In this document: piece by piece, positions 1 to 64,000 of the stretch | How the letters are laid out: every line of letters begins with the position of its first letter | Position numbering within the stretch: the stretch's first letter is position 1 | NCBI RefSeq assembly: GCF_055900595.2 | Contig: NZ_JBVWEU010000003.1 | Reading direction: 5' to 3' (one strand) | Source of the DNA: a plasmid | DNA length: 64,000 nt | Notes under the pieces: generated by a model | What the model was told of the DNA's origin: nothing | What the model saw: only the letters and a program-made list of their open reading frames with translations | The model's database searches: none | Position numbers and translations under genes: made by a program

Positions 1-864
1 CTGAACCAGACCTCATTTACTGAAAGCACATACCGTCAGGTAAAGAACCCGAATCCGGTATTCACACCCCGTGAAGGTGCCGGGACGCTGAAGTTCTGCG
101 AAAAACTGATGGAAAAGGCCGTGGGCTTCACCTCCCGTTTTGATTTTGCCGCGCATGTGGCGTATGCCCGTTCGCGCGGCCTGCGCCGGCGTATGCCGCC
201 GGTGCTGCGCCGCCGGGCGATTGATGCGCTGCTGCAGGGGCTGTGTTTCCACTATGACCCGCTGGCCAACCGCGTGCAGTGCTCCATCACCACGCTGGCC
301 ATTGAGTGCGGACTGGCGACGGAGTCTGAGGCCGGGAAACTCTCCATCACCCGTGCCACCCGTGCCCTGAAGTTCCTGGCTGAGCTGGGGCTGATAACCT
401 ACCAGACGGAATACGACCCGACAATTGGCTGTAATATCCCGACCGACATCACGTTCACGCCGGCACTGTTTGCCTCACTCGATATCTCAGAAGAGGCAGT
501 GGCTTCCGCACGCCGCAGCCGCGTGGAATGGGAAAACAGGCTGCGCAAAAAGCAGGGGCTGGATGCGCTGGGTATGGATGAACTGATAGCGAAAGCCTGG
601 CGTTTTGTGCGCGAGCGTTTCCGCAGTTATCAGGCAGAGCTTAAGTCCCACGGCATGAAACGTGCCCGTGCGCGCCGCGATGCAGGCAGGACCCGTCAGG
701 ACATTGTCACCCTGGTGAAACGGCAGCTGACGCGTGAAATTGCGGAAGGGCGTTTCCGGGGAAGCCTGGAAACCGTGAAGCGCGAAATCGACCGTCGCGT
801 GAAGGAGCGCATGATAATGTCGCGGAACAACAACTACACACGGCTGGCCACAGCCTCACCCTGA
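1..864 (+). CDS. repA: Replication initiator RepA1/RepZ family, 5' end outside window
   Basis: Frame 1 is open from base 1; translation (…[39 protein letters not shown]…RLATASP) matches my recollection of FII/I-complex RepA1 proteins. Confidence 0.85.
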
Positions 865-899
865 GAGTGACCTCATCTGAATAATCCGGCCTGCGCCGG

Positions 900-1400
900 A
901 GGCTTCCGCACGTCTGAAGCCCGGTGACGCACAAAAAAGCAGCACAGCACACAAAAAACAGCCTCATTATCTGCCTTCCGGCTCGCCTTGCTCCCCCTGT
1001 TTTTCACGCAAAACACGTATCACAGACGGGGAATTCTGTTTATCCACATTTAACTGCAAGGGACTTTTCCGTAAGGTTACAACCGTTCATGCTATAAAGC
1101 GCCAGCCGCAGGCGTTACAGGGTGCAATGTTTCTTTTAAACCCCAGTACTGTATTTCCTTTAAACTACTTAATTACTTCCATTTAAAAAGAAAACCTGTT
1201 CAGTGCCTGTCCTGTGGACAGACAAATATGCACCTCCCACGCTGACGCGCGGGCCCCGAACCTCACCGTTCTGGAACCACAACAAAAAAACATCAGAAAT
1301 AAAAACACCACACAAACGCAGCACCGTGCCCACCCCTCATAACTGAAAAGCGAGGCCGCCCCCGCCCGAAGGGCGGGAACAACATCGCTTTTAATTATGA
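900..1400. other. Putative replication origin region downstream of repA (DnaA box TTATCCACA near 1040-1048, AT-rich stretch near 1140-1200, GC hairpin near 1360-1385)
   Basis: Perfect DnaA-box consensus and adjacent AT-rich tract immediately 3' of repA, as in FII-type oriR; extent not determined. Confidence 0.45.
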
Positions 1401-1819
1401 ATGTTGTAACTACATTATCATCGCTGTCAGTGTTCTGGCTGGAAGTTCTGAGTACACGCTCGTAAGCGGCCCTGACGGCCCGCTAACGCGGAGATACGCC
1501 CCGACTTCGGGTAAACCCTCGTCGGGACCACTCCGACCGCGCACAGAAACTCTCTCATGGCTGAAAGCGGGTATGGTCTGGCAGGGCTGGGGATAGGTAA
1601 GGTGAAATCTATCAATCAGTACCGGCTTACGCCGGGCTTCGGCGGTTTTACTCCTGTGCCATATGTAGCCACATCATGCCGCCTTCCATGCCGCTGGCGC
1701 GGCATATACCGGCAGTACAGCTATCTGTGTTTGATAGTATTTAAAGCGACGTTTTTTTCTTGAACCTGTGTCACTTATAAGAGACAATATACACAGGTTA
1801 AGGGAATGAGGGCGGCAAG

Positions 1820-2155
1820 ATGCCTTACACGGCGAAACGATATCAGACAGAAAACGGTGAGATCCCATACACCGACTGGATGAAAAAATTAAGACGCAAA
1901 GACCAGGCCGCAGCGTTAAAGGTGGATTCCAGAATTGCCCGCGCTATGAGCGGAAATTTCGGAGATCATAAATTTGAAAGGGACGGTGTCTGGGAATTAC
2001 GGATTGATTACGGTCCTGGTTACAGGGTTTATTATTCAATCGAAGATGGCGAAATAATTCTTCTGCTCATTGGCGGGAATAAAAAAACTCAGACAGCCGA
2101 TTTAGATAAAGCCGTTAGTTATCTGCAAGATTTTAAAAAGAGGTCAAAAAAATGA
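1820..2155 (+). CDS. RelE/ParE-superfamily toxin (HigB-like addiction module killer)
   Basis: 111-aa basic protein; 4-bp ATGA overlap with the downstream HTH antitoxin gene; toxin-first order typical of HigBA. Confidence 0.7.
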   Translation: MPYTAKRYQTENGEIPYTDWMKKLRRKDQAAALKVDSRIARAMSGNFGDHKFERDGVWELRIDYGPGYRVYYSIEDGEIILLLIGGNKKTQTADLDKAVSYLQDFKKRSKK

Positions 2156-2502
2156 CAGCCACCAAAAATGTGAAGGCGCAGAAAAATGGTTATCCGGCAT
2201 CCGTTGATCACAATGCCGCCATGATTGAAGAATTGCGCGCAGATCCTGATTATGCAAACGCTTATCTTGCTAATGCCCTGGAAGAAATAAACGAGCCTGG
2301 TGGTTTAGGCGGTTTTCTTGTTGCGCTACGTCAGGTCATCGAGGCGCGAGGGGGGATTTCCGAAGCTGCCAGGAAATCTGGCCTTGCCCGTCAGAGTATT
2401 TACCGCGCATTATCCCCGAACGGGAATCCGACCATCACAACACTTGCACAACTTACATCAGTAGCCGGATTACAGTTCACTCTCAGTAAATCCAGCCACT
2501 AA
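2152..2502 (+). CDS. HTH antitoxin (HigA-like addiction module antidote)
   Basis: 116 aa with a C-terminal HTH-like segment (SGLARQSIYRAL…TITTLAQL); translationally coupled to the toxin. Confidence 0.7.
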   Translation: MTATKNVKAQKNGYPASVDHNAAMIEELRADPDYANAYLANALEEINEPGGLGGFLVALRQVIEARGGISEAARKSGLARQSIYRALSPNGNPTITTLAQLTSVAGLQFTLSKSSH

Positions 2503-2631
2503 TCTCTCCGGTTCCCCCTGAGCGGGGGAATTTCACTGGCACTTATTGCGGGGAACAAAACCATCGGACGGGGGAAACATCTGTATTTCTGTGTGTCCTG
2601 GTGTAATACGGTGGATTTGTGTGTGTCTGGA

Positions 2632-2668
2632 AGCTTAATGCTAATGTATGCGTACATTAGCATTAAGC
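2632..2668. promoter_or_regulatory. Long near-perfect palindrome (GCTTAATGCTAATGTA…TACATTAGCATTAAGC)
   Basis: 16-bp arms read directly from the sequence in the noncoding gap between the TA pair and the finO-like gene. Confidence 0.4.
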
Positions 2669-2844
2669 CTGTTTTCCCGTCGTGTCGGGGTCAGTCTGGG
2701 AAACGTACAATATTGTGTGTTTCTTGCTGTAGGGGAACGAGGTAACGTTTACACACTCGCGAGTGAGCGGATGAAATAATATCTCATTCAGTACTCTTTT
2801 TATCTGCTGCCGTTTTTTCCGGTGATTTTTTTTCTGCATACAGA

Positions 2845-2878
2845 AAAAAAGCCTGCCCGGAGGGCAGGCATGAAAGAC
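2845..2878 (-). terminator. Rho-independent terminator-like hairpin on minus strand
   Basis: GCCTGCCC-TCCG-GGCAGGC stem followed by a T-run when read on the minus strand. Confidence 0.35.
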
Positions 2879-3220
2879 AATCGCACAGTCAGTGTTGAAA
2901 TTAATGATGTCACGCATTTTCCCGGCGGATACACAAACCATCCCGGCCAGTACCGGCGGCATCGTAATCAACGTCTGCGGGCTGTGCAATGCTCTTTTTG
3001 CTGATTTAAGATAAAGTTATTACAGCCCCTGACGGAGACGAAAACAACGGCAGACAATATACGGGAAATATAATCAGACCGTTTTAATATTATTTCCAGG
3101 AACGCGACGAAGTCAGGCAGATTTATATATTTCTGGCCGGGCTGACATTCCGGATTGGTGTATATAATAATACGTTTGTGATATATTTATAATCGGTTTT
3201 ATTATGTTGCCGGGGTATTT

Positions 3221-3844
3221 ATGGCCAGGAATCAGGAAAAGAAAACGCCCGTCATTGTGGTGAAAAAACGTCGCGTTATTTCACCTCCTGTCGTCGATAA
3301 AACAGAGACTGTCATTCCGCCTGTACCGGAAGTGGCGGTACCACCGGCAGCTGCTGATGCGCAGCTGCCAGCCCCCATCCCGGATGCGTCTCCTGCGCCT
3401 GCTGCCGTCGGAAAGAAAAGGAAAGGAAGACCACCACGCAGGCTCCTCAGAGAGCACTGGACACGGGAGTTCACCGACCAGTGCATGGAAAAGGTCAAGG
3501 CAATTTTCCCGCATCTTCGCGCTGAAGGCGGCGGTTTTCTGCCTCTCAGGGTCGGTATCTCCCGCGATATTACTGCCTGGCTGGCTGAGCACCCTGAAGC
3601 CGGACTCACCCGGGATGAATGGGACTGTGCCGTATCCTGTATCACCTCCCGGCGTGTCTATCTGTTGCGTACCGCTGTCACCGGTGCCACCCGCTATGAC
3701 CTCGATGGTAAGCCTGCCGGGCAGGTTTCTGAGGATGAGGCAAAAAATGCTCAGCGCTGGCTGGCCATCCGGGACCGCCGGTGGGAGAAAAAACAGGCCG
3801 CTCTGGCCGGGGCAACAGGCGGGGAGAATACGACCGCAAAATGA
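3221..3844 (+). CDS. FinO/ProQ-like RNA chaperone domain protein (tentative)
   Basis: 207 aa; Pro/Ala-rich N-terminus with basic KKRKGRPPRR patch, then a C-terminal domain that resembles FinO by pattern; family assignment is from memory only. Confidence 0.4.
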   Translation: MARNQEKKTPVIVVKKRRVISPPVVDKTETVIPPVPEVAVPPAAADAQLPAPIPDASPAPAAVGKKRKGRPPRRLLREHWTREFTDQCMEKVKAIFPHLRAEGGGFLPLRVGISRDITAWLAEHPEAGLTRDEWDCAVSCITSRRVYLLRTAVTGATRYDLDGKPAGQVSEDEAKNAQRWLAIRDRRWEKKQAALAGATGGENTTAK

Positions 3845-3947
3845 CTCAGCTCCCGGCCGGGCAAGCCCGTCACTCTCCGACCGCCGAACCGCAGGTTGTC
3901 ATTGACTGGCTGGCCAGAAGCTGGGGCTGGTTGCCCGCGCCATGCTG

Positions 3948-4931
3948 TTACTGTTTACGGTGCTGATTCCCTTCGCCGTAAATTTGACAATCTCCGCGCC
4001 CGGGGTGCGGAGATTGTCGCTCGTTATATGGTTTGAATGCCTGTTTTTGCTGTTTCATTTCATTTATCAAAAAATCAGTAAATGCTCTTACTTTGGGGGA
4101 CAATTGCCTGTTAGTCGGCCACATTATCATTAAGTCTCCAAAAGGGGCCATGAACTCGGTCAACACGGGATATAATTCACGTGATTCTAATGCATCATGA
4201 GCAACATATATGGGAAGGTGGGCCAGACCTAACCCATTTACTGCTGCATATAACCCCGCGTATGTGTTATTGAAAATGAAGTTTTGAGGTAGTGTTATAT
4301 TTTTATATGGTGGAATGAATGACCATGGAGCGATCTTTCCATTAGATGGATATTTAAAATGAATACAGCTATGTTCTGATAATTCCGATGGGATTTGTGG
4401 AGCGCCATATCTGTCTAAATAGGAGTAACTACCACATACAACGAAATGTTGCTTCCCTATATATCTGCTTACTAACCTTGAGTCTACGGGATTACCGCTT
4501 CTTATTGCTATATCTATACCTTCTTTTATGATATCCACAACATGGTCTTCAAAGTCAATATCTAAATGGATTTCAGGATATAATAAATTAAACTTTGATA
4601 TTAACGGCATTAATAGTTTATGCCCAAATATATGAGGTGCTGTGATGTGCAAGGTTCCCCTGGGAGTACACATATTTGATGAAATGATTTCTTTTGCACT
4701 ATATAGTTCATCTAATATTAAACAGCATCGTTCATAAAACAAGAAACCATTTTCTGTTAAACTAATACTTCTTGTTGTTCTATGGAAAAGTCTTGTTCCA
4801 AGTTCATCTTCCAGCTTTGATATACTTTTTGCAATAGCGGAGGGAGATAGCCCAAGAACTCTGGCAGCTTGTGCGTAGCTATTATGTTTTACCGCATATA
4901 CAAATGCGGTTATACCTTGGAAACCCTTCAT
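3948..4931 (-). CDS. LysR-family transcriptional regulator
   Basis: N-terminal HTH (YAQAARVLGLSPSAIAKSISKLEDELG…LFHRTTR) plus ~300-aa co-inducer domain; divergent from the adjacent operon; AT-rich codon usage. Confidence 0.85.
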   Translation of the reverse strand: MKGFQGITAFVYAVKHNSYAQAARVLGLSPSAIAKSISKLEDELGTRLFHRTTRSISLTENGFLFYERCCLILDELYSAKEIISSNMCTPRGTLHITAPHIFGHKLLMPLISKFNLLYPEIHLDIDFEDHVVDIIKEGIDIAIRSGNPVDSRLVSRYIGKQHFVVCGSYSYLDRYGAPQIPSELSEHSCIHFKYPSNGKIAPWSFIPPYKNITLPQNFIFNNTYAGLYAAVNGLGLAHLPIYVAHDALESRELYPVLTEFMAPFGDLMIMWPTNRQLSPKVRAFTDFLINEMKQQKQAFKPYNERQSPHPGRGDCQIYGEGNQHRKQ

Positions 4932-5053
4932 GATAACTAATATCTGGATTAGTGAAAAAGAGTCATGATTATAATGACTGAATTTGATATTTACAATGGG
5001 GGGAGGGGTAATAAAATCAAATCGCCAGTAATATGATTTCTCTGTAAATAGTA

Positions 5054-5906
5054 ATGGTAGGTATATTTATGAGTTACATGCCCAAGAAAATTGAAGGGGC
5101 TTCTGTTGATGAGCTTGTGCTAAAAGGGGTTAAGCATATTATTAATAATGGCGAGAGAATATCCTCAAGAGCTGGAGGGGCTATTCAGGATTACGGAGTT
5201 ATATATGTTTTGTCCGATCCCCTAAACAGAGTTCATTCCTTGAGAAACGGAGCTATGAGGTATTTTGCAAGAGAGTTGATTGCCTATTTTTCAGGGAGTC
5301 TAAAGGTTGAGGATGGATTGGCTAAGGCATCAAAGTTTTGGGCATCGCTTGCAGATGAGAACGGGAATATAAACTCAAACTATGGATACTATGTGTTCCA
5401 TGAGAAAATAGATAAATATACAAATCAATATAATTGGGCTAAATGTGTCTTGTTAAAAAACAAAGATACCAGACGAGCCATAATCAATATAAATCAGGTT
5501 CGTCATAAGTCTGACACGAAAGATTTTCCCTGTACTGTAAGTATTCAGTTTTATATTAAAGATAATGAGTTGTACTGCGAAACTAATTCTCGAAGCACAG
5601 ATATTATAACAGGATTGCCATATGATATGGGATTTTTTTTCGTTTGTTCATGAGTTAATGTGGAAAGATCTTATCGAGAATGGATTGGAAGATTTGAAAC
5701 TTGGACCAACTATAATGAAAACAACATTTACTCAGATTTATGATAAAACAATAAATAAAGCATATGAAATTCTGAATAATGAATGTAATGATCTTAATGT
5801 TATAAATATGCCAAGTGTAATATCTGCTCAGGATACTTTAAATGATATAATGTCAGGAAGTTCGAAAACGGATGTTGTTAAGTGGATATATAAATATGCA
5901 GAGTAA
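5054..5906 (+). pseudogene. Thymidylate synthase-family enzyme (ThyA / dNMP C5-hydroxymethylase-like), split by a +1 frameshift in a T8 run near 5633-5640
   Basis: ORFs 5054..5653 and 5622..5906 together align with ThyA: DTRRAI versus DSRR, FPCT versus catalytic PCH, GLPYDMGFFSFVHELMW versus GLPFNIASYALLVHMM. Seven T's would restore a single ~280-aa frame. Confidence 0.7.
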
Positions 5907-6438
5907 AAAGAAAATATTCTTAACATCAAACAATCCAGCTAAAGTAGAAGCTGTCAAAATAGTTTGTTCTAAATTATTTGATGTTTTTTCTATCAAGCAT
6001 GAGGATATAGCGTCAGGTGTTAGTGATACTCCATTTACAGATGATGAGGCTATTTTAGGATGTTATACAAGAATTAATTCATCTGAGCATAATTTAAGTG
6101 AGCATGTGGATTACATTATTGCATTAGAAGGATTGATAGAGAAAAAATCATTTGGACAATTTGTTTATGGATGGGCTGTTATAAAGGAAATGGAAAGTTC
6201 GAGTTTTTTTTATGGATGTAGTGGGAAAGTTTATTTGCCAAATCGTGTTATGCAAAAGATGTCTTCCCAGAAAAGATTGTCTGATGTTGTTCTTGAGTTG
6301 TATCCAGGAACAAGTGCTGATGAGTTAAAGTTGATAGGAACGAATGGTGTATTGACCGGTGGACTATATACGAGAGCGATGGAGTTCGAGACAGCTTTAT
6401 TGTGTGCTTTCGGTTCTATGATGACAAGTAAAGTTTAA
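5896..6438 (+). CDS. YjjX-like non-canonical purine NTP phosphatase (inosine/xanthosine triphosphatase family)
   Basis: Aligns along its length with my recollection of E. coli YjjX (NNPAKVEAV; SGVSDTPF; YGWAVIKE; C-terminal GVLTGGLYTRA). Start taken at the internal ATG (MQSKKK). Confidence 0.6.
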   Translation: MQSKKKIFLTSNNPAKVEAVKIVCSKLFDVFSIKHEDIASGVSDTPFTDDEAILGCYTRINSSEHNLSEHVDYIIALEGLIEKKSFGQFVYGWAVIKEMESSSFFYGCSGKVYLPNRVMQKMSSQKRLSDVVLELYPGTSADELKLIGTNGVLTGGLYTRAMEFETALLCAFGSMMTSKV

Positions 6439-6453
6439 AAAAAAGGTGATATT

Positions 6454-7734
6454 ATGTTATTTAAAAAAGTAAATTTTCTTGATCATCATGATATGAGCTT
6501 TAGAAGAGGTGATATCCGTGTGATGGGTAATATGATCGTACAAATAGATGATGATCTGCAACCTATTGGAGATGAAGAGTTTGTTACATTGGATCATATG
6601 ATTGTTTTACCTGGGATTGTAAATGCACATCTACATCCAAGTAAGGAGATATATGGATGTTTATATGAATCAATGAACATAAATGATGTTCTTAACTCTG
6701 TTCATAAAAACAATAAAATGGAAACATCTGATGTGCAGTTTTTGTCTTCAACTAAAGCGTTAGTAAATGCATTAAAGAAAGGTGTTACAACATTAGGGTT
6801 ATTTACTAGTAGAGTTGATAGCGATTATGTTGCTGCTAAATGTGTTGGTGGGCGTTATGTTATAAATTTTTGTCAGAGTAATTACTGGTGCGCTGATGGT
6901 GTTCCTCCTGAAAGAATAGAGATCAGAGATATTATTAAAAACTACGATTTATATAGTAAACAAAAAAATGATTCTAAGATAATATTCTCAGCTGCAACAG
7001 CTTCTGAGTTATCTGCTGATGACCAATTGATCAAAAAATGTCATGATTATGCAGCAAGTAACAATTCAAGGTTTTTTATCCACATACATGAAGGTGCTGA
7101 ACAGGTTGCAAAACATAAATTACATTTTAATGAAAGTGGCATTAGTCGATTGTTTAGACTAGGGGTTTTAGATGAATATACAACTCTAATCCATGCAACT
7201 CATCTCTTGGATAGTGATCTTGATATTATTACCAGATCTCACTGTAATATAATTCATTGCCCTGTGAGTAATAGCTTTGTTACAGCGGGAACAATGCCAT
7301 TAAGAAAAATGATATCAGTAAATAGATTTGTTGGATTGGGTACTGATGCAGCTATGGTTAATCCAGTTAATGACATTACATTTGATGCACTTTTTGCTCT
7401 ATATCATCATGGTGACAGAAATTCTAACTTGAAAGTATCTGCCAGTGAAATAATAAATATGATCACATTTAAAGGAGCTGGAGCATTAGGATTGGATAAT
7501 ATAGGACTAATTAAAGCTGGTTATAAAGCAGATCTTATTTTTTTTGACTTGGAGAATATTGATGGCGATTATATAAATACGCCCGTATCTATATTGAAAA
7601 TGTTGCATAAAGAAACACCTATACATGTAATGGTTGATGGCAAGTTTATTATATACGAACATATGTTCGTGAATTGTAATTTTAATGATGAGCTTGAAAA
7701 ATACGCTTCTTTAAAAAAAGAGATTGTGAAATGA
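6454..7734 (+). CDS. Metal-dependent amidohydrolase-superfamily deaminase (cytosine/guanine/MTA-deaminase-like)
   Basis: 426 aa with N-terminal HxH metal motif (VNAHLHP) and downstream HATHL, HCPVSN, GLGTDA motifs typical of nucleobase or nucleoside deaminases. Confidence 0.75.
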   Translation: MLFKKVNFLDHHDMSFRRGDIRVMGNMIVQIDDDLQPIGDEEFVTLDHMIVLPGIVNAHLHPSKEIYGCLYESMNINDVLNSVHKNNKMETSDVQFLSSTKALVNALKKGVTTLGLFTSRVDSDYVAAKCVGGRYVINFCQSNYWCADGVPPERIEIRDIIKNYDLYSKQKNDSKIIFSAATASELSADDQLIKKCHDYAASNNSRFFIHIHEGAEQVAKHKLHFNESGISRLFRLGVLDEYTTLIHATHLLDSDLDIITRSHCNIIHCPVSNSFVTAGTMPLRKMISVNRFVGLGTDAAMVNPVNDITFDALFALYHHGDRNSNLKVSASEIINMITFKGAGALGLDNIGLIKAGYKADLIFFDLENIDGDYINTPVSILKMLHKETPIHVMVDGKFIIYEHMFVNCNFNDELEKYASLKKEIVK

Positions 7735-8339
7735 AAAATGTTGCATTTATTTTTTCAGGGAGAGGTAGTCTCGTTACAACTGTTTTGGATGCTATTAGAG
7801 ATAGTAAGACACAATCCAGATTATCCTTAATGATTACAAATAATGTCGAGTTTGATGAGAAATTTACCCCTAAGGGTGTTGATTTGGTTGTTTTAGACCG
7901 GAATGAGTATGTGAAAAGGAATGATTTTGAGAAAAAGATAATATTTGAGTTGAAAAAAAGAAATATTAGCTTAGTTATTCTTGGAGGTTTTAAATTCATT
8001 TTTTCAGAAAAATATGTTGATCTTTTTGGAAACATTACAATAAATACACATCCATCATTACTTCCTGCTTTTCCTGGAGATAAGGCGCAACAAAGGGCTT
8101 TAGCTAAAGGAGTTATATATACTGGTGCAACAATTCATTTTATAAATGAGCATGTTGATGATGGACCTATTATTGACCAAGAGGTTGTCAGGGTTGAAGA
8201 GGGTATGACGGAGTATGAGCTAAAGGAACAAATTATTGAAGTTGAAAAGATAATGATTTACAGATCTGTTAAGGCATTTCTCGACGGAAGATTATATTTA
8301 AAAAACAATCAGGTTATATATGGGGTTGATGATGTATAA
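7731..8339 (+). CDS. PurN-like formyltransferase (GAR transformylase fold)
   Basis: 202 aa; N-terminal FIFSGRGS, NTHPSLLPAFPG (Asn/His catalytic pair) and DDGPIIDQ (catalytic Asp) match the PurN family; ATGA overlap with the upstream gene. Confidence 0.8.
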   Translation: MKNVAFIFSGRGSLVTTVLDAIRDSKTQSRLSLMITNNVEFDEKFTPKGVDLVVLDRNEYVKRNDFEKKIIFELKKRNISLVILGGFKFIFSEKYVDLFGNITINTHPSLLPAFPGDKAQQRALAKGVIYTGATIHFINEHVDDGPIIDQEVVRVEEGMTEYELKEQIIEVEKIMIYRSVKAFLDGRLYLKNNQVIYGVDDV

Positions 8340-9519
8340 GATCAAAAATGATATACTTGCAGCTAGTTGTGTTGCCAGTATTCTGTTTGTGGCTATTATA
8401 TGTTTAGGATTGTCACTGGCAATATTACCCTTGTTTGTGAATAAAATATTACACTTGTCGCCTTTATTCGTTGGAGGAGTTATCTCTGTTGAGTCGATCT
8501 CTACATTGTTATCAAGAGCATCTTCTGGACGGTATTCAGATAAAAATGGCCCCAAAAAAGGAATGATTGCTGGTCTTACATTGATTGTTTTATCTGGTGT
8601 TCTTGTTTGTATATCTTTTGTTCTTAAAGAGAACGTTATTGCTTCATATATAGTGCTTATTATATCACGTATTATTATGGGGGTTGGTGAGAGTTTGGTT
8701 TTTACATGTAGCGGCACATGGCCTATAGGACTGGTTGGCAGGGAACATGCCGGGAAAATAATGTCATGGGTGGGGATTGCTATGTTCATGGGGCTGGCTT
8801 TAGGAAACTATATTGGTGTCTGGTCATTCTATAAATATAATATTATGGTGTCGGCCATTAGTATTACATTGTTTCCATTATTAGGGTTTATTATTGTCTG
8901 TATTGTCAGAAGTGTTCACTATCATCCCGATGTTATTTCTCCATCAATTGTTTATGGCATAAGAAAAATATGGAGAGCAGGAACAGGTTTTGCTCTCGCA
9001 AATATAGGATATGCATCAATCACCACATTTTTAGTTTTGCTTTTTATCGATAATGACTGGGGGAGATATAGTGCTCTTGGTTTATCTCTTTTTGGTATTG
9101 GGTATGTTACTTCCCGCTTAACAATAGGATGGGCGGCCGATCATGTAGGGTTAAAAACAACAATATTTTCACTTGGTCTTGAAGCTTTAGGATTATTATT
9201 TGTTGGTTTGTCAGTTAATATGTATCTGTCTATGTTTGGGGCTTTCTTAACAGGCTTCGGATTATCAATGGTGTATCCACTGTTGGCATTACCTGCAATT
9301 AAAAACATGCCAGAAGAAAATATTGGATTTGCAATTAGCCTTTATGAATCATGCTTTGATATTGGCATACTCATTTCCGGTTTTTTAGGCGGTCTGATTG
9401 TATCTTGCTTTGGGCTTCAATATATATTTTACTTTTCTTTTATATGTTGTCTGATCGCGATTCCTCTTTCTGTTATGGCATATCAGGTATCATCCACGTT
9501 AAATAAAGAATGCAGATAA
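8320..9519 (+). CDS. MFS transporter (likely efflux)
   Basis: 399 aa, about 12 predicted hydrophobic helices with glycine-rich loops; overlaps the purN-like stop, so probably co-transcribed. Confidence 0.8.
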   Translation: MGLMMYKIKNDILAASCVASILFVAIICLGLSLAILPLFVNKILHLSPLFVGGVISVESISTLLSRASSGRYSDKNGPKKGMIAGLTLIVLSGVLVCISFVLKENVIASYIVLIISRIIMGVGESLVFTCSGTWPIGLVGREHAGKIMSWVGIAMFMGLALGNYIGVWSFYKYNIMVSAISITLFPLLGFIIVCIVRSVHYHPDVISPSIVYGIRKIWRAGTGFALANIGYASITTFLVLLFIDNDWGRYSALGLSLFGIGYVTSRLTIGWAADHVGLKTTIFSLGLEALGLLFVGLSVNMYLSMFGAFLTGFGLSMVYPLLALPAIKNMPEENIGFAISLYESCFDIGILISGFLGGLIVSCFGLQYIFYFSFICCLIAIPLSVMAYQVSSTLNKECR

Positions 9520-9529
9520 ATCGGACAAC

Positions 9530-9793
9530 TTGTATGCTGCCAGGATGTTGAAATACTTCTGCTGTGACTGCCAGCACGGTACATTGTACGAAGGGACTCG
9601 GGGGGATACTGTGATGTTGCATGAGGATTTTCAGGAGCTTGAGCAGCCGGGGCCGGACAATGTGCAGGAATTTGAAGAGAAACGGCGGGATGAACTCAAC
9701 CTGCTCTATGTGGCGGCCACGCGGGCCCGGAAGACGCTTGTTCTGAACAGTGTACTTCGCCAGATTCTGGCAAACAGTCGCTTCACCGGATGA
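9530..9793 (+). pseudogene. C-terminal remnant of a UvrD/Rep-like helicase
   Basis: 87-aa ORF ends with the helicase C-terminal motif LNLLYVAATRARKTLVL; no N-terminal ATPase domain upstream; composition jumps back to GC-rich exactly here. Confidence 0.45.
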
Positions 9794-10054
9794 TTGCCTG
9801 GCCGTGACGAAAACAGCATGATACCGGTACTGGAACCGTGTTTTCAGGGAGTACCGGATATGTGGTTTTTTTCGACAGTTCTGTTTCTGCTCATTGTTAT
9901 CTGTTGCGTGGCTGGCGTTGTGAATGCACTGGCGGTGCAGCGTGAATTACATGCACGCAGGGAGCAGGAATATCATGCCCGGATACGCGCGGAGACAGGT
10001 GAGCGTATCCGGCGGGAATGGTATGAGCAGTGCCGACAGAAAAGAACACAATAA
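9794..10054 (+). CDS. Hypothetical small membrane protein
   Basis: One hydrophobic helix (FFSTVLFLLIVICCVAGVV) followed by a charged tail; no recognisable family. Confidence 0.3.
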   Translation: MPGRDENSMIPVLEPCFQGVPDMWFFSTVLFLLIVICCVAGVVNALAVQRELHARREQEYHARIRAETGERIRREWYEQCRQKRTQ

Positions 10055-10349
10055 ATAAAAACAGCGGTTACGAAGCAAAATGCATCGTGAGAGTACATTC
10101 AGTTATTTTTTGTTATTTTGTTTTTTATAAAACAAAATAACAGGCATGGTTAATGCGAGGTGTTTTATAGAAAAATGCCCTCAGAGGAGATAGTGAGGGC
10201 ATAAAGTAAAAACCGATTCGATGGATAGTCTGTTAATTATAATTTTAAATGGAAATTTTAAAACATGCAGAAACAGGATACAAACCGAAAGATAAAAAAT
10301 GTGATACAGAAAACAGAATATCACTATATCACGGTCAGCATGATGGCTG

Positions 10350-10561
10350 TCATTCTGCTGATGAGCAGTTGCTTAATACAGGTCTGTCATTCCCTTCTAC
10401 CAGATCGGCTTTTTTCCCTTTTGTGTACAGTTTATATGAGTAGTTTTTGTTGATGGCTTCGTAATTCGCTCCGGAGGCCATTTTCATAAGCTGCATGGGT
10501 ATCATCTCATCCATCTGATTTATCACTGCATAGGAGTTTCCGGCAGTGGTGTTGATATAGA
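10350..10561 (-). pseudogene. mliC-like lysozyme inhibitor gene, C-terminal part (displaced by the IS66 insertion)
   Basis: Minus-strand translation from the target duplication gives …YINTTAGNSYAVINQMDEMIPMQLMKMASGANYEAINKNYSYKLYTKGKKADLVEGNDRPVLSNCSSAE*, with the MliC-type SGA.Y motif; in frame with the N-terminal part at 13261-13395. Confidence 0.6.
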
Positions 10562-10591
10562 GTAAGCGGCTCGTCAGAACCGTATTGATAT

Positions 10592-12163
10592 TTACTGAGA
10601 GCTCAGATCAACTTTCCAGGGCAACAGATCGCGTACCCGGTTTGCCGACCAGTCCTGGATATGTTCAATGACGTAACGCAGCCACTTTTCTGGCTCCACA
10701 TTGTTCAGACGGCATGTGCCGATCAGCGAGTACAACACCGCCGCATGTTCACCACCGCTGTCGGAACCCGCGAACATCCAGTTTTTCCGGCCTACGGCCA
10801 CTCCCCGTAAGGCGTTCTCTGCGATGTTGTTGTCGATTTCCACCCAGCCATTACTGCAGTACACGTTCAGTGCATCCCACTGTTTCAGCAGGTATGCGAA
10901 CGCTTTTGCCGTATCTGAGTGACGCGACAGTGTTTTCATCTGAGTCTGTATCCAGTCGTACAGTGACTGCATCAGTGGCGCAGCTCTGGCTTTTCTTGCC
11001 GCCAGACGCTGTTCTGCTGAACATCCCCGGACCTCTGCCTCGATTGCATACAGTTCACCGATACGCTGCAGGGCTTCCGTGGTGATATCGGTAGGCGCTC
11101 TTGCATGCACATCGTGGATTTTTCTCCGGGCATGGGCCATACACGCGGCTTCCGTTATTCTGCCGGATTCGTATAACGCCCGGTAACCACCGTAAGCATC
11201 GGCCTGAAGCACACCGCTGTAACCGGCCAGGTGATTCTGTGGATGGATACCTTTCCGGTCCGGGCTGTACGCGAACCAGACCGCCGGGGGCATCTGTGAA
11301 CCGGTGTTACGGTCATCACGGACGTAAACCCACAGCCGGGCAGTTCTTGTTTTACCACTGCCCGGCTCCTGGACCGGAACGGGGATATCATCCGCATGGA
11401 CTTTACCGGGCATCAGCACATACTGGCGCAGCACGTCATACAGCGGCTCCAGCAGTTCAGCAACGGCACTGGTCCAGCGCCCCAGCGTGGCGCGGCTCAG
11501 TTCCACGCCCTGACGACGGTATATTTCTGACTGGCGGTATAACGGCAGATGGTCTGCATACTTCCCGGTGACGATATGAGCCAGAAGCCCCGCTCCGGCA
11601 TAACTGCGTGCAATGGGTTTTGAAGGTACTGGTGCCTGCACGATATGGTCGCACCGGCAACAGGCCAGTTTCGGACGTTGTGTTTCGATAACCTTAAAGG
11701 CGCTGCTGATAAGCTCCAGTTGCTCTGACACATCACATCCCAGAGAACTGAGTTCGCCACCACAAGCCGGGCAGCATTCCTCTTCCGGCCGGATAACCCG
11801 GGATTCACGGGGAAGTGCAGCCGGTAACGGTTTACGGGCTGAAGACTGGCGCAGGGAAGATGGCAGTGCCGGGTCATATTGCTCACCCAGTGTTTCCGCC
11901 ATTTCTTCCTGAAGTGCGCTGATTCGCTCCTGTGCTTCCTGTATCTGTCGTTCGGTTTTTGCGCGAAGTTTTTCTGAGCTTTTACCGAACTGCATGCGCT
12001 GCAGTTTTGCAACCAGCGCCTTCAGCCGGTTGATTTCAGAAGCATAAGCCGCCACCCGCTGTGAGAGCAGGCAATTGTATTCGGCCATCTGGCGGATGGT
12101 GTCCTGTTGCGCCTGCAACAGTGCCCGCAGGCGGGCGTTCTCATGAGCAAGTGAGGTGTCCAT
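10592..12163 (-). CDS. tnpC: IS66-family transposase TnpC
   Basis: 523 aa with an N-terminal coiled coil, a Cys cluster (CPACGG…CCRCDH) and a DDE-type core characteristic of IS66 TnpC. Confidence 0.9.
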
Positions 12164-12182
12164 ATCCTCACTTTACAACGGG

Positions 12183-12530
12183 TTATATGCGGATTCCAGC
12201 GCGTTCCGTTCGTTTTGGATGTTTCCAGTCGATGCCCTCAAGAAGCATGGATAACTGGGCCGGAGTAAGGTGCACCTTGCCGTCACGGGTGACCGGCCAG
12301 ACGAAGCGGCCCCGCTCCAGGCGTTTGGTGAAGAGGCACAGTCCGTCGCTGTCAGCCCACAACACTTTTATCTGGTCACCCCGGCGTCCGCGGAAGATGA
12401 ACAGGTGTCCGGAGAACGGGTCATTCTTCAGGACGTTCTGAACTTTTGAGGCCAGGCCGTTAAAGCCATTTCGCATGTCGGTGATACCGGCAACCAGCCA
12501 GATACGCGAACCTGCAGGGAGAGATATCAT
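12183..12530 (-). CDS. tnpB: IS66 Orf2 (TnpB)
   Basis: 115 aa with the conserved IS66 Orf2 signature (WLVAGITDMRNGFNGLA…GHLFIFRGRRGDQIKVLWAD). Confidence 0.9.
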   Translation of the reverse strand: MISLPAGSRIWLVAGITDMRNGFNGLASKVQNVLKNDPFSGHLFIFRGRRGDQIKVLWADSDGLCLFTKRLERGRFVWPVTRDGKVHLTPAQLSMLLEGIDWKHPKRTERAGIRI

Positions 12531-13207
12531 CAGTGGCTGCTCCCTTTCATTTCGCGGATAAGTGTCTGTAATAAGGCCGGTGTCAGTTCACCTTTCAGCC
12601 TGAGAGTTCCGGCCGGCAGAACCAGCTCACAGCACAGACTGTCGGACGGTGTATTTATCTGCTCTGGTTCCTGTGCCGGAGCCGGGATTTTATTATCCGG
12701 CTCCGGCGTTAACGTCACGGGAAGCAGTGCAGGCATATTTTTTCCGGAAGGCAGCAGGCCACCTTTCCGGTATTGATGGCGCCAGTTGAAGAGCAGGTTA
12801 TCGTTGATTCCGTTTTCACGGGCGATCTGCGCCACACAGGCTCCGGGCTGCAGTGACTGCTCCACTAAGGCGATTTTAAACTCATAAGGAAAATTAGGCC
12901 GCCGGGGACGTTTTTTTACCACCGGGACTTCGGACATAACGGTGTTTTCAGTAAGTACGACAGGTACTGTGGAGGCACTCCCGTAAAGACGGGCATCAAG
13001 TTCCCGCTCCGACATACCTGCGGGAAGAGGCCATGAAAGGCCAGCTTTGCGGAAGCGCACGAACATACCACAAACTGTTGATTTTGGTACGCCCAGGCGA
13101 CGTCCGGCCACAATCCGTGGTAAATGTTCTTCAAAGTGAAGACGTAAAGCTTCGGTGATCCAGGTCCGGTATTCCATACGATAGTGTCCATTAAAAATGA
13201 TGGACAT
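12530..13207 (-). CDS. tnpA: IS66 Orf1 (TnpA-like) with N-terminal HTH
   Basis: 225 aa; sits first in the three-gene IS66 arrangement and overlaps Orf2 by one base. Confidence 0.7.
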   Translation of the reverse strand: MSIIFNGHYRMEYRTWITEALRLHFEEHLPRIVAGRRLGVPKSTVCGMFVRFRKAGLSWPLPAGMSERELDARLYGSASTVPVVLTENTVMSEVPVVKKRPRRPNFPYEFKIALVEQSLQPGACVAQIARENGINDNLLFNWRHQYRKGGLLPSGKNMPALLPVTLTPEPDNKIPAPAQEPEQINTPSDSLCCELVLPAGTLRLKGELTPALLQTLIREMKGSSH

Positions 13208-13395
13208 TATTTTTGTGGAGCCGGAGGAAACAGACCAGACGGTTCAGATGAGGCGCTTACGATATAGACAACCTCCATTGTCTTGTTTCCATCACAGACA
13301 TAGGCTTTTTTTGAGATTTCTTGTGTGGCAGCGGAGGCTGTCATACAGGAGCAGGCGAGAATGAGTGCAAGGACGGCTGAAGAATATTTTTTCAT
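13207..13395 (-). pseudogene. mliC-like lysozyme inhibitor lipoprotein gene, N-terminal part interrupted by IS66
   Basis: Signal peptide with lipobox (LILACSCMTA) then YVCDGNKTMEVVYI; the original frame leaves at the target duplication and the ORF runs on into IS66 sequence. Confidence 0.6.
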
Positions 13396-13848
13396 AACAA
13401 CTCCTTCTGTAGGTTAAAAAGAGAGGTGCTTTGCCGGAGTTATATTAATAATTCATTCATCAGAGAAAACTTTTTTTTGTTACGGCAATAATAATGAGAC
13501 AATTCCAGGTAAGCCCGGTGCCGTTCTACGGTTGCACCGGGAGGGCTGGAACTCAGTGCGGAGATTTTTTACCATCCTGGTGATATAAATGATCATGTGC
13601 TGTTTTGCGGTCCCTGTATATGCCCATTAGACTGGCCCCCTGAATCTCCAGACAACCAGTATCACTTAAATAAGTGATAGTCTTAATACTAGTTTTTAGA
13701 CTAGTCATTGGAGAATGTAATGAACGCATCCCAACTATTTGAGTATGAAGCCGGGGTTGGCAGGAAAAGTGTGGAGCCTCGCAGATTTCCGGCATCATAG
13801 TGCCCAATACGGGATGCATAAAGCTCCCTCAGACTGGAGACTCCACAA

Positions 13849-14436
13849 ATGAAATATACACCGGTTGGCGTTGATATCGCAAAACATGTCATTCAGGTTC
13901 ACTTCATCAATGAGCACACAGGGGAAGTGGTGGATAAGCAGGTTCGTCGTCAGGATTTTCTGGCGTATTTCAGTAACCGCGAACCCTGCCTGATTGGCAT
14001 GGAAGCTTGTGGAGGCTCCCTGCACTGGGCGCGTGAATTAACAAAGCAGGGACACAAAGTCCGATTGTTGCAGGCTCGCTTCGTTAAAGCATTCGTCATG
14101 GGCAATAAGAATGACGTGATGGATGCGCGAGCTATCTGGATGGCGGTACAGCAGCCAGGCAAAGAAATCGCCGTCAAAACAGAAGAACAACAGTCAATAC
14201 TGGTTCTGCACCGTTCCCGCAGACAACTGGTGAAGTTCCGGACCGCGCAAATTAATGCCCTGCACGGGAGGTTACTGGAGTTTGGTGAAACCATTTCTTT
14301 TTCAGTCTGTATCGCAGAACTGCGTAATAATCTGAAGGAGAACTCTTCCTGGCTGGTTGCTCTCTGTGATTTCATTTTTGCACGTTTCAGGCAGTGCTGT
14401 ATTCGTCTCTGGATACAGATCCGATCATCTTCCTGA
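13849..14436 (+). pseudogene. IS110-family transposase, truncated or frameshifted
   Basis: The first ~150 aa (MKYTPVGVDIAKHVIQVHF…GMEACGGSLHWAREL…) match the IS110-family DEDD N-terminal domain; the ORF stops at 195 aa with a non-conserved tail. Confidence 0.55.
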
Positions 14437-14551
14437 AGGTAGTTCAGCAGCAATTCCTGCCAGCGTGCAGCGGCTCTGCGCCATAATCCCCGCTGTTCGA
14501 GCTCTTCAGCTTTTTTATCAGTAATCATATTCACCTCTGCTCTGGTCGGTC

Positions 14552-15352
14552 ATGCTTTCTTCCCGGTATGTTATAGTTATTAAGATACTTTTGTCCCTGT
14601 TCTGTTCCGGAGTGAACATGATTTTTGTCTGTTCTGTTGTACTGGCTGGCAGGGCATTCACCCTGCAGTTTGCCGGGAAAATGCTGTCCCTTTCTGCAGG
14701 AGATGTGCTTCTGATTGATGATGCTGATCGTGAGGATTTTCAGCCTCATGCTGAGCATATCACTGAGGTGAGGCTGGATGAAAATATCATCCGCAGATAT
14801 CTGGAGAGTTGTGGCGGCAACCGGGAGGCCGACAACACGGTTTCTTCTGGTTTCATCAGAGTGGCCTTTGCTCATCCTGCGTTGTTGCGTGACGTTATGC
14901 ATCATCTGAATTCGGGAGGATTTGTTCATCCCGGATTTTCCGAGCAGATGTTTTTTTCCTGCATTGCTGTCTTTGCATCAAAAAAAGGCTTTCTTCCTTT
15001 GTTGCTGGGCGGAATGCTTTCTGTGGCCGGGAGAGTGAGGCATATCATCTGTACTGACCTTTCACGCCAGTGGAAGCTGCGGGATGTCAGCAGTCGTTTG
15101 TATATGAGTGAAAGTCAGCTGAAAAAGAAACTGAAGGAAGAAGGATGTTCGTTCACCGGAGTGCTTCTGGATGTGAGAATGGGCTATGCACGCCGTCTGT
15201 TACAGGCCCGTCTGCCGGTCAACAGGGTGGCCGCGCAGTGTGGTTATGTAAGCACATCTTATTTTATCTGCGTGTTCAGGGAATGTTTTGGCGTCACGCC
15301 TCACAGGATGCTGGCGCTTCAGGAGCACGGGCAGCATAAAAGTGAATGCTGA
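14552..15352 (+). CDS. AraC-family transcriptional regulator
   Basis: C-terminal double HTH (RDVSSRLYMSESQLKKKLKEEG…VAAQCGYVSTSYFICVFRECFGVTP); the true start may be the internal MIFVC. Confidence 0.7.
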   Translation: MLSSRYVIVIKILLSLFCSGVNMIFVCSVVLAGRAFTLQFAGKMLSLSAGDVLLIDDADREDFQPHAEHITEVRLDENIIRRYLESCGGNREADNTVSSGFIRVAFAHPALLRDVMHHLNSGGFVHPGFSEQMFFSCIAVFASKKGFLPLLLGGMLSVAGRVRHIICTDLSRQWKLRDVSSRLYMSESQLKKKLKEEGCSFTGVLLDVRMGYARRLLQARLPVNRVAAQCGYVSTSYFICVFRECFGVTPHRMLALQEHGQHKSEC

Positions 15353-15535
15353 GTTTGAATTATTCTGAAGAACGGCGGGCATTTTATGGAAACGGCACAT
15401 TTCCGTGTCTCTGTGGTCATTCCCGATTGCTGTTGACGCATCGCCACTCACCGGAAATGTGCCGGAATATTTTAATCGTTCTTCACCGTCTGTGAAGGTC
15501 CTGTGCTTACATTGCTGAGCGGAAAATGGCTGGTA

Positions 15536-15573
15536 GGGGTTTGAGGTCCAGTGGAACGAAAACGTACGCTAAG
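15536..15573. mobile_element. Tn3-family 38-bp terminal inverted repeat (GGGGTTTGAGGTCCAGTGGAACGAAAACGTACGCTAAG)
   Basis: Matches the Tn3/Tn21-type IR consensus (GGGG…GGAACGAAAAC…ACGCTAAG) read directly from the sequence; the element interior lies to the right. Confidence 0.6.
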
Positions 15574-15662
15574 AGAGTAATTCGTTGTTTTTAAATAGCT
15601 TAATACGTTGAATCCGGGAGAGTTTAGCCTTCCCGGATTAGATGCGACGTAATCCCATTACC

Positions 15663-15880
15663 TCACATTCAGCGATAAACCGAACGTGCAATGCGGGTAT
15701 ATGTATGCCTGACTCCGCGAATGGCAATACTATAAGCTAGGATGTTCTCCGGTAGTGCCATCCCCATATAGCCGGTATCACCAATATGGTGCAGATCGGC
15801 CCCTGCCATTTTGCTCATTAACGCTATTTGACGAATGGTGCTTATATCAGCACCTTCCTGGCGGTTCCGGCGTAGAACCC
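15663..15880 (-). pseudogene. Probable 3' remnant of a Tn3-family tnpA
   Basis: A minus-strand frame ending ~90 bp inside the IR, oriented as tnpA is relative to its IR; assignment rests on context, not on recognised sequence; truncated before the par iterons. Confidence 0.3.
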
Positions 15881-15934
15881 CCTATTAATATTTGTTTTGT
15901 TTTAGGTTCTATTCAACATAGGTCATCCTAAAAT

Positions 15935-16015
15935 ATATTGAAGATAACAAGATAACAAGATAACAAGATAACAAGATAACAAGATAACAAGGTGTTATCT
16001 TGTTATCTCAAGGTG
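15935..16015. repeat. Iteron array: tandem 8-bp AAGATAAC units (about 6-7 copies) plus inverted GGTGTTATCTTGTTATC copies, downstream of the par operon
   Basis: Direct read of the sequence; a related array lies upstream at 17065-17120. Confidence 0.6.
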
Positions 16016-16318
16016 TTATCTTTGTTTTACTTCTGCTATCAATCGTGATACCTCTGTTTTTGATAGTGTTTTAAGTGCTTCTACCGCCGCCCTGACAACA
16101 TCAGAACGATTCACTCTGCCTTTACCTGAAACCATCTCAGCCGTTATAAGGGCATCAATGTCTTTTAGGTTTTCTTCAAAAAAAGAAATACTCACTGGTT
16201 TTGCTTTGCTTACAACCGATGATTTATCTGATGACTTTTTGGTATTATCAAGGCCAGCCGTGCCACCGTTAATAAATGCTGCCTCGTCACGAGGTGAAGT
16301 GTTTGCTCTATTTCTCAC
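16016..16318 (-). CDS. Small partition/centromere-binding protein (ParG/ParB-like, tentative)
   Basis: 100 aa, overlaps the parA stop; basic N-terminus; non-ATG (GTG) start per ORF track. Confidence 0.45.
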   Translation of the reverse strand: MRNRANTSPRDEAAFINGGTAGLDNTKKSSDKSSVVSKAKPVSISFFEENLKDIDALITAEMVSGKGRVNRSDVVRAAVEALKTLSKTEVSRLIAEVKQR

Positions 16319-16941
16319 AGAATAACCTCTTTCACTAACGCTTCGATTTCTTGCTGGGCTTTATCATTTTGCGTTTCAAAAATTGTCATTGATTCGGCCC
16401 AAGCATCTCGATGTGCTTTACGATCACATACCCGGGAGTTTGCCAGATGCATTTCAGGGTAATCCTTAAGTACTTCAGCTGCCTCATTGGCTTCATTAAC
16501 AAACATATTTGTGGGCGTCATGTTTAAAACGAGATATCCCCGAACATCCCCATTAAAATCTTTTGCTGCTGTAAAAACGGAGCATGTATGAGGCACAACA
16601 TCCAGGTCCATCTGAGATGGGCGCAAAGGAGAAATGAATACATCTGCGGCCATCAATCCACTACGCATTTCTGCGCTATCACGGCCAGCACAGTCTGCAA
16701 TAACAAAATCATAGGATTTTTCGTGTTCCTTTAACATGGCTTTGATGTTACCTGTCGCGCCTGTAACCGGAATATGAGGGAGATCTTCAGGGCGATTGTT
16801 GTACCAGGTTAATACTGATTTCTGGTCATCTGCGTCGACAATAATCACTCTATTGCCTAGTGACATCAGATACGCAGCTATAGATACCGCCAGTGTACTT
16901 TTACCTACCCCACCCTTTTGACTACCTAATACTATTATCAT
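16315..16941 (-). CDS. parA: ParA-family partition ATPase (type Ib)
   Basis: Deviant Walker A motif KGGVGKST at the N-terminus; 208 aa. Confidence 0.9.
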   Translation of the reverse strand: MIIVLGSQKGGVGKSTLAVSIAAYLMSLGNRVIIVDADDQKSVLTWYNNRPEDLPHIPVTGATGNIKAMLKEHEKSYDFVIADCAGRDSAEMRSGLMAADVFISPLRPSQMDLDVVPHTCSVFTAAKDFNGDVRGYLVLNMTPTNMFVNEANEAAEVLKDYPEMHLANSRVCDRKAHRDAWAESMTIFETQNDKAQQEIEALVKEVIL

Positions 16942-16949
16942 TATAGCCT

Positions 16950-17120
16950 CATATTAAGTTGTTAAGTTAACAACTTAATATTGCCATCTGAACGCGAATC
17001 ATGCAATTATTTTTGTTATATTAACAACTTAACAAGTTATTAAGTATTTGATTTATAGATTAATTAATATAACAAGATAACAAGACAACAAGATAACAAG
17101 ATAACAAGATAACAATATTA
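16950..17120. promoter_or_regulatory. par promoter/operator region with palindromes (AAGTTGTTAAGTTAACAACTTAA) and upstream AAGATAAC iterons
   Basis: Read from sequence immediately upstream of the parA start. Confidence 0.5.
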
Positions 17121-17136
17121 TGGGTGGATTACATAT

Positions 17137-18408
17137 TCATAACTGGGCTACTGGCAAATCTGTCCATCTGGTGGTATACGCAGGAGAAAGCATTTCCCGT
17201 TTCATTTGCCACTCAGGGGCGGTTCCTCGCCCCGCAAACCACACTTTCCCTTTTCCCGACTGGTTCAGTTCATCGAGTGTTTTCATTAACTTTTCACTGT
17301 TTTTACGGGGCTGGATTTCATCAAATAATCCCGGCTGCGCTATACCCGATGGTGTGAAATCAGCCAGCATGACTCCTGCCTTCATATAGCGGTACCCTTC
17401 ACGCCAGACATGGTTTAAGGCCCTGCATGCGGCGGCAATAATGTCCCGGCTGTCCTGTGTGGGCAATGAAAGCTTTTCCACAGCGGCATTGCTGTAACAG
17501 GGTTCTTTTACTGCAAAGGGGGATGTCCGTACAAATGTCGTCACCTGCCGGCAATACTGACGTTCCCCACGTAGTTTCTCTGCGGCCCGCTCTGCATACT
17601 GAACAACAGCCTGGTGCATGGCATCTTTGTCTGTGATTCGTTCACCAAAACTGCGACTACAGACAATCTGCTGTTTTGCCGGTGGTGCTTCTTCCAGGGA
17701 TATGCAGGACTCGCCGTTGAGTTCGCGTACCGTACGCTCAAGAATGACGCTGAAGTTTTTCCGGATGAATGCCGTGTTAGCCTGCGCCAGCTGCAGTGCT
17801 GTGTTAATACCCAGCGCATTCAGCTTTTCCGTCAGTCTGCGTCCTACTCCCCAGACCTCACCAACTGGCTGCAGCCCCAGTAGCTTCAAGATCCGATTAC
17901 GGTTTTCTGCCGTCAGCGCGACCACACCGGAAAACTGTGGCCATTGCTTTGTTGCCCACTGTGCACTTTTAGCCAGCGTTTTTGTAGGCGCAATGCCCAC
18001 CCCCATGGTGAGTCCTGTCCAGCTCTTTACCTGTTCCCTGAGCTGATGACCAAAAACCTCCGGAGAGATGCAATGATTTATCCCCCGCAAATCAATGAAC
18101 ATTTCATCAATTGAGTAGGGCTCAACTGCGGGAGAAAGCGACTCCAGAACAGCCATAACCCGTTGGCTCATGCTGTGGTACAGCGCATAATTGCTGGAAA
18201 ATACATGTATTTTCTTCTCCAGGCGCATCTGTCTCACCTGAAACCAGGGCTGCCCCATTCTGATGCCAAGGGCTTTTGCCTCCGGGCTGCGCGCGATCAC
18301 ACAGCCATCGTTATTGCTGAGTACGATGACCGGTTCGTTGCGAAGGTCCGGGCGGAAAACTTTTTCACATGAGGCGTAGAAACTGTTGATATCAGCCAGT
18401 GCAAACAT
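17137..18408 (-). CDS. impB: Y-family error-prone DNA polymerase subunit (UmuC/MucB/ImpB)
   Basis: 423 aa starting MFALADINSFYASCE…, the conserved Y-family polymerase N-terminus. Confidence 0.9.
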   Translation of the reverse strand: MFALADINSFYASCEKVFRPDLRNEPVIVLSNNDGCVIARSPEAKALGIRMGQPWFQVRQMRLEKKIHVFSSNYALYHSMSQRVMAVLESLSPAVEPYSIDEMFIDLRGINHCISPEVFGHQLREQVKSWTGLTMGVGIAPTKTLAKSAQWATKQWPQFSGVVALTAENRNRILKLLGLQPVGEVWGVGRRLTEKLNALGINTALQLAQANTAFIRKNFSVILERTVRELNGESCISLEEAPPAKQQIVCSRSFGERITDKDAMHQAVVQYAERAAEKLRGERQYCRQVTTFVRTSPFAVKEPCYSNAAVEKLSLPTQDSRDIIAAACRALNHVWREGYRYMKAGVMLADFTPSGIAQPGLFDEIQPRKNSEKLMKTLDELNQSGKGKVWFAGRGTAPEWQMKREMLSPAYTTRWTDLPVAQL

Positions 18409-18845
18409 CAGCGTAACTCCCGCGTCCTGTGTATCACGTGAGTGACAACACCAAAAATACAGATGTTTTCCGGATACAGTGTGCGGAACTCCGGGCTGTC
18501 TGAAACCGGCTCCAGTGCCGGGCGTGGGCGCAACAGCAGTCGTTTGACGGTGAACTCACCGTCGATCTCAGCGATAACGATGTCCCCGTGTTGTGGTTTT
18601 TCGGCCCTGTCCACTACCAGCAGATCACCATTCTGCACGCCAGCCTGGTTCATCGATTCACCGCTGGCGCGCAGAAAGAAGGTGGCTGCAGGTCTGCTGA
18701 TGCAATAGCTGTTCAGATCCAGTTCCTGCTCAGCATAATCAGTGGCAGGCGAAGGAAAACCGGCCTGGCAACGATCGGCAAACAACGGTCGCACGTAACT
18801 GTCATCGCCTGAAGGGTCAGCCGGACGGTGATAAACGGTACTCAT
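18408..18845 (-). CDS. impA: UmuD/MucA/ImpA-like LexA-type self-cleaving protein
   Basis: 145 aa with S24 peptidase-like signatures (GESMNQAG… and a downstream Lys); overlaps the impB start. Confidence 0.85.
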   Translation of the reverse strand: MSTVYHRPADPSGDDSYVRPLFADRCQAGFPSPATDYAEQELDLNSYCISRPAATFFLRASGESMNQAGVQNGDLLVVDRAEKPQHGDIVIAEIDGEFTVKRLLLRPRPALEPVSDSPEFRTLYPENICIFGVVTHVIHRTRELR

Positions 18846-19090
18846 GCTGCAGGCAGCCAGCTGTCGTCCTGCCAGATTTCTTCCAGCAGAGACAGGATAC
18901 GTTCTTTATCCTTGTCGTTGCGGGCTCCTGTGACAGATACAGACGGGGCGCTGCCCTGGTCTATACGCAGCCAGATTTCCGGGTAGTGTGGTTTCAGACG
19001 TTGTTCGATTTCATTCTGTAGCGCCTGAAGTGTGCCTGATTTGAGGTTTTTTGTGCTCTGGCGGTCGAAAAGAATTTCAATGCGGATCAT
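18842..19090 (-). CDS. impC: DinI-like protein (ImpC)
   Basis: MIRIEILFDRQ…LLEEIWQDDSW resembles DinI; start taken at the internal ATG; the longer ORF to 19150 begins with GTG. Confidence 0.65.
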   Translation of the reverse strand: MIRIEILFDRQSTKNLKSGTLQALQNEIEQRLKPHYPEIWLRIDQGSAPSVSVTGARNDKDKERILSLLEEIWQDDSWLPAA

Positions 19091-19113
19091 GTTCTCATCT
19101 CCCTTTTCTTTTG

Positions 19114-19129
19114 CTGTATGTATATACAG
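19114..19129. promoter_or_regulatory. LexA (SOS) box CTGTATGTATATACAG
   Basis: Perfect CTGT-N8-ACAG palindrome immediately upstream of impC. Confidence 0.7.
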
Positions 19130-19777
19130 TATTCTAATAACTGAATCCACACACAGTCAAATGTCATTATTGTGACTAAAAAACGCTCAATTCTCTGAGG
19201 GTGTGGCTGTATGCCTGCTGTGGACTGCTGTGTCCAGCTTATCCACAGCATTTTGCGCACGGTTCTGTGAATAAAATACCTGGTTACCCAGGCCGTGCCG
19301 GCACGTTAACCGGGCTGCATCCAATGCAAGTGTGTCGCTGTCGCCGGCATCCTCACCAGGTCACTCAGCAGTCAGGGAGAAAAATGGCGGATGAAGTATG
19401 ACGGAGACGGTCGGGCAAGTGCCCGTTTCTTTTCCGACAAAGGATGTCGCCGTGCTCCTCTTTTTACTGCGCCGGCTGACGCGGCGCGGCATAAACGCTG
19501 CCTGTGGTCAGTGTCCCGCGTCCGGCGGGCACGGGACGGGCGCTTTTACCGCTCCCGGCTGGCGTCGGTGACAGTGTACGCCAGCCCGTCGCCCTTTTCT
19601 GATGAACGCCCTTCAAGCCGCTTTCGCGGCATAGCCTTGCCGTCAGAAAGACGACGGCTGCGGTATTCCACGGTCGGCCTGACCCGTTACCGGACGCGGT
19701 GAACAGCCCACAGGCAGCGGGGAACGGGCACCACAGGGGTGCCCTCCCGGTGCCTTCTGTAAGAGAAGGAGGCTTTT

Positions 19778-20461
19778 ATGTCCCGTTTTATCCTGGGTGA
19801 CTGCGTGCGAGTTATGGCCACGTTTCCGGACAATGCTGTCGATTTCATCCTCACCGACCCGCCGTATCTCGTCGGTTTCCGTGACCGTTCCGGGCGCACC
19901 ATCGCCGGCGATAAAACCGACGAATGGCTGCAACCGGCCTGTAATGAGATGTACCGCGTGCTGAAAAAAGACGCGCTGATGGTGAGCTTCTATGGCTGGA
20001 ACCGCGTCGATCGCTTTATGTCTGCCTGGAAAAATGCGGGATTCAGCGTTGTTGGTCACCTGGTCTTCACCAAAAACTACACATCGAAGGCCGCATATGT
20101 GGGCTATCGCCACGAATGCGCCTACATCCTGGCAAAAGGCCGTCCACGTCTGCCACAAAACCCGCTGCCGGACGTGCTGGGCTGGAAATATTCAGGCAAT
20201 CGTCATCACCCGACGGAAAAGCCTGTTACCAGCCTGCAACCGCTGATTGAGAGCTTCACACACCCGAACGCAATTGTGCTGGACCCGTTTGCAGGCAGCG
20301 GCTCAACCTGCGTTGCCGCCCTCCAGTCCGGACGCCGGTATATCGGTATCGAGCTGCTTGAGCAGTATCACCGTGCCGGACAGCAACGACTGGCCGCCGT
20401 GCAACGGGCCATGCAGCAGGGGGCCGCGAATGATGACTGGTTTATGCCGGAGGCTGCGTAA
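19778..20461 (+). CDS. Orphan DNA N6-adenine/N4-cytosine methyltransferase
   Basis: DPPY catalytic motif near the N-terminus and a C-terminal FAGSGST SAM-binding motif; no adjacent restriction enzyme. Confidence 0.85.
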   Translation: MSRFILGDCVRVMATFPDNAVDFILTDPPYLVGFRDRSGRTIAGDKTDEWLQPACNEMYRVLKKDALMVSFYGWNRVDRFMSAWKNAGFSVVGHLVFTKNYTSKAAYVGYRHECAYILAKGRPRLPQNPLPDVLGWKYSGNRHHPTEKPVTSLQPLIESFTHPNAIVLDPFAGSGSTCVAALQSGRRYIGIELLEQYHRAGQQRLAAVQRAMQQGAANDDWFMPEAA

Positions 20462-20683
20462 ATGAACTATGCCGGACACGAAAAACTTCGCGCCGAAGTG
20501 GCGGAGGTGGCCAACACCATGTGTGACCTTCGGGCCAGGCTGAACGATATGGAGCATCGCTGTCGTTTTGATTCCGATGTGCTTGTTGAACGCCTGACAC
20601 GCCAGACGCTGTATCGCGCCAATCGCCTGTTTATGGAGGCGTATACCGAAATTCTTGAACTGGATGCGTGCTTCAAAGATTAA
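20462..20683 (+). CDS. Hypothetical protein (leading region)
   Basis: 73-aa ORF directly after the methylase stop; no family recognised. Confidence 0.4.
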   Translation: MNYAGHEKLRAEVAEVANTMCDLRARLNDMEHRCRFDSDVLVERLTRQTLYRANRLFMEAYTEILELDACFKD

Positions 20684-20695
20684 GGGGGAGACGAA

Positions 20696-21130
20696 ATGTA
20701 CGGAACATGCGAAACGCTGTGCCGGGAGCTGGCAGCGCAGTATCCGGGAGACACGCCGCTGATGCTGGTTGTCTGGTCCCCGGAAGAGATTCAGGCACTG
20801 GCTGACGGTATGGATATTTCTCTGACCGATCATGAAATCAGGACCGTCCTGTCGCGCCTGGAGGACATCCCGGAAGACCAGCGGAGTGAATCCGGTATTT
20901 CTTCCGGTGCGGCGATGGAGATCATCAATAACGTGAGAGAAAACCGCCAGGTGACCGTCCCTGCTGAACTGCTGGCGTCCCTGATTCAGACCGCCGAACA
21001 GGCACTGTGGAAACGTGAGTGGGCCGCCCGTGATAACGGCCTTGCCGTCCCGGAATGTGTTACCCGCCGTCAGGCAGTGATTAATCAGGCCCGCACCCTG
21101 CTGAAAAACAACACACACGAAAACAACTGA
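20696..21130 (+). CDS. Hypothetical protein (leading region)
   Basis: 144-aa acidic protein preceded by a GGGGAG Shine-Dalgarno-like sequence. Confidence 0.45.
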   Translation: MYGTCETLCRELAAQYPGDTPLMLVVWSPEEIQALADGMDISLTDHEIRTVLSRLEDIPEDQRSESGISSGAAMEIINNVRENRQVTVPAELLASLIQTAEQALWKREWAARDNGLAVPECVTRRQAVINQARTLLKNNTHENN

Positions 21131-21179
21131 TGTTATCGCCGCCTGCCCTGCGGGCGGCGATACAGGGAGACCATGAATC

Positions 21180-21950
21180 ATGAACGAAACGCTGAATGCA
21201 CTGGTTTGTCGTCACGCCCGTAACCTGCTGCTGGCGCAGGGCTGGCCGGAAGAGACGGATGTTGACCAGCGAAATCCGAACTATCCGGGCTGGATCAGCA
21301 TTTACGTGCGGCTGGATGCGCCCCGGCTGGCGACGTTACTTATCAACCGTCACGGCGGCGTACTGCCGCCGCTCCTGGCCTCTGCCATTCAGAGACTGAC
21401 CGGAACCGGGGCGGAACTGGTACTGTCCGGCAGTCAGTGGCAGTCGCTGCCGGTACTTCCGGCAGACGGAACGCAGGTGTCTTTCCCGTATGCCGGAGAA
21501 TGGCTGACCGAAGACGAAATCAGGGCTGTTCTTGATGCGGTGCACGATGCGGTACGAAGCATCTGTTACCAGGTGGCAGAAGATACGCGGCGTATCCGTG
21601 CGGCGCTGACCACCACCGGTCAGACGTTGCTGACCCGCCAGACGCGCCGCTTTCGCCTGGTCGTGAAGGAAAGCGATCATCCCTGCTGGCTCGATGAAGA
21701 TGACGAAAACCTGCCCGTAGTGCTCGATGCCATCGTGAACCGGGGCGCACGTTTTTCGGCAGTGGAAATGTATCTGGTCAGTGAGTGTGTGGAGCATATC
21801 CTGTCCAGTGGGCTGGCCTGCGATGTGCTGCGTATACCGGATGAACCGCCCCGCCGGTGGTTTGACCGTGGTGTTCTGCGGGAGGTGGTCCGGGAAGCCC
21901 GGGCCGAAATCCGCAGCATGGCGGATGCCCTGGCAAAAATCCGGAAATGA
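21180..21950 (+). CDS. Hypothetical protein (leading region)
   Basis: 256-aa ORF in the same-strand gene array; no family recognised. Confidence 0.45.
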
Positions 21951-22011
21951 TGACACTGGCGGGGTAAATCCCCGCCTTTTTCCTGCCGGTCCCCGGACAG
22001 AGCACAAAGGA

Positions 22012-22350
22012 AGTCGCCGCAGGCTCCGCTTTACCCGGCCATGCGGGGCATGGCCTTGTGGGTTTTCAGTTATGTGGCCTCAGCGTCGTGTGCGGGCTGT
22101 GCCGTGCCTCCATCGTAGCCGGGCTTCTGCGGGCGGGTTGCAAGGTAAGGTGAACCGCTGCGGTCACCCGGTCCCTCCTTCCCGTCTGCCGTGATTTTCC
22201 GGTCGTTCACCCGCTCAGATTTCGCGGTCTCACCCTCCAACTCCCGTCAGCCGTGTGCGTCAGGCTGCGGCTTCCCTTGCGCCCTTGCAACCCTGCAGGC
22301 CCGGCAAAGATGGAGGCACGGCACCGCCCGGTGTCGCGGAATATGTGAAC
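22012..22350. repeat. Leading-region structured repeat, family A, copy 1 (upstream of klcA)
   Basis: About 340 bp nearly identical to 28968-29306; GC-rich with multiple hairpins; the ORFs drawn across it are probably spurious. Confidence 0.7.
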
Positions 22351-22366
22351 AACGGAGGAAAACATC

Positions 22367-22792
22367 ATGCAATATGCGAAACCTGTCACTCTGAACGTTG
22401 AAGAGTGCGACCGTCTGTCTTTTCTGCCTTACCTGTTTGGCCTGGATTTTCTGTATGCCGAAGCGTCTGTATACGCGCTGGCGAAAAAAATGATGCCGGA
22501 ATATGAAGGCGGATTCTGGCACTTCATTCGCCTGCCGGACGGTGGCGGTTACATGATGCCGGATGGCGACCGTTTCCACATGGTGAACGGTGCAAACTGG
22601 TTTGACCGTACCGTGAGTGCTGATGCCGCAGGCATCATCCTTACCTCCCTTGTGATTAACCGCCAGTTGTGGCTGTACCACGACAGCGGGGATGCAGGGT
22701 TGACACACCTGTACAGGATGCGTGATGCGCAGTTGTGGAGCCACATCGAATTTCACCCCGAATGCAACGCGATTTACGCGGCACTTGACTGA
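22367..22792 (+). CDS. klcA: KlcA/ArdB-family anti-restriction protein
   Basis: 141 aa; LSFLPYLFG…GGFWHF…DGGGYMMPD…SADAAGII follows the KlcA/ArdB pattern. Confidence 0.8.
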
Positions 22793-22838
22793 TTAACGGA
22801 CGGGGCGGCAATGCCGCCCCTGTAAAGGAGACGAGAAC

Positions 22839-23261
22839 ATGTACTGTACTGTTAAAGAAATCATCCGCGATGTACTGGATACAGACGTGCCGGACAGTGA
22901 ATGCGTTTTTGCCGTGGTGCTGACCCGTGGGGATGTGCGTCACATAGCCCGGGACTGGAACCTGTCAGACGATGAGCTGGAAACCGTCATGCAGCGACTG
23001 GACGATGCCTTTGAGCATGGTGCGGATGTCAGCGTTGTTCACGACGTTGTTCGTGAACTGATGGAAGAAAAGCGCGCCAGCCGTCATGTGACAGTCCCGG
23101 CGGTGATGCTGGAAAAAGTGATGGCGCTGGCAGGCAGTGAAATGAAGCGCCTGTATGCCGTCGGGAGTGAGAACGGGGGCGACGGTGACGCATTCGTCAG
23201 GGAGGAACGCGAAGCAATGGACGTTGTGTTACAGGCGCTGGACGGGGAGACGATGTCATGA
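22839..23261 (+). CDS. Hypothetical acidic protein (leading region)
   Basis: 140-aa ORF preceded by AAAGGAGA Shine-Dalgarno-like sequence. Confidence 0.45.
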   Translation: MYCTVKEIIRDVLDTDVPDSECVFAVVLTRGDVRHIARDWNLSDDELETVMQRLDDAFEHGADVSVVHDVVRELMEEKRASRHVTVPAVMLEKVMALAGSEMKRLYAVGSENGGDGDAFVREEREAMDVVLQALDGETMS

Positions 23262-23449
23262 ATATCAGCACAGAAACTCGCGAAATTCTGCGTAATTACA
23301 GGGCCGTGATTAATGCGCGGCGTCGTGAAATGGGGCAGAAACCGCTCACCACCGCGCAGATTGTTGATGAAATCTGCGATTTTGTGGCGAATCAACAGGC
23401 GGTTTTCCTGGGCGGTCACTACATCTTACAGGGCAGCAGAAACAGGTGA
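23258..23449 (+). CDS. Hypothetical small protein
   Basis: 63-aa ORF overlapping the upstream stop (ATGA). Confidence 0.3.
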   Translation: MNISTETREILRNYRAVINARRREMGQKPLTTAQIVDEICDFVANQQAVFLGGHYILQGSRNR

Positions 23450-23652
23450 TACAGGGGCAGGCGGTGGAGGGCGCCTGTCAGCCCGCGCGAAAACCCCTGG
23501 CAGGCTGGCGCCTGCCGGAAACGCGGGGTGCAGCGCCTGCGGCGCTGCCGGCCCGGCTTTCCGGTCAGAAGGTAGTGTATGGCTGTATGCCAGGAACAGG
23601 TGTGATGTTCCGTGACACTGTCACCGTTTCTGGCTGTTTTTTGTTGCGCCCA

Positions 23653-24150
23653 CTTCGGCTCCCGGCTGCCTGACGGCATCCGGTCGTCAGGCCCGACTCC
23701 GACAGGCAGCTGCTGGCGCACCCGCCAGTCTCCGCCGAACCCGCTGGCGCGGTTTCGGGCTGTCGCTACGGTCCGATGCGTGAAAACCCGGGCTTGCAGC
23801 GACCGTTCCGGTCGCGCCGCCCCTGTCGCGCCGTGACCTGCGCTCCCTGCACACCTGACGGTGTGTGAGGAAACTGCGCCTGATGGCGCAGCAGTCCTCC
23901 CTCCTGCCGCCACCCCTGCGGCCTGTTTCCCGCTGTGGACTTTCCGGGGGGCAGACGTAACCCCCTCCCGTTCCATCTGTCCAGGGTGAGATGCACCGGC
24001 CACAAAATTTTTAGCCATGAACCCGGCAAAAAATTTTGCGTCCGCCCCCGGACAGCTGCCCCGTGAGGCGGTAAACGGGCCCCCATCGGAAAGGTCCACT
24101 GCGGGGAGAAACCCCTGTGAAGTGGACGGCAGGAGGAGCTTTCGCTCCTC
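23653..24150. repeat. Leading-region structured repeat, family B, copy 1 (upstream of ssb; single-strand-promoter-like)
   Basis: About 500 bp shared with 30005-30512 and, in part, 33030-33365; contains hairpins CACACCTGACGGTGTG and CTGCGCCTGATGGCGCAG. Confidence 0.65.
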
Positions 24151-24219
24151 TGAAGGGGCACATGAACGTCCCGTCGCCGGTATCCGGTTTATCTCACATC
24201 TTTCAGTCAGGAGGTTCTT

Positions 24220-24747
24220 ATGAGTGCACGTGGTATCAACAAGGTCATCCTCGTCGGGCGTCTGGGCAATGATCCGGAAGTCCGTTACATCCCCAACGGG
24301 GGTGCAGTGGCAAACCTGCAGGTGGCTACGTCAGAAAGCTGGCGCGACAAACAGACGGGGGAGATGCGGGAGCAGACGGAATGGCACCGCGTGGTGCTGT
24401 TCGGCAAGCTCGCGGAAGTGGCAGGTGAATATCTGCGCAAGGGCGCGCAGGTCTACATCGAGGGGCAACTCCGTACCCGTAGCTGGGAAGATAACGGTAT
24501 CACCCGTTACGTCACTGAAATTCTTGTTAAGACCACGGGCACCATGCAGATGCTGGGGAGTGCACCACAGCAGAACGCTCAGGCGCAACCGAAGCCTCAG
24601 CAGAATGGGCAGCCACAGAGTGCTGACGCGACGAAAAAAGGTGGCGCGAAAACGAAAGGCCGTGGACGTAAGGCCGCGCAGCCCGAGTCTCAGCCGCAAC
24701 CGCCGGAGGGGGAGGATTACGGGTTTTCAGACGATATCCCGTTCTGA
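24220..24747 (+). CDS. ssb: Plasmid single-stranded DNA-binding protein
   Basis: OB-fold N-terminus ([23 protein letters not shown]…), Gln/Pro-rich linker and acidic tail DDIPF. Confidence 0.95.
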
Positions 24748-24765
24748 CTGGCCTGACTGTGATAA

Positions 24766-25038
<273 letters not shown>

Positions 25039-25101
25039 GAGAGGTGCCGGACGGGAACGCGTCCGGCAGACATACAACCATCCCGGTCAAAGGAGAAATA
25101 T

Positions 25102-27060
25102 ATGTCAGTTACAGAGTCTAAGACAAAAACGGAGCGTAAATCCAGCCGTAAACCTGCAAAAACGCAGGAAACAGTCCTGTCTGCCCTGCTGGCGCAGACG
25201 GAGGAAGTGAGCGTGCCGCTGGCCTCACTGATTAAGTCACCGCTGAATGTGCGCACGGTGCCGTATTCTGCGGAGTCCGTCAGTGAACTGGCTGATTCCA
25301 TTAAGGGGGTCGGCCTGCTGCAGAATCTGGTTGTTCATGCCCTGCCAGGTGACCGCCACGGTGTCGCCGCAGGTGGTCGCCGACTGGCTGCACTCAATAT
25401 GCTGGCAGAGCGTGGCATCATTCCGGCGGACTGGCCTGTCCGCGTGAAGGTTATTCCGCAGGAACTGGCGACGGCGGCATCAATGACTGAAAACGGTCAT
25501 CGTCGGGATATGCACCCTGCTGAACAGATTGCCGGATTCCGCGCAATGGCGCAGGAAGGCAAAACACCTGCACAAATCGGTGATTTGCTGGGCTATTCAC
25601 CCCGCCATGTCCAGCGAATGCTGAAACTGGCTGACCTTGCGCCTGTCATCCTCGATGCGCTGGCAGAAGACCTCATCACCACCGAGCACTGTCAGGCGCT
25701 GGCGCTGGAGAACGACACCGCTCGTCAGGTGCAGGTGTTTGAAGCCGCCTGTCAGTCAGGATGGGGCGGTAAACCGGAAGTGCAGACCATTCGTCGTCTG
25801 GTGACCGAAAGTGAAGTGGCGGTGGCGGGGAACAGTAAATTCCGCTTCGTGGGGGCTGATGCCTTCTCGCCAGATGAACTGCGCACCGATTTGTTCAGCG
25901 ATGACGGGGACGGTTATGTCGACCGCGTGGCGCTCGATGCCGCCCTGCTGGAAAAACTCCAGGCTGTCGCTGAACACCTTCGGGAAGCCGAAGGCTGGGA
26001 ATGGTGCGCCGGACGTATGGAGCCTGTCGGTTTCTGCCGTGAGGATGCCGGAACATACCGCAGTCTGCCGGAGCCGGAAGCTGTGCTGACGGAGGCGGAA
26101 GAAGAACGCCTGAACGAACTGATGGCACGTTACGACGCGCTGGAAAATCAGTGTGAGGAATCCGACCTGCTGGAAGCAGAAATGAAGCTGATGCGCTGCA
26201 TGGCGAAGGTCAGGGCGTGGACGCCGGAGATGCGTGCCGGAAGTGGCGTGGTGGTGTCCTGGCGTTATGGAAACGTATGTGTCCAGCGTGGTGTGCAGTT
26301 GCGCAGTGAGGATGACGTGGCTGACGACGCTGGCCGCACGGAACAGGTGCAGGAGAAAGCCTCCGTGGAGGGAATCAGTCTGCCGCTGCTGACGAAAATG
26401 TCTTCCGAACGCACGCTGGCAGTCCAGGCGGCACTGATGCAGCAGCCGGACAAATCCCTGGCACTGCTGGCATGGACGCTCTGCCTGAATGTGTTTGGCA
26501 GCGGAGCGTACAGTAAACCAGCACAAATCAGCCTGGAATGTAAACATTATTCGCTGACCAGCGATGCGCCATCGGGGAAGGAAGGTGCCGCGTTCATGGC
26601 GATGATGGCAGAAAAAGCCCGTCTTGCGGCCCTGTTACCGGGGGGATGGTCACGGGACATGACGACGTTCCTTTCACTCAGTCAGGAGGTGCTGTTATCC
26701 CTGCTCAGTTTCTGCACCGCGTGCAGCATCCACGGCGTTCAGACCCGCGAGTGTGGTCACACGCCACGCAGCCCGCTGGACACGCTGGAGAGCGCCATCG
26801 GTTTTCACATGCGCGACTGGTGGCAGCCGACAAAAGCAAACTTCTTCGGACACCTGAAAAAGCCGCAGATTATCGCAGCCCTGAATGAGGCAGGACTGTC
26901 CGGTGCCGCACGGGACGCGGAGAAGATGAAGAAAGGCGATGCGGCTGAACATGCAGAGTTCCATATGAAAGACAACCGCTGGGTGCCTGGCTGGATGTGT
27001 GCACCACGTCCACAGACGGATACCACTGAACGCACTGATAACCTGGCTGATGCCGCCTGA
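25102..27060 (+). CDS. ParB-like nuclease-domain protein (large leading-region protein)
   Basis: 652 aa; N-terminal ParB/Srx-like motif (LQNLVVHALPGDRHGVAAGGRRLAA) followed by HTH-like segments. Confidence 0.75.
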   Translation: MSVTESKTKTERKSSRKPAKTQETVLSALLAQTEEVSVPLASLIKSPLNVRTVPYSAESVSELADSIKGVGLLQNLVVHALPGDRHGVAAGGRRLAALNMLAERGIIPADWPVRVKVIPQELATAASMTENGHRRDMHPAEQIAGFRAMAQEGKTPAQIGDLLGYSPRHVQRMLKLADLAPVILDALAEDLITTEHCQALALENDTARQVQVFEAACQSGWGGKPEVQTIRRLVTESEVAVAGNSKFRFVGADAFSPDELRTDLFSDDGDGYVDRVALDAALLEKLQAVAEHLREAEGWEWCAGRMEPVGFCREDAGTYRSLPEPEAVLTEAEEERLNELMARYDALENQCEESDLLEAEMKLMRCMAKVRAWTPEMRAGSGVVVSWRYGNVCVQRGVQLRSEDDVADDAGRTEQVQEKASVEGISLPLLTKMSSERTLAVQAALMQQPDKSLALLAWTLCLNVFGSGAYSKPAQISLECKHYSLTSDAPSGKEGAAFMAMMAEKARLAALLPGGWSRDMTTFLSLSQEVLLSLLSFCTACSIHGVQTRECGHTPRSPLDTLESAIGFHMRDWWQPTKANFFGHLKKPQIIAALNEAGLSGAARDAEKMKKGDAAEHAEFHMKDNRWVPGWMCAPRPQTDTTERTDNLADAA

Positions 27061-27114
27061 TGAACAACCACACCGCCCCGCCGGAGACGGGGCGGCAGCA
27101 AGGGAGATACCGTG

Positions 27115-27549
27115 ATGAAAACTGAACTGACCCTGAATGTATTACAGACCATGAGTGCACAGGAATATGAAGATATCCGTGCTGCGGGAAGCGATATGCG
27201 CCGTAATCTCACTCACGAGGTGATGCGTGAAGTGGACGCACCGGCTAACTGGATGATGAATGGCGAGTATGGCAGTGAGTTCGGGGGCTTTTTCCCCGTC
27301 CAGGTTCGTTTCACGCCAGCCCACGAACGTTTCCACCTGGTATTATGTTCGCCGGGAGAAGTCTCTCAGCTCTGGATGCTGGTTCTGGTGAATGGTGGTG
27401 GACAGCCTTTCGCCGTCGTTCAGGTGCAACATATCTTCACGCCTGTCGCGATCAGTCACACGCTGGCGCTCGCCGCGACACTTGATGCGCAGGGATACAG
27501 TGTTAACGACATCATTCATATTTTGATGGCAGAAGGAGGTCAGGCATGA
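27115..27549 (+). CDS. psiB: Plasmid SOS-inhibition protein PsiB
   Basis: [26 protein letters not shown]… matches PsiB; ATG follows the track's GTG by one codon. Confidence 0.9.
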
Positions 27550-28265
27550 GCGCACGTTCACGGGCACTGATCCCCCTCAGCGCAGAACAACAGGCCGCCA
27601 TGCAGGCTGTGGCTGTCACCGAACAACGTCGTCGTCAGGGACGCACACTTTCAGCATGGCCTTATGCCAGCGCTTTCTTTCGCTGCCTGAATGGCAGTCG
27701 CCGGATTTCGCTGACCGATCTCCGCTTTTTTGCTCCTGCGCTGACGAAGGAGGAATTTCATGGCAACCGTCTCCTGTGGCTGGCTGCCGTGGATAAACTG
27801 ATTGAAAGTTTTGGTGAAGTCTGTGTTCTTCCCCTGCCATCCGATGCGGGGCACCGTCTGTTCCCGTCCGTTCCTTTTCGTGAAGGTGAGCGTCGTCGTC
27901 AGAAAACCACGCTGACAGAGCAGAAATACAGCCGCCAGCGGGAACGTGAGGCAGAACGACGGGAACTGGAATACCAGACATGTTTTGCTCAGGCGCAGAT
28001 TGACCTTGCGTTTCATACTCCCTCCACGGTCGGAAGCTGGTTGTCCCGCTGGTCTGGTGTTGTTGAGGAGCATGATCTGGAAACGATTTTCTGGGGGTGG
28101 TGCGGGCGTTTTCCGTCACTGTCATCATTTGACCGTTTTTTCTGGCAGGAGGAACCACTCTGGCGGCTGATTTTTGAAGCCGGTGAGGCCGGTCGTGGTG
28201 CACCGGTACAGGTACGTGCACTTGAGCAGTGGATGATCCCGAACAAGCTGGAGAACGTAATATGA
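27546..28265 (+). CDS. psiA: Plasmid SOS-inhibition protein PsiA
   Basis: 239 aa immediately after psiB with a 4-bp overlap; the canonical psiB-psiA pair. Confidence 0.85.
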
Positions 28266-28858
28266 TGAAATCAGACGAAAAATACCAGGTTCCCGCGTGG
28301 ATGCGACCTCTGTTGCCGTTGCTCTGCAACACCGGGGAGAACGATCCGGAAGAACTGCTGAATGATACAGAAACCACTGCCAGTGCGAATGTTGTCCGTT
28401 ATGTACTGATAGTTGCAGTGCGGTCGCAGGTTGATCTGCTGCAGCTTCTGTACAGGAAAGGGCTGTTGCGCACAGAGATACCAGGTGGCTTTTCACCGGA
28501 AGAAGCGCAGGAACTCCTGGATAATCTGGTGCGCAGCCATATCAGCAGGGCGCTGTCGGGTGAGCGAATGGCAGCCCGTGACAGGAATGCCGATCTGGCC
28601 TGGATTCGACAGCAACTGGTCGATGCCGCCTGGTTTGTCCGTGCCACACTGGAAGCGCATGGGATGAGCGTCGGAAATGAGAGTCCCCCTGCTCAGCCGG
28701 AGACAATGCCGGACATACAGACACGGGAACTGGTGATGTTGATCAAGCGACTGGCATCATCGCTGAAAGCGGTGAAACCGGACAGTTGTGTGGTGCGTGA
28801 AGCGCAGGACTGGCTGCGCGACAGAAAACTTGTGAGCATCACGGATGTTCTTCGGTGA
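28262..28858 (+). CDS. Hypothetical protein (leading region)
   Basis: ORF starting at the ATG (MMKSDEKYQ…) that overlaps the psiA stop. Confidence 0.4.
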   Translation: MMKSDEKYQVPAWMRPLLPLLCNTGENDPEELLNDTETTASANVVRYVLIVAVRSQVDLLQLLYRKGLLRTEIPGGFSPEEAQELLDNLVRSHISRALSGERMAARDRNADLAWIRQQLVDAAWFVRATLEAHGMSVGNESPPAQPETMPDIQTRELVMLIKRLASSLKAVKPDSCVVREAQDWLRDRKLVSITDVLR

Positions 28859-28967
28859 ACCAGTGGAGGTATGCTTGAGGGGCAGGGACATGCCGGTCAT
28901 GATCGTTTCGTTCCAGGGGTGGTCTGGAGATCATGCGGCGTGTCCTCTGCACTCGCCGGAATAAGGA

Positions 28968-29306
28968 CGTCGCCGCCGGCTCCGCTTTTACCCGGCCATG
29001 CGGGGCATGGCCTTGTGGGTTTTCAGTTATGTGGCCGCCGTGTCGTGTGCGGGCTGTGCCGTGCCTCCATCGTAGCCGGGCTTCTGCGGGCGGGATGCAA
29101 GGTAAGATGAACCGCTGCGGTCACCCGGTCCCTCCTTCCCGTCTGCCGTGATTTTCCGGTCGTTCACCCGCTCAGATTTCGCGGTCTCACCCTCCAACTC
29201 CCGTCAGCCGTGCGCGTCGGGCTGCGGCTTTCCTTGCGCCCTTGCATCCCTGCAGGCCCGGCAAAGATGGAGGCACGGCACCGCCCGGTGTCGCAGAACA
29301 TGTGAC
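28968..29306. repeat. Leading-region structured repeat, family A, copy 2 (upstream of ardA)
   Basis: Near-identical to 22012-22350. Confidence 0.7.
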
Positions 29307-29322
29307 TATGGAGGATTCGGGA

Positions 29323-29823
29323 ATGTCTGTTGTTGCACCTGCTGTATACGTTGGAACCTGGCACAAATATAACTGCGGAAGCATCGCCGGCCGCTGGTTT
29401 GACCTGACCACGTTTGATGATGAACGCGATTTTTTCGCCGCCTGCCGTGCCCTTCACCAGGATGAAACCGATCCGGAACTGATGTTTCAGGATTATGAGG
29501 GTTTCCCGGGGAATATGGCCTCTGAATGTCATATCAACTGGGCCTGGGTTGAAGGCTTCCGCCGGGCACGGGATGAAGGCTGCGAAGAGGCTTATCGTCT
29601 CTGGGTGGATGATACCGGTGAGACGGATTTTGACAGCTTCCGCGATGCCTGGTGGGGCGAGGCTGACAGTGAGGAGGCTTTTGCGGTTGAGTTCGTCAGT
29701 GATACCGGCCTGCTGGCTGACGTGCCGGAGACGGTGGCGCTCTATTTTGACTATGAGGCGTATGCGCGGGATTTATTCCTGGACTCCTTCACCTTTATTG
29801 ACGGTCATGTGTTCCGTCGGTGA
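29323..29823 (+). CDS. ardA: ArdA anti-restriction protein (DNA mimic)
   Basis: MSVVAPAVYVGTWHKYNCGSIAGRWFDL…DYEAYARDLFLDSFTFIDGHVFRR matches ArdA; start taken at the internal ATG. Confidence 0.9.
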   Translation: MSVVAPAVYVGTWHKYNCGSIAGRWFDLTTFDDERDFFAACRALHQDETDPELMFQDYEGFPGNMASECHINWAWVEGFRRARDEGCEEAYRLWVDDTGETDFDSFRDAWWGEADSEEAFAVEFVSDTGLLADVPETVALYFDYEAYARDLFLDSFTFIDGHVFRR

Positions 29824-30004
29824 TTTACTCCCCCGCTCCGGCGGGGGTATGGCCTGCCGGGCCGCCGGAAAACCCTGGCAGGCTTACGCCTGCCTGAAAT
29901 GCAGGAGGGCCGCGCCTGCGGCGCTGCCCTTCCTGCCCGTCATGGTGTGAGGCATTTTTCTGTTATGTCGTTTCTGTTGTTCTGATTTCCGGAGGCGGGG
30001 ACAC

Positions 30005-30512
30005 CCTTCGGCTCCCGGCTGCCTGGCGGCATCCGGTCGTCAGGCCCGACTCCGACAGGCAGCTGCTGGCGCACCCGCCAGTCTCCGCCGAACCCGCTGG
30101 CGCGGTTTCGGGCTGCCGCTACGGTCCGATGTCTGAAAAACCAGGCCTGCAGCGACCGTTCCGGTCGCGCCGCCCCTGTCGCGCCGGAAACGGCGCTCCC
30201 TGCACACCTGACGGTGTGTAAGGCCACTGCGCCTGATGGCGCAGTTGTCTGCCCTTCCGCCGCCACCCCTGCGGCCTGTTTCCCGCTGTGGACTTTCCGG
30301 GGGCTGAAGCGGCCACAACACGTTTCAGCCGTCCAGGGGAGAGATGTACCAGCCACAAAACTTTTTGCCGCAGGCGTCAAAAACTTTTGCGTCTGCCCCC
30401 GGACAACTGCCCCGTGCCGTGGCAGTCGCTGCCCCATCGGAAAGGTCCACTGCGGGGAGAAACCCCGAAGAAGTGGACGGCAGAAGGGGCTTTCGCCCCT
30501 CCGGGGAATAAC
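30005..30512. repeat. Leading-region structured repeat, family B, copy 2
   Basis: Shares the hairpin-rich sequence with copy 1; immediately precedes the ORF at 30555. Confidence 0.65.
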
Positions 30513-30554
30513 CGGTCGGCCCGGCGACCTGATTCAGCAGAAGGAGACGTTTTC

Positions 30555-30989
30555 ATGACAGTCAGCAGCACGATTTCCGTTTTTTGCCGAGACGGGGTGT
30601 TCCGTACCGTTTACTGCCACCTGCACGGTGAGCCGACCTGGAACGGTCGCATCCTGCATACCCACTATGCCACCGGTCAGCTGGCCGAAGCCCTGGTTGA
30701 ACACGGAGATATCCGTTGCCTCGGTCCCCGTTGCGACAAACCCGCCGGGCATACGCTTCAGAACCCGGTGGACGGTGTGACGGCTTATTACGGACGTGAC
30801 AGTGGTTTCCGGATGGACAGTGAAGCGCGTGAGTACCGCTCTTTCAGGGAGGCTATTGCCACTGAAAGCACAGAAGAGGTGCGCTTCCATTATGTGTTCA
30901 TCGACGGCTACTGGAAGGTGATGTACCGCACGCCGGAAGGCTGGAAGATGAAAGCGCTCGCGCTGGCACTGCGTCGCTGTCCGGAATGA
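30555..30989 (+). CDS. Hypothetical protein downstream of a family-B repeat
   Basis: 144 aa; AGGAGA Shine-Dalgarno sequence before the ATG; same position relative to the repeat as ssb. Confidence 0.5.
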   Translation: MTVSSTISVFCRDGVFRTVYCHLHGEPTWNGRILHTHYATGQLAEALVEHGDIRCLGPRCDKPAGHTLQNPVDGVTAYYGRDSGFRMDSEAREYRSFREAIATESTEEVRFHYVFIDGYWKVMYRTPEGWKMKALALALRRCPE

Positions 30990-31081
30990 AAAAAAGCAGG
31001 GCGATAAACCCTGCCTTTCTCCGCCGGCGCTTCCCCGTACGGAAGTCCGGCATCTCATTCACTAACTATGGAGATTATGCT

Positions 31082-31348
31082 ATGAGGCCATCAATTATCT
31101 TCGCAACCGCCGAGTATGTAAAGCGTCTGCGTGAAGAGTGCCGGCGGGAGAACAAACCCCTGCACCGCCATACCCGCTTCAGACGCCAGGAACTGGCACC
31201 GGATGAGATTAACCCGGACGTCCTGGCGATGGGCGGTCATATCGCCAGACGCTGCAGTGAGCGGAAGCGGGTGCGTATCCCCGCCATGAAAGTCAGCGAA
31301 TGGGGCCACCTGCTCCGCGCGCTTGAAATTGAGCGGGTCTGCCACTGA
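31082..31348 (+). CDS. Hypothetical basic small protein
   Basis: 88 aa starting MRPSIIF after a GGAG Shine-Dalgarno-like sequence. Confidence 0.35.
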   Translation: MRPSIIFATAEYVKRLREECRRENKPLHRHTRFRRQELAPDEINPDVLAMGGHIARRCSERKRVRIPAMKVSEWGHLLRALEIERVCH

Positions 31349-31412
31349 TTAACCCTTGCCGTCTGCCTGTGCAGGCGGCAGGATACGTTCAGACATCTCA
31401 CCAGGAGGAACC

Positions 31413-32330
31413 GTGAGTAAGAAGAAAACCACCACGACGCCCACGCCGCATGATGCCGCGTTCCGGTCGTTCCTGGCGAACCCCGACGTCGCCAGAGATT
31501 TTCTGGAACTGCATCTTCCGGCGGAGTACCGGCAGTTGTGCGACCTGTCCACGCTGAAGCTGGAACCCGCCACCTTTGTTGAGCCGGACCTGCATCAGTA
31601 CGCCAGCGATATCCTCTGGAGTGTGAAAACCACCGGGGGTGAAGACGGCTATATTTATACGCTCATCGAGCACCAGAGCACCGAAAATCTGTACATGCCT
31701 TTCCGCATGTTACGTTACAGTGTGGCGGCGATGCAGAGACATCTGGAGCAGCACAAAACATTGCCACTGGTGATTCCGGTGCTGTTCTATCATGGTGAGC
31801 GCAGCCCGTACCCGTACAGCATGAACTGGCTGGACTGTTTTGAGGATCCGGCACTTGCGGCTAAAATATACACAAAGCCGTTTCCGCTGGTTGATATCAC
31901 TGTCGTTGATGACAATGAAATCATGAACCATCGCCGGATGGCCGCACTGACGCTGCTGATGAAGCATATCCGTCAGCGGGATATGCTGATGTGTCTGGAC
32001 AACCTGGTCAGGGCACTGCAGGACATCCAGGATGAAGAGCAGATTACAGTTCTTTTCAACTATCTGCTTAATGGCAGCGAACATGTAACGGTTAAATTTT
32101 TGCAGACGCTGGCGCAGCGACTGCCGCAGCACGAGGACAGCATTATGACACTGGCAGAACGTCTTAAGCAGGAAGGAATACAGCAGGGAATACAGCAGGG
32201 AATACAGAAAGGCCGCATGGAGGAGAAGCTGGATATTGCGCGTCAGCTTCAGAAAACGGGAATGTCATTTGCACAAATCTGTCAGATCACCGGACTTTCT
32301 GAAGCCGAACTGAAAAAAATCGCCCACTGA
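31413..32330 (+). CDS. Rpn-family (YhgA-like) recombination-promoting nuclease
   Basis: GTG start 7 bp after AGGAGG; N-terminal HDAAFRSFLANPDVARDFLELHLP and YTLIEHQST motifs typical of Rpn proteins; C-terminal QQGIQQGIQQGIQKG tail. Confidence 0.7.
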   Translation: MSKKKTTTTPTPHDAAFRSFLANPDVARDFLELHLPAEYRQLCDLSTLKLEPATFVEPDLHQYASDILWSVKTTGGEDGYIYTLIEHQSTENLYMPFRMLRYSVAAMQRHLEQHKTLPLVIPVLFYHGERSPYPYSMNWLDCFEDPALAAKIYTKPFPLVDITVVDDNEIMNHRRMAALTLLMKHIRQRDMLMCLDNLVRALQDIQDEEQITVLFNYLLNGSEHVTVKFLQTLAQRLPQHEDSIMTLAERLKQEGIQQGIQQGIQKGRMEEKLDIARQLQKTGMSFAQICQITGLSEAELKKIAH

Positions 32331-32342
32331 GTAAACATCACA

Positions 32343-32368
32343 GCCCGGCAAAATGCCGGGCTTTTTTG
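32343..32368 (+). terminator. Rho-independent terminator after the Rpn gene
   Basis: GCCCGGCAAAATGCCGGGC hairpin followed by TTTTTT. Confidence 0.6.
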
Positions 32369-32394
32369 TCAGCAGGAGCAGAGCAAACAGCATG

Positions 32395-32550
32395 ACGATT
32401 GCAGAACGTCTTATTCAAAAAGGCGCTCTTGAAGTGGCGCGGGAAATAGCCTGCCGGCTTCGGGATATGGGCTGGACGCCGGAACGGATTCAGGAGGCAA
32501 CCGGACTTTCCGGTGAAGAACTGAAAAAACTGTTTCCTGATGAGCTGTAG
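32395..32550 (+). CDS. Free-standing small protein resembling the Rpn C-terminal tail (RpnS-like)
   Basis: MTIAERLIQKGALEVAREIACRLRDMGWTPERIQEATGLSGEELKKLF parallels the last ~55 aa of the adjacent Rpn (MTLAERLKQEG…ICQITGLSEAELKKIAH). Confidence 0.45.
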   Translation, partial: TIAERLIQKGALEVAREIACRLRDMGWTPERIQEATGLSGEELKKLFPDEL

Positions 32551-32580
32551 CCTGGCATTCTGCCAGGCTGTGAATCACGC

Positions 32581-32832
32581 TCACACATCCTCTGCCGTTT
32601 CCCCCAGTTCATTTTCCAGTCGCCTGATGATATCTGCCTTACGCATCCCCTGCATGTGAGGCAGCAGGTCACGGACTGAAAGAGCCTGGGTGGTCCTCCA
32701 GACGGTGACGTCCACCTGTTCCGCATTTTCCCAGGCGTGCCATGTTCTCTGCGTCACGCCAAATTCTCTGGCCGCTTTTTCGCGTGACCAGAGCATGCTT
32801 TTTCGCCAGATTCGCAGTTCCCAGCCGGTCAT
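32581..32832 (-). CDS. Putative small HTH DNA-binding regulator
   Basis: 83 aa; KAAREFGVTQRTWHAWE is HTH-like; divergent from the downstream operator-like palindromes. Confidence 0.4.
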   Translation of the reverse strand: MTGWELRIWRKSMLWSREKAAREFGVTQRTWHAWENAEQVDVTVWRTTQALSVRDLLPHMQGMRKADIIRRLENELGETAEDV

Positions 32833-32844
32833 AAAACACCTTTG

Positions 32845-32935
32845 AAAAAGTGAAAAAACTTCACTTTATTTTATCATCATAATCATCAAATCAGCGCGAT
32901 AAATAAGTGTGAAAAAGTGAAGAAATTTCACTTTT
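32845..32935. promoter_or_regulatory. Two operator-like palindromes AAAGTGAA-N5-TTCACTTT
   Basis: Two copies about 65 bp apart in an AT-rich spacer between the HTH gene and the family-B repeat. Confidence 0.4.
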
Positions 32936-33029
32936 TTTTGATTGTGGGTGTCGTGCTGTTTTCTCTGTTTTCACCTGTGCGGGAGTGGTGCGCCAGTGAC
33001 CACAGCATGCCGTTGTTGTGCCGTCGGTT

Positions 33030-33365
33030 TTCTCCGGTCGCGCCGGATGCGGCGCTCCCTGCACACCTGACGGTGTGTAAGGCCACTGCGCCTGATGGCG
33101 CAGCTGTCTCTGCCTGTCTGCCGCCGCACTGCGGCCCGTTCTCCGCAGACGGACTTTCCGGGGGTACATACACGACCACATCCCGTTTCAGTCGTCCAGG
33201 GGAGAGATGTACCAGCCACAAAACTTTTTGCCGCAGGCGTCAAAAACTTTTGCGTCTGCCCCCGGACAACTGCCCCGTGACGTGGTGAGCGTCCCCCGTC
33301 GGAAAGGTCCACTGCGGGGAAATCCCCGAAGACCCGGACGGCAGAAGGAGCTTCGCTCCTCCGGG
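33030..33365. repeat. Leading-region structured repeat, family B, copy 3 (partial)
   Basis: Shares the distal ~330 bp of copies 1 and 2; precedes the ORF at 33410. Confidence 0.6.
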
Positions 33366-33409
33366 AAATGACCTGGCTGACCCGGCAGTCGTGACGATGA
33401 GGAGACAAT

Positions 33410-34261
33410 GTGATGAATCAGACTTTACCCACTGCTGACCTGAATACTGCCGGCACGACAGATGTTATTCCGTCTGTGGCTATCGACCGCATCATCGCGC
33501 AGCGTAACGAAGGTATTACACTGTTCATGCAGGCGATGGAATGCCTGGCGACAGCGCGCAGGATTCTGCTCGATGCGTCAGGTGATATTTTTCTTTACGG
33601 GTTTGAAGACTGCGTGACTGATTCCGTTCGTCGCATGGATAAACCGGAAGAAGCGAAAAGGAATATCACCCGTCTTGCCGACCGGAAAATCTGGGACCGC
33701 CTGATGACAGATACGGGCATGTACACCTTCATGAGTTCATGCCAGCGTGATGAGTGGAACAGCCAGCTGATGAGCGACACCTGTCCTGAAATCACCCTGG
33801 ACAATGTACTGGCAACATTCCGCCATCTGAATGCCAGCAAAATGCAGACATTTGAACAGGGACTGATTGATGTCTACCGGAAATTGTCATGGGATTACAG
33901 AACCAATAATCCCTGCCGTCTGGGCAAGAAAATCATTATTGAAAACCTGCTGTACCGCTGGAGTAACGGGCGTGTGACGCTGGACTGCAGCGGACGGGAG
34001 GCACTGGATGACCTGGTACGTCCGTTTTATCTGCTGGAGGGGCGCAACGTTCCTGACTTCCGGAGCAGCATCGGGGCGCAGTATTGTGAATTTCTCGGGA
34101 ACGGCGACAATATCGGTGAGTTGTTTGAAGGGGAATATTTTACGGTGCGTGGCTACCAGAAAGGAACCGTACACATTGTCTTTAAGCGTTCTGACCTTGT
34201 TGAAAAACTGAATGATATTATTGCACGGCATTATCCTGGTGCATTGCCGCCACGAGTCTGA
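33410..34261 (+). CDS. Hypothetical 283-aa protein downstream of a family-B repeat
   Basis: GAGGAGA Shine-Dalgarno sequence before the ATG; followed by a terminator hairpin with a T-run (34272-34300). Confidence 0.5.
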   Translation: MMNQTLPTADLNTAGTTDVIPSVAIDRIIAQRNEGITLFMQAMECLATARRILLDASGDIFLYGFEDCVTDSVRRMDKPEEAKRNITRLADRKIWDRLMTDTGMYTFMSSCQRDEWNSQLMSDTCPEITLDNVLATFRHLNASKMQTFEQGLIDVYRKLSWDYRTNNPCRLGKKIIIENLLYRWSNGRVTLDCSGREALDDLVRPFYLLEGRNVPDFRSSIGAQYCEFLGNGDNIGELFEGEYFTVRGYQKGTVHIVFKRSDLVEKLNDIIARHYPGALPPRV

Positions 34262-34346
34262 TTAAACAGAAAAGCCCTGGTATTTATGCCGGGGCTTTTT
34301 TTTCTGTAATCATCATAATCTCAGAACACGATGTGACATTGTCACA

Positions 34347-34688
34347 TCAATTGTTGTTCATATCGATGCCATCTTTCCTGCCTGAATCTGTCTTTTTAGG
34401 TGCTGTTTTAGAGGAAGAACGGCGGGATGGTTTTTTCGATTCTGCTTCCCGAATAATGTCACGAAGTGCCTTCTCTCCTACTTCATACCCTGCATTTTTG
34501 AGCGTGTCACGAACATCTGCAAGTGTATAACCCTTTGTCCTTACCAGGACAATGATGTCATCACGAATGGCATCAAGAAAATCACGCAATGTTTTCCGTT
34601 GAGCGGTGAGGTCCGGCAATTCCGATAAGGCAGATTTTGCCAGCTGGATGTCATCATCTGAGTAAAATTTTTTAGAAGCCATTGGCAC
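34347..34688 (-). CDS. Hypothetical protein adjacent to oriT (possible DNA-binding accessory protein)
   Basis: 113-aa ORF with a basic Ser/Lys-rich C-terminus, divergent from nikA; family not recognised. Confidence 0.35.
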   Translation of the reverse strand: MPMASKKFYSDDDIQLAKSALSELPDLTAQRKTLRDFLDAIRDDIIVLVRTKGYTLADVRDTLKNAGYEVGEKALRDIIREAESKKPSRRSSSKTAPKKTDSGRKDGIDMNNN

Positions 34689-34719
34689 TGTCTCTCCGTT
34701 TCATGTTGAAGCCTGATTT

Positions 34720-34910
34720 TATCATCAAAAACTGACTCCTGGCAGGGCTGCGCCCTGCCTCTGCCGTCTGCATAAGACTATGATGCACAAAAATAACAGG
34801 CTATAATTGCATGAAAAACGGGACAGGATGTGGGAATGTCGGACCGCGCACGCGCACTCAGACATTCCCCACCTGGTCAGGGCTTTGCCCCGACACCCCG
34901 GTAAGGAGCA
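34720..34910. other. Origin of transfer (oriT) region
   Basis: Inverted repeats GGCAGGGC-TGC-GCCCTGCC and GGGAATGTC…GACATTCCC; minus-strand GGTGTCGGGGCAAAGCCCTGACCAGGTGG resembles the R64-type nick region as I recall it; lies directly upstream of nikA. Confidence 0.55.
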
Positions 34911-34914
34911 GACC

Positions 34915-35247
34915 ATGAGTGAGAAGAAAACCCGAACGGGCAGTGAGAACAGGAAGAGAATTGTAAAATTCACGGCGAGATTCACGGAGGATGAGGCTGA
35001 AATCGTAAGAGAAAAAGCGGAGTCAAGTGGACAGACGGTTTCAACATTTATACGAAGCTCTTCACTGGATAAGGTGGTTAACTGCCGTACTGACGACCGT
35101 ATGATTGATGAGATTATGCGTCTTGGCCGCCTTCAGAAGCATCTGTTTGTGGAGGGAAAACGCACTGGTGATAAGGAGTATGCAGAGGTTCTTGTTGCCA
35201 TTACTGAATATGTCAATGCTCTGCGAAGAGACTTAATGGGACGCTGA
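34915..35247 (+). CDS. nikA: Relaxosome accessory protein NikA (ribbon-helix-helix)
   Basis: 110 aa; RFTEDEAEIVREKAESSGQTVSTFIR…RLGRLQKHLFVEGKR matches NikA/MobC-like proteins; GGAG Shine-Dalgarno before the ATG. Confidence 0.85.
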   Translation: MSEKKTRTGSENRKRIVKFTARFTEDEAEIVREKAESSGQTVSTFIRSSSLDKVVNCRTDDRMIDEIMRLGRLQKHLFVEGKRTGDKEYAEVLVAITEYVNALRRDLMGR

Positions 35248-35258
35248 GATAACTGCTG

Positions 35259-37979
35259 ATGAATGCCATTATTCCGCACAAAAGACGTGACGGCAGGTCT
35301 TCCTTTGAAGACCTGATTGCGTACACGTCTGTGCGGGATGATGTGCAGGAAAATGAGCTCACAGAAGACAGCGAAATCAAGAGTGATGTCCCTCACCGCA
35401 ACCGTTTCAGACGGCTTGTTGATTATGCAACACGCCTGCGTAACGAAAAATTTGTCTCCCTGATTGATGTGATGAAAGACGGCAGTCAGTGGGTAAATTT
35501 CTATGGCGTAACCTGTTTCCATAACTGCAATTCACTGGAAACAGCTGCTGAAGAGATGCAGTACAAGGCGGACAAAGCTGTTTTTTCCCGTAATGATACA
35601 GACCCCGTTTTCCACTACATTCTTTCCTGGCCTGCGCATGAAAGCCCGCGTCCTGAGCAGCTTTTTGACTGTGTGCGTCACACACTGAAATCTCTTGAAC
35701 TCTCAAAACATCAGTACGTGGCTGCCGTTCATACGGACACGGATAATCTGCATGTGCATGTTGCCGTGAATCGTGTACATCCTGAAACTGGTTATATTAA
35801 CTGGCTTTCCTGGAGCCAGGAAAAACTCAGTCGTGCATGCCGTGAACTTGAACTTAAGCACGGATTTGCGCCGGATAATGGCTGCTTTGTGCATGCACCC
35901 GGCAACCGTATTGTGCGCAAAACAGCGCTGGTACGTGAGCGCCGTAATGCCTGGCGACGCGGGAAAAAGCAGACGTTCAGGGAATATATTGCGCAGATGT
36001 CGATTGCCGGGCTGCGTGAAGAGCCCGCACAGGACTGGTTATCTTTGCATAAACGGCTGGCCAGTGATGGTCTGTATATCACGATGCAGGAAGGGGAACT
36101 GGTGGTGAAGGATGGCTGGGACAGAGCGCGGGAAGGTGTTGCACTCAGTTCGTTCGGACCGTCATGGACAGCTGAAAAACTGGGGCGGAAACTGGGGGAA
36201 TATCAGCCTGTACCGACAGATATTTTCAGTCAGGTGGGGACACCCGGTCGTTATGATCCGGAAGCCATAAACGTGGATATCCGGCCGGAAAAAGTGGCAG
36301 AAACGGAGAGTCTGAAACAGTACGCCTGTCGTCACTTTGCTGAACGCTTACCGGAAATGGCGCGAAATGGTGAACTGAAAAGTTGCCTGGCTGTACACCG
36401 TACTCTGGCAGAGGCGGGATTATGGATGGGGATTCAGCACGGGCATCTGGTACTGCATGATGGATTTGATAAACAACAGACACCAGTACGTGCAGACAGT
36501 GTGTGGCCGTTAATGACGCTGGATTATATGCAGGATCTGGATGGTGGATGGCACTCTGTACCGAAGGATATTTTTACTCAGGTTATACCCGAAGAACGAT
36601 TCCGGGGACACAGTATTGGCACTCAGGCTGTCAGCGATTACGAATGGTATCGCATGAGGATGGGCACTGGTCCACAGGGTGCCATAAAGCGTGAACTGTT
36701 TTCCGATAAGGAAAGTCTGTGGGGATACGCTCTTATTCAGTGCAGGAGCCAGATTGAAGAGATGATAGCTGGCGGGGATTTCAGCTGGCAGGCATGTCAT
36801 GAGATGTTTGCGCGTAAAGGGCTTATGCTGCAGAAACAGCATCATGGTCTCGTGATTGTGGATGCGTTTAATCATGAACTGACACCGGTGAAGGCCAGCA
36901 GTATCCACCCGGATTTGACGTTATCCCGGGCCGAGCCTCAGGCCGGGCCATTTGAAATTGCGGCTGCAGATATTTTCGAACGGGTGAAGCCTGAATGTCG
37001 CTACAATCCGGAACTTGCTGCCAGTGATGAAGTGGAGCCCGGCTTCCGGCGCGATCCTGAGCTGCGTCGTGAGCGCCGTGAAGCCCGTGCAGCTGCGCGG
37101 GAAGATTTGCGTGCGCGTTATCTTGCATGGAAGGAACACTGGCGTAAACCCGATTTACGTTACGGCGAACGGTTGCGGGAAATTCATGCTGCCTGCCGTC
37201 GTCGCAAGGCTCATATCCGCGTGCAGTTCCGGGATCCACAATTGCGTAAACTGCATTACCATATTGCAGAAGTGCAACGTATGCAGGCGCTGATCAGACT
37301 GAAGGAAAATGTCAGGGAAGAGCGACTGGCGCTGATGGCGGAGGGTAAGTGGTATCCGTTGTCCTACCGGCAGTGGGTGGAACAACAGGCGGCGCAAGGC
37401 GACAGAGCTGCAGTGTCACAGCTCCGAGGCTGGGATTATCGCGATCGTCGCTCGCGTAATAAGGATAAAAGACGCACAACTAATGCTGATCGTTGTGTCG
37501 TTCTCTGCGAACCCGGAGGAACGCCACTTTTTAATAATGTTGCAAAACTTGAAGCTCGTCTTCAGAAAAATGGAAGTGTTCATTTCAGGGATACGCGGAC
37601 AGGAAAAAATGTCTGTACGGATTACGGAGATCGGGTTGTGTTCTACCATCACACGGACCGAAATGAACTGGCAGAGAAGCTTGATTTAATTGCGCCAGTT
37701 CTGTTCAGCCGCAACGGAAAGCTTGGTTTTGAGCCGGAAGGTTCATACCAGCAGTTTAATGATGTGTTTGCAGAAATGGTGGCCTGGCACAATGCAGCGG
37801 GAATAACCGGAAACGGACACTTCACCATTACTCGTCCGGACGTGGATTTGCACCGTCAACGCAGTGAGCAGTATTACCGGGAATATATCAGACAGCAGAC
37901 CCGTTTATCGGAGAGCCATGATGATAATTATACGTTACGGCAGGAGAAAACATGGGAGCCACCATCACCTGGAATGTAA
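35259..37979 (+). CDS. nikB: Relaxase NikB (MOBP family)
   Basis: 906 aa immediately after nikA; N-terminus contains HxDTDNLHVHVAVNRV (histidine triad). Confidence 0.85.
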   Translation: MNAIIPHKRRDGRSSFEDLIAYTSVRDDVQENELTEDSEIKSDVPHRNRFRRLVDYATRLRNEKFVSLIDVMKDGSQWVNFYGVTCFHNCNSLETAAEEMQYKADKAVFSRNDTDPVFHYILSWPAHESPRPEQLFDCVRHTLKSLELSKHQYVAAVHTDTDNLHVHVAVNRVHPETGYINWLSWSQEKLSRACRELELKHGFAPDNGCFVHAPGNRIVRKTALVRERRNAWRRGKKQTFREYIAQMSIAGLREEPAQDWLSLHKRLASDGLYITMQEGELVVKDGWDRAREGVALSSFGPSWTAEKLGRKLGEYQPVPTDIFSQVGTPGRYDPEAINVDIRPEKVAETESLKQYACRHFAERLPEMARNGELKSCLAVHRTLAEAGLWMGIQHGHLVLHDGFDKQQTPVRADSVWPLMTLDYMQDLDGGWHSVPKDIFTQVIPEERFRGHSIGTQAVSDYEWYRMRMGTGPQGAIKRELFSDKESLWGYALIQCRSQIEEMIAGGDFSWQACHEMFARKGLMLQKQHHGLVIVDAFNHELTPVKASSIHPDLTLSRAEPQAGPFEIAAADIFERVKPECRYNPELAASDEVEPGFRRDPELRRERREARAAAREDLRARYLAWKEHWRKPDLRYGERLREIHAACRRRKAHIRVQFRDPQLRKLHYHIAEVQRMQALIRLKENVREERLALMAEGKWYPLSYRQWVEQQAAQGDRAAVSQLRGWDYRDRRSRNKDKRRTTNADRCVVLCEPGGTPLFNNVAKLEARLQKNGSVHFRDTRTGKNVCTDYGDRVVFYHHTDRNELAEKLDLIAPVLFSRNGKLGFEPEGSYQQFNDVFAEMVAWHNAAGITGNGHFTITRPDVDLHRQRSEQYYREYIRQQTRLSESHDDNYTLRQEKTWEPPSPGM

Positions 37980-38198
37980 GCCCGGATAAGTGATGGTGCA
38001 AAGATTCAGCCCAAAAACGGCAGGAACCTTCGTCAATAAGGGCGGGAGTAGTCACTGAATTGAGTTTATACCCGGTTAACTCTGAATTAAGGGCCGTGTC
38101 TGCGGCCCTTATCCAGTGCGCCGTAAACCCCGGACTTAGTGAACAGGGTTTTACAGTCTGATTGACAGATATGGTCACCAGAAAATATTTGTATTCCT

Positions 38199-40499
38199 TC
38201 AGTATTTTTCGTCAGTTGTTGGTTGTGCTCCACATGATTTCTGGGGATGATCATTATTTATTGTCTGCGATTTATTATTTTCAGCGACCGGTAACAGTAT
38301 CTCCAGGGGGAGCAGGGTATTCAGAATCGCCTTCACTGAAGGTATATCTTCAGGACCGGAGTGTTCCTCTTCCGGACGATTCAGTGTGATATAACATACC
38401 CGGCGTTCTTCCCTGGTTGTGTTATTGATAGTGTGCACAGCCTTTTTCCACAGTTCGTTTGCCCGGGATTCGATATCTGTATCATATTGCGGAAGCAGAT
38501 CCAGTGATGTCTGCGCTGTTGCCAACCGGCGCTGGAATGTATCAATGATACGGTAAGGCTCTGTACGGTTTTTACGACGTTTACGGGATGGTTTTGCTGT
38601 CAGTACACCAATAATGCTGCTGACATGCTCCGGTGTGGGAAAACGGCGCTGCACTGTCCTGGGGACAAGACGGCGGAGACGTTCCAGTCGGGGGGCTTCA
38701 ACAGAGATATAACGGTTGATGACCACTGGATCACTGTCGCAACTTTTTTCGCTGTCCGGAATATACACAGAGGCTGACGGCACCACATCCCCCTGGAAAA
38801 CGGTAAAGAATTCACCGGCATTCAGTTTGATTAAATCCTGCACGTTGATTTTGCTTTCCATCTGGATTGTGATCTGGTTACCGTCCACCCAGGACTCTCC
38901 CATCACACCATCGTGGCGCTGCAGGCTGCCCATTCTGGCGCGGGCCTCTTCACCGGCGGCATTTTTCACCGTCCTTGCTGTTTTGTCGTCACTGACAATG
39001 CGTCCGGCGAATTTGGTGCCGGCGTTCTGCATCAGCGTGGCGGTGTTGGTGGCAGAAGTCTGCCCTTCGATTCGCTCCTGATCCTGCGCCGTCATTATCA
39101 GGGAGAACTCCAGTGAACGTACCTGGGTGGCCTCCACTGCAATGCGGTCCGTGTAGTAGGCACCGACTTCGTCAAGGATACAGATATAGGGGAAGCGGCC
39201 TTTGTATTTTTTGACTTCCAGGGTCTGTGCATCTGTGCCTTCCAGGCGGTAGCCCAGGTCACGGGCGAGGATCATGCTCTGCTGGGTGATGAACATACGA
39301 CCGAGTGCCGACGTGGTATGGGCTGATGTGTCCAGTGCGGGGATCATCACAATCAGAATTCGGTCGCTGTGGATACTGTCGCGAATATCGATGTCGCCGG
39401 CATCTGCCGCAAAGACGTCCCCGAAGGTTTCGGCAAAGGTTGTGAACGTTTCCGAGAACTGACCGGAGAGATAAGCATGCTGTTTACGGGGCTCCTCAGT
39501 CCAGGCTGACGGCGTTCTCACCAGTGACATATCGAATCCCGGGACATCCTGCAGGTAGTTTCGCAGTGGTGCGATAGCTTCTTCCGGCCACTGGTCATCA
39601 AGGCCACGGCAATAGAGTTTTGCCATCCCTTCCAGCGTCATATGTTCCCGTAACATATGCAGGGACATGGTTTTACCTTCCCGGACGCACCAGAATTTTG
39701 TGCCAAAGACCAGGGCCTTGTTCATGGCTATCGCCCGTGACTGCCATTCACCGCCCTGAACGTTCTGGGGCAGCATGGACTGCATGGTTTCGGCGGTGAA
39801 GGCTTCGGTGCTGAATGCGAACGGGTTCCAGGTGTTTGACTGTGGGCGGGATTTATCGCCACTCTGAATGACTTCACTGCGGGATTTTCCGCCGTTCATG
39901 AAGTTGATGACCTCGATATCATCCTCCCGGCCAAAACGTCGGGAGAGATACCAGATTGTCCTCGTGGTATCGTTCTGTGCCTTTCCGTCAACAAAGGTAA
40001 AGCCTCTTCCCCAGCAGAGCGGGTTGAGCAGCCAGGCAAAGGTGGTTTCTGTTTTACCGCCACCGGTGGTGGAAAAAAATATGATATGCCGGGTGAGGTC
40101 ATCCATGCTCAGCCAGAGCTCACGACCGATATCGTTGATACGGCGGTAACCGACATAAAAAATCCCCCGTGCGGGGGATGTTTCATCTGCTTCATACTGA
40201 AACAGGGTAGGCCAGAAGCTGAAGAGGCTTCGCCTGACCTTTCTGTCCTGGGAGGGGTCATCAAGGCTGAGCGTCATGGGCATACGCAGGGGGCATCGCC
40301 AGCGTTGCAGCGTGAATATCACGGAGGTGACCAGGGTGAACAGCAGACAGACAGGAAGGGCCAGTGGCCATATCAGGGCCGTAATGATACTGCCAGCCAG
40401 ACACAGACCAATGATGTTCAGGTTGTGCAGTGCATTCCACAGCGGGTTTCCCCAGGCCGTGCGGTGTATGAGGTCAGGATTAACGTGATGCTGGCTCAT
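38199..40499 (-). CDS. trbC: TrbC-like conjugal transfer protein (membrane-anchored ATPase-type)
   Basis: 766 aa; N-terminal transmembrane helices then Walker A STTGGGKTE; last gene of a trbA-trbB-trbC array convergent on oriT. Confidence 0.75.
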   Translation of the reverse strand: MSQHHVNPDLIHRTAWGNPLWNALHNLNIIGLCLAGSIITALIWPLALPVCLLFTLVTSVIFTLQRWRCPLRMPMTLSLDDPSQDRKVRRSLFSFWPTLFQYEADETSPARGIFYVGYRRINDIGRELWLSMDDLTRHIIFFSTTGGGKTETTFAWLLNPLCWGRGFTFVDGKAQNDTTRTIWYLSRRFGREDDIEVINFMNGGKSRSEVIQSGDKSRPQSNTWNPFAFSTEAFTAETMQSMLPQNVQGGEWQSRAIAMNKALVFGTKFWCVREGKTMSLHMLREHMTLEGMAKLYCRGLDDQWPEEAIAPLRNYLQDVPGFDMSLVRTPSAWTEEPRKQHAYLSGQFSETFTTFAETFGDVFAADAGDIDIRDSIHSDRILIVMIPALDTSAHTTSALGRMFITQQSMILARDLGYRLEGTDAQTLEVKKYKGRFPYICILDEVGAYYTDRIAVEATQVRSLEFSLIMTAQDQERIEGQTSATNTATLMQNAGTKFAGRIVSDDKTARTVKNAAGEEARARMGSLQRHDGVMGESWVDGNQITIQMESKINVQDLIKLNAGEFFTVFQGDVVPSASVYIPDSEKSCDSDPVVINRYISVEAPRLERLRRLVPRTVQRRFPTPEHVSSIIGVLTAKPSRKRRKNRTEPYRIIDTFQRRLATAQTSLDLLPQYDTDIESRANELWKKAVHTINNTTREERRVCYITLNRPEEEHSGPEDIPSVKAILNTLLPLEILLPVAENNKSQTINNDHPQKSCGAQPTTDEKY

Positions 40500-41604
40500 T
40501 GTGATTATCCTCGGTATCTGTGGCTTTCAGGAACAGGCTGACGGTAGTGGCGTCTTTCAGGATGCCGGACGGCAGGTGCCAGCCGGTATCGGATAACACC
40601 CATGGGGTACCGCCAAAACCGAACTGGCGGAAAGCCTGGTTATTGACATCGATGGCAGCACGAGCAGCGGTCAGACACTTTTCATCCGGTGCAGCCGGTG
40701 CATCGACGGTGGGTGCCATACCACCGTCTGCGGAATACAGCTGATGCCATCCGGTCGCCCGTTTTTGTGCGTCCGGTTCACACAGCAGTGGCGCAGTCCG
40801 GTTTGTGCTGGCCTCTCCGCCGATTACGGAGACCGGATAAATCACCACGCTGAATTCCCGGGCCAGTTGCTTAAGCGCGGGCTCCAGAAGACGGCAGTTG
40901 ATGCATGCGGGGTCAAGGAAGGCGTAGAGTGTGCGTTCATGACCAGTGGAGAGATTAATGGTGAACATACCCCGGTCCGCGTTGCGTTTAAGTACTGTGG
41001 ACAGATTACGGCGGGCCTCAGCGGCCTGAACGTGTTGTTCTTCCGTCACTGCCGTCGGGGCGGGGGCAGAAGAAGGTTCCTGCTGTGTGGGAGCCGGGCG
41101 GGCCGGGATGCTGTTAACATGATGTTCCGTATGTGGGCGTGGTGTCTCTGTGTCGGTTACTGGTTCAGCTCTCCATTCCTGAGATGTAGGGTAAGCCAGC
41201 GTGGAAGGGGGCTCTGCCTTCATCCAGTGGTAACCTGCAACTGTCGCCGGCAGAGCAATTCCGGCGATAAAGCCACACATCAGTGTCCGCCAGAAGCCAT
41301 ATTTCCGGGAGGGATGTTTTCCTTTTCCGGCATATTCGGCATCCAGGCAGGCATCAATCGCTGAGAGCATTCTGCCGATGTGATGTCCGGGACGTTCTGC
41401 ATCAACGGTATCAACAAGCACCGTTTCGGTTATTTCGCGAAAAGGGGAACTGAAGGACAGGTGCATCAGCCTGTTATTACGGTTAATCAGTGCGCCCAGT
41501 TCTGTTACCGGCAGGATGGCAATCACCTCCCGATTACCGTCAGGGTACAGGGCGGTCAGGGACAGGTGTTTATTATTCAGTGTTGCAGTGTAGTGGATGG
41601 TCAT
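40480..41604 (-). CDS. trbB: TrbB-like thiol-disulfide isomerase (DsbC-like)
   Basis: 374 aa with a thioredoxin-type CxxC (DPACINC) in the C-terminal half. Confidence 0.7.
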   Translation of the reverse strand: MTIHYTATLNNKHLSLTALYPDGNREVIAILPVTELGALINRNNRLMHLSFSSPFREITETVLVDTVDAERPGHHIGRMLSAIDACLDAEYAGKGKHPSRKYGFWRTLMCGFIAGIALPATVAGYHWMKAEPPSTLAYPTSQEWRAEPVTDTETPRPHTEHHVNSIPARPAPTQQEPSSAPAPTAVTEEQHVQAAEARRNLSTVLKRNADRGMFTINLSTGHERTLYAFLDPACINCRLLEPALKQLAREFSVVIYPVSVIGGEASTNRTAPLLCEPDAQKRATGWHQLYSADGGMAPTVDAPAAPDEKCLTAARAAIDVNNQAFRQFGFGGTPWVLSDTGWHLPSGILKDATTVSLFLKATDTEDNHNEPASR

Positions 41605-42962
41605 TGTTCTTTTTCCTTGTCGGCGGGATCCTGTTTTTCGGTGGTTTCGGTGGTTTCGGTGGTTTCGGTGGTTTCGGTGGTTTCGGTGGTTTCGGTGGTT
41701 TCGGTGGTTTCGGTGGTTTCGGTGGTTTCGGTGGTTTCGGTGGTTTCACCAGTGTCAGTGTCTTCGTCGTTATCATGGCGGCGGGGTATCACGTCATCCG
41801 TGAGTGACCAGCGGGTCCTGATCTGACGTTTACGATCGCGATCTGGCTGAGGTTCGTCCCATATCAGGCCCAGCCCCAGCATGTCCCGTCGAAGCCCTTC
41901 AATGGCCTCTTCCACACAGGGTTCCGGGCAGGGGAGGCCGAGACGGCTGGCTTCATTTTCTGCCCGGGCAACGGCCACCACGCCGGCCCCTTCGATGAAG
42001 CCTTTTGTGGTGTTTGCCCGGTGAAGGGCATAGAAGAGCGTCCGGTCAACGCCCTTGAGCCACAGCCAGTTCGGAGGCGTCAGGCGCAAATCATGTGCGT
42101 AAAGCCAGACCAGACCGCTGCGAACGTAACGGTGCTGCCTGAGCCACTTTTGTGCGCCTTCTGTTTTGATGACCCGGATAAAGGCGTTTCTGGCCAGTGA
42201 ATACACCGGCGTGCTGAAACGCCCCTGGTCCCGTTTACTTTTGAGCCTGCAGGAGAGATTGAGGTTGTTCATCAGGGCTACCGCTGCTTTCCGGTCACCG
42301 AGGAAGAACTGCAGGCCAAAGATGGCAAAGAGCGCTTTTTCATGTGGGGCCATGTCTTTCCAGCTGGTCAGTGGTTGCCCCAGTTGCGCCATGAAGCACT
42401 GGCGTGTGGACGCAACATCGAGCTGCATGTTGCGGATAAGGTTGTTCTGCTCCACAAAGGCTTCGGGGGTTAGTGCGACACGGCGCTCGGGACGTTTTTG
42501 TCCGTGGAAGAGTCTGTTGTTGTCTCCATCAGCCAGAACGGGGGCGATCGCCGGTGACAGAGCTGAAAAAATATGGGGCAGTGTGTGGATATTCAGTGGC
42601 CTGCGGGTAAAACGGGGCTGGGCCGGATGGTGAAACCACATCCACAGAAAGCCGAATGTCATGGGAAGCAGAATCAACCAGAGGATCCCCACTGTCCGGG
42701 ACATAACATCCAGCCACTGGCTGAAAGTGATGGTTGCCGCGTTGTTAGCAGTGATGGCCAGCAGGTTGTAACGGGGGGCGGCAAAGTTGTGAAAGGGCCC
42801 CCAGTCAATCATGCCCCACAGTGTGTGCAGGATCAGGCAGGAGGCGAAGACGATTTCAGGTAAAAAGCGCCAGATGATAATCGCAAAGAGCAGGCATATG
42901 GCACCGACGATATACCATATAGCCATTGGATCTTCGGCGGCAGACGTCTGTTGGTAAGACAC
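41601..42962 (-). CDS. trbA: TrbA-like membrane protein with C-terminal (ETT)n repeat
   Basis: 453 aa; multiple transmembrane helices; the C-terminus is encoded by tandem 9-bp repeats. Confidence 0.7.
   Translation of the reverse strand: MSYQQTSAAEDPMAIWYIVGAICLLFAIIIWRFLPEIVFASCLILHTLWGMIDWGPFHNFAAPRYNLLAITANNAATITFSQWLDVMSRTVGILWLILLPMTFGFLWMWFHHPAQPRFTRRPLNIHTLPHIFSALSPAIAPVLADGDNNRLFHGQKRPERRVALTPEAFVEQNNLIRNMQLDVASTRQCFMAQLGQPLTSWKDMAPHEKALFAIFGLQFFLGDRKAAVALMNNLNLSCRLKSKRDQGRFSTPVYSLARNAFIRVIKTEGAQKWLRQHRYVRSGLVWLYAHDLRLTPPNWLWLKGVDRTLFYALHRANTTKGFIEGAGVVAVARAENEASRLGLPCPEPCVEEAIEGLRRDMLGLGLIWDEPQPDRDRKRQIRTRWSLTDDVIPRRHDNDEDTDTGETTETTETTETTETTETTETTETTETTETTETTETTEKQDPADKEKEQ
41637..41755. 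repeat. Tandem 9-bp repeat GGTGGTTTC, about 13 copies (in-frame, encodes Glu-Thr-Thr repeats at the TrbA C-terminus)
   Basis: Direct read of the sequence; on the coding strand GAA-ACC-ACC. Confidence 0.9.
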
Positions 42963-43104
42963 GGGGATTCCTCCATAGATGAATGGATAAATTTCGGGAT
43001 TAAGTCGGGTGGCATGAATGCGAATCAGCGCCGGTAATAACCGGACAGGAATGAGTTCAACAGGACATTTTCACAGAGAAGAGCGTGGGAGACAGGTACA
43101 AAAA

Positions 43105-43135
43105 AACCGACTGGTGAGGTCGGTTTTTTTGCTAT
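43105..43135. terminator. Bidirectional terminator-like hairpin (A-run / CCGACC…GGTCGG / T-run)
   Basis: Symmetric stem flanked by A7 and T7 runs, downstream of trbA start region. Confidence 0.4.
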
Positions 43136-43292
43136 TCCGGGGCGGAGTTGGTGACTCTGACCGAAAGGGAAATCACTCTACATCTAACACCATCATAGTA
43201 GGCTGCGCTTCTCTTTTTTGCAATCAGAAAAATGACTATAATCGCTCCGTTAGCTCTGTCTGGTGATGCTTCTGCCCTTTAATAAAATATGC

Positions 43293-43469
43293 TCAGGTTA
43301 AAAATCGAAAACCTTCCTGCACTTCCTGTGCCTGTTCCCGTGAGTCAAACATGAGCCGGCTTTTACCCGGAACTCCCCAGGAAATATATTCTACATCCAC
43401 CCACCATTTTCCGTATTCTTCATATGGTCCGGATATCACTTTAGTGACAAATGCATCAACCAGGTTCAT
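43293..43469 (-). CDS. Hypothetical 58-aa protein between nuc and trbA
   Basis: ORF I translated myself (MNLVDAFVTKVISGPYEEYGKWWVD…), below the track's 60-aa cutoff. Confidence 0.25.
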   Translation of the reverse strand: MNLVDAFVTKVISGPYEEYGKWWVDVEYISWGVPGKSRLMFDSREQAQEVQEGFRFLT

Positions 43470-43619
43470 TTTTACACCTTTCTGTTATTCTGCTTATTAC
43501 GACCAGCAGACAGCAAATATTAAAAATAACGCGGCGGTAAAAATGGCAATTTTTTCCCATACTGTATTTTTTCCATTTATTTGCTTTGAAATGTTTTTTT
43601 GCTTCATATCAGTAAATGA

Positions 43620-44111
43620 TTATTTTTTATTCTGTTTCCTCCAGGCCCATGGTGGCACCGGATTTTCATCTGCCCATAATCCCCGTTTAAGGGCACGGGC
43701 ATCGCGCTGGAGAGCCGGGAGAGTATAGTCCTTGTTGTAGTCCGGGTATACCCAGGCCGCTCCCTTCCTGATTTGCTCACGATTCGCTTCAGTGCCGTCA
43801 GCGGTATAGACTCTGCCGAGAATACGGTTATATCTGTCGGTCTGTAAGTATTGTACGGTTACAGGCTTTCCGGCCACCAGGTCCTTCAGCTGAGTGGCTG
43901 ACCAGCGTCCAAAGGGCTGTTTCTTTTCCGGTGCATCAATATTTGCCAGGCGGACCCTGACAGTTTTTTTATCCTGTAATATTTCCAGTGTATCACCATC
44001 AAGAACGCGGATAACGTTTCCCTGAATCTGTGCAGCGCAGAGGGAACCTGAAAAAATAATAGCGAGAGAGAACATATATTTTATCATTTTATTACATCCT
44101 TTTTTATTCAT
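43620..44111 (-). CDS. nuc: Secreted thermonuclease-family endonuclease
   Basis: Signal peptide then staphylococcal-nuclease-like motifs (RVLDGDTLE…RLANIDAPE…GLWAD). Confidence 0.8.
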   Translation of the reverse strand: MNKKGCNKMIKYMFSLAIIFSGSLCAAQIQGNVIRVLDGDTLEILQDKKTVRVRLANIDAPEKKQPFGRWSATQLKDLVAGKPVTVQYLQTDRYNRILGRVYTADGTEANREQIRKGAAWVYPDYNKDYTLPALQRDARALKRGLWADENPVPPWAWRKQNKK

Positions 44112-44208
44112 GAAAAACAGGCGGCGTTTATATTACGGAATAATATCGTTAAGTTGAGTTTATGTTTCCGGTAATGTAATGCTTCACGCAGAGGGTAATG
44201 ACTCCAAC

Positions 44209-44712
44209 TTACTGATAGTGTTTTATGTTCAGATAATGCCCGATGACCTTGTCATGCAGCTCCACCGATTTTGAGAACGACAGTGACTTCCGTCCCAGCC
44301 TTGCCAGATGTTGTCTCAGATTCAGGTTATGTCGCTCAATGCGCTGAGTGTAACGCTTGCTGATAACGTGCAGCTTTCCCTTCAGGCGTGATTCATACAG
44401 CGGCCAGCCATCCGTCATCTATACCACGACCTCAAAGGCCGACAGCAGGCTCAGAAGACGCTCCAGTGTGGCCAGAGTGCGTTCACCGAAGACGTGCGCC
44501 ACAACCGTCCTCCGTATCCTGTCATACGCGTAAAACAGCCAGCGCTGACGTGATTTAGCACCGACGTAGCCCCACTGTTCGTCCATTTCAGCGCAGACAA
44601 TCACATCACTGCCCGGTTGTATGCGCGAGGTTACCGACTGCGGCCTGAGTTTTTTAAGTGACGTAAAACCGTGTTGAGGCCAACGTCCATAATGCGTGCA
44701 CTGGCGCGACAT
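44209..44712 (-). pseudogene. insB: IS1 insB' split by an in-frame TAG where canonical IS1 has TGG (…FEVVV*MTDGW…)
   Basis: Two consecutive same-frame ORFs (97 + 69 aa) separated by a stop at the position of the conserved Trp codon. Confidence 0.7.
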
Positions 44713-44906
44713 CCGACGCCATTCATGGCCATATCAATGATTTTCTGGTGCTTACCGGGCTGAGAGGCGGTGTAAGTGAACTGTAGTTGCCATGTTTTAC
44801 GGCAATGAGAGCAGAGATAGCGCTGATGTCCGGCAGTGCTTTTGCCGTTACGCACCACGCCTTCAGTAGCGGAGCAGGAAGGACATCTGATGGAAATGGA
44901 AGCCAC
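44631..44906 (-). CDS. insA: IS1 InsA
   Basis: [43 protein letters not shown]… is the IS1 InsA sequence. Confidence 0.9.
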
Positions 44907-44967
44907 GCAAGCACCTTAAAATCACCATCATACACTAAATCAGTAAGTTGGCAGCATTACCTTTCAT

Positions 44968-47133
44968 TTATTGTTTTATTCCGTCTTTATCATCTCCATT
45001 AATATTTTTCAGTTTTTCTTCACGAACGCCAGGTGTTCTGCGCATATTGGTATTACCTCCGGCAATAATATCTTTGACTGAAGAAACCATATTCCCCAGC
45101 ATATTAACGCCGTCACGTCCGCCCAGAAAATTAATTACATGGTCAGGCAGATAAGCCTGAAGTGCAAAAACGGCGGCAACCAGCGTGGTACAGACGCGGG
45201 CATAAATCATCAAAAATCCTGCCATGCTGAACACGCCCGTCACAGAATTTATCTGGACATTCATCAGCGCGGCGGCAAACAGCGCATTCAGGATTGTGCC
45301 GCCGGCCACGATGGCGACCGATGCAAAAAAGAACCCGAATACCATCAGCAGCGGTCTGATCATGCTGTCTATCAGGTAGATGTAACCGTAAGCGGCCCGG
45401 CTTCCCCGGTCCTGGCTTGTTCCCAGATGGGTGGCCGCCCAGAGGGGGCCAGCAGCACATCCAATCAGTACGCTAACTATCCAGTTACCAATGCCGGTCA
45501 TCCAGAAGATAAACGGAATAAACGGCAGGTAAATGGATAACGAAAAGCCGGCACAGAACAGCAAAAACAGCAGGAAGTAGAGCGGTGGAGCGGCTGCTTC
45601 CAGAAAAGCCTTTGCGGCGTCAGATAATCCGCTGACGGCATTGACCAGTCGACCAAAAACGGAGTTGCTGCCGGCCGTGGAAAGTACCCTGACGGTGGTA
45701 TAACCCGCCCAGATGGTTTCGGTTGTAACCATGGTGTAATCGCCAATGTTTTTCATTTTTATCAACGGATTTAGTTGATTAGTTGTGGTACCTGTACCGC
45801 TCAGATAAGTGGCTGTCCAGTTAGTCATTCTTGTTAGGTTAAACCCAATCAATTTTAAGATTGCTGATTGAGGGTCTTGAGTTTTAGATGCGTGGTATTC
45901 ACTGGCAGAGGTGGCGGTTCCCAGTGCAGGAGTATACGCTGAGTTCTGCAACTGTGCCTGGTAAGCTCCTCTGACTTCCTTCAGGAACTCCGTATCCCCG
46001 GCTTCGCCCAGTGACGAGACGCCACTCACAGTAGGAGCGCGGTTGGCCAGGTCTTCCAGTCGCTGGTTGGCGGTGGCAAAGGTCTGGTACCAGGCACCCA
46101 GGGCAACCCAGCCGTAGGTGGTCAGGTAGGATTTCAACTGCTCCCTGCGCTCAGTTTCTGCGTTATCTGCCGGCAACGCCTTCTGCACCGTTTCTTCATA
46201 CCGGTTGGCTGCCTTCTGAATACGGCTTTCAATATCCGGCAGGTTGCCGTTACCCGTGTCGCGTCGGGTCCGGTACGCTGACACAAATTCCTGTGCTGCG
46301 CTGTCCAGGTCACGGAGCATGGTATCCATGGCGGAGCGTTGTGCCGTCAGGACTCCCTGATACTCCGTTTCAATGAAGGGATTGAAAAAATGGGCCAGCG
46401 CGGACTGGTTGTTGCTGCCATTCCCTTTCACGGTGAGACTCACACTCCCGCAGGTGGCACTGCCATTTGAAACGGTGACGGTATACCTGCCGTTCTCTGT
46501 CCGTGAGGATTCGCTCATGGGCGGCGTTGATGAACGTGCGGTACGGTTAAAGTCATCGAGGCCCGTATTCATGGCGTGTTTGCACAGCGCCATCTCCAGA
46601 ATTCCCCGTGCTGCCGTGCGGGTGGAGACATGTACTGGCTGTACGGTCATTGAATAGCCTTCAGCGATGTTTTCTGCAGCAGTCTGAACCATGATATTGG
46701 CGGAACCGATGCCCATGATGGATGCGCCCCAGAGCATGACCAGTTGTGCCAGGCTCCAGCCGGAAGCGGTGGGCACAATCATCATAAAACCGCTCACAAT
46801 ACTGAGCATTCCGACGACGTCCCGTCCGTTGTTAAAGACATTGCCCTGGTGGCCGGTGCGGACAGCATGGCGGATTCCAATAAACAGGAACCAGACTATC
46901 CCCATAATGGCGATAATTGCGTTAAACACCATGAACAGGTTGCCGATAATGGTGTTGCTGCTGGCTGTCAGGGGATTTGTGACCACATCACCAAAAATGG
47001 TGACCAGTGCCTGGCGCGACAGGTCATCCGGATTGGTGGCGGCGCTCACAATGTCCTGATAGGTGACGAATGCCTGTGCAGGTACGGCAGCCAGCGCCAG
47101 ACCCGCACTCAGTGCTCTGGGTATGATTTTCAC
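44968..47133 (-). CDS. traY: TraY-like polytopic inner-membrane transfer protein
   Basis: 721 aa with many transmembrane segments; position before traX/W/U matches the I-type tra order. Confidence 0.65.
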   Translation of the reverse strand: MKIIPRALSAGLALAAVPAQAFVTYQDIVSAATNPDDLSRQALVTIFGDVVTNPLTASSNTIIGNLFMVFNAIIAIMGIVWFLFIGIRHAVRTGHQGNVFNNGRDVVGMLSIVSGFMMIVPTASGWSLAQLVMLWGASIMGIGSANIMVQTAAENIAEGYSMTVQPVHVSTRTAARGILEMALCKHAMNTGLDDFNRTARSSTPPMSESSRTENGRYTVTVSNGSATCGSVSLTVKGNGSNNQSALAHFFNPFIETEYQGVLTAQRSAMDTMLRDLDSAAQEFVSAYRTRRDTGNGNLPDIESRIQKAANRYEETVQKALPADNAETERREQLKSYLTTYGWVALGAWYQTFATANQRLEDLANRAPTVSGVSSLGEAGDTEFLKEVRGAYQAQLQNSAYTPALGTATSASEYHASKTQDPQSAILKLIGFNLTRMTNWTATYLSGTGTTTNQLNPLIKMKNIGDYTMVTTETIWAGYTTVRVLSTAGSNSVFGRLVNAVSGLSDAAKAFLEAAAPPLYFLLFLLFCAGFSLSIYLPFIPFIFWMTGIGNWIVSVLIGCAAGPLWAATHLGTSQDRGSRAAYGYIYLIDSMIRPLLMVFGFFFASVAIVAGGTILNALFAAALMNVQINSVTGVFSMAGFLMIYARVCTTLVAAVFALQAYLPDHVINFLGGRDGVNMLGNMVSSVKDIIAGGNTNMRRTPGVREEKLKNINGDDKDGIKQ

Positions 47134-47205
47134 GATAACTCCGGAACCGAAGGGATGCAGGGCATCAGCCTCCGGAATGAGGAAAAGGAATTGCAGACCG
47201 GACGG

Positions 47206-47775
47206 TCAGTACTGCCGGTGGGTAATGGCCAGCCATGTGGCCTGTTTCCAGCCGTGCCGGGCCTGCAGGTAATCGGGGAAGGTGCCCTGTTCGTCCTCGC
47301 TGACCCGCCGTTCATTCAGTTGCCAGAGGCGGTATGACACAATCAGGGTTTTTGAGGCACACAGTGCTGCAATGGCACTCATCAGTAACAGGCAGGCCAG
47401 TATACGTATCAGGGTGATGGCCGGCAGCGCTGTGGCAGCAAGGGCCATGCCGCACAGCAGAAGTACCGGTATCATCATCAGCCAGAATCCTGTCCGCCAG
47501 AACATCCTGCGACGTCGCAGACGCCGATCCAGTTCGTTGACCGTAAGGCCGCTGGCCCTGACGGCTTCTTCCCAGGTCATACAGACCGGAATCTCCGGTT
47601 GCCGGTCGGGCATGAGGCGCTTCAGGCGCGTTTTATGCTGGCCCAGCATATGGCGGCAGCTGCGCAGCATCCACCGGGTTTCGGCCAGTGGTGCGAACAG
47701 GTTTATCCCGATGTCACCGATGCGGCGGAGACGGGGGGCCGGTTTTTTTTTGTCGGTGCTGTTGTCGTCTTTCAT
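47206..47775 (-). CDS. traX: TraX-like transfer protein
   Basis: 189 aa with two central transmembrane helices; assigned by position and size. Confidence 0.5.
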   Translation of the reverse strand: MKDDNSTDKKKPAPRLRRIGDIGINLFAPLAETRWMLRSCRHMLGQHKTRLKRLMPDRQPEIPVCMTWEEAVRASGLTVNELDRRLRRRRMFWRTGFWLMMIPVLLLCGMALAATALPAITLIRILACLLLMSAIAALCASKTLIVSYRLWQLNERRVSEDEQGTFPDYLQARHGWKQATWLAITHRQY

Positions 47776-48977
47776 CTTACGCTCCCCTGGCTCATGGCCT
47801 GTGACAGTTCACCGAGACGCTGTCCGTAATACTGTCGTGCCGCCAGTGCCAGCTGCTGCCCGGCGATAACATTACCCTGGCGTATCTGCTCTTTCAGGTC
47901 GTTCATCTGCCAGTTCAGCAGGGCGGTAGTGCGCAGCAGTTCACGGAGAAGGTTATCGCCTTCCATGCCCTGCAGATCCTGCTGCCAGTCGGTGTTTGCA
48001 TAGCGTCTGCCGGCTTCAAAGGCCTCAAACTCCCGCTGGCTCATGTGACCACGGGTGCGGGCCTCTGATGATGCGGTCCGGTCAAAATATGCCGCAGCGG
48101 ATGGTGACTGCAGGGCTTCAGTCAGTGCTCCACGGGTGGCCTCATTAGGGGTACTGTCAGCTATCAGTGACAGTTGCGGATGAGAGGCGGCATCGATGAT
48201 GCCGTTGTATTCATTCTGCAGGCCCACATACGTGCGCCCGGTCTGTGTTCCCACTTCACCTTTCCCCGGGGCACGACCCGCTGACGGTCTGGCGGTGTTT
48301 TTCATGTAAGCCGTGGCAGCATCAATCTGTTTCTGATCCCAGGTGAGGGCGGCAGGGGTATCTGCTGTGCCTGCACCCTGATAGAGCGATCGCACCTGGC
48401 TGTCTCCGCCCGGCAGCTCGCCCACGGCAGGGCAGACATCGGTTCCGCCAAAGCGGGCATATTCAGCTTCCGTGCAGTAACCGGCATGAATGCCTGCACT
48501 GTCATATGCCTCGCGGGTTGGTGAGTCTGCTGCCCGGGAGAGACGTTCACGGATGGGTTTACTGCTGACGCCTCCTCCCTGACTCAGACGTGCAGCCGCA
48601 GACGCTGCTGCACGGCGACTTTCAGCTGCAACTCCGGAGGCGGATTCACTGCAGATGGAGTCCGGCACGCTGAAGCTCTTCCGGGCTTCCTCAAGCCGGC
48701 GGGTTTCATTACTGAATATCATCTGCTGACGGGTGGCCTGCCCATCCTGTGCGATGACAGAGGCCAGCTTCTCTGAACTCTGGTTGATGGCTGTGCCGGT
48801 GGCTGTCTGCATACGGACCATCTCTGCCATCACGCCCTGAATAGCGGCCAGCTCCGGCATGATTTGTGTGGTGACAGGCTGGCTGGCCACTACGGTCACA
48901 GAGTAGGCATGGGTGGCAGGAATAACCGCACAGCCTATCAGGAGTGCAAGCAGTGTGGTTGCAGATTGTCTTTGCAT
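47772..48977 (-). CDS. traW: TraW-like lipoprotein
   Basis: Start taken at MQRQSATTLLALLIGCAVIPATHA (signal/lipobox-like); about 400 aa. Confidence 0.55.
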   Translation of the reverse strand: MQRQSATTLLALLIGCAVIPATHAYSVTVVASQPVTTQIMPELAAIQGVMAEMVRMQTATGTAINQSSEKLASVIAQDGQATRQQMIFSNETRRLEEARKSFSVPDSICSESASGVAAESRRAAASAAARLSQGGGVSSKPIRERLSRAADSPTREAYDSAGIHAGYCTEAEYARFGGTDVCPAVGELPGGDSQVRSLYQGAGTADTPAALTWDQKQIDAATAYMKNTARPSAGRAPGKGEVGTQTGRTYVGLQNEYNGIIDAASHPQLSLIADSTPNEATRGALTEALQSPSAAAYFDRTASSEARTRGHMSQREFEAFEAGRRYANTDWQQDLQGMEGDNLLRELLRTTALLNWQMNDLKEQIRQGNVIAGQQLALAARQYYGQRLGELSQAMSQGSVR

Positions 48978-49555
48978 TCTTTTTTCTCCGTTTTCGGGGG
49001 ATACAGGATGTCTGGTACGCGATGACTGAGTGATTCCGGCAGCGGAGCCAGCGGGAAACACTGGAAGCGGCGCGTGATCCATCCCTGACGGTTACGGTTA
49101 TCGATGAGCGTGAAGGTACGACGCTTCACGCGTTTCAGTGTCGGGGTGTCGCTTTCCATGACCGGCCAGTCTCCGGCTGTGAGTGCCGGTGTGCCGGGGA
49201 CATCCGGCCACAGCCAGGTGTTGTCAGACATCAGCGCAGTGAGTGGTGCGGGCAGAAGCCAGTGAATGACATGCTGTATATCAAAAGGCGGTCGCTCCGG
49301 CACGTTAACCTGCCAGGTGGCCGTTGTAATCAGCGTGCCTGTCTCTCCGGGCAGGGCCAGGCGAATACCACTCATCTCCCCGTCAGCCCGTCTGTCACTG
49401 GCAAAAATGACCCGGGGATTGGGGGACGGTCGCAGTGTGAAGCAGGCGGACGGCAGGGTGAAGCTGAAACTGTCACCGTCCACGCGCAGCGTTTTCAGGA
49501 AGACCTGTCCCCGTGCAGGACGCCGGCAGCGGGGAGTGATGTGTATGCTGTACAT
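48938..49555 (-). CDS. traV: TraV-like transfer protein
   Basis: 205-aa ORF between traU and traW; assigned by position only. Confidence 0.4.
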   Translation of the reverse strand: MYSIHITPRCRRPARGQVFLKTLRVDGDSFSFTLPSACFTLRPSPNPRVIFASDRRADGEMSGIRLALPGETGTLITTATWQVNVPERPPFDIQHVIHWLLPAPLTALMSDNTWLWPDVPGTPALTAGDWPVMESDTPTLKRVKRRTFTLIDNRNRQGWITRRFQCFPLAPLPESLSHRVPDILYPPKTEKKECKDNLQPHCLHS

Positions 49556-52500
49556 CAGAGGTGATATCCCTGCTTACGGATGAGTTCCGCAGCCAGATCA
49601 TGGATGACGTTTTCACTGTCATGTGTACGGGCGCGGTGTTCTATCAGTGAGGTGGCTGAACCACGGGGAAAGTTTTCTGCCAGGATCTGGCGTGCCCGCA
49701 GTGACCCGAGCTCCTGCGTCAGCGCACGTCTCAGGGCGCTGTCTTTGGGTGAGGAATTCAGTGCCCACAGCTCCAGTGGACCGAGAGTGAATTTCAGGAT
49801 CCGGGCCAGCGTACCGTTTTTTACACGGAACACAGCCAGTACCGGGACACCGCTGCCATCCGGTGCAGCCCCTTCCGGCATTTTCAGGAAGCGCCGCAGG
49901 GTGACTTCAGGGACACCAAAATTATCCCGCAGAAACGGAATTTCGTCAGGGCGGTAACGCAGCAACCAGAGGGTGTTGGCGGATTTGAGAACTGCCGGTG
50001 GATAGTCCTGCAGTAGCTGGGTGCTCAGCACTGTGCGTATCCCGAACTTACGCTGCTCCAGCTCCTGGGTGTCCAGGGCTTCCCAGATGAAATTGATCCC
50101 TTTTGCATTGTGCAGTTCGTCATAGACTTTGGTCTTGACCTCCTGATCAAGCTGTTCAATGCGGCGGAAAATCACCTCATGGTAGCGTGGGTCGAGATTT
50201 TTCCGTATTTCCTCCTGATACTGCGGCAGGACAAAATCCCCGCCGGCGATTTGTCCTGCCAGCAGGTACATGATGCCGGTGCGCAGACGCCCGGCAGGTG
50301 TCTTGTCACCGGCCACATTGTTCAGATCAACGGCCACAACGCGGGTGTCGGGGCTGAGCATAAACCGGGTACAGCCGGACATCATCGGGTAGTCACTGTG
50401 TCCCTGATCGAGGGCACGGCGGATGTAGTCCAGTAACAATTCTGCTGAGTTATCGCGCTGAACTGTGCCGAACACATCCCGGATGGATGGCTGTCCCAGC
50501 AGGGCGGACATTTCAGCCAGCAGGGGCATGGCCTGGTAGTGTGCCCGCTGGGCTGCGGGGATATTGCCAGCCATATGCAGCATGTCCCTGATTTCAAACC
50601 AGGTGGCAGCATTCCACCATCCAGCGTCATGTTGTTCTGCGATGCCACTCTCTTCCAGGGCGAGATCCACAAGGGGCTCTGTTCCTGCACGGTACAGTCT
50701 GGGGTTGTTTTCGCCATACTCCCTGAAGGCCAGATCCACCAGGTTGCTTATGATTTGCCGGGTGTCACCGGGATTACAGGGCTGACCGGTGCCGGTATCC
50801 ACGCACAGTGCGCAGAGTACAGATACCATGAAGTTCTTTTCCGGGGTGGCGGGTTTTTTAGCACCGTACATCACATCAAACAGGTTACGGGTGTGTTCCG
50901 GATCATTGCTCAGAATGATCCCCACGGCTTCGTCCTTTCTCTGCTCCGGCAGGCTGTCACGGATAAGCTGTACCAGTCCCTGTGCACTGAATCCCTTGTC
51001 GATATAGGCAATGAAAGGCAGGTTCTTCTGGGCTGAGGCTATCTGGATCTCCGACAGTGCGTTGATGAGTACCGATTTGCCCAGACCGGGTGCGCCGGGC
51101 GTCAGTTCCGTGTGCTTGTTCTGTTGTGACGATGCCAGCGCGACCTCCCATGCAGAGCCGTCCTCGGTGTGCATCATCAGATTTCCCTGTCCCCGCCAGA
51201 CAGAGCCGGCCCTGTTCAGGGGAAACAGGGAAAGGGCGTGTGAAAGGGGCGGGTAAAGGGGGACTGGACCGGAACCGTGGGAGGCCGCCAGAACCGTGTT
51301 CACCCAGGCACGTCTCGGATCACCGAAGGTGGTGGTGGTGCCGCATACCCCCCAGCCTTCCAGCGCAGATTTCAGGAGAGCCTGGTTACGGGTACAGACT
51401 TCCCGGCTGTTTCCCCATGTGGTGGCAACAATGGTCATGATACAGACCGGATCATGTTTGTTGATGTCATTCAGCATCATCACCGAGTCATACATGGGCC
51501 GGAGAGGGGAAATAAAGCTGCTGTAGGTCAGCAGGGTTTTCTTGACCCCAAGCGCCTTCATGCCGCCGGGCATCAGATCCATCCGGATACGCCAGGGGAT
51601 TGCGCGGGGCACATCCCTGACCAGCTGGTTGAATGTCCGCAGATTCTGGGGGGGCAGGGTAATGGCGACCATACCGTGCCAGAGGTCACCGGCCTTTATC
51701 AGGCTGCCGTGTGTTTCAGGCTGTGTGGTGAATAACTGCAGATTCAGCGACGGTGCGTGGAATACAGAGGTATCCTCGCCCTGTCGCCAGCCGGCAGGAC
51801 GGGCATCTTCAGGCAGATGAGGCTGCCATACTGCAGGTGTGCTGTTGCGCTCCAGTTGACGGCGGATTTCCCGTCCCACTTCATGAATATCTATCAGGCG
51901 AACCAGCAGACCATCAGAATCATGTGTCAGGGCCTGCTCCAGCGTGTCCAGAAAGGCGTCATGCCGTATTTTGAGTGCGGAAAGTGTCCAGCGCCATGGA
52001 TCCTGCGCAAATCGGGCTGGCGGAGCGTGTTCAGCGAGTTTCCTGATACGGGTCTGGTGGTCCTTGCGATCGGTCCGGCTCAGCAGTTCTTCAGAGCTCC
52101 AGACGGTCAGCCAGCAGCGTTCCCGGACAAGCCAGGGGGTGAGCGTGGTGACTTTTTCATCCAGAACGTCCTGAAGCAGGATCCCCGTACGTGCGATGGA
52201 TTTTCGCTGGGGTAAGAGCATGGCTTCGATTTCATCCCTTCCACGCTCCGGATCGCGTTCGAAAACAAAACTGATTTTGTGACCGGTGTTTTTCCAGGCA
52301 GTGTTCATTCGCTCTGCCAGCGCTGTAATCAGTGATTCCAGTGTGCCGGGGGCTGTCAGGTCCGGGTTTTCATCCATTTCTTTCAGGGCACCGCTGATTT
52401 CAAAGACGGAAAGGTAATACCCCTGTTTGGTGGTGGCAATGTAGGGGGCTTTCAGCCAGGGGCGGCGTTCGCGGTCCTGCTGGTCCAGACCGATGACGGT

Positions 52501-52611
52501 GTGCAGATCACAGTAATCGGGGAAGAATGCGGAAACGGAATACCGTGACAGGGTACTGATACAGTCTTCAATGGCAAAAATAATGCGGTTGATATTCATG
52601 GCATGGAGCAC
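49555..52611 (-). CDS. traU: TraU-like conjugative ATPase (DotO/IcmB-type, VirB4-like)
   Basis: 1018 aa with Walker A GAPGLGKS and Walker B-like regions. Confidence 0.8.
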   Translation of the reverse strand: MLHAMNINRIIFAIEDCISTLSRYSVSAFFPDYCDLHTVIGLDQQDRERRPWLKAPYIATTKQGYYLSVFEISGALKEMDENPDLTAPGTLESLITALAERMNTAWKNTGHKISFVFERDPERGRDEIEAMLLPQRKSIARTGILLQDVLDEKVTTLTPWLVRERCWLTVWSSEELLSRTDRKDHQTRIRKLAEHAPPARFAQDPWRWTLSALKIRHDAFLDTLEQALTHDSDGLLVRLIDIHEVGREIRRQLERNSTPAVWQPHLPEDARPAGWRQGEDTSVFHAPSLNLQLFTTQPETHGSLIKAGDLWHGMVAITLPPQNLRTFNQLVRDVPRAIPWRIRMDLMPGGMKALGVKKTLLTYSSFISPLRPMYDSVMMLNDINKHDPVCIMTIVATTWGNSREVCTRNQALLKSALEGWGVCGTTTTFGDPRRAWVNTVLAASHGSGPVPLYPPLSHALSLFPLNRAGSVWRGQGNLMMHTEDGSAWEVALASSQQNKHTELTPGAPGLGKSVLINALSEIQIASAQKNLPFIAYIDKGFSAQGLVQLIRDSLPEQRKDEAVGIILSNDPEHTRNLFDVMYGAKKPATPEKNFMVSVLCALCVDTGTGQPCNPGDTRQIISNLVDLAFREYGENNPRLYRAGTEPLVDLALEESGIAEQHDAGWWNAATWFEIRDMLHMAGNIPAAQRAHYQAMPLLAEMSALLGQPSIRDVFGTVQRDNSAELLLDYIRRALDQGHSDYPMMSGCTRFMLSPDTRVVAVDLNNVAGDKTPAGRLRTGIMYLLAGQIAGGDFVLPQYQEEIRKNLDPRYHEVIFRRIEQLDQEVKTKVYDELHNAKGINFIWEALDTQELEQRKFGIRTVLSTQLLQDYPPAVLKSANTLWLLRYRPDEIPFLRDNFGVPEVTLRRFLKMPEGAAPDGSGVPVLAVFRVKNGTLARILKFTLGPLELWALNSSPKDSALRRALTQELGSLRARQILAENFPRGSATSLIEHRARTHDSENVIHDLAAELIRKQGYHL

Positions 52612-52774
52612 TCCGGTAAGGATGAATCATCACGGTCTGATATTTTTTGATGCCACAGCAGGGGATGTGGCATGAAAAAACAGCAGAGAAAATAAATAAT
52701 CTGTTGAGGGGCAGGTGCGTATTTCTGTGTGATTACAGTAAATAATAAAAATGTAATAAGGTGGAAACACGCTG

Positions 52775-53158
52775 TCAGCGTAGTGAATTTACTGGCGGAT
52801 AAGTGATTTTATTAATATGTACAACAATACATTTTCTTCTTTCATTTCGTATAAATACAGGGGGGATATAAAAGAAACGGAGACTGCAGAGACAGAGATG
52901 CAGTTGTTTTCCCCGTTTCCTTAATGAAAATTCAGTCAGGGGTGTGGCCGGATAATTATGCCGGGCGCTTAATTCCCTGTTGAACTGAAGTATTCCGGCA
53001 ATATTCAGCAGTATGCCGGCCAGCCTGCCGTCATCATCCCGAAGGAACCGACGGAGTAGCCGGTGCTCTTCTTTGGCGGTACTGTCAGCTTTTCCGGCCA
53101 GGTGTGCGAGGATGAGTGTTATAAGCGTCTCCGGGGATATGCGGTGAATTTTCATCAT
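52775..53158 (-). CDS. Hypothetical small protein (tra region)
   Basis: 127-aa ORF; the true start may be internal. Confidence 0.3.
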   Translation of the reverse strand: MMKIHRISPETLITLILAHLAGKADSTAKEEHRLLRRFLRDDDGRLAGILLNIAGILQFNRELSARHNYPATPLTEFSLRKRGKQLHLCLCSLRFFYIPPVFIRNERRKCIVVHINKITYPPVNSLR

Positions 53159-53553
53159 TCTTCTCCTGATTTTGTCGGGGGTACACCCGGATAAATAAAC
53201 TGCTGGCGGCGAATGAAAAAATCACAGAAGGGCATATCCGGTAATTCCGGGAGACCGGACACGGCAATATCCATCCATGAGAGATAGTTATCGACGCTCA
53301 CTGTGACGGTGATGCTGTTATGGGTACGGGATCTTTCATGAATTTCTGCAGCCAGAAAGAGCAGCCAGCCGCCGTTAAATGCCGGGTGGCGGAGAATGAA
53401 CCGGGCAATCTCTTTTTCATCTCCGTCAGGCGGAATATCGTCAGTCAGCGTCCGGATAATAAAGCGCCGGAATGCATCTGCGGAAAACTGATATCCGGCA
53501 GTGAGGGTATCCATTTTTTGTTCCTCTGTCAGTTGGGGCCGGCAGAACGTCAC
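53155..53553 (-). CDS. Hypothetical tra-region protein
   Basis: 132-aa ORF in the operon array with overlapping stop/start. Confidence 0.4.
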   Translation of the reverse strand: MTFCRPQLTEEQKMDTLTAGYQFSADAFRRFIIRTLTDDIPPDGDEKEIARFILRHPAFNGGWLLFLAAEIHERSRTHNSITVTVSVDNYLSWMDIAVSGLPELPDMPFCDFFIRRQQFIYPGVPPTKSGEE

Positions 53554-53568
53554 CGGCAGCGGTGTGTG

Positions 53569-54387
53569 TCACATGACGTACTTTTTGTCAGGAAACGAAT
53601 CCGGCAGCAGGATAAGCGCCACCCCGTCCATCTTCTCCCGCAGTGTTTTACGCTGTGCCGGCGGCCAGCGGCGCAGTGCATCAGCAAAATCCGCCGGACG
53701 CCAGGTGCGAAATTTCTCCTCAACGGCCAGACGGTTCTGTACCAGGGCATTCAGGACCGCCCGTCCCTGTCTGACACGCTTACGCTCATCGCTGAAAATT
53801 TCCTTCAGTGCCCGTGCATTGAGAGCAACTACCGAGGCCGGATGCAAATCAGGGAGCCAGACCATCACCCCCTGTGCGGCAGCGTAGCCGTTCAGGCAGT
53901 GCCAGGCGTGGCAGAAGGCACAGAGATGAAAGGGCGGGCCTTCCGGCTGCAGCAGTTCACTTTCATTTTCGCTGAGTGCATCTGTTGTGACGATTTGTGA
54001 CTTTTCCACATGACGCAGGGCCAGTCGCCTGGCCGACAGGCGGGCCTGTGCCAGGGACCGCTCCGCATCCTGCAGGGTTCGGGTGTGTTTCTTTTTTTCG
54101 TCAGCGTTTTCCGGTACCGGATGTTTTTTCAGGCGCATCACCCGGGTGAGGTTTTTTTCCAGCAGGACGACCGTATCCCGGCAGGTGTCAGCCATCTGCT
54201 GTAATGGCAATGAATCCTCCAGAATGAAGCGGTGAGTGACGGTCCTGCGACAGCAGGGACAGCGTCCGGGTGTTGAGAGCACGGGTGGTGGCAGCAGGGA
54301 TTCACCGCTGAATACCGTGTCCGGTTGCGGGAGCGGGAAAAGCCAGCGTTCCCGGGCCGGGGCGATGAGTGGCGGTGTTTTGTTCAT
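53569..54387 (-). CDS. Cys-rich (zinc-finger-like) transfer protein
   Basis: 272 aa with CPCC and CAFCHAWHC clusters; possibly DotN/IcmJ-like, assigned by pattern only. Confidence 0.4.
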   Translation of the reverse strand: MNKTPPLIAPARERWLFPLPQPDTVFSGESLLPPPVLSTPGRCPCCRRTVTHRFILEDSLPLQQMADTCRDTVVLLEKNLTRVMRLKKHPVPENADEKKKHTRTLQDAERSLAQARLSARRLALRHVEKSQIVTTDALSENESELLQPEGPPFHLCAFCHAWHCLNGYAAAQGVMVWLPDLHPASVVALNARALKEIFSDERKRVRQGRAVLNALVQNRLAVEEKFRTWRPADFADALRRWPPAQRKTLREKMDGVALILLPDSFPDKKYVM

Positions 54388-54609
54388 ACGTTTTTCTCTC
54401 TGTATACAGGGTGACGGCAGCCAGAATCAGTGCTGCGATGGCGGTGGAATAACACTCTGCAAACACAAACTCCTGATTATCCCGGTTGTCGCGGGCAATC
54501 ACGTTGCCGTGCTCTGTTCTGAGCAGGGTGAAAGGGGGCAGCTCACAGGACATGGTCTGGTCCTCTTCATTGTGTGAAGACGGCACCGGGAAACCGGTGC
54601 CGTTGTGGA

Positions 54610-55008
54610 TTAACTGATGGAGACCGGAGAAAGACCGAGCGTTTTCTGTCCACTGCTCATCATTTCCGGTACGACGGCAAGACAGGCACCGACCACAATG
54701 GACAGTATGCAGGCCAGCCCTGCTCCGGGTTTTTTACCGATTTGTTTGAGGCCAAGCAGGCCGGCAATAAAGAGCACCAGGCCAATAACCTGAGCGATGG
54801 TCACAAATGAACTGCTGGAGCCTTTTGCACCATCGCCAACGGTTTTGATCATATCGAATAGGGTGTTTGCCATCGCTGTGTGGGGCAGCAGTATCACGGG
54901 AAGCAGAAGTAACAGGCGTATCAGCCGGTCACGGCAGGCCACCAGGCATAACTGAACATAAATAAATGCAGCGCACAGATGCGCCGCCATGGCACGGAAT
55001 CGTGACAT
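54610..55008 (-). CDS. traR: TraR-like small membrane protein
   Basis: Hydrophobic protein; start may be the internal MANTLFDM. Confidence 0.45.
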   Translation of the reverse strand: MSRFRAMAAHLCAAFIYVQLCLVACRDRLIRLLLLLPVILLPHTAMANTLFDMIKTVGDGAKGSSSSFVTIAQVIGLVLFIAGLLGLKQIGKKPGAGLACILSIVVGACLAVVPEMMSSGQKTLGLSPVSIS

Positions 55009-55054
55009 ATAGTCTCCTTAACTAACAGACTGAATTACTGAAAATGAATGTGGA

Positions 55055-55585
55055 TCAGAAGGCGAGACCAAGACTCGCCAGAGAGGCATCGATGACGCGA
55101 TCGATAAAAACCAGCAGAACGCCGGCAACAAACTTGACGTTTCCTTTGCTGATGGACTCACTGCTGCTCAGGGCGGTATGCCCGTCCAGCAGGGATTTAC
55201 GCCAGATGGAAATGCCGTTCATGGCAAATCCCACTCCGGCCAGTTTTACCAGTGAGAGCATGGCATTGGCGGCACCGGCAGCGGCACCAAAGGTGGTTGG
55301 TTGTACATAAGCGATAGGGCCGAAGGAATCTGCCCTGAATCCCATCTGGGTACCCCCGGCATTGATGAAGGATGGCAGGGCGACCAGCATGCCGCAGATG
55401 ACGATACCGGCGATAAATTTTCCCGGTCCCATACTGCGACGTCCTTCTGCCCGGGCGCGCATCAGATGACCGATAAGGCCGATAATCCCCAGCAGCTCTC
55501 CCCAGGTAAAGAGAAACTCCATGCCTGCACTGAAAATACCGCTGGCAAAGTTCTCTATGGCTGTCAGGGCATCAATGCTCATCAT
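55055..55585 (-). CDS. traQ: TraQ-like membrane protein
   Basis: 176 aa with several hydrophobic helices; assigned by position and size. Confidence 0.55.
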   Translation of the reverse strand: MMSIDALTAIENFASGIFSAGMEFLFTWGELLGIIGLIGHLMRARAEGRRSMGPGKFIAGIVICGMLVALPSFINAGGTQMGFRADSFGPIAYVQPTTFGAAAGAANAMLSLVKLAGVGFAMNGISIWRKSLLDGHTALSSSESISKGNVKFVAGVLLVFIDRVIDASLASLGLAF

Positions 55586-56295
55586 CGTAATGTACCGGCA
55601 GAGGTGATGACTGCCCGGCTGGACGGGTCAATCCGGGTGATGGTGATGTTTCCCAGACTGTCGCCTTCCCGTACTGCCCAGGCACTGCCCTGCCAGCGGA
55701 TCCAGGCCATTCCTTTTTCCACCGACATGATTTGCATGCCCTGCAGGCGGGAAGGCGGGGTTTTCGTTGACTGGCCGTTATTCCCGGTCGGGATTTGCAG
55801 TGGTCCCTGCATCTGCAGGGCATGCACCTGCTTACGGGTTTCATCAAGCAACTGACGGGTTTCCTGTGCCCAGGCCTCATCTTTCCGTATGGTGTCGCCA
55901 AGGGTTGTGATGCTCTCTTTCAGCATGGTCAGGGTACGTCGGATTTCCTCATCCCGCCTGTCCAGCTCTGCTTTCAGGTCACGGGCAAGCTGCTGCATGT
56001 CTGCCTGTGGGGTGACAGGAGGCGCGGACATGGTGTTTCCGCTCCCGGTCTCCGTTATGGGCATGGGCTCTGCCCAGCTTTCGGCTGCGGGCGGTGTGAC
56101 ATCGAAGCCTGCATCTGCAGGGGGCTCTGAGGGTGTCCGCAGAAACTTGTACCAGATGGCGGCCAGGATGATGAGGGCACAGCCGGCCCAGACCGGCAGG
56201 CTGTATCCCATATACTGGCGTTTCAGGAAGGATTTGCCGGATGCCGGTGCCGGCGTTTCGCCAAAGCTGCCGGGATCTTCATGTTCGTTTTTCAT
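55582..56295 (-). CDS. traP: TraP-like protein (single N-terminal transmembrane anchor)
   Basis: 237 aa; assigned by position and size. Confidence 0.55.
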   Translation of the reverse strand: MKNEHEDPGSFGETPAPASGKSFLKRQYMGYSLPVWAGCALIILAAIWYKFLRTPSEPPADAGFDVTPPAAESWAEPMPITETGSGNTMSAPPVTPQADMQQLARDLKAELDRRDEEIRRTLTMLKESITTLGDTIRKDEAWAQETRQLLDETRKQVHALQMQGPLQIPTGNNGQSTKTPPSRLQGMQIMSVEKGMAWIRWQGSAWAVREGDSLGNITITRIDPSSRAVITSAGTLR

Positions 56296-57623
56296 GGATA
56301 ACTTTCCTGTTGTATGCCGTAGCGTTGCCGCATTTCATTCTGTTTACGGAGGACAGCTGCCTGGATTCTGTCAGAGGCCTGGTGCTCGGCCTCCGCCTGG
56401 GTGAGCGGACGTCCTGAGGATGGTGGCACTGAAGGGATACTCCCGGAGGAGGTGGGACTGATATCGTTGCTCATGACCGGCTCAACAAACAGAATTGAGA
56501 CGACCTCGCCCCGTGATACTGTCACCTGACGGTAAGGTTCGCTCTCTGCCTGGCGGGTCAGCAGCTCGCTGCCCCGTTCGGCCATGCCGCCTGCCATGAC
56601 GCCGGCCAGCGCCCTGCCATCAGGCATTCCCACCCTGCCGGTAAGACTGCCGTAGTTTCCCTGAAGGATCTGTGTGTTGGCGTCTTTGTAAAGACTCCCT
56701 CCCTTTCCCGCACCGCCAAGTATGGACGGCAGAACAATGTGCTTAAACCAGCGGTGGTTCACGTCGCTGGCCACGGTTGACATTCCTGTTCGTTCATTCA
56801 GGGCATATGCATTGACCTTCAGAAACATGCCCCGCCACATCATCCGGTCAAAGTGGATATCCATTCCCTTGCCGGCGAGTCTGGCGTCCTGGCTGTAGAG
56901 AACGGCTCCGGCCCATGGCCCGGCAGGTACGGAGGCCACCACGCGGGAGACCGCATTGTCAGAGTCCACTTCGGTGTCGATGTAAGCCGGTACGCGGGTC
57001 AGTGCCGGTATCAGCTGGATCCCCTGACGTGTAGCCGGTGTTGCCAGACTCGTCTCCTGCAGACGGGGATGCTGTGATGTAACGGTACCGGACGGTGACG
57101 CATGAGGGGCTGTCCCGGGCGCGCCGGTGGTGCTCCACATGGCAGCTGCCACTACCGGTGGCCGGGCATCCTGATGCTGTGTGTTGATACGGGCAAGCAG
57201 TTTCTGTAATGCCTCACGCCGTTTTTCCCGGGCCGTCTGATCTTCCTGAGGAGGGGATGCGTTTTGCCCGGAAGTGCCTGACTGATCATCGGGGGGATTA
57301 TCCCTTTTCTGATCGTTTCCGGTATCGGTATCCAGTCCCCGGGGCAGACTGGCGATAAACGTCTCGTTATTACGTAACGCTTCTGCAGCACCACGTTCAT
57401 TGTCAGCCCGCAGTAAATCCCGGTAGTGCTGTGTCTCCATCACGTTCCGTCCGCCGCCGGACGTTGTGCTGTTGATATTGACTGACGAGAGCGATGCGCT
57501 GTTTTCGGGGGAAAGCCAGGTGAGCAGCAGGTATCCGCCCCCGATGATAATCACGCCCCCGAGAACCAGCAGGGCTGACAGTTTTTTGCCGGACTTTGCG
57601 GCTGTGTCCTGTTCTGCGCTCAT
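56292..57623 (-). CDS. traO: TraO-like protein (DotG/IcmE-type core component)
   Basis: 443 aa with an N-terminal transmembrane anchor and Gly/Pro-rich regions. Confidence 0.6.
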   Translation of the reverse strand: MSAEQDTAAKSGKKLSALLVLGGVIIIGGGYLLLTWLSPENSASLSSVNINSTTSGGGRNVMETQHYRDLLRADNERGAAEALRNNETFIASLPRGLDTDTGNDQKRDNPPDDQSGTSGQNASPPQEDQTAREKRREALQKLLARINTQHQDARPPVVAAAMWSTTGAPGTAPHASPSGTVTSQHPRLQETSLATPATRQGIQLIPALTRVPAYIDTEVDSDNAVSRVVASVPAGPWAGAVLYSQDARLAGKGMDIHFDRMMWRGMFLKVNAYALNERTGMSTVASDVNHRWFKHIVLPSILGGAGKGGSLYKDANTQILQGNYGSLTGRVGMPDGRALAGVMAGGMAERGSELLTRQAESEPYRQVTVSRGEVVSILFVEPVMSNDISPTSSGSIPSVPPSSGRPLTQAEAEHQASDRIQAAVLRKQNEMRQRYGIQQESYP

Positions 57624-57626
57624 GAT

Positions 57627-58601
57627 TTACTCCAGTTCAGGGGTGACGTGAATGGACTGACCATTCACGGAGAAGGTGAGTAAGGGAGTCACCGGCAGTT
57701 TCCACAGACGCGTACCGTCAGCAGATGCCAGCGTCTGTTCAAATTCATCCCGCAGCATGGCCCGCGATCGCACGAGCAGATCATCGCCGTGCTGCCAGAT
57801 GGTGGTGTCCGGAACATTTCCGGAGAATTTCAGCCGACGCACGGTGGGATCATCGGGAGGAACACCGTCCAGAAAGGCCTGCAGGGTGGCATCATGCAGG
57901 GCAATCTTCTCTGATGGTACGGCTACCACAGGACTGGCAGGTCCCTGACGGGGAATGCGCAGATCCAGACGGCTGTCGATCTCCTGACTCAGGGTATTGG
58001 TGTCGGTTTCACCACTGGTGATATTCAGAATGACCGGTACAGACAGTCCTTTGAGGTAGACCGTTACATTCCCTGCAGCCCAGGCGCGCAGGGGGGTGAC
58101 GGAGACCATATTGCCGTTGAACTGCACATCAAAGTGACCGGGTGCCGCGTTATAAGGCGGATCCGACTGAGGCCACGGGGAGCCGTTGATGTCCGTGAAC
58201 GTTACCACGCTGACGTTATGCAGTGCGGTTCGGACAAGCGGCAGACTGGCCCCGGGTGACAGATTTACCGTGAGGGAGCTGATACGGGGCACCACACTGG
58301 TGACAGGTGCGCTGATGGCCCGTTCGTTATCGGCCATTCGTCCCCGCAGTTCCCGAATTTCACCTGCATTCAGGGGGGAATCCAGTGATGCGGCTTCCTG
58401 AACAAGAGGAGAGGCAGGTGGCGGCAGGGGGCCTGTGAGTTGTGTGGCTGGCGGGGGGCCGCCTGCGGGGGCGCTCCCGGGAGTCTGTCCTGTCTTTCCG
58501 CCAGCCTGTGGGGTTCGTGCGTTCTGCCAGCCCGGGTTATCTGCAGCCGTGACAGTGCCGCACACAATAAGCAGTGCGCCAAGAAGATGATGTATTTGCA
58601 T
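57627..58601 (-). CDS. traN: TraN-like secreted protein (DotH/IcmK-type)
   Basis: Start taken at MQIHHLLGALLIVCGTVTAA (signal peptide); about 324 aa. Confidence 0.6.
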   Translation of the reverse strand: MQIHHLLGALLIVCGTVTAADNPGWQNARTPQAGGKTGQTPGSAPAGGPPPATQLTGPLPPPASPLVQEAASLDSPLNAGEIRELRGRMADNERAISAPVTSVVPRISSLTVNLSPGASLPLVRTALHNVSVVTFTDINGSPWPQSDPPYNAAPGHFDVQFNGNMVSVTPLRAWAAGNVTVYLKGLSVPVILNITSGETDTNTLSQEIDSRLDLRIPRQGPASPVVAVPSEKIALHDATLQAFLDGVPPDDPTVRRLKFSGNVPDTTIWQHGDDLLVRSRAMLRDEFEQTLASADGTRLWKLPVTPLLTFSVNGQSIHVTPELE

Positions 58602-58611
58602 GATATGAGTC

Positions 58612-59307
58612 TCAGATTCCTGCTGCGGCGTTACGGGAAACCATCTGGCTGATTTCCATGCCGCCGGGTTTGATTCGTGGGTCCACGCGCCGGACAGTGA
58701 TTTCAAAGGTGAAGGCCTGCTCGGGGCGGGTGCTGGTCTGACCGACCAGACGCATCCTGACCGGATACTGGAATTTCCAGAACCAGATGCCGTTTTCCAT
58801 CTGGCCCTGATTCACCAGCGTGCCGGCCCCGATAGTGGTTGTGAGGTTAAATTTCTCCTTTTTAATGGTGTCCAGAATGTTGGAGGCCTGAAGAGCATTC
58901 ACATAGCCGGCAAAACCGGCTTCGGAAAAGCGTGGAGCCAGTGTCGTGATTTGTTTCCTGTAGTGGACAAAATCCAGATTAAAAGCTTCGCTCAGCGTCA
59001 TGCTGCCAAACGTCATGACGTCGCTCTGACTCCAGGCTGGCTGACTGGTGGGGGCCAGGCGGACCAGCCGGCCATTGTCGGTGGCAAAGTATTCGCGCGT
59101 CACGTCGGTGGCATGCCAGTACTGTATGATATTGCCGGTCAGACTGATGACGAGAGCTGCGCTGCTACACAGCAAGGCCCTGACCAGTCCGGGAACCAGT
59201 GCGGCCCGTTGTTCTGACTGTGCGATGGTTCTGAGCACGGGGTTATAAATATCTCCGCTGTTATCCGCTTCCGGTGAGACAGGGGAGGTGGGTTGTGCTT
59301 CGCTCAT
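58612..59307 (-). CDS. traM: TraM-like protein (DotI/IcmL-type)
   Basis: 231 aa with an N-terminal transmembrane helix; assigned by position and size. Confidence 0.6.
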   Translation of the reverse strand: MSEAQPTSPVSPEADNSGDIYNPVLRTIAQSEQRAALVPGLVRALLCSSAALVISLTGNIIQYWHATDVTREYFATDNGRLVRLAPTSQPAWSQSDVMTFGSMTLSEAFNLDFVHYRKQITTLAPRFSEAGFAGYVNALQASNILDTIKKEKFNLTTTIGAGTLVNQGQMENGIWFWKFQYPVRMRLVGQTSTRPEQAFTFEITVRRVDPRIKPGGMEISQMVSRNAAAGI

Positions 59308-59318
59308 GGTGCTCCTGT

Positions 59319-59669
59319 TCAGAGGTTATAGTCTTTCCAGGGGTCGATATTCCCCGGCAGATGTTCATTCACCCGATCCACGACGGCATCACAGACCTGG
59401 TTTTCCAGGTCGCGGAGGAGTTTGTCCAGGCTGGGGAACTGCGGAAGAGTGATGCTGACGTCCTTGATGCGGGACAGGCAGGACTGCAGGGAAGAGGCGA
59501 CGTCATTCTCCCGCTGTGACCATGCCTGGCTGGCTGTGCGCGCCCGCTCCCAGGCGGCTCTGCTGCCGGCTTCGGCAGCGGCCCCCGCCCGGCAGGTGGC
59601 GGCACCTGCCACCGGTGATGCCAGGGTGATGCCGGTCAGTATGACCAGCAGCGTTTTTTTCATGTTCAT
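59319..59669 (-). CDS. traL: TraL-like small periplasmic protein
   Basis: Start taken at MNMKKTLLVILTGITLASPVAGAA (signal peptide); about 116 aa. Confidence 0.45.
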   Translation of the reverse strand: MNMKKTLLVILTGITLASPVAGAATCRAGAAAEAGSRAAWERARTASQAWSQRENDVASSLQSCLSRIKDVSITLPQFPSLDKLLRDLENQVCDAVVDRVNEHLPGNIDPWKDYNL

Positions 59670-59685
59670 GGTCGTCCTTACCGGC

Positions 59686-62600
59686 TCATCGGCCGGGGCT
59701 GTGAGATTGTGCCTGTTGCAGAGTTTTTTCCTGCCTGTCCTCCGCCTTTTGGCTGTCAGACCACTCTTTCCAGGTCTGCTCAAAACCCAGAGAGCGGAAA
59801 AGCTTGTCCGGCTGCTCTTCCGGTTTATGGATGGCGGCAAACAACGGCGTATCCTGTTGCTTCAGGTGAAACTGCATCATTTGTGGGGCCGGACGCTGAT
59901 GAGTATTCTCATCGTGGTTGACAGCTTCACCGTAGCCGGCAAACTGCAGACCGTTATCCGTCAGTGCATTGATGACCAGCTGACGGTTGTTTGTTGTCGG
60001 GGTGGCCAGTGCCGGGTAGAGGGTGCCGTTCAGACGGACCACTCCCTGCAGATGCTCATCTGCGCTGTGGACCAGCAGAAGATTCAACTGACGATTGTCC
60101 TTATCGGCGGAGGCGACGGCAGGAATCAGTTCATCGGGGGCTTTACCAGCGAGGGGGAGTCGCATTGATTGATCCTGAGGTTCTGATGCAGGTTGCCTGT
60201 CTTCACCAATGTACAGATTATTGGGAGGATTTTTGGGGGAACGAACTTCCTGCATTATCTGTGGCCAGTGTTGCTGCATTTGTGACATTACCTGACTGAA
60301 TGTTTTCATCGGAAATTCCAGGATATGCTGACCAGCATGAGGAAGGTCATTATCGACGGTAATGCCGTTACTGACAGGAGTCATGGCCCAGATATTTCGC
60401 ACCCATTCCGGTTTGCCCGGTGATGAAGGTGATCTCTCCCGGGCCTGCAATGTCAGCGTGACGGGGTCGCCTTTCTGGTGGTTTTTGACCAGTTCTTCCA
60501 GGCCTTTTCCCCAGTATTCCCGTTTGCCACTGCGGTTGGTGAGCTCCACAAAAAAGCAGCGCCCTTTTCCGGGCGCATACTCTTTTTCTCCGTAGTTTGT
60601 CAGGACGGCAGTCACACTTTCACCGGGGCTGAGCTTGCCGGGCGGCTCTTCCTCCGGTGTGTCGGGTTGCTGCGGCTGTGCACTGACAGGGGCTTTTTCT
60701 GGCGCTGACGACGGGGCGGCTGGTTGTTCCGGTCTGTCGGCCCGGGGGGCTTCAGCTTTTGCCGTGACCGGCGCTTCCGGATGCGGTGTTTCAGCCGTAC
60801 TGCCTGCTGTTTGTTCAGCCTCTGCCTTCGGTGACACAGGGGGTTCCGGTTGTGCCATTGTTGTTTCTTCCGGTGACTGGCGGTTGAGTTCCGGCGTGGG
60901 TCTGTGGGTGACAATGGCATCATGCACCATCTCTTTTTCCTTGCGGAGTTTTTCCAGTGCTGCCCTCTGGGCCGGGAGTTTCATGCGAACCTTGATGTCG
61001 TATTCGACAATCAGCTGCATGGCTTTTTGTTTAAAGGCATCACTGCCGGTCAGCTCGATAACGCCGCCATAGAAGTTGGTGGCCACAGCAAGGGCAGCCA
61101 GAACCTTTTTGTCATCCGCGCTGGCACCATCCACCATTTCGAGACAATAGAGTCTGTCCAGGAAGGCTGGTTCGCCGTCAACACGGAAGAGCGCTGTCCT
61201 GTCGGGAAACTCTTCGTGCTCAAGATTTTTAATAATCTCGTCCAGGTTGTGCCGCTGCGGACTGTCGGGACGGCGGGGCGCAAAGATAATCGTGTCCGGT
61301 TCCGCTGACGATGTGTCTTCCGGGCTGTTTTCCGGTGGTGATGGTGGTGCGACCTCCTCTGTTGCTGTTTCAGCCTCCGTGGGCTTTTTCTCCTGAATAA
61401 CGGAAGGTTCTGAGGTGCGTGATTTCCCACCGGTCAGAAAACGGCGCAGACGGCTGAAAAGCGATGGCGTTTCAGGGGGGGCTGCTTCATTCGCTGTGCT
61501 GGTCTCAGTGGCGGACACAAGACGCTCTTCCTGCAGTTTATCTTCAGCCGTCGGTTCAGCGGTGGCCTGCCGGACTGGCTGAGTTTCTGCTGGTTCAGAA
61601 GGTGAGGCTGTTTCTGCTGTGCCGGTGTTGTGAACAGTGGCAGCAACCGTGGCATCGGCATTGAGCTCCTCAGGCGGTGCGTCACGGTTGTTATCGGGGA
61701 CGGCAGAGGCACTCTTTTCACTGGTATCCGTTGCAGACAGAACATCCTCTTCCTGCGGTTTATTTTCTGCCGTTGCTTCAGGGGTTGCCTGCTGAACAGG
61801 CTCAGTCCCGGCAGGTTCAGAAGGTGAGGCTGTTTCTGTTGTATCGGTGTGGTGAGCCGTGGTCATCACAGTGGCATCAGCGTTGAGGTCTTCCGCAAAT
61901 GCGCTCCAGTCGTCAGCGCTGGCCATGGAGACCTGCAGTTGTTCTTCAGTCTGCGTTGTGGTGGTGTGCTGTGTCCCGGTCGCGTCGGAGACGGAGGTTT
62001 CCGGTGTGTCGTCACCTGGGGAGAGCTCTTCTGCCTGTACGCTCTGGTTGTCAGCGGTGGTGGCAGAGGCATTTTTTTCACCGGTATCAGCGGCAGGTAT
62101 AACGCTCTCCTGAGGTTTGTCTTCTGCTGTTGGTTCAGGGGAGGACTTCTGAACAGGCTGAATCTCTGCAGGTTCAGGAAGCGTTCCTGTTTCTGCTGTG
62201 TTGGTGTTGTGAGCGGTGTCTGTACCTGTGGCGTCTGTATTGAGGTCTTCCTGGTCGCCAGCGGTAGCCGCAGAGGTATTCTCTGTGCCGGTATCAGCGG
62301 CAGACGCAATATTCTCCAGTGGTTTATCCGGGGATAACGTCTCCGTAGTTACTGACTGCAGGGATGCATAGGCGGCATAGTCATCTTCATATGCCTGGTT
62401 TTCTGTCTCTTCAGTGTGGATGTCATAAGGCGTATCCGGTGTCGCCAGCACCGTTTCCGGGGCTGTGCTCTGTTTGTTTTCAGGGGACATTTGTGGCTTC
62501 TCATCTTTTACCGGTGTGAATATCAGGTTGCCGATCACGACAGCCTCACGGTGGTCGGCAGTGTCACTGTTGGGTGTGGGGATACCGATATGTTTTAACT

Positions 62601-63717
62601 GTGCGTTCATGACATGCTGAAAGTCGTCCCGTCCCCGGCTGGCGTCCAGGTCATTGAAATCGGTCAGTCCCTGTGCTTTTTCCTCCTCCGTAAAGGCCGG
62701 AATAATGACTTCGCCATTCGTGACTTCTGCGGCTTTTGTTGCACTAAAAACCCCCTTGTTAATTTCCCGTTGATGATCGTTGTCGGCACAGAAGACAAAG
62801 GGGCTGTCAGTCCAGATTTGGCGGGCATTTTCTGCCACGGCAATCATATTGCCGGCATCAACTGTCATCAGAACCGGAAGGCCGGTGGCTTCGTGCAGGG
62901 AGGCGGCAGTAGCGTAACCTTCCGCAAATAACAGGGGACGGCCATTTTCCGGGGTTCCGAAGGTGAACCAGTTGCCGGTTTTCTCGGAGTCTTTCAGAAT
63001 GCGGGCATCCTTCCCGCCGGTGACCGGAATACGCTGGTACGAACGTATTTCCCCCCGGCCGTTGCTGAAGGGAATAACCAGCTCATTTTTATTGTTCAGC
63101 CGCACGCCAGGCGCGGCCCGGATGCCCTTGCGCGTCAGGTATTCATGTGCTGTTGCCTGTGGCAACCCGTTAATATAGGAGCGGGCATACCGGGCCTGTT
63201 TGTTGTACTGTTGCTGCAGTTTACGTGCGTTATCATCGCGCTGTTGCTGAGCGAATGCCCGCAGATGCAGTCTGGCCAGAGGATCGTGTTGTTCTCCGCC
63301 GGAAAATACCCAGTTTGTGGGACTGTCATCGGCGCTCCGGTAGTCGCGGTACCAGCCAGCGGGGCGCCCATCAAGATAGGCTTTGTATGCGCCACTTTTG
63401 GCCCCTTTTTTGTCATCCCGGGTGGCGACTCTGTGTATGGCGCCATCCATCTGTGGCAATCCCTGAATAACCAGCCCGGCGTTTTCCAGGACCTGAGCAA
63501 ATTCGGTGACCGGATCGCCGGCATCCATCGACAGTTCCTGCGGCCGGGGTAACCAGCGCTCCAGCAGAGAAAGTTCGGTACCTGCCCGGGCATACCAGAG
63601 TTTTTTTTCTGGATCCCATGCGACAGCTTTGCGGCCATTTAACGGGGGTACTGCATTTTTTACGGCTTCTGTCTCCTCAGGCGGGACAGCAAGCCAGGTA
63701 CGATATCTGGACTTCAT
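59686..63717 (-). CDS. Conjugative DNA primase (Sog/TraC-like) with a central acidic tandem-repeat linker
   Basis: 1343 aa; N-terminal Toprim-like primase motifs (LLFAEGYATAASLHEATGLPVLMTVDAGN…FCADNDHQ); the middle contains about three ~70-90-aa repeats. Confidence 0.75.
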   Translation of the reverse strand: MKSRYRTWLAVPPEETEAVKNAVPPLNGRKAVAWDPEKKLWYARAGTELSLLERWLPRPQELSMDAGDPVTEFAQVLENAGLVIQGLPQMDGAIHRVATRDDKKGAKSGAYKAYLDGRPAGWYRDYRSADDSPTNWVFSGGEQHDPLARLHLRAFAQQQRDDNARKLQQQYNKQARYARSYINGLPQATAHEYLTRKGIRAAPGVRLNNKNELVIPFSNGRGEIRSYQRIPVTGGKDARILKDSEKTGNWFTFGTPENGRPLLFAEGYATAASLHEATGLPVLMTVDAGNMIAVAENARQIWTDSPFVFCADNDHQREINKGVFSATKAAEVTNGEVIIPAFTEEEKAQGLTDFNDLDASRGRDDFQHVMNAQLKHIGIPTPNSDTADHREAVVIGNLIFTPVKDEKPQMSPENKQSTAPETVLATPDTPYDIHTEETENQAYEDDYAAYASLQSVTTETLSPDKPLENIASAADTGTENTSAATAGDQEDLNTDATGTDTAHNTNTAETGTLPEPAEIQPVQKSSPEPTAEDKPQESVIPAADTGEKNASATTADNQSVQAEELSPGDDTPETSVSDATGTQHTTTTQTEEQLQVSMASADDWSAFAEDLNADATVMTTAHHTDTTETASPSEPAGTEPVQQATPEATAENKPQEEDVLSATDTSEKSASAVPDNNRDAPPEELNADATVAATVHNTGTAETASPSEPAETQPVRQATAEPTAEDKLQEERLVSATETSTANEAAPPETPSLFSRLRRFLTGGKSRTSEPSVIQEKKPTEAETATEEVAPPSPPENSPEDTSSAEPDTIIFAPRRPDSPQRHNLDEIIKNLEHEEFPDRTALFRVDGEPAFLDRLYCLEMVDGASADDKKVLAALAVATNFYGGVIELTGSDAFKQKAMQLIVEYDIKVRMKLPAQRAALEKLRKEKEMVHDAIVTHRPTPELNRQSPEETTMAQPEPPVSPKAEAEQTAGSTAETPHPEAPVTAKAEAPRADRPEQPAAPSSAPEKAPVSAQPQQPDTPEEEPPGKLSPGESVTAVLTNYGEKEYAPGKGRCFFVELTNRSGKREYWGKGLEELVKNHQKGDPVTLTLQARERSPSSPGKPEWVRNIWAMTPVSNGITVDNDLPHAGQHILEFPMKTFSQVMSQMQQHWPQIMQEVRSPKNPPNNLYIGEDRQPASEPQDQSMRLPLAGKAPDELIPAVASADKDNRQLNLLLVHSADEHLQGVVRLNGTLYPALATPTTNNRQLVINALTDNGLQFAGYGEAVNHDENTHQRPAPQMMQFHLKQQDTPLFAAIHKPEEQPDKLFRSLGFEQTWKEWSDSQKAEDRQEKTLQQAQSHSPGR
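61400..62350. repeat. Tandem ~210-270-bp repeats inside the primase gene (about 3 copies)
   Basis: Repeated DNA blocks seen directly; the track also shows mutually similar plus-strand ORFs (61464-61664 and 61677-61886) as a by-product. Confidence 0.7.
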
Positions 63718-63780
63718 GTCGTTCTCCGGGGATTAAAGATGAGGGCGTTGTGATACGCCGGGATGATGGACAAAAGAGGG

Positions 63781-64000
63781 CTATTCTGGTCCGTGCCATT
63801 CACGGGGTAATTCTGTGCGGTGTCGGTACCACCAGGGACGTCCTGATGCCTGCTTACCCTGAAGCAGGCTGTACAGACGTATACAGAGGGTGCGGACTGT
63901 CCAGCCGGAATATCCCAGGAGCATAAAAAACAGCAGAATGCCGCTGCACACCCAGAATGTTGTTTTTGACGGATACGGAAACAACAGCAGGTAAATCATG
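63781..64000 (-). CDS. Partial membrane protein (TraK-like?), 5' end probably beyond window
   Basis: Hydrophobic ORF reaching the window edge on the minus strand; assigned by position only. Confidence 0.3.
   Translation of the reverse strand, partial: MIYLLLFPYPSKTTFWVCSGILLFFMLLGYSGWTVRTLCIRLYSLLQGKQASGRPWWYRHRTELPREWHGPE

Follow-up and report, generated by a model that had tools for sequence, protein, structure and literature searches.

A diverged stand-alone tail gene beside an RpnP2-type nuclease gene in the leading region of IncI-complex plasmids

The rpn locus in the 64,000-nucleotide stretch of plasmid DNA analysed here (the window) is the known RpnP2 module, and its arrangement of an rpn gene with a separate tail gene was already described in 2023. 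The small ORF downstream is, judged by its sequence and predicted structure, a diverged tail paralogue with the RpnS fold. As a whole, the locus is probably explained as an RpnP2-type module with an accessory rpnSs of orthogonal specificity. In addition, it was observed that the small ORF is distinct from the tail that now adjoins it, that the two differ in repeat number in 25 of 25 loci, and that the published constructs stop inside the small ORF. The feature is real and of an already known kind. The nuclease gene and the elements inside it are as follows.

31413-32330, + strand: rpnL, full-length PD-(D/E)XK nuclease, RpnP2 allele, toxin/effector (from profiles and DNA identity)
32132-32147, + strand: putative internal translation start of RpnS, with Shine-Dalgarno GAGGA at 32132-32136, 8 nt and ATG 32145 (M245)
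32145-32330, + strand: rpnS, 61-aa C-terminal tail of type C, intragenic antitoxin by homology to RpnP2-S
32178-32213, + strand: three repeats of four residues each (IQQG IQQG IQKG) within the tail's helix 1, read from the sequence

The 305-aa Rpn (YhgA-like) ORF runs on the + strand from a GTG at 31413 to the stop at 32330. Residues 11-209 of its product match PF04754 (E 1.9e-78), and the protein scores 187 bits against TIGR01784 (cut-off 52.1). Residues D14, D66, E86 and Q88, the same four that are changed in the RpnP2 active-site mutant gBlock AO730 (PMC10400941), are all wild type in the window, and pN/pS of the nuclease domain is 0.32 in the codon alignment. The window's DNA is 96.5-97.4% identical to the gBlocks of RpnP2, the system reported by Zhong et al. 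(PNAS 2023, PMC10400941; primers in bioRxiv Dataset S2), and a 43-nt deletion-primer arm matches at 43 of 43 positions. In that work RpnP2-L was toxic, the internally translated RpnP2-S neutralised it, and the pair defended against T-even phages (PMC10400941). Toxicity of RpnL, neutralisation by RpnS and phage defence would carry over by homology to the window, where the tail is of type C. An earlier note on this DNA had proposed a toxin-antitoxin or phage-defence module, which is borne out by the identity to an experimentally studied system; it had, however, looked for the antitoxin in the downstream ORF, whereas the antitoxin shown by experiment is RpnS, which is made within the gene from M245 (ATG 32145).

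The internal start can be placed precisely. In gBlock AO714 (RpnP2-L*), GAGGACAGCATTATG was changed to tctgacaccatttta at exactly the internal-start site, which abolished RpnP2-S (PMC10400941), and the mutated sequence maps to 32132-32147 of the window. By homology, the window's tail is assigned as an RpnS antitoxin that is also translated separately. A promoter scan of the + strand inside rpn returned a single site, at 31840-31867, which is a candidate internal RpnS promoter. Across plasmids the nuclease tail occurs as three mosaic types on a near-invariant nuclease domain; between the window and plasmid locus L002, 4 of 244 N-domain residues differ and the tail cores are 67% identical. The window's tail type is rare, being matched at >=90% identity by 60 of 1402 matching records from the E. 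coli genome collection, and the number of tail repeats ranges from 0 to 5 in the sister plasmids examined. PADLOC 2.0, which is without an Rpn model, left the small ORF unmatched and returned only a weak 'putative invertase' match for the region of the tail. NCBIfam profiles matched none of five neighbours (the 144-aa ORF, the 88-aa ORF, the HTH protein, DUF4942 and the 113-aa ORF), and an Rfam scan gave no match in or near the rpn locus. A 30-nt inverted repeat (30410-30439 / 32107-32136, 83%) was judged to be due to chance.

Downstream of the nuclease gene, the following elements were found.

32342-32368, + strand: terminator-like hairpin of 9 bp (7 G-C, G+C-rich) followed by a T run, in the spacer between rpn and the small ORF
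32374-32378, + strand: AGGAG, candidate ribosome-binding site 13 nt before the ATG of the small ORF (a long spacing)
32392-32550, + strand: rpnSs-type gene for a stand-alone 52-aa protein of predicted RpnS fold with zero repeats (from BLASTP and an AlphaFold model)
32549-32569, + strand: second hairpin, homologous to the first, at the end of the duplicated unit

The small ORF extends from ATG 32392 to the stop at 32550. Its product, put at about 51 aa in the earlier note, has 52 residues, and the gene does not follow rpn immediately, as had been stated, but after a 61-nt spacer that contains a hairpin and a T run; the two peptides quoted had also been exchanged, MTIAERLIQKG... being the small ORF and MTLAERLKQEG... 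the Rpn tail. ATG 32392 and the upstream AGGAG are present in every locus examined. Of the 16 spacers listed, 15 keep the sequence CAGCAGGAGCAGAG(C/A)AAACAG(C/T)ATG and the remaining one reads CCTGCAGGAG..., while AGGAG is kept in all 16. Some RefSeq records use a longer reading of 65 aa from ATG 32353, but conservation does not extend to it: this codon is ATA in several plasmids. The conserved ATG and AGGAG, together with a pN/pS of 0.32 and length variation that stays in frame, indirectly suggest that the small ORF is most likely translated. Counting against the preferred explanation on the side of expression are the terminator-like hairpin ahead of the gene, which every locus retains and whose stem base shows a compensatory change from A-T to G-C, the long spacing of 13 nt between AGGAG and ATG, and the outcome of a promoter scan before the small ORF, in which no sigma-70-like site was found.

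The tail of the Rpn protein is indeed echoed in the small ORF, as had been claimed. A BLASTP alignment with Rpn residues 245-303 has 24 of 59 positions identical (41%, E 4e-8 for a single comparison), and TIGR01784 matches the small ORF with the final 42 positions of its profile (E 1.7e-4). The N-terminal motif MT(I/L)AERLxQ(K/E)G is common to the small ORF and all tail types. It is not, however, a copy of the tail of its own gene: identity to the window's tail is 45-49%, compared with 67% to the type B tails of sister plasmids and 43% to K-12 RpnA-S. The likeness to type B tails lies in the N-terminal 11 residues and much of helices 2-3, and because of it cross-binding of the small ORF to RpnL may occur, which would run counter to orthogonality. 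A Pfam-A scan of the 68-aa form of the small ORF gave nothing significant, and many of its database homologues carry a precomputed match to PF27070. Searched by sequence against the PDB, the small ORF aligns end to end with RpnA-S (7TH0, E 0.015); the top matches (IcmE/DotG, designed repeat proteins and PPR proteins) were set aside as artefacts in which many weak repeats are summed. The AlphaFold model has three helices (pLDDT 78), and its best PDB match is again 7TH0, with TM scores of 0.77/0.85; the 44 residues superposed, 48% of them identical, have an rmsd of 1.1 A. The predicted protein resembles RpnA-S in being a bundle of three helices, the first of them long; they differ in that RpnA-S is made inside rpnA, whereas the small ORF is a separate gene. 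Stand-alone homologues of the small ORF form 338 protein clusters, and the 120 listed of these 338 are all 60-111 aa long, with no full-length Rpn of the small ORF's FxxG repeat type among them.

Homologous hairpins and direct repeats point to an origin by tandem duplication. The hairpin arms and loops AGCCTGGCA-TTC-TGCCAGGCT were set against AGCCCGGCA-AAA-TGCCGGGCT, and at the DNA level 32145-32176 repeats as 32392-32423 (78%) and 32289-32318 as 32500-32529 (83%). The comparison of the duplicated units covers the 3' part of the MAFFT alignment and the direct-repeat blocks, the 5' part being misaligned by the 36-nt repeat gap.

Of the 26 further plasmid loci sampled, 25 have an intact small ORF, as does the window; apart from these there is one fusion of tail and small ORF, and one further copy has lost its last codons to an IS21 insertion. 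In the fusion, at locus L018, the tail switches to the C-terminal end of the small ORF and the separate small ORF is gone; such fusions were also reported in PMC10400941. Intact copies are found on IncI1, B/O, K, Z and I-gamma plasmids of Escherichia, Salmonella and Klebsiella, and about 1900 sequenced IncI-complex resistance plasmids carry the small ORF. Purifying selection is evident from the alignments: pN/pS of the small-ORF core is 0.32, equal to that of the nuclease domain, 9 of 19 variable sites are third codon positions, and the ORF varies in length only by multiples of 12 nt, through in-frame repeat changes. A single conserved lineage of the small ORF can be seen across the IncI-complex plasmids beside the three tail types, and the segment of tail plus small ORF is far more diverse than the whole gene.

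In the window the tail has 3 repeats and the small ORF has 0. The two numbers are unequal in each of the 25 plasmid loci examined, where 4.0 equal pairs were expected by permutation (P(0) = 0.012); since these loci are non-independent plasmids, the 19 distinct combinations were also taken, giving P = 0.038. The K-12 genes rpnE and ypaA likewise differ by one repeat (2 vs 3). Equal repeat numbers are reported to be needed for neutralisation, and one added repeat abolished neutralisation of RpnC (PMC10400941), a specificity rule that was shown for RpnC alone and with one added repeat. Given this experiment and 0 against 3 repeats, no neutralisation is predicted for the window's small ORF, which lacks the equal repeat number of a cognate antitoxin of the adjacent RpnL. 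As the numbers are never equal, the small ORF is probably without pairing to the resident RpnL/RpnS.

Of the published systems, RpnP2-LS from the plasmid of E. coli ECOR13 is closest. It shares with the window the gene, the plasmid position, the internal start sequence and the catalytic residues, with 96.5-97.4% DNA identity over the upstream region and nuclease domain, and it has a downstream small ORF, because primer AO738 falls inside one. Judged by primers AO705 and AO672, its tail is of type A, whereas that of the window is of type C (IQQG IQQG IQKG RMEEKLD...), and the small ORF has 4 repeats in type A plasmids such as L002. The RpnP2-LS construct included 101 bp 3' of rpn, with about 14 codons of the small ORF, and was non-toxic and protective (PMC10400941), so that an intact small ORF was dispensable for neutralisation in those assays. 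Separate downstream tail genes, called "rpnSs", were described on chromosomes and plasmids, for example ypaA after rpnE (PMC10400941). The pairs rpnE-ypaA (RpnE-Ss) of E. coli K-12 and rpnC-rpnCSs have the same layout as the window, a full-length rpn followed by a tail-only gene in the same orientation, and in rpnE-ypaA, as in the window, copy and tail differ in the number of four-residue repeats. RpnC-Ss and RpnE-Ss cluster with the tails of their own upstream genes (PMC10400941), whereas the window's small ORF is nearer to type B tails elsewhere than to the type C tail beside it; in rpnE-ypaA the copy shares 82% identity with the tail. In addition, the spacer of rpnE-ypaA is 12 nt long and has a good ribosome-binding site but lacks a hairpin, unlike the 61 nt and terminator-like hairpin of the window, where the small ORF is a conserved lineage of its own beside a tail that is exchanged among three types. 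The annotation of RpnE in K-12 is that of an inactive protein. As in type II toxin-antitoxin systems, a protein antitoxin binds a protein toxin directly and thereby neutralises it, but Rpn antitoxins differ from those of type II systems and from orphan antitoxins in being the toxin's own domain, translated from an internal start.

The module is situated in the plasmid's leading region, 2.4-3.4 kb from nikA/oriT (nikA at 34807, nikB at 35259), and one element upstream may bear on its expression.

30175-30465, - strand: ssi/Frpo-like element, a candidate single-strand promoter, with a long hairpin in the transferred (-) strand

Three ssi/Frpo-like copies are present in the window (23853-24145, just before ssb; 30175-30465; 33034-33327), and the - strand of the element folds with z of -9.3 and -6.7 relative to shuffles. 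Elements of this type have been described (PMC12672017, PMC11541004), and the copy at 30175-30465 is a candidate that may drive, rightward, the 144-aa ORF, the 88-aa ORF, rpn and the small ORF. The genes ardA, psiB, psiA and ssb are coded on the strand of the module, with the transferred strand as template; ardA was placed by homology to an annotated plasmid, and NCBIfam gave no match for the 193-aa reading that includes it. Leading regions are enriched in orphan antitoxins, and the systems described by Samuel and Burstein (Nature 2024, PMC11541004) resemble the window in leading-region location, anti-defence neighbours, orientation to the T-strand and an upstream hairpin like a single-strand DNA promoter. 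No link between Rpn and leading regions was found in the literature searched.

Several other accounts of the small ORF were weighed. That it is an ordinary second antitoxin, binding the tail domain of RpnL and adding to the intragenic RpnS, is unlikely. Its fold and family are shared with the proven antitoxin RpnA-S, it lies directly 3' of rpn in the same orientation, its N-terminal motif is that of all tail types, and it is under purifying selection; yet the repeat numbers disagree at 25 of 25 loci and one extra repeat sufficed to end RpnC neutralisation (PMC10400941), identity to the window's tail is only 45-49%, and the RpnP2-LS construct, in which the small ORF is cut short, is non-toxic. 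There is a slim chance that it is a decaying, functionless remnant of the tandem duplication, as might be supposed from the K-12 counterpart ypaA, a pseudogene in RefSeq, from the upstream hairpin and lack of a detected promoter, and from a published defence phenotype that is independent of the small ORF. Against decay stand the intact copies across five plasmid groups and three genera, the substitution pattern (pN/pS 0.32, 9 of 19 variable sites third-position, repeat changes only in frame) and the translation of the K-12 homologue (PMC10400941). The Pfam name 'Transposase_31' and a below-cut-off NCBIfam match to 'ISNCY family transposase' would suggest that rpn is a transposase and the small ORF part of a mobile element, but this is extremely improbable and effectively refuted: no terminal inverted repeats flank rpn, its syntenic position is fixed in about 2000 plasmids, its neighbours are constant in 27 of 27 loci, and Zhong et al. 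argue against transposition (PMC10400941).

The remaining accounts look beyond the resident pair. It is quite improbable that the small ORF is an orphan antitoxin for anti-defence or competition, which the single-strand promoter would switch on early in the recipient and which would neutralise Rpn nucleases of matching repeat number on the recipient chromosome or rival plasmids. Such a role would fit the leading-region site beside ardA, psiB, psiA and ssb, the template orientation and upstream ssi/Frpo-like hairpin, the enrichment of such genes in leading regions (PMC11541004), a repeat number uncoupled from that of the resident nuclease, and about equal similarity to chromosomal RpnA-S (43%) and to the neighbouring tail. 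However, there is no obvious target, as full-length FxxG-type Rpn proteins are absent from the 120 listed of 338 homologue clusters; a terminator-like hairpin precedes the gene, and the nuclease itself would be co-expressed. A small probability is also given to the small ORF being mainly a recombination cassette, exchange of which with the tail would swap or resize the specificity helix of the nuclease and the overlapping antitoxin. The L018 tail that ends as the small ORF, which is then lost, the published fusions (PMC10400941), the three mosaic tail types on an almost unchanging nuclease domain and the diversity of the tail and small-ORF segment are in its favour, but the start codon, ribosome-binding site and amino acids are conserved though a cassette would need none of them, and fusions look like rare dead ends because the cassette is lost in them. 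In a doubtful but broader form of these ideas, the small ORF would be kept "out of register" with the resident nuclease so as to act on something else. It might then be an early-expressed anti-defence decoy, disarming those Rpn nucleases, whether of the recipient or of rival plasmids, whose helix length matches its own, or else a stored specificity that is grafted by recombination onto the nuclease and the overlapping antitoxin at once.

The reading of an RpnP2-type module with an accessory RpnS of orthogonal specificity is preferred because the small ORF is dispensable for neutralisation in the published assays and its repeat number is never equal to that of the tail. The locus would be an RpnP2-type defence module of the IncI-complex conjugative plasmids (IncI1, B/O, K, Z, I-gamma). 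On the strength of experiments with the 96-97% identical allele, RpnL would be a PD-(D/E)XK DNA endonuclease that is toxic alone, RpnS from M245 would bind it through the shared three-helix tail domain and hold it inactive, and the pair would limit T-even phages. The small ORF would have been born when a unit of some 250 bp comprising ribosome-binding site, tail, stop and hairpin was duplicated in tandem, and would then have become a distinct conserved lineage under purifying selection. Most likely translated into a dimerisation protein of the RpnS fold, it would not be needed to neutralise the neighbouring nuclease and probably would not pair with the resident RpnL/RpnS, but would serve as a modulator or as a spare specificity cassette for recombination onto the nuclease.

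When the plasmid enters a new host, the small ORF is one of the earliest genes to arrive, and its effect on Rpn nucleases, be it to tune, redirect or disarm them, bears on how a toxic defence gene is safely carried, or used, by plasmids that spread antibiotic resistance. If it had either of the out-of-register roles, repeat number would be a self/non-self code among Rpn systems.

The rpn nuclease gene and the small ORF that follows it were delimited in the window as listed here.

31413-32330, + strand: rpn ORF of 305 aa, beginning with GTG 31413 and closed by the stop at 32330
32342-32368, in the spacer between rpn and the small ORF: terminator-like hairpin with a 9-bp G+C-rich stem and a T run after it
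32374-32378: AGGAG, 13 nt before the small ORF ATG
32392-32550, + strand: small ORF, ATG at 32392, 52 aa

The rpn product matched PF04754 (YhgA-like 'Transposase_31') in Pfam over residues 11-209 (E 1.9e-78) and TIGR01784 (Rpn family recombination-promoting nuclease) in NCBIfam with 187 bits, the cut-off being 52. In BLASTP, 24 of 59 positions were identical between the small ORF protein and nuclease residues 245-303 (E 4e-8 for a single comparison), so that the spare Rpn tail described in the earlier note is confirmed by formal alignment. The small ORF protein also matched the last 42 positions of the TIGR01784 profile, and two recognisable blocks, of 78% and 83% identity, are shared by the rpn tail and small ORF DNA. 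That note had interchanged the two peptides it quoted and put the ORF at about 51 aa instead of 52; nor does the ORF lie 'immediately downstream', as a 61-nt spacer containing the terminator-like hairpin separates the rpn stop from the small ORF start.

Rpn genes are genes-within-genes: the full-length product, RpnL, is a DNA endonuclease and toxic, and an internal start yields the C-terminal tail separately as RpnS, which binds RpnL directly and blocks it (Zhong et al., PNAS 2023, PMC10400941). The plasmid gene RpnP2 of strain ECOR13 was found to protect against T-even phages (PMC10400941). RpnP2 synthetic DNA and primers from Dataset S2 of Zhong et al. were aligned to the window. With engineered changes included, the gBlocks were 97.0% (31113-31511), 97.4% (31784-32174) and 96.5% (31413-31810) identical to it, and the 43-nt homology arm for rpnP2 deletion was identical at 43/43 positions to 31373-31415. 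RpnP2-S is abolished by replacement of GAGGACAGCATTATG, which maps to window 32132-32146 and thus makes M245 the validated internal start. The four residues altered in the RpnP2 active-site mutant, D14, D66, E86 and Q88, are each unchanged from wild type in the window. The module is RpnP2 and already known, and separate tail genes (rpnSs) have likewise been described. Since a near-identical allele was tested experimentally, the function of the window nuclease and its internal antitoxin follows: a toxic PD-(D/E)XK nuclease, an antitoxin tail translated from an internal start and phage defence would be expected by near-identity to that allele, with a different tail type in the window. A toxin-antitoxin or phage-defence reading was therefore right in outline, as toxicity, neutralisation and defence are all shown by the RpnP2 allele.

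Separate tail genes of this sort are already known. The ypaA gene downstream of rpnE is RpnE-Ss, whose protein was detected, another copy lies downstream of rpnC, and in some cases the separate tail gene has been deleted or has become fused to the N-terminal domain of rpn (PMC10400941). At the K-12 rpnE-ypaA locus the gap is 12 nt with no hairpin, and the rpnE tail and ypaA are 82% identical and one repeat apart, whereas the window has the 61-nt spacer with its terminator-like hairpin and 45-49% identity between tail and small ORF. K-12 ypaA (L019, the K-12 locus, 4817-5002) is a pseudogene in RefSeq, though a tagged protein was detected by Zhong et al. (PMC10400941); the plasmid small ORFs are variously labelled 'hypothetical protein', 'RpnC/YadD family protein' or 'Transposase'. 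The published RpnP2 clone spanned '300 bp upstream and 101 downstream', and the ECOR13 deletion took out rpnP2 only (PMC10400941). In ECOR13-type plasmids the end of the clone, CTTATACAGAAAGGTTTCGACG, falls at small ORF codon ~14; because it stops within the small ORF, RpnP2-LS non-toxicity and defence were obtained without an intact copy. The small ORF is dispensable for neutralisation in these published assays, and we infer that it is not the antitoxin restraining the neighbouring nuclease. In casting the stand-alone ORF as the antitoxin, the earlier note had credited the wrong element, the validated antitoxin of RpnP2 being internal RpnS.

Conservation of the small ORF was examined in 26 other plasmid loci (L001-L018 and L020-L027) together with the window, and it was found intact in the window and in 25 of the 26. 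At L018 (772-1671) a recombinant rpn tail ends in the small ORF C-terminus (…TGLSGEELKKLFPDEQ), the separate gene having been lost; at L027 (about 1155-1620) an IS21-family insertion at the small ORF 3' end has removed the last codons. Length differences among loci are all multiples of 12 nt, and the non-repeat part of the protein is strongly conserved, with a pairwise pN/pS of 0.32, equal to that of the nuclease domain (0.32) and above that of type B tail cores (0.16). ATG 32392 and the preceding AGGAG were kept in every spacer compared, while an alternative upstream ATG at 32353, used in some annotations, is ATA in several plasmids. A protein search returned 338 clusters, and the 120 listed were all of 60-111 aa and are thus stand-alone proteins whose main differences are in repeat number and annotated start. 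The AlphaFold2 model (mean pLDDT 78; helices at 3-25, 30-37 and 41-47) had the RpnA-S crystal structure 7TH0 as its best PDB match (TM 0.77/0.85, rmsd 1.1 A, 48% identity), which the small ORF sequence also matched end to end (E 0.015). Against expression stand the preceding hairpin, the long AGGAG-ATG spacing and a promoter scan without a sigma-70-like match ahead of the small ORF; the spacer hairpin is itself conserved and shows a compensatory replacement of A-T by G-C. The small ORF is probably a maintained RpnS-fold protein, and its translation is likely.

Three types of nuclease tail were distinguished across the plasmids compared, and are listed with the identity of the window small ORF to each.

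Type A: (IQQG)n VQQG ALQKAREIARELRNAGMP...; 53%
Type B: RQEG (RMEG)n ALEKALAIACQLQKMGMTPEQIK...; 67%
Type C, the window type: IQQG IQQG IQKG RMEEKLDIARQLQKTGMSF...; 45-49%
K-12 RpnA-S, for comparison: 43%

Type C is rare, at least 90% identity being reached in only 60 of 1402 matching E. coli genome-collection records. The nuclease domain is nearly invariant (4 of 244 residues differ between the window and plasmid locus L002), and the small ORF is always of a single type, MTIAERLIQKG (FDEG/FKEG/FKQG/FEKG)n ALEVAREIACRLRDMGWTPERIQEATGLSGEELKKLFPDEQ, with n = 0-5. Judged by sequence, it is not a copy of the neighbouring gene's own tail. Homologous hairpins, AGCCCGGCA-AAA-TGCCGGGCT and AGCCTGGCA-TTC-TGCCAGGCT, close both units, so the duplicated unit would run from the internal ribosome-binding site through the hairpin, and the small ORF probably arose by tandem duplication of this antitoxin cassette. 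The tail and small ORF segment is a diversity hot spot (32100-32580 compared with 31300-32700), with at least 90% identity in 51/2083 plasmids over its 481 nt and in 1127/2019 over the whole 1.4 kb, and the three tail types form a mosaic on an almost unchanging nuclease domain.

The 1.4-kb region was found in 2019 PLSDB plasmids (1894 conjugative), mostly from Escherichia, Salmonella and Shigella, and in 1378/5426 complete E. coli genomes, where it is almost always plasmid-borne. Its closest match (99.3%) is an IncK2/Z plasmid, and further carriers were typed as IncI1/B/O and IncI-gamma/K1. The rpn neighbours are constant: ardA, a 144-aa ORF and an 88-aa ORF upstream, and downstream a convergent HTH gene, DUF4942, mobA/nikA (34807) and the relaxase gene nikB (35259). 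Farther left, all on the + strand, are psiA, psiB, a ParB-like gene and ssb. The rpn locus is in the plasmid leading region, with nikA 2.4-3.4 kb away. The 88-aa ORF ends 64 nt before rpn in the window and most other loci; in some IncI plasmids (L007, L011, L012, L014 and L024, positions 1-219) a different 129-aa ORF precedes rpn, and the 4-nt overlap of its stop with the rpn start points to translational coupling. The 'CbiX' label given to it by one annotator looks doubtful.

29050-29287: 32-nt inverted repeat directly upstream of ardA, 91% complementary, arms 174 nt apart
29323-29823: ardA, placed by homology to an annotated plasmid
32581-32832, - strand: convergent HTH gene
32834-32872 and 32901-32939: 39-nt direct repeats, 82% identical, each with an inner palindrome GTGAA..TTCAC
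23853-24145: ~290-nt element just before ssb
30175-30465: ~290-nt element ahead of the 144-aa ORF, the first in a run of + strand genes whose last members are rpn and the small ORF
33034-33327: ~290-nt element before DUF4942
43098-43187, - strand: AgrB (RF02891), 50.4 bits against 40

The three ~290-nt copies have 84% mean column identity, and folding of their - strand as DNA gives a long hairpin (z -9.3 and -6.7). If nikAB come last in transfer, as in IncI1 plasmids, the - strand should be the one that reaches the recipient first. This orientation is consistent with PMC12672017, and class 1 ssi/Frpo single-strand promoters have been described for ColIb-P9, pESBL and F (PMC12672017, PMC11541004). 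The elements look like candidate promoters of this class; a literature search found no paper linking Rpn nucleases with leading regions. The hairpin upstream of ardA (- strand z -4.2) is a candidate 'class 2' ssDNA promoter, as reported before ardA and klcA in pESBL. The 39-nt repeats sit in an A+T-rich gap beside the HTH gene start and may serve as paired operators for its product. AgrB, an antisense RNA family, was the sole Rfam gathering-score match in the window and falls inside the transfer-gene region.

The number of four-residue repeats in tail helix 1 decides the specificity of RpnS-RpnL blocking, and inhibition was lost when one repeat was added to only RpnC-S or only RpnC-L (PMC10400941). 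Repeat numbers were compared in the 25 plasmid loci that have rpn and the small ORF both intact, where they ranged from 0 to 5 in the tail and from 0 to 5 in the small ORF and were unequal in 25/25. When pairings were shuffled, a mean of 4.0 equal pairs was expected and zero occurred in 1.2% of shuffles (P = 0.012); with the 19 distinct combinations only, 3.0 were expected (P = 0.038), and the two numbers gave a Spearman rho of -0.39 (p = 0.053). Given the relatedness of these plasmids and the small sample, the mismatch is a lead and not a result.

On these comparisons the best reading of the small ORF would be an accessory RpnS with orthogonal specificity. As an ordinary second antitoxin it would share the RpnS fold, and beside this stand the unequal repeats and the neutralisation obtained with a truncated copy. 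The leading-region position fits an orphan antitoxin against other Rpn nucleases, deployed early after transfer; the terminator-like hairpin ahead of the ORF does not favour its expression. A recombination cassette for tail swapping would suit three tail types on one nuclease domain, but would need none of the conserved start codon, AGGAG and amino acids; a functionless remnant would suit the lack of a promoter match, to be weighed with the conserved protein and start. The module is already known, and what interest it has, which is modest, rests on the small gene and the repeat-number pattern: if the equal-repeat rule holds here, the small protein and the resident RpnL/RpnS would be 'out of register' in every plasmid seen.

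Follow-up and report, generated by a model that had tools for sequence, protein, structure and literature searches.

What is controlled by a lone gene for an 83-aa helix-turn-helix (HTH) protein that runs against the leading genes of a plasmid, and are the two palindromes lying ahead of it the sites through which such control would be exerted? The question is raised by a window (the whole stretch of 64,000 nucleotides analyzed) comprising the leading and transfer region of an IncI-complex (IncK2/Z-like) plasmid, for which a preliminary description had proposed that a divergently encoded HTH protein acts, via twin palindromes in an AT-rich spacer, as a dedicated repressor of a 283-aa leading-region gene. 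Upward of 2000 plasmids from Escherichia, Salmonella, Shigella and Klebsiella have the 1.15-kb stretch around the palindromes at 80-99 % identity, and the IncK2/Z plasmid NZ_MG825371.1 shows 100 % identity to it across 401 bp.

Reading the plus strand, ArdA is followed by two small ORFs, a Rpn/YhgA-like nuclease gene (31356-32330) and a 65-aa Rpn-tail fragment, after which come the minus-strand HTH gene (32581-32832), the AT-rich spacer, a ssi/Frpo-type repeat (33034-33390, plus strand; the “family-B repeat” of the preliminary description) and the plus-strand gene of the 283-aa DUF4942 protein (33410-34261; Pfam PF13708, E 1.9e-50, and the annotation of related plasmids), beyond which a 113-aa minus-strand ORF, oriT, nikA and nikB are found. 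DUF4942 is the leading-region gene closest to oriT on the plus strand, and the HTH ORF is indeed divergent from both it and the repeat preceding it. A Shine-Dalgarno sequence, AAGGTG (32837-32842, minus strand), can be read 4 nt before the HTH ATG. At the other end of the gene, a 57-aa ORF (32411-32584), antisense to the Rpn-like fragment, overlaps the HTH stop codon and is probably spurious.

The repeat ahead of DUF4942 is one of three copies in the window (the other two being located at 30175-30525 and 23822-24150) and is homologous, in the same orientation, to Frpo1 of the F plasmid, from which it follows that the window repeats correspond to the class-1 ssDNA promoters ssi1-3 described in IncI1 plasmids. 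Leading genes on the plus strand have the transferred strand as their template, so the T-strand is the window's minus strand; its main hairpin, when it is folded as ssDNA, is large and lies at approximately 33090-33345 (-135.6 kcal/mol, z -7.9). The idea that the palindromes are a part of this ssDNA-promoter hairpin was considered and rejected, as the base of the hairpin is more than 150 nt away from them and their folding is separate.

Both palindromes are exact, 21 bp each, and take the form AAAGTGAA-N5-TTCACTTT, just as had been described. The proximal one, the predicted operator O1 (32847-32867, AAAGTGAAAAAACTTCACTTT, i.e., AAAGTGAA-AAAAC-TTCACTTT), is located 15 nt away from the start codon of the HTH gene, with its center 25 nt upstream of the ATG, with an equivalent site being present in most homologous loci; the distal one, the predicted operator O2 (32914-32934, AAAGTGAAGAAATTTCACTTT, i.e., AAAGTGAA-GAAAT-TTCACTTT), is centered 67 bp away from O1, and its arms extend to 10 nt each (32912-32921 and 32927-32936). 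Both are embedded in a 39-nt direct repeat, 82 % identical and 67 bp start-to-start. The spacer harboring them (32833-32940) is AT-rich at 26 % GC vs. 53 % for the window, and 100 dinucleotide-preserving shuffles yielded not a single match to the exact palindrome pattern (0 mismatches). No third site could be found in the 64-kb window at up to three mismatches, or with the 10-base core AAGTG-N9-CACTT at one mismatch, and on a complete 92-kb related plasmid O1 and O2 are the only sequences reaching at least 14/16 matches, with no wider set of sites. The operator core can be summarized as GTG(A/C)A-N5-T(T/G)CAC between A/T tracts, and its half-site centers, i.e., those of the inner pentamers GTG(A/C)A and T(T/G)CAC, are about 10 bp apart, which would fit the usual geometry of an XRE dimer.

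The Pfam matches of the protein itself are weak: HTH_31 is matched at E 7e-5 and 23.5 bits, below the gathering cutoff of 27, and HTH_3 at 16.8 bits, below the cutoff of 23. Among the 23 aligned homologues, HTH_31 is matched by all 23 (best E 5.8e-7) and HTH_3 by 20, and the AF2 model of the protein (pLDDT 90.3) shows the compact five-helix XRE fold, with helices at residues 3-12, 17-24, 28-35, 42-60 and 65-76. The best Foldseek matches were Aca2 (top), HipB, HigA2 and SinR, every one of them at an E of at least 0.13, and a profile search against the PDB retrieved Aca2 at E 6.5e-6, covering residues 1-54 only. An AF2 model of a tandem fusion (pTM 0.76, each half with pLDDT above 90) is compatible with a predicted homodimer. 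A word-indexed protein search returned only close IncI relatives and frameshifted fragments, and the distant homologues had to be obtained by profile search and genome scan; the resulting family (E ≤ 1e-3) amounts to 171 cluster representatives from a set of 1.8 billion proteins, has the consensus MTGxELRLWRKGxxWxQExAAxELGVSLRTYxxYE and finds its phage family match in phrog_6962 (1.8e-13). The 83-aa protein is best filed as a member of an uncharacterized XRE-type family. The papers searched for it, among them a TraDIS study of I-complex plasmids, make no mention of the regulator, and its operator sites and family are previously undescribed, the type of regulator being otherwise ordinary.

Two identities that might be suggested by the annotation or by the fold were tried and discarded. 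IncI annotations call the gene “ygeA”, yet BLASTP against YgeA of the F plasmid gives E 0.15 across 8 residues, so the two are unrelated; F YgeA is also encoded on the leading-gene strand, downstream of Frpo1, unlike the HTH gene of the window. Given this lack of homology, the published F YgeA data (Couturier 2023) are not applicable here and the shared name is a coincidence. A toxin-antitoxin role was rejected as well, as no partner gene lies alongside.

Are the palindromes, then, the operators of their neighbor? Comparative evidence comes from homologous loci in Pectobacterium, Erwinia, Yersinia, Citrobacter, Rahnella, Buttiauxella, Enterobacter, Pluralibacter, Hafnia, Pantoea, Providencia, Candidatus Symbiopectobacterium and one metagenome contig, in which the same type of site recurs upstream of homologues sharing merely 30-50 % protein identity, the palindromes of the distant homologues being (A)AAGTGCA-N5-TGCACTT(T), directly upstream of the gene. 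An AAGTG-N9-CACTT site with 9-10 of the 10 core bases is present within 150 nt upstream of the HTH start in 25 of the 35 loci, across Enterobacterales, and such sites are enriched approximately 246-fold (41 matches among 4620 upstream positions vs. 10 among 277,462 elsewhere), although the loci are related phylogenetically and neither these counts nor the spacing classes described below are independent observations. The ten loci in which no AAGTG-type site was found are of phage-like or chromosomal context or belong to Gilliamella, whose homologues have a different palindrome. The motif is likewise absent from the leading regions of F, IncL/M and IncFIB(K), which have no HTH gene. Closer to the window, the L002 lineage (79 % identical; also found in about 150 Salmonella plasmids) has kept O1, the adjacent ATTTTATCAT and O2, together with the 67-bp spacing, around a 34-bp spacer that is scrambled.

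The operator variants, moreover, track the recognition-helix sequence: the helix RTWHAWEN goes with GTGAA/GTGTA operators, RTWHxWEN and RxYKxYE with GTGCA operators and the GIS...RTYKRYE group with GTGAC operators, RTYQxYEK proteins have no AAGTG-type site, and a symmetric change to GGTGCA..TGCACC is seen in the locus L033. Such a pattern makes it hard to believe that a host factor such as CRP, and not the adjacent protein, binds the sites. The GTGA...TCAC within them does resemble CRP half-sites, but the gap between GTGA and TCAC is 7 nt instead of the 6 of the CRP consensus, so that TGTGA-N6-TCACA is found at neither O1 nor O2, homologous loci carry GTGCA/TGCAC or GTGAC, and the motif follows the HTH gene both in its occurrence and in its sequence type, all of which leaves the host-factor reading with next to no credibility. 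On this comparative basis, it is almost certain that the adjacent HTH protein binds at the palindromes, as the preliminary description had supposed.

If so, the primary target seems to be the promoter of the regulator itself. A predicted extended -10 element, TGATAAAAT (32868-32876, minus strand), called by a promoter scan, abuts O1, which would place the predicted transcription start inside O1, where a bound dimer would occlude the polymerase. This arrangement is typical of the family: in most homologous loci, the start of the proximal site precedes the ATG by 31-35 nt, a -10-like TAnAAT hexamer abuts it in about 18 of 26, and the promoter scan puts the end of the -10 at -30 to -35 in the window as well as in L002, L010, L011, L013, L015, L016 and L026, the -35 hexamers of these promoters being poor family-wide. 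The location of O1, 15 nt from the start codon, and the conserved -10 abutting it together point to the own promoter of the regulator as the primary target, and negative autoregulation by promoter occlusion is the best-supported candidate for its main function. An 83-aa dimeric XRE-type repressor acting on O1 and O2 would, in such a scheme, shut off its own gene from O1, where the position of the site is established and the blocking of RNA polymerase is the presumed mechanism, with O2, 67 bp upstream, possibly serving as an auxiliary site. Overall, this set of propositions (a dimeric XRE-type HTH repressor, the palindromes as its operators and its own promoter as the target) is, judging by the sequence comparisons, probably correct.

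The same palindromes could, in principle, act as nucleic acid structures instead, either as weak bidirectional terminators or attenuators or as a stem-loop in the 5' UTR that blocks translation, in the manner of Aca2, a protein reported to bind its own 5' UTR RNA. The Aca2 paper itself suggests that IR2, which lies in the 5' UTR, might fold into a hairpin acting post-transcriptionally. Each site does combine a hairpin of 8-11 bp with a U/T run (-6.3 to -9.4 kcal/mol as RNA), site 2 is followed by U8 on the plus strand, and symmetric changes would preserve a hairpin just as well as an operator. The stems, however, have just two to three G-C pairs, which is not the G+C-rich stem plus T run of an intrinsic terminator, and the terminator scan made no call; the primary sequence AAGTG/CACTT is kept, beyond mere pairing, across 30-50 % protein identity; and the conserved abutting -10 implies a transcript that starts inside the palindrome and has thus lost the 5' arm. 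The hairpin reading is, therefore, quite improbable, and hairpins, terminators and host factors are all to be regarded as unlikely explanations of the palindromes, the autorepressor being preferred to each of them.

The role of the second site within this autoregulatory scheme is less uniform. The distal-to-proximal distance is 45 bp in L003, 54-57 bp in seven lineages and 64-67 bp in L035, the window and L002, and some loci have three sites at 55-56-bp steps; these spacing classes, being about one helical turn apart, suggest an action that is cooperative or dependent on the face of the helix. As several plasmid loci have a single site only, O2 is not essential. Of particular help are the five loci of the TA-insertion clade (L012, L015, L033, L027 and L034), where three different TA modules (RelE with an XRE antitoxin, HigB with an HTH antitoxin, and an HTH protein with an unknown protein), each bearing its own, different operators, now separate the HTH promoter from the far site as insertions. 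The far site, AAAGTGCAATAATT(A/G)CACTTT, has nevertheless been kept 845-1121 bp away, perfect or nearly so (9-10 of the 10 core bases), as an island of identity amid diverged flanks. In every case it borders the GC-rich structured element that precedes the leading gene, and a small hairpin resembling a terminator lies next to it; the proximal sites of the same clade are more degenerate (7-10 of 10).

These observations also bear on a switch that would first activate and then repress, in which O2, at about -60, would activate a promoter with a poor -35 and O1 would then repress it, producing a delayed and sharp pulse, as known for the controller (C) proteins of R-M systems and for lambda CI at PRM. 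The poor -35 hexamers across the family are what such a switch would lead one to expect, as are the distal centers at about -41, -51 and -61 from the predicted start, a one-turn periodicity typical of activators contacting RNA polymerase, and the twin-palindrome layout resembles that of C-boxes. Many loci, however, keep the gene with the proximal site alone, the extended -10 in the window and L002 should not need activation and the good site of the TA-insertion clade, 845-1121 bp off, cannot activate, which is why an activating O2 is considered improbable.

The timing of this autorepression may be a matter of strand. The HTH gene lies on the strand opposite to all of the neighboring leading genes and, thus, should not be transcribable from the incoming single strand; its expression would be switched on only after complementary-strand synthesis and would then shut itself down. 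The action of the protein would also be confined to its own locus, as the absence of any further site on the complete related plasmid implies. A purely autoregulatory protein, on the other hand, offers no obvious benefit, which suggests that a target is missing from the picture.

Could the missing target be the DUF4942 gene, as the preliminary description had it? The HTH protein would then be a dedicated repressor of DUF4942, acting on a conventional rightward promoter in the spacer that reads through O2 and the ssi repeat. There is a candidate for such a promoter, a weak sigma-70-like GTGAAA-16-TATCAT (32850-32877, plus strand; 9/12 matches), directed toward O2, the ssi repeat and DUF4942, which is the sole promoter match within 32300-33500, has its -35 inside O1 and O2 downstream, is kept in L002 and has an analogous counterpart in the DUF4942-carrying L035; the far operator, too, stays by the structured element of the leading operon despite the TA modules lying between. 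This promoter is, however, weak and absent from most lineages, being conserved only in the window and L002, and the leading-gene partners differ from locus to locus (DUF932, DUF1281, DUF4942), which is hardly what would be expected from a regulator dedicated to one of them. DUF4942 homologues (approximately 51 % identity) are carried by at least 3000 plasmids, and the two such loci sampled, IncL/M and IncFIB(K), have neither the regulator nor the motif. The DUF4942 gene is, furthermore, 476 bp from O2 and behind a class-1 ssDNA promoter, its promoter of a known type being this ssi/Frpo element, the hairpin of which is more than 150 nt from O2, and leading genes driven by ssDNA promoters are reported to shut off at conversion to double-stranded DNA with no repressor invoked. 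A dedicated repressor, in the sense originally proposed, is thus doubtful, and control of DUF4942 by the HTH protein is to be treated as unproven.

A looser connection to the leading region is also conceivable. The regulator gene stands alone in most plasmid loci and runs antiparallel to the leading genes on both of its sides; the neighbors include genes for Antirestrict, DUF5983, DUF932, DUF1281, DUF4942 and ParB_N proteins. All 12 plasmid-type site-carrying loci tested have, at -400 to -150, a GC-rich segment (59-68 %) that folds strongly; its z-scores (-1.2 to -9.8) are crude, being derived from only 10 mononucleotide shuffles. The regulator is thus consistently encoded against the T-strand, by an element resembling an ssDNA promoter near oriT. 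In such a setting, the repressor might, as a secondary activity, also block conventional transcription from the AT-rich spacer, or from upstream genes, into the ssi-DUF4942-oriT segment on dsDNA. A boundary or silencing role of this kind for the neighboring leading operon is made plausible by a far operator that has stayed beside the structured element and by the strictly local action of the protein, and it is put forward tentatively, as a possibility that falls well short of the autoregulatory role in likelihood. More speculative still, and rather unlikely as it stands, is the proposal that the whole family represents a “late” switch, i.e., a repressor on the non-transferred strand that would be made after conversion to double-stranded DNA, bind where the ssDNA promoter ends, its sites keeping helical register with the promoter of its own gene, and seal the oriT-adjacent, first-entering operon (DUF4942/DUF932) in established cells, shielding it from read-through and from conventional transcription. 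Were it true, such a switch would add an active component to the loss of the ssDNA promoter, which is passive.

How does this regulator compare with the systems already known? By both profile and fold, the closest solved relative of its HTH domain is the anti-CRISPR-associated Aca2 of phage ZF40 (PDB 7ezy, 7vjp), likewise a small autorepressor of the HTH type whose own promoter/5' region contains two inverted repeats, and which limits the burst of expression once a mobile element has entered the cell. Aca2, however, is about 115-125 aa long and has a C-terminal dimerization domain that is absent from the 83-aa protein (the Pfam family Aca2_YdiL, PF08965, is matched by one of the 23 family members, at E 0.045), its repeats read TTCG-N6/8-CGAA as opposed to AAGTG-N9-CACTT, and it is co-transcribed downstream of an anti-defense (acr) gene, whereas the HTH gene of the window is monocistronic and antiparallel to its neighbors. 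Having been checked for C-terminal domain, operator sequence and operon layout, and having differed in all three, the regulator does not belong to the Aca2 family. HipB and the XRE-type antitoxins, whose fold is the next-best structural match, are also autorepressors on spaced palindromes, but the HTH gene has no toxin partner adjacent to it.

The controller (C) proteins of R-M systems (C.AhdI, C.PvuII) are XRE HTH dimers of about 80 aa with paired palindromic operators and serve as a timing device after entry into the host. The window regulator shares with them the small XRE HTH and the paired upstream palindromes, which is a resemblance of layout only: controller proteins are linked to an endonuclease and a methyltransferase, whereas the neighbors here are Rpn, DUF4942 and nikA/nikB, and C-boxes are adjacent, whereas O1 and O2 are 67 bp apart and differ from them in sequence, too. 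Autoregulated plasmid repressors of establishment or leading-region genes are also exemplified by ArdK (pKM101/R388) and KorA/KorB (RP4). Reg576 of the Bacillus plasmid p576, an autoregulated ribbon-helix-helix repressor with operators at four promoters (PMC6294495), is another plasmid-encoded repressor tied to establishment/leading genes, and to their transient expression after transfer. Reg576 acts at several promoters, whereas the sites of the window regulator are confined to one locus of the plasmid, so that it is not a global establishment repressor of the Reg576/ArdK/KorA type; moreover, the genes controlled by Reg576 have no ssDNA promoters, unlike the leading genes next to the window regulator.

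The finding would be a routine one if the protein regulated only itself. Leading regions, however, are currently under active study as islands of early-expressed anti-defense genes driven by ssDNA promoters, and the off-state of this leading program in established cells has so far been ascribed solely to the loss of the single-stranded promoter. What is newly defined here is a conserved regulator family of Enterobacterales plasmids (IncI-complex, pESI-like and others) with the predicted operator AAGTG(C/A)A-N5-T(G/T)CACTT, a motif that can be used for annotating such loci, and the regulator represents a candidate, open to immediate testing, for a dsDNA-dependent control acting at the end of the leading region nearest to oriT.

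The name "YgeA", which IncI annotations apply to the 83-aa XRE-type HTH regulator of window 32581-32832 (minus strand), is also carried by a 95-aa protein of the F plasmid (L004, NC_002483.1 64032-64319, encoded on the other strand), a leading protein downstream of the ssDNA promoter Frpo1 that has been examined by live-cell microscopy (Couturier 2023). Equating the two was rejected, as the proteins are unrelated, and the shared name is a collision. Homology to Frpo1 is seen in the structured repeats of the window, ~350 nt long and present in three copies (23822-24150, 30175-30525 and 33034-33390; mutual identity 80-86 %), each of them upstream of plus-strand leading genes; presumably they represent ssi1-3, the class-1 ssDNA promoters known from IncI plasmids.

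On its 3' side, the HTH gene runs convergently toward a G+C-rich terminator hairpin of 9 bp (AGCCCGGCAAAATGCCGGGCT, then T6; 32342-32362), which lies directly 3' of an Rpn/YhgA-like gene and is followed by a 65-aa ORF (32353-32550) similar to a duplicated Rpn C-terminal tail. Antisense to this Rpn-tail fragment is a minus-strand, GTG-initiated ORF of 57 aa (32411-32584), whose start overlaps the HTH stop codon as GTGA; it is probably spurious, but it may be translationally coupled to the HTH gene. On the 5' side, an additional AAGTG half-site (32905-32909) is found 10 bp upstream of the left arm of the predicted operator O2 (ATAAGTGTGAAAAAGTG), and comparison with the 79 %-identical L002 lineage showed no conservation of it there.

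The L002-type HTH-operator variant occurs in ~150 large Salmonella plasmids (e.g., NZ_CP016411.1 33824-34264), many of whose records have two matching places each, and their 170-320 kb is a usual size for pESI-like megaplasmids. Homologues of the DUF4942 leading-region gene, a domain tied by PHROGs to the C-terminal part of DNA methyltransferases (phrog_6263), are very common (at least 5000 matching plasmid records); those of an IncL/M plasmid of pOXA-48 size (L041) and an IncFIB Pluralibacter plasmid (L042), at 47-52 % identity, sit within co-directional leading-type clusters without the HTH regulator.

In one clade, differing type II toxin-antitoxin modules (RelE+XRE, HigB+HTH or HTH+unknown) have been inserted between the HTH promoter and the far operator (L012 3184-3849, L027 971-1716, L034 2935-3705, and also L015 and L033). 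The RelE-type module (L012, L015, L033) has twin palindromes of its own (ATTCGTACTCAGTACGAAT, ~29 bp apart), together with a divergent promoter that is strong (L012, TTGATA-17-TATAAT; L015 and L033, TTGTAA-17-TATAAT).

Two Providencia chromosomes (L036 and L037, around position 4001) carry homologues truncated to 55 aa, which are orphan genes flanked by pyrD (dihydroorotate dehydrogenase) and pepN; one site, AAGTGAC...GGCACTT, is retained in L037, and L036 is without any AAGTG-type site. More divergent are the Gilliamella homologues (L029 and L030; protein beginning MNGYELKIWR...), in which the equivalent position, ~40 nt before the HTH start codon, is occupied by another perfect palindrome, AAATACGAAAAATTTTCGTATTT; this suggests that operator specificity has been switched in them.

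Follow-up and report, generated by a model that had tools for sequence, protein, structure and literature searches.

Coding VNTRs of bacteria, of the kind used in MLVA, consist of perfect units repeated head to tail, each a multiple of three bases long. They keep the reading frame, encode a low-complexity protein segment and are polymorphic among near-identical genomes. The array that we describe here, which lies in the gene trbA within a 64-kb stretch of plasmid DNA (the window), resembles them in all of these respects: its units are arranged head to tail inside a real coding sequence, their length is divisible by three, and their copy number is polymorphic among closely related sequences. 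The setting differs, in that the trbA array encodes part of the cytoplasmic tail of a plasmid-borne conjugation coupling-complex subunit and no part of a surface or antigenic protein. Phase-variable contingency loci offer a second comparison, since they also have a hypermutable intragenic tract that changes by slippage. Such loci, in which the repeat unit is not divisible by three or occupies a promoter position, switch on and off. In contrast, the 9-bp unit of trbA never shifts the frame, all alleles observed are in frame, and the outcome would be a modulation of length. In-frame coding VNTRs are themselves familiar, but the array in trbA appears to have gone undescribed. No published description of it was found in the literature searched, coverage of which was incomplete, and among IncI1 plasmids a “9 bp tandem repeat” has been reported solely next to pilJ (PMC8004404).

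The protein has two described relatives. Homology with Legionella DotM runs the full length of TrbA, taking in the N-terminal membrane region and the DotM_C domain; the DotL-like partner corresponds to TrbC, and the central arginine is conserved (R314 of DotM, R307 of TrbA). Nevertheless, the two proteins are only about 23% identical (PMC5802825). DotM ends about 18 residues past the domain, whereas the TrbA of the window carries a 95-residue extension that includes the repeat. Furthermore, TrbA serves DNA conjugation, and substrate binding of the type performed by DotM is only putative for it. The nearer relative is the TrbA of IncI1-type (R64-like) plasmids, an ortholog from the same trbABC operon that is essential for transfer. 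It has about 76% amino-acid identity with the TrbA of the window and the motif LIWDEPQPDRDRKR.I.T.WSLTDD in common with it.

The preliminary description of this DNA placed the array inside the trbA coding sequence, and both the gene name and the placement are correct according to the annotation of relatives and the match to Pfam DotM_C (PF23127; E = 2.6e-47, 161.7 bits against a cutoff of 27). Near-identical records carry the annotation “IncI1-type conjugal transfer protein TrbA.” Legionella IcmP/DotM chains in the PDB likewise match TrbA (for 6sz9_B, TrbA residues 4-358 against 9-362), and TrbA has the N-terminal membrane region, with hydrophobic segments at residues 10-52 and 90-111, together with collinearity to DotM over its full length. 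The NCBIfam model DotM_IcmP_IVB (NF033890) aligns TrbA residues 16-359 with model positions 3-347 of 356, at a score of 71.5 bits that falls below the cutoff of 230. Judged by these matches, TrbA is a DotM homolog and not a DotM equivalog, and its gene product is identified by homology as a DotM-related subunit of the I-type (type IVB) conjugative coupling complex. The order trbA-trbB-trbC (Table 1) recurs in annotated IncK2/Z plasmids of types MPF_I and MOBP, and a MOBP relaxase is encoded nearby in the window. By typing, the closest plasmids are IncK2/Z, MPF_I and MOBP, which places them in the B/O/K/Z branch of the I-complex. As read from the sequence, the overlap of trbA and trbB is a site of translational coupling.

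Table 1. Features of the trbA region, with positions numbered along the window
Feature	Position	Strand	Description	Evidence
trbA CDS	41601..42962	-	453 aa, GTG start, TGA stop	ORF, Pfam DotM_C, PDB matches, relatives' annotation
DotM_C cytoplasmic domain	41889..42410	-	residues 185-358, net charge +11	Pfam, charge, AlphaFold2 helices mostly of high pLDDT
Predicted disordered C-terminal tail	41604..41837	-	residues 376-453, contains the array	AlphaFold2, charge
9-bp tandem array	41636..41747	-	12 full GAAACCACC units (41640-41747) and a 4-base partial unit	Tandem Repeats Finder (TRF), regex, translation
trbA stop/trbB start overlap	41601..41604	-	ATGA, located 36 nt beyond the array in the coding direction	ORF coordinates, sequence
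trbB	40480..41604	-	374 aa, DsbC-family thioredoxin-like	ORF, weak Pfam Thioredoxin_2 match, relatives' “DsbC family protein”
trbC	38199..40499	-	766 aa, type IV coupling protein (DotL-like)	ORF, Pfam TraG-D_C, relatives' annotation

Tandem Repeats Finder reports a period-9 array of 12.4 copies with 100% matches, no indels and a score of 224, the highest among only 7 tandem arrays in the window (the runner-up scores 102). An exact regular-expression search returns 12.0 exact GGTGGTTTC units on the plus strand. The chance of eleven exact re-occurrences of a 9-mer is about 4^-99, and a chance origin of the array is negligible. About 13 perfect units spanning 41637-41755 had been described initially. 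The perfection of the array is real, but there are 12 full units, and by both methods the array ends at 41747, beyond which the sequence (accagtgtcagtg...) lies outside the repeat. With a unit of 9 bp it is a minisatellite rather than the “microsatellite” it was called, and slippage would proceed in steps of 9 bases instead of simply “in multiples of three.” The minus strand is the coding strand, each unit reads as Glu-Thr-Thr, and (Glu-Thr-Thr)12 makes up residues 406-441. The Glu-Thr-Thr units are thus in frame, as first noted, but they do not form the very end of the protein: a further 12 residues (EKQDPADKEKEQ) follow before the stop codon, which puts the array near the C terminus and not at it.

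Within these final residues, the window has C at position 41630 where every relative examined has G, and Asp445 consequently replaces His (KQDPADKEKEQ versus KQHPADKEKEQ). This is the sole difference, within a 501-nt query across the array, from IncK2/Z plasmids that are 99.8% identical.

Other reading frames through the repeat are also open. A 67-aa ORF at 41573-41776 on the same strand, in the +1 frame, would encode (Lys-Pro-Pro)n; this ORF results from the repeat itself and shows no sign of expression. Plus-strand ORFs encoding (Phe-Gly-Gly)n, (Val-Val-Ser)n and (Trp-Phe-Arg)n were likewise rejected as genes, because frames of this kind arise automatically from a repeat inside trbA and would nearly vanish in relatives with one copy.

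Whether the array is of fixed length was assessed by comparison with related plasmids. The 501-nt query matched 471 PLSDB records, and copy number was inferred for an evenly spaced 60 of them by subtracting the record span from the query span. Counts for n = 1 through 13 were 7, 5, 4, 7, 6, 9, 7, 2, 2, 3, 1, 5 and 2. Among complete E. coli genomes in RefSeq, 392 records matched (in 380 of 5,426 genomes), and 59 informative sampled rows gave n = 1 in 8, 2 in 13, 3 in 4, 4 in 7, 5 in 7, 6 in 4, 7 in 6, 8 in 4, 9 in 3, and 10, 12 and 13 in 1 each. These distributions describe 119 evenly spaced rows out of about 860 records, and the true range may be wider; nor are the two samples phylogenetically independent, as PLSDB and RefSeq have records in common and clones from outbreaks appear more than once. 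In both samples, all length differences are multiples of 9. The anticipated variation in tail length between isolates, without loss of frame, is therefore borne out, and the repeat number is far from invariant, spanning 1-13 copies.

Inferred copy numbers agreed with counts in fetched sequences for 11 of 11 sampled records checked. By sequence, there are 13 copies in p1-S1-CAM-01-A; 12 in pMTY14697, pECOED and the window; 9 in the SB18003 plasmid; 8 in p14EC033g; 5 in pMS7163B, pJNE170426-1 and pCT (the last fetched separately by accession); 4 in pO26-CRL-125; 3 in S. sonnei p201702782-2; 2 in the 2013C-3277 plasmid; and 1 in pCFSAN083829_3. The 12 copies of the window belong to the upper tail of the sampled distribution. 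For two plasmids with 5 copies, genetic evidence on trbA has been published: the gene is essential for transfer in pMS7163B (PMC10286972) and in pCT (PMC6868128), and both plasmids are conjugation-proficient (same sources). A gene length of 1263 nt given for pCT (PMC6868128) could be taken to indicate a 1-copy allele, but its sequence has 5 copies and the length differs by choice of start codon.

The window has no near-identical partner for a comparison of rates, because its trbA region is mosaic. In the trbC-trbB-trbA interval (39200-44200), one IncK2/Z group matches the 3' 500 nt of trbA, along with the beginning of trbB, at 99.8% identity, and the best 5-kb match in PLSDB, at only 98.3%, belongs to a different group that includes the 1-copy pCFSAN083829_3. 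This mosaic pattern suggests recombination within the transfer region. Three related plasmids were therefore used to compare the rate of array change with that of nucleotide substitution. A 13-copy E. coli plasmid and a 3-copy S. sonnei plasmid have 9 mismatches in 33.9 kb and an ISKpn26 insertion common to both, while 3-copy and 12-copy plasmids have 4 mismatches over about 24.6 kb. In the 2.2 kb immediately flanking the array, the 12-, 13- and 3-copy alleles have zero differences. The comparison establishes directly that the array shifts by many units while the backbone barely gains substitutions.

Differences among plasmid lineages are also informative. In the lineage of the window, all units are identical at the DNA level. 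A second lineage (~92% identity) has 2-5 copies of the synonymous unit AGTGGTTTC, with one Glu-Ile-Thr variant. The purity of the units and the variation of a synonymous unit point to expansion of the DNA itself rather than to selection on a peptide pattern. Among the sampled rows, the pure multi-copy lineage spans 3-13 copies and the low-copy lineage only 2-5, and a lineage in which one pure unit precedes a degenerate GAAACCCGG unit (Glu-Thr-Arg) always has n = 1. The IncI1-type ortholog serves as a control. It is 402 aa in length, ends in ...LPRPPATDHEF, and lacks both the array and any ETT unit. At ≥95% identity it has about 1,430 matching records in PLSDB; in a sample of 16 rows, 15 have a length of exactly 1206 nt at ≥98.5% identity, and the remaining match is in three pieces spanning 1210 nt. 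The overall pattern is the one expected if the array changes by replication slippage, as we infer: instability would then require a repeat tract and grow with its length.

The protein segment in which this variation occurs has little predicted structure. An AlphaFold2 model built from a 19-sequence alignment is confident and helical for the N-terminal membrane region and the DotM-like domain, whereas residues 376-453 have pLDDT < 50 and no secondary structure. The segment is also strongly acidic. The last 95 residues of TrbA include 17 Glu and 12 Asp, and each ETT unit contributes three residues and one negative charge; residues 393-453 have a net charge of -17 at 12 units and would have -6 at 1 unit. 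In the family alignment, a motif after the DotM domain is kept (LIWDEPQPDRDRKRRIRTNWSLTDDV), and a conserved Trp-containing motif (LIWDEPQPDRDRKRQIRTRWSLTDDV) precedes the acidic tail that bears the array. Past the motif, tails are 10-12 aa long in most homologs, 22 aa in homolog P0004 and about 90 aa, rich in Pro and Ala, in homolog P0045. The extreme C terminus is acidic in every member of the family and otherwise unconserved. On the strength of the model and alignment, it appears to be a length-tolerant, acidic, disordered region of a DotM-like subunit, although its universal acidity hints at some constraint on charge and hence at less than complete neutrality.

The ends of these tails differ in one further respect. 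Among the TrbA homologs examined (P0003-P0039), most of those outside the B/O/K/Z group have short, acidic ends with a terminal Phe (...EDDEQPF, ...ATDHEF, ...EPENEF), and B/O/K/Z TrbA proteins end in ...KEKEQ. This conserved Phe may serve as a docking motif, one that was lost in the B/O/K/Z lineage.

We consider it probable, at about three chances in four, that the array is a hypermutable VNTR that changes by slippage, always in frame, within a disordered acidic tail that tolerates differences in length, and that its variation is largely neutral. Identical GAAACCACC units would misalign during replication (slipped-strand mispairing), and each slip would add or remove whole 9-bp units. Because slips would involve only whole units, every one of them would leave intact the reading frame, the 12 residues at the end of TrbA and the trbB start that is coupled through ATGA. 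Tolerance of length changes is suggested by the variation of the extreme tail in both length and composition across the TrbA family. Given such tolerance, copy number could drift largely neutrally, over the range of 1-13 found in natural plasmids.

A more consequential role for the tail is conceivable, though we regard it as unlikely. The acidic (ETT)n segment might dock on the basic surface of its own DotM-like domain, or on a partner such as TrbC, and thereby tune transfer. There the tail might act as a pseudo-substrate or as a spacer of adjustable length, such that the number of copies would set substrate recruitment and balance conjugation rate against cost. Precedent comes from Legionella DotM, which binds acidic Glu-rich peptides through R196/R197, R217 and R314/R315 (PMC5802825). 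R314, the sole highly conserved site among these, aligns with the invariant R307 of TrbA, in the sequence LWLKGVDR, but outside Legionella there is little conservation of R196, R197 and R217 (PMC5802825). A contrast of charge exists between DotM_C (+11) and the tail (-17 with 12 units, -6 with 1 unit), and an acidic terminus in every family member also fits with docking. Beyond electrostatics, however, we found nothing in favour of such a role, and AlphaFold2 docks the tail without confidence (pLDDT 30-39). Moreover, the relaxase encoded in the window does not end in a Glu-rich segment (its last 30 aa have a net charge of -1), so an acidic signal with which the tail would compete is not in evidence. 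Conjugation of pCT is costly (PMC6868128), and a tuning mechanism would therefore be open to selection, yet the spread of copy numbers is broad and flat and the units are pure at the DNA level, a picture that resembles drift.

By analogy with DotM, the most specific version of this proposal is slightly less probable still: that the (ETT)n tail is an intramolecular pseudo-substrate, tunable by copy number, which would sit on the basic, DotM-like, substrate-recruiting surface of either TrbA or the TrbA-TrbC coupling complex. If it were true, slippage would generate subpopulations of a plasmid with differing conjugation rates and costs, and the array would provide a graded, heritable and reversible “volume control” of horizontal transfer.

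It is very improbable that the array acts instead at the level of DNA or RNA, either as iterons bound by a protein or through an mRNA structure that modulates the coupled translation of trbB. The trbB start, which forms an ATGA with the trbA stop, is indeed only 36 nt downstream of the array. However, it lies inside a translated ORF, its unit has no palindromic or known binding motif, and the Shine-Dalgarno region of trbB is located outside the array and conserved at any copy number. Many plasmids annotated as conjugative have just 1-2 units, which indicates that the array is not required. Least credible of all is that the true number of copies is constant and that the differences are artefacts of assembly or polishing: a 112-bp perfect array does approach the length of short reads, an array collapsed or expanded in whole units would likewise yield multiples of 9, and collapsed arrays in short-read assemblies could explain part of the variation, but identical alleles turn up in many complete assemblies that were made independently, by different laboratories and with different technologies (pCT and pMS7163B both have 5 copies, many plasmids of S. 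sonnei have 6, and pECOED, pMTY14697 and the window have 12), and short alleles of 3-6 units (27-54 bp) differ even though they are easily assembled.

As a slippage-prone VNTR, the array supplies a fast-evolving marker for a widespread family of resistance plasmids, one that separates near-identical plasmids and could sharpen the tracing of outbreaks. Of the complete E. coli genomes searched here, about 7% carry IncB/O/K/Z-type plasmids, which occur also in Shigella sonnei. The same variability creates pitfalls, in that it can produce spurious trbA “alleles,” spurious protein clusters and differences in annotation, and the array may collapse in short-read assemblies. The initial remark that such arrays are assembly hazards is thus a reasonable one for a perfect array of 112 bp. 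In addition, the natural alleles form a series of 1-13 units that is available for probing the role of the TrbA tail.

Differences in annotation are already visible in public records. Alleles of 10-12 units are annotated as “hypothetical protein” and other long alleles only as “conjugal transfer protein TrbA,” while shorter ones are annotated as “IncI1-type conjugal transfer protein TrbA” (records that document this gap are NC_011754.1, NZ_CP141244.1, NZ_OR916391.1, NZ_CP019011.1 and NZ_CP097366.1). This suggests that a long repeat pushes TrbA outside the specific naming model.

The window contains other repeats as well. Two arrays of about six 8-bp units each (AAGATAAC / ATAACAAG) are found at 15941-15991 and 17069-17115, with inverted copies at 15993-16008. 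They flank a minus-strand operon of two genes, which encode a 208-aa ParA-like Walker ATPase (16315-16941; GSQKGGVGKST) and a 100-aa partner (16016-16318). From its sequence organization, the operon with its arrays looks like a putative partition cassette that has centromere or operator iterons on both sides. Four more short tandem repeats, with a period of 12 or 18 and 2-3.4 copies, are located at 32175-32207, 7900-7935, 51230-51261 and 56581-56620.

Follow-up and report, generated by a model that had tools for sequence, protein, structure and literature searches.

The nuc-traY interval of the plasmid described here is occupied by a single copy of IS1 that lacks a target duplication and carries a nonsense codon in its transposase frame, while an entry exclusion gene beside traY is not apparent. 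The locus raises the question of how such an element came to occupy this position and what became of the exclusion gene. Comparison of the 64-kb stretch of plasmid DNA that was analyzed (referred to here as the window) with related plasmids leads us to consider it likely that this transposase-dead IS1 marks a deletion at an IS1 end, through which excA and its neighbors were removed from an IncK2/Z-type plasmid. Nothing at the locus falls outside known biology, and it represents an ordinary IS1-associated deletion; its value lies in its being a clean natural example, in which a dead IS copy sits at the center of a rearrangement, a sibling plasmid displays an earlier state, and a core-type gene has been lost.

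Structure of the IS1 element and its flanks

The features of the element and of the genes which surround it are collected in Table 1. The two inverted repeats of the IS1 are alike at 20 of 23 positions, each has an exact counterpart in an intact copy, and the inverted repeat pattern returned no match in 100 shuffles of the window sequence. Pfam analysis of the InsAB′ fusion, read through its internal stop codon, identified PF03811 (E value of 1e-19), PF12759 (4e-26), and PF03400 (2.5e-74). The promoter of IS1 is known to sit within IRL, and the promoter and terminator scan yielded one expected site only, a promoter-like sequence at positions 44954..44927 which overlaps this repeat. The element conforms to IS1 in every structural respect, except that its transposase frame is not open and that it lacks a target duplication.

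The flanking 9-mers CACGCAGAG and TTTCATTTA agree at none of their nine bases, so that no target site duplication of 8 to 9 bp is present, and the longest k-mer common to the 20-bp flanks of the element is 4. Both joints fall precisely where the inverted repeats of the IS1 end, and this exactness indicates that the IS1 ends were processed as ends rather than having been generated through random breakage. The DNA at the right joint is 78% A+T over 50 bp. Local recombination with a second IS1 of the window was considered as a cause of the missing duplication and was rejected, as only one IS1 copy is present within the 64 kb.

On the left, 82 bp separate the start codon of nuc from the IRR terminus of the element; on the right, traY is of the same length as in related plasmids, with which it shares 98.8 to 99.4% DNA identity. 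Elsewhere in this segment, the 3′ end of trbA contains a perfect 9-bp tandem repeat, TTTCGGTGG (positions 41636..41747; 12.4 copies, 100% matches), which encodes a (Thr-Thr-Glu)n tail. As trbA spans 1,362 nt in the window and 1,263 nt in pPK8275-82kb, pEGY2, and pLS45-2, the number of repeats differs between plasmids.

Table 1. Features of the nuc-traY locus and its surroundings (positions refer to the window)
Feature	Position	Strand	Remarks
trbA	41601..42962	-	DotM_C domain match
Conserved hypothetical ORF between nuc and trbA, 58 aa	43293..43469	-	No exclusion gene homology
nuc (thermonuclease/SNase family), 163 aa	43620..44111	-	Pfam SNase, E value of 1e-22
Left (nuc-side) flanking 9-mer, CACGCAGAG	44185..44193		Junction common to pEGY2, base for base
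Complete IS1, IS1F-like allele, transposase-defective	44194..44961	-	768 bp; sequence comparison
IRR (insB′-distal end), GGTAATGACTCCAACTTACTGAT	44194..44216	+	
Untranslated remainder of insB′	44209..44418	-	69 codons plus stop codon; MTDGW and IERHN motifs
Premature TAG in insB′	44419..44421	-	Canonical TGG, Trp163 of InsAB′; changed base 44420 (IS nucleotide 542)
insA, GTG start, 91 aa	44631..44906	-	Pfam matches Zn_ribbon_InsA and HTH_Tnp_IS1
A6C programmed -1 frameshift motif, TTAAAAAAC	44649..44657	-	Intact
IRL (insA-proximal end), GGTAATGCTGCCAACTTACTGAT	44939..44961	-	Read on minus strand; identical to IRL of intact Klebsiella copy
Right (traY-side) flanking 9-mer, TTTCATTTA	44962..44970		New joint, 6 bp beyond the stop codon of traY
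traY (DotA/TraY family), 721 aa	44968..47133	-	Intact

A nonsense codon truncates the transposase

The position of the premature TAG is occupied by TGG in all three of the comparators employed, namely, IS1A of E. coli K-12, the second IS1 copy of pEGY2 (IS1b), and the Klebsiella pKC141K copy, which differ from the window IS1 at 70, 32, and 3 of 768 positions, respectively, the last of these representing the nearest intact copy. Relative to this nearest copy, InsA additionally carries two missense changes, T52K (position 44752) and G74D (position 44686), the latter being located inside the Pfam match for the InsA helix-turn-helix. The reconstructed InsAB′ fusion ends after 162 of 232 amino acids, with the loss of 70 residues, and thereby retains positions 1 to 61 of the 131-position DDE_Tnp_IS1 profile while positions 62 to 131 are lost. 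Going by the usual spacing of DDE motifs, the missing portion, which includes the MTDGW and IERHN motifs, would hold the second Asp and the Glu of the catalytic triad. The NCBI annotation pipeline (PGAP) describes the identical copy in pEGY2 as a pseudogene with "programmed frameshift; internal stop." As predicted from these changes, the window IS1 is an element with usable ends whose own transposase is not made.

These results bear out the original prediction with regard to the element itself. The IS1 had been placed at exactly the position in Table 1, with both terminal repeats intact and dissimilar 9-mers on either side; its neighbors had been named as traY, nuc, and trbA, which the open reading frames and the SNase and DotM_C domain matches corroborate; and the TAG in place of the canonical TGG had been recognized, along with its probable consequence, i.e., that this copy is unable to transpose on its own, for which the loss of more than half of the catalytic domain profile argues.

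The interval missing from the window contains excA

The window derives from a plasmid which, as judged from its sequence, is IncK2/Z-like (MPF_I, MOBP), and it is collinear with IncK2/Z plasmids across repA, the leading region, the nikAB/oriT side, trbCBA, nuc, traY, and onward. In IS1-free relatives, homology to the window reaches both ends of the IS1 exactly, and the two junction points are separated by 2,717 bp in pPK8275-82kb (NZ_CP080167.1) and by 4,756 bp in pLS45-2 (NZ_CP095450.1). The interval which is absent from the window carries two hok/gef genes, a small ORF encoding HEAT repeats, and excA, to which pLS45-2 adds a helix-turn-helix gene and several small ORFs. Immediately downstream of traY, excA was found in every IS1-free relative examined, and it is present in nearly all close relatives among the matches listed; furthermore, a survey of 50 IncK2 plasmids placed excA among 42 core genes (PMC12987596).

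A tblastn search of the 64-kb window with two ExcA proteins produced a best E value of 0.14, and no second copy of the deleted DNA, whether excA, the HEAT repeat ORF, hok/gef, or any part thereof, was detected in these 64 kb. The window represents 64 kb of a plasmid whose size is probably 85 to 100 kb, and the absence of excA refers to this 64-kb portion only. With the right joint placed 6 bp beyond the stop codon of traY, the deletion takes in all of excA together with its ribosome binding site and the hairpin-forming stretch which separates the two genes, and traY itself is left untouched.

Of the two IS junctions, the left is the older, being common to pEGY2, and the right is novel, having been found in none of the collections searched. 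At the level of sequence, the locus is an IS-associated deletion, in that the gap with respect to the related plasmids starts precisely at an intact terminus of the IS. The suggestion that the element had mediated an adjacent deletion or recombination is thus supported by the relatives, which align to both of its ends and carry 2.7 to 4.8 kb in between, and the proposed absence of an entry exclusion gene beside traY was likewise upheld. Among the checks that had been advised, a comparison of the traY-nuc-trbA interval with plasmids free of IS1 revealed excA-bearing DNA in those plasmids which the window lacks; relatives with the gene content of the window in the absence of IS1 were not encountered, nor was an exc gene found elsewhere in the 64 kb.

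The nuc-traY interval appears in I-complex plasmids as a variable accessory slot and a repeated target of IS1. It contains IS1-catA1-IS1 in pEB1 and an IS1 beside a phosphoethanolamine transferase gene in pJKHS006_1, while in pSTEC1018_1 an IS1 is located between nuc and a small ORF; excA is retained in all three.

pEGY2 carries the same allele at the same junction

Among the records of PLSDB and 5,426 complete E. coli genomes, the nuc-side junction of the window occurs elsewhere only in pEGY2 (NZ_CP023144.1), an IncK2/Z plasmid of E. coli CFSAN061770 from an Egyptian raw-milk cheese; this junction was without a match in metagenome contigs. The IS1 which adjoins it in pEGY2 (IS1a) is identical to that of the window at 768 of 768 positions, and the allele is a rare one, being found at one of the 74,815 IS1 places of the 5,426 E. 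coli genomes and in two records of PLSDB. The order in pEGY2 is nuc, IS1a with the TAG codon, 7,865 bp of cargo, IS1b, 119 bp of backbone, and traY. IS1b has the same orientation as IS1a, is 95.8% identical to it, and is annotated as intact. The cargo encodes an inositol monophosphatase, a frameshifted LacI-type regulator, an MBL-fold hydrolase/RNase Z, an ABC (sugar-type) transporter, and a truncated LysR gene product. The 119 bp match pPK8275-82kb exactly and comprise the first ~38 nt of excA and the excA-traY spacer, after which pEGY2 continues with the sequence that abuts the IS1 in the window. The IS1a-cargo-IS1b segment occupies positions 726..10126 of the pEGY2 locus, and its outer flanks are not duplicated. 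It was considered whether the cargo constitutes a traveling composite transposon, a possibility which was discarded given that no other PLSDB record contains it.

The left junction and the allele are accordingly taken to be common to the window and pEGY2 by descent. As pEGY2 retains 119 bp of native sequence which the window is without, the window represents the more derived state, and the occurrence of the same defective allele at the same junction within a structure containing two IS1 copies implies that the window IS1 is probably the remnant of something larger. The window is best read, on these grounds, as a deletion derivative of a pEGY2-like structure.

Divergence from a simpler common ancestor, in which IS1a alone lay beside nuc, would account for the same data if the window lineage had arisen by a rightward adjacent deletion to traY and the pEGY2 lineage, separately, by gain of the cargo and IS1b. 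The composite has been observed just once, the cargo being unique to pEGY2 in PLSDB, and the same deletion mechanism acting on the native interval of 2.7 to 4.8 kb would yield the same window sequence. Under this scheme, however, pEGY2 would require a separate loss of the same interval from the same left junction, as well as an elaborate acquisition of the cargo, bounded by IS1a and by an IS1b situated inside excA; moreover, no plasmid was found which combines IS1a with an intact interval or which displays the CACGCAGAG duplication (e.g., in the order nuc, IS1a, CACGCAGAG-CATGAATTCC). Such an independent origin is, in our estimation, decidedly unlikely.

The exact right junction of the window had no match in PLSDB, the 5,426 E. 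coli genomes, metagenome contigs, or GTDB genomes. This rarity, and the frequency with which IS1 repeats collapse in short-read assemblies, would suit an assembly artifact, in which the real plasmid possesses two IS1 copies and cargo as in pEGY2 and the repeat was collapsed by the assembler. A collapse of IS1a and IS1b would, however, retain the 119 bp beside traY, which are absent here, and the 32 sites at which these copies differ would be expected to produce a mixed consensus, whereas the window copy is IS1a at every one of them. We consider an artifact of this kind extremely improbable.

The sequences which border the IS1 are identical between the window and pEGY2 for 1,096 bp on the left side and 1,134 bp on the right, while elsewhere the two plasmids differ by up to 5%, in blocks of 95% to 100% identity. 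The overall identities had hinted at a lineage breakpoint at the IS1, with flanks derived from two plasmid types; this was dismissed because the mismatches lie far from the element and because, on either side of it, more than 1 kb agrees with pEGY2 at every base.

Outside this plasmid group, the same IS1 allele (768 of 768 positions) was identified in the IncF-type plasmid pEk140_mcr-10 of Enterobacter roggenkampii (locus coordinates 11001..11768), where its flanks are unrelated, no target duplication is present, and the adjoining gene, for an MBL-fold hydrolase, is truncated. The presence of an identical dead allele in a plasmid of another genus implies that the allele has traveled. In none of the three known contexts of the exact TAG allele, i.e., the window, pEGY2, and pEk140_mcr-10, is it accompanied by a target site duplication.

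Proposed origin of the deletion

The TAG allele, being common to pEGY2 and pEk140_mcr-10, predates the right joint of the window, and the sharing of this defect means that the deletion required either transposase supplied by another copy or homologous recombination. We infer the following order of events. The ancestor would have been pEGY2-like, with nuc, IS1a (TAG), 7.9 kb of cargo, an intact IS1b, 119 bp of backbone, and traY, such that the nuc-traY interval had by then been largely replaced, with only ~38 nt of excA left. Intramolecular transposition would then have linked the IRL of IS1a to the A+T-rich site located 6 bp past the traY stop codon, either through a replicative adjacent deletion performed by both ends of IS1a or through an "inside-out" event involving the IRL of IS1a and the IRR of IS1b, which would generate the same product. 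The cargo, IS1b, and the 119 bp, amounting to 8,752 bp in all, would have been released as a circle without an origin and lost. This scheme would leave behind one IS1, perfect at both ends and devoid of a target duplication, with traY intact and excA gone.

The InsAB′ needed for these steps would have been provided either by IS1b on the same molecule or by chromosomal IS1 copies. Mobilization in trans by the IS1 transposase has been reported both for otherwise immobile copies which possess the two inverted repeats and for DNA flanked by IRL and IRR, although trans action was ~25-fold weaker than cis action in one comparison (PMC12903888). This preference of IS1 transposase for action in cis would make a dead copy a poor substrate, a point which counts against the transposase-made deletion that we favor.

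The absence of a target duplication is conventionally explained by adjacent deletion or by recombination between IS copies (PMC11708052). A simple homologous exchange in which IS1a of a pEGY2-like parent recombined with IS1b was set aside, as it would keep the 119 bp and probably create a hybrid IS1, whereas the window has lost these 119 bp and its element is IS1a throughout. The main rival to a one-step deletion is instead a two-step route, in which a second copy of the same allele inserted in the normal manner at the position 6 bp past the traY stop codon, either in the same plasmid or in a coresident relative, and RecA-dependent recombination subsequently deleted the DNA between the direct repeats. 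Such a route leaves one IS1 with half of each original target site, which is exactly the product observed and cannot be told by its sequence from that of the one-step deletion. It invokes a standard cause of absent duplications (PMC11708052) in a family of plasmids which is visibly mosaic, as the blockwise identity to pEGY2 illustrates, and in an interval which IS1 has struck repeatedly in relatives. It nevertheless demands one extra event, and the defective allele must still have been mobilized in trans. The recombining partner must, in addition, have been the same rare allele, as the window IS1 corresponds to IS1a at every base, even at the site, 8 nt away from the tip of IRL, where IS1b differs, and no record with an IS1 at this position past traY was found in PLSDB, the 5,426 E. 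coli genomes, metagenome contigs, or GTDB genomes. The two-step route is, accordingly, judged to be rather unlikely, and the one-step transposase-made deletion from a pEGY2-like ancestor remains our preferred reading.

An IS copy without a transposase of its own may, thus, still be central to plasmid remodeling, a consideration which is relevant wherever annotation dismisses IS "pseudogenes."

Mosaic and accessory regions

Within the first 3 kb to the right of the IS1, all differences from pEGY2 and pPK8275-82kb are confined to the central portion of traY (positions 46096..46990). Many of them are spaced at multiples of 3, as expected of third-codon positions, and the pattern suggests an exchanged allele tract. 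The central region of traY is reported to set ExcA specificity in R64 (PMC12365149).

On the ssb-parB-psiB-psiA side of the leading region, a tract of 4,864 bp (positions 23647..28510) is 100% identical to pEGY2, with neighboring blocks at 95 to 99%, a mosaic pattern of the type expected from recombination among related plasmids. A further accessory region (positions 3934..14351) is absent in pEGY2 and is shared, at 99.4 to 99.9% identity, with the chicken E. coli plasmid pLS45-2. It encodes a LysR regulator, a thymidylate synthase, an inosine/xanthosine triphosphatase, an amidohydrolase, a formyltransferase, and an MFS transporter and has the appearance of a nucleotide-related metabolic cassette. 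Relative to pLS45-2, it contains a 2.7-kb insertion at ~10562..13260 with three minus-strand ORFs of 225, 115, and 523 aa, whose database matches are annotated as IS66-family tnpA, tnpB, and transposase.

Predicted consequences for entry exclusion

Entry exclusion curbs redundant transfer among cells which already harbor the plasmid. In I-type systems, ExcA of the recipient recognizes TraY of the donor (Sakuma et al. 2013, as cited in PMC12365149). In pOXA-48, whose transfer system is likewise of the MPF_I type, deletion of excA brought the exclusion index down from ~490 to 2, raised the plasmid copy number on agar by about tenfold, and resulted in more transfer from surface-grown donors on solid medium (PMC12365149). 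By analogy, the window plasmid is probably exclusion negative, such that the same or related incoming plasmids would no longer be excluded, unless another exclusion gene is carried by the portion of the plasmid beyond the window, and pEGY2 should likewise display this phenotype.

A natural I-complex plasmid which is traY positive and excA negative offers a test of the worth of exclusion outside the laboratory, and the traits which such a test concerns are copy number, transfer rate, superinfection, and recombination between coresident relatives. It may be speculated that the dead IS1 allele, moved repeatedly by other IS1 copies, stripped exclusion from a natural IncK2/Z lineage and that the loss was kept because it was beneficial. 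Were this so, the window and pEGY2 would represent natural cases of selection for losing a "core" exclusion gene, as opposed to accidental damage; we hold this reading to be quite unlikely.

Comparison with known systems

The element corresponds to classical IS1 in its length of ~768 bp, its imperfect inverted repeats of ~23 bp, its insA/insB′ organization joined via the A6C motif, and the promoter-like site in IRL, and it is 99.6 to 99.7% identical to intact IS1/IS1F copies. Unlike an autonomous IS1, it carries the W163-to-stop change along with the two InsA missense changes. The locus also displays both features of a textbook IS-associated deletion, namely, a single IS at the edge of the missing DNA and the lack of a target duplication. 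In Tn9-type composites, exemplified by the IS1-catA1-IS1 structure of pEB1, IS1 copies bracket cargo in the same interval of related plasmids, whereas the window possesses one IS1 and no cargo and can represent no more than what is left of a composite of this kind. The closest known arrangement is that of pEGY2, in which excA is similarly destroyed, with its first ~38 nt left, but which keeps the cargo, IS1b, and the 119 bp of excA-traY backbone, all three of which the window has lost.

With respect to the ExcA/TraY systems of I-type (MPF_I) plasmids such as R64, R621a, pOXA-48, and the IncK2 group, traY is present and intact here too, while excA is absent from the window. The system is, in this respect, reduced to its donor-side partner and may be compared with the engineered excA deletion of pOXA-48.
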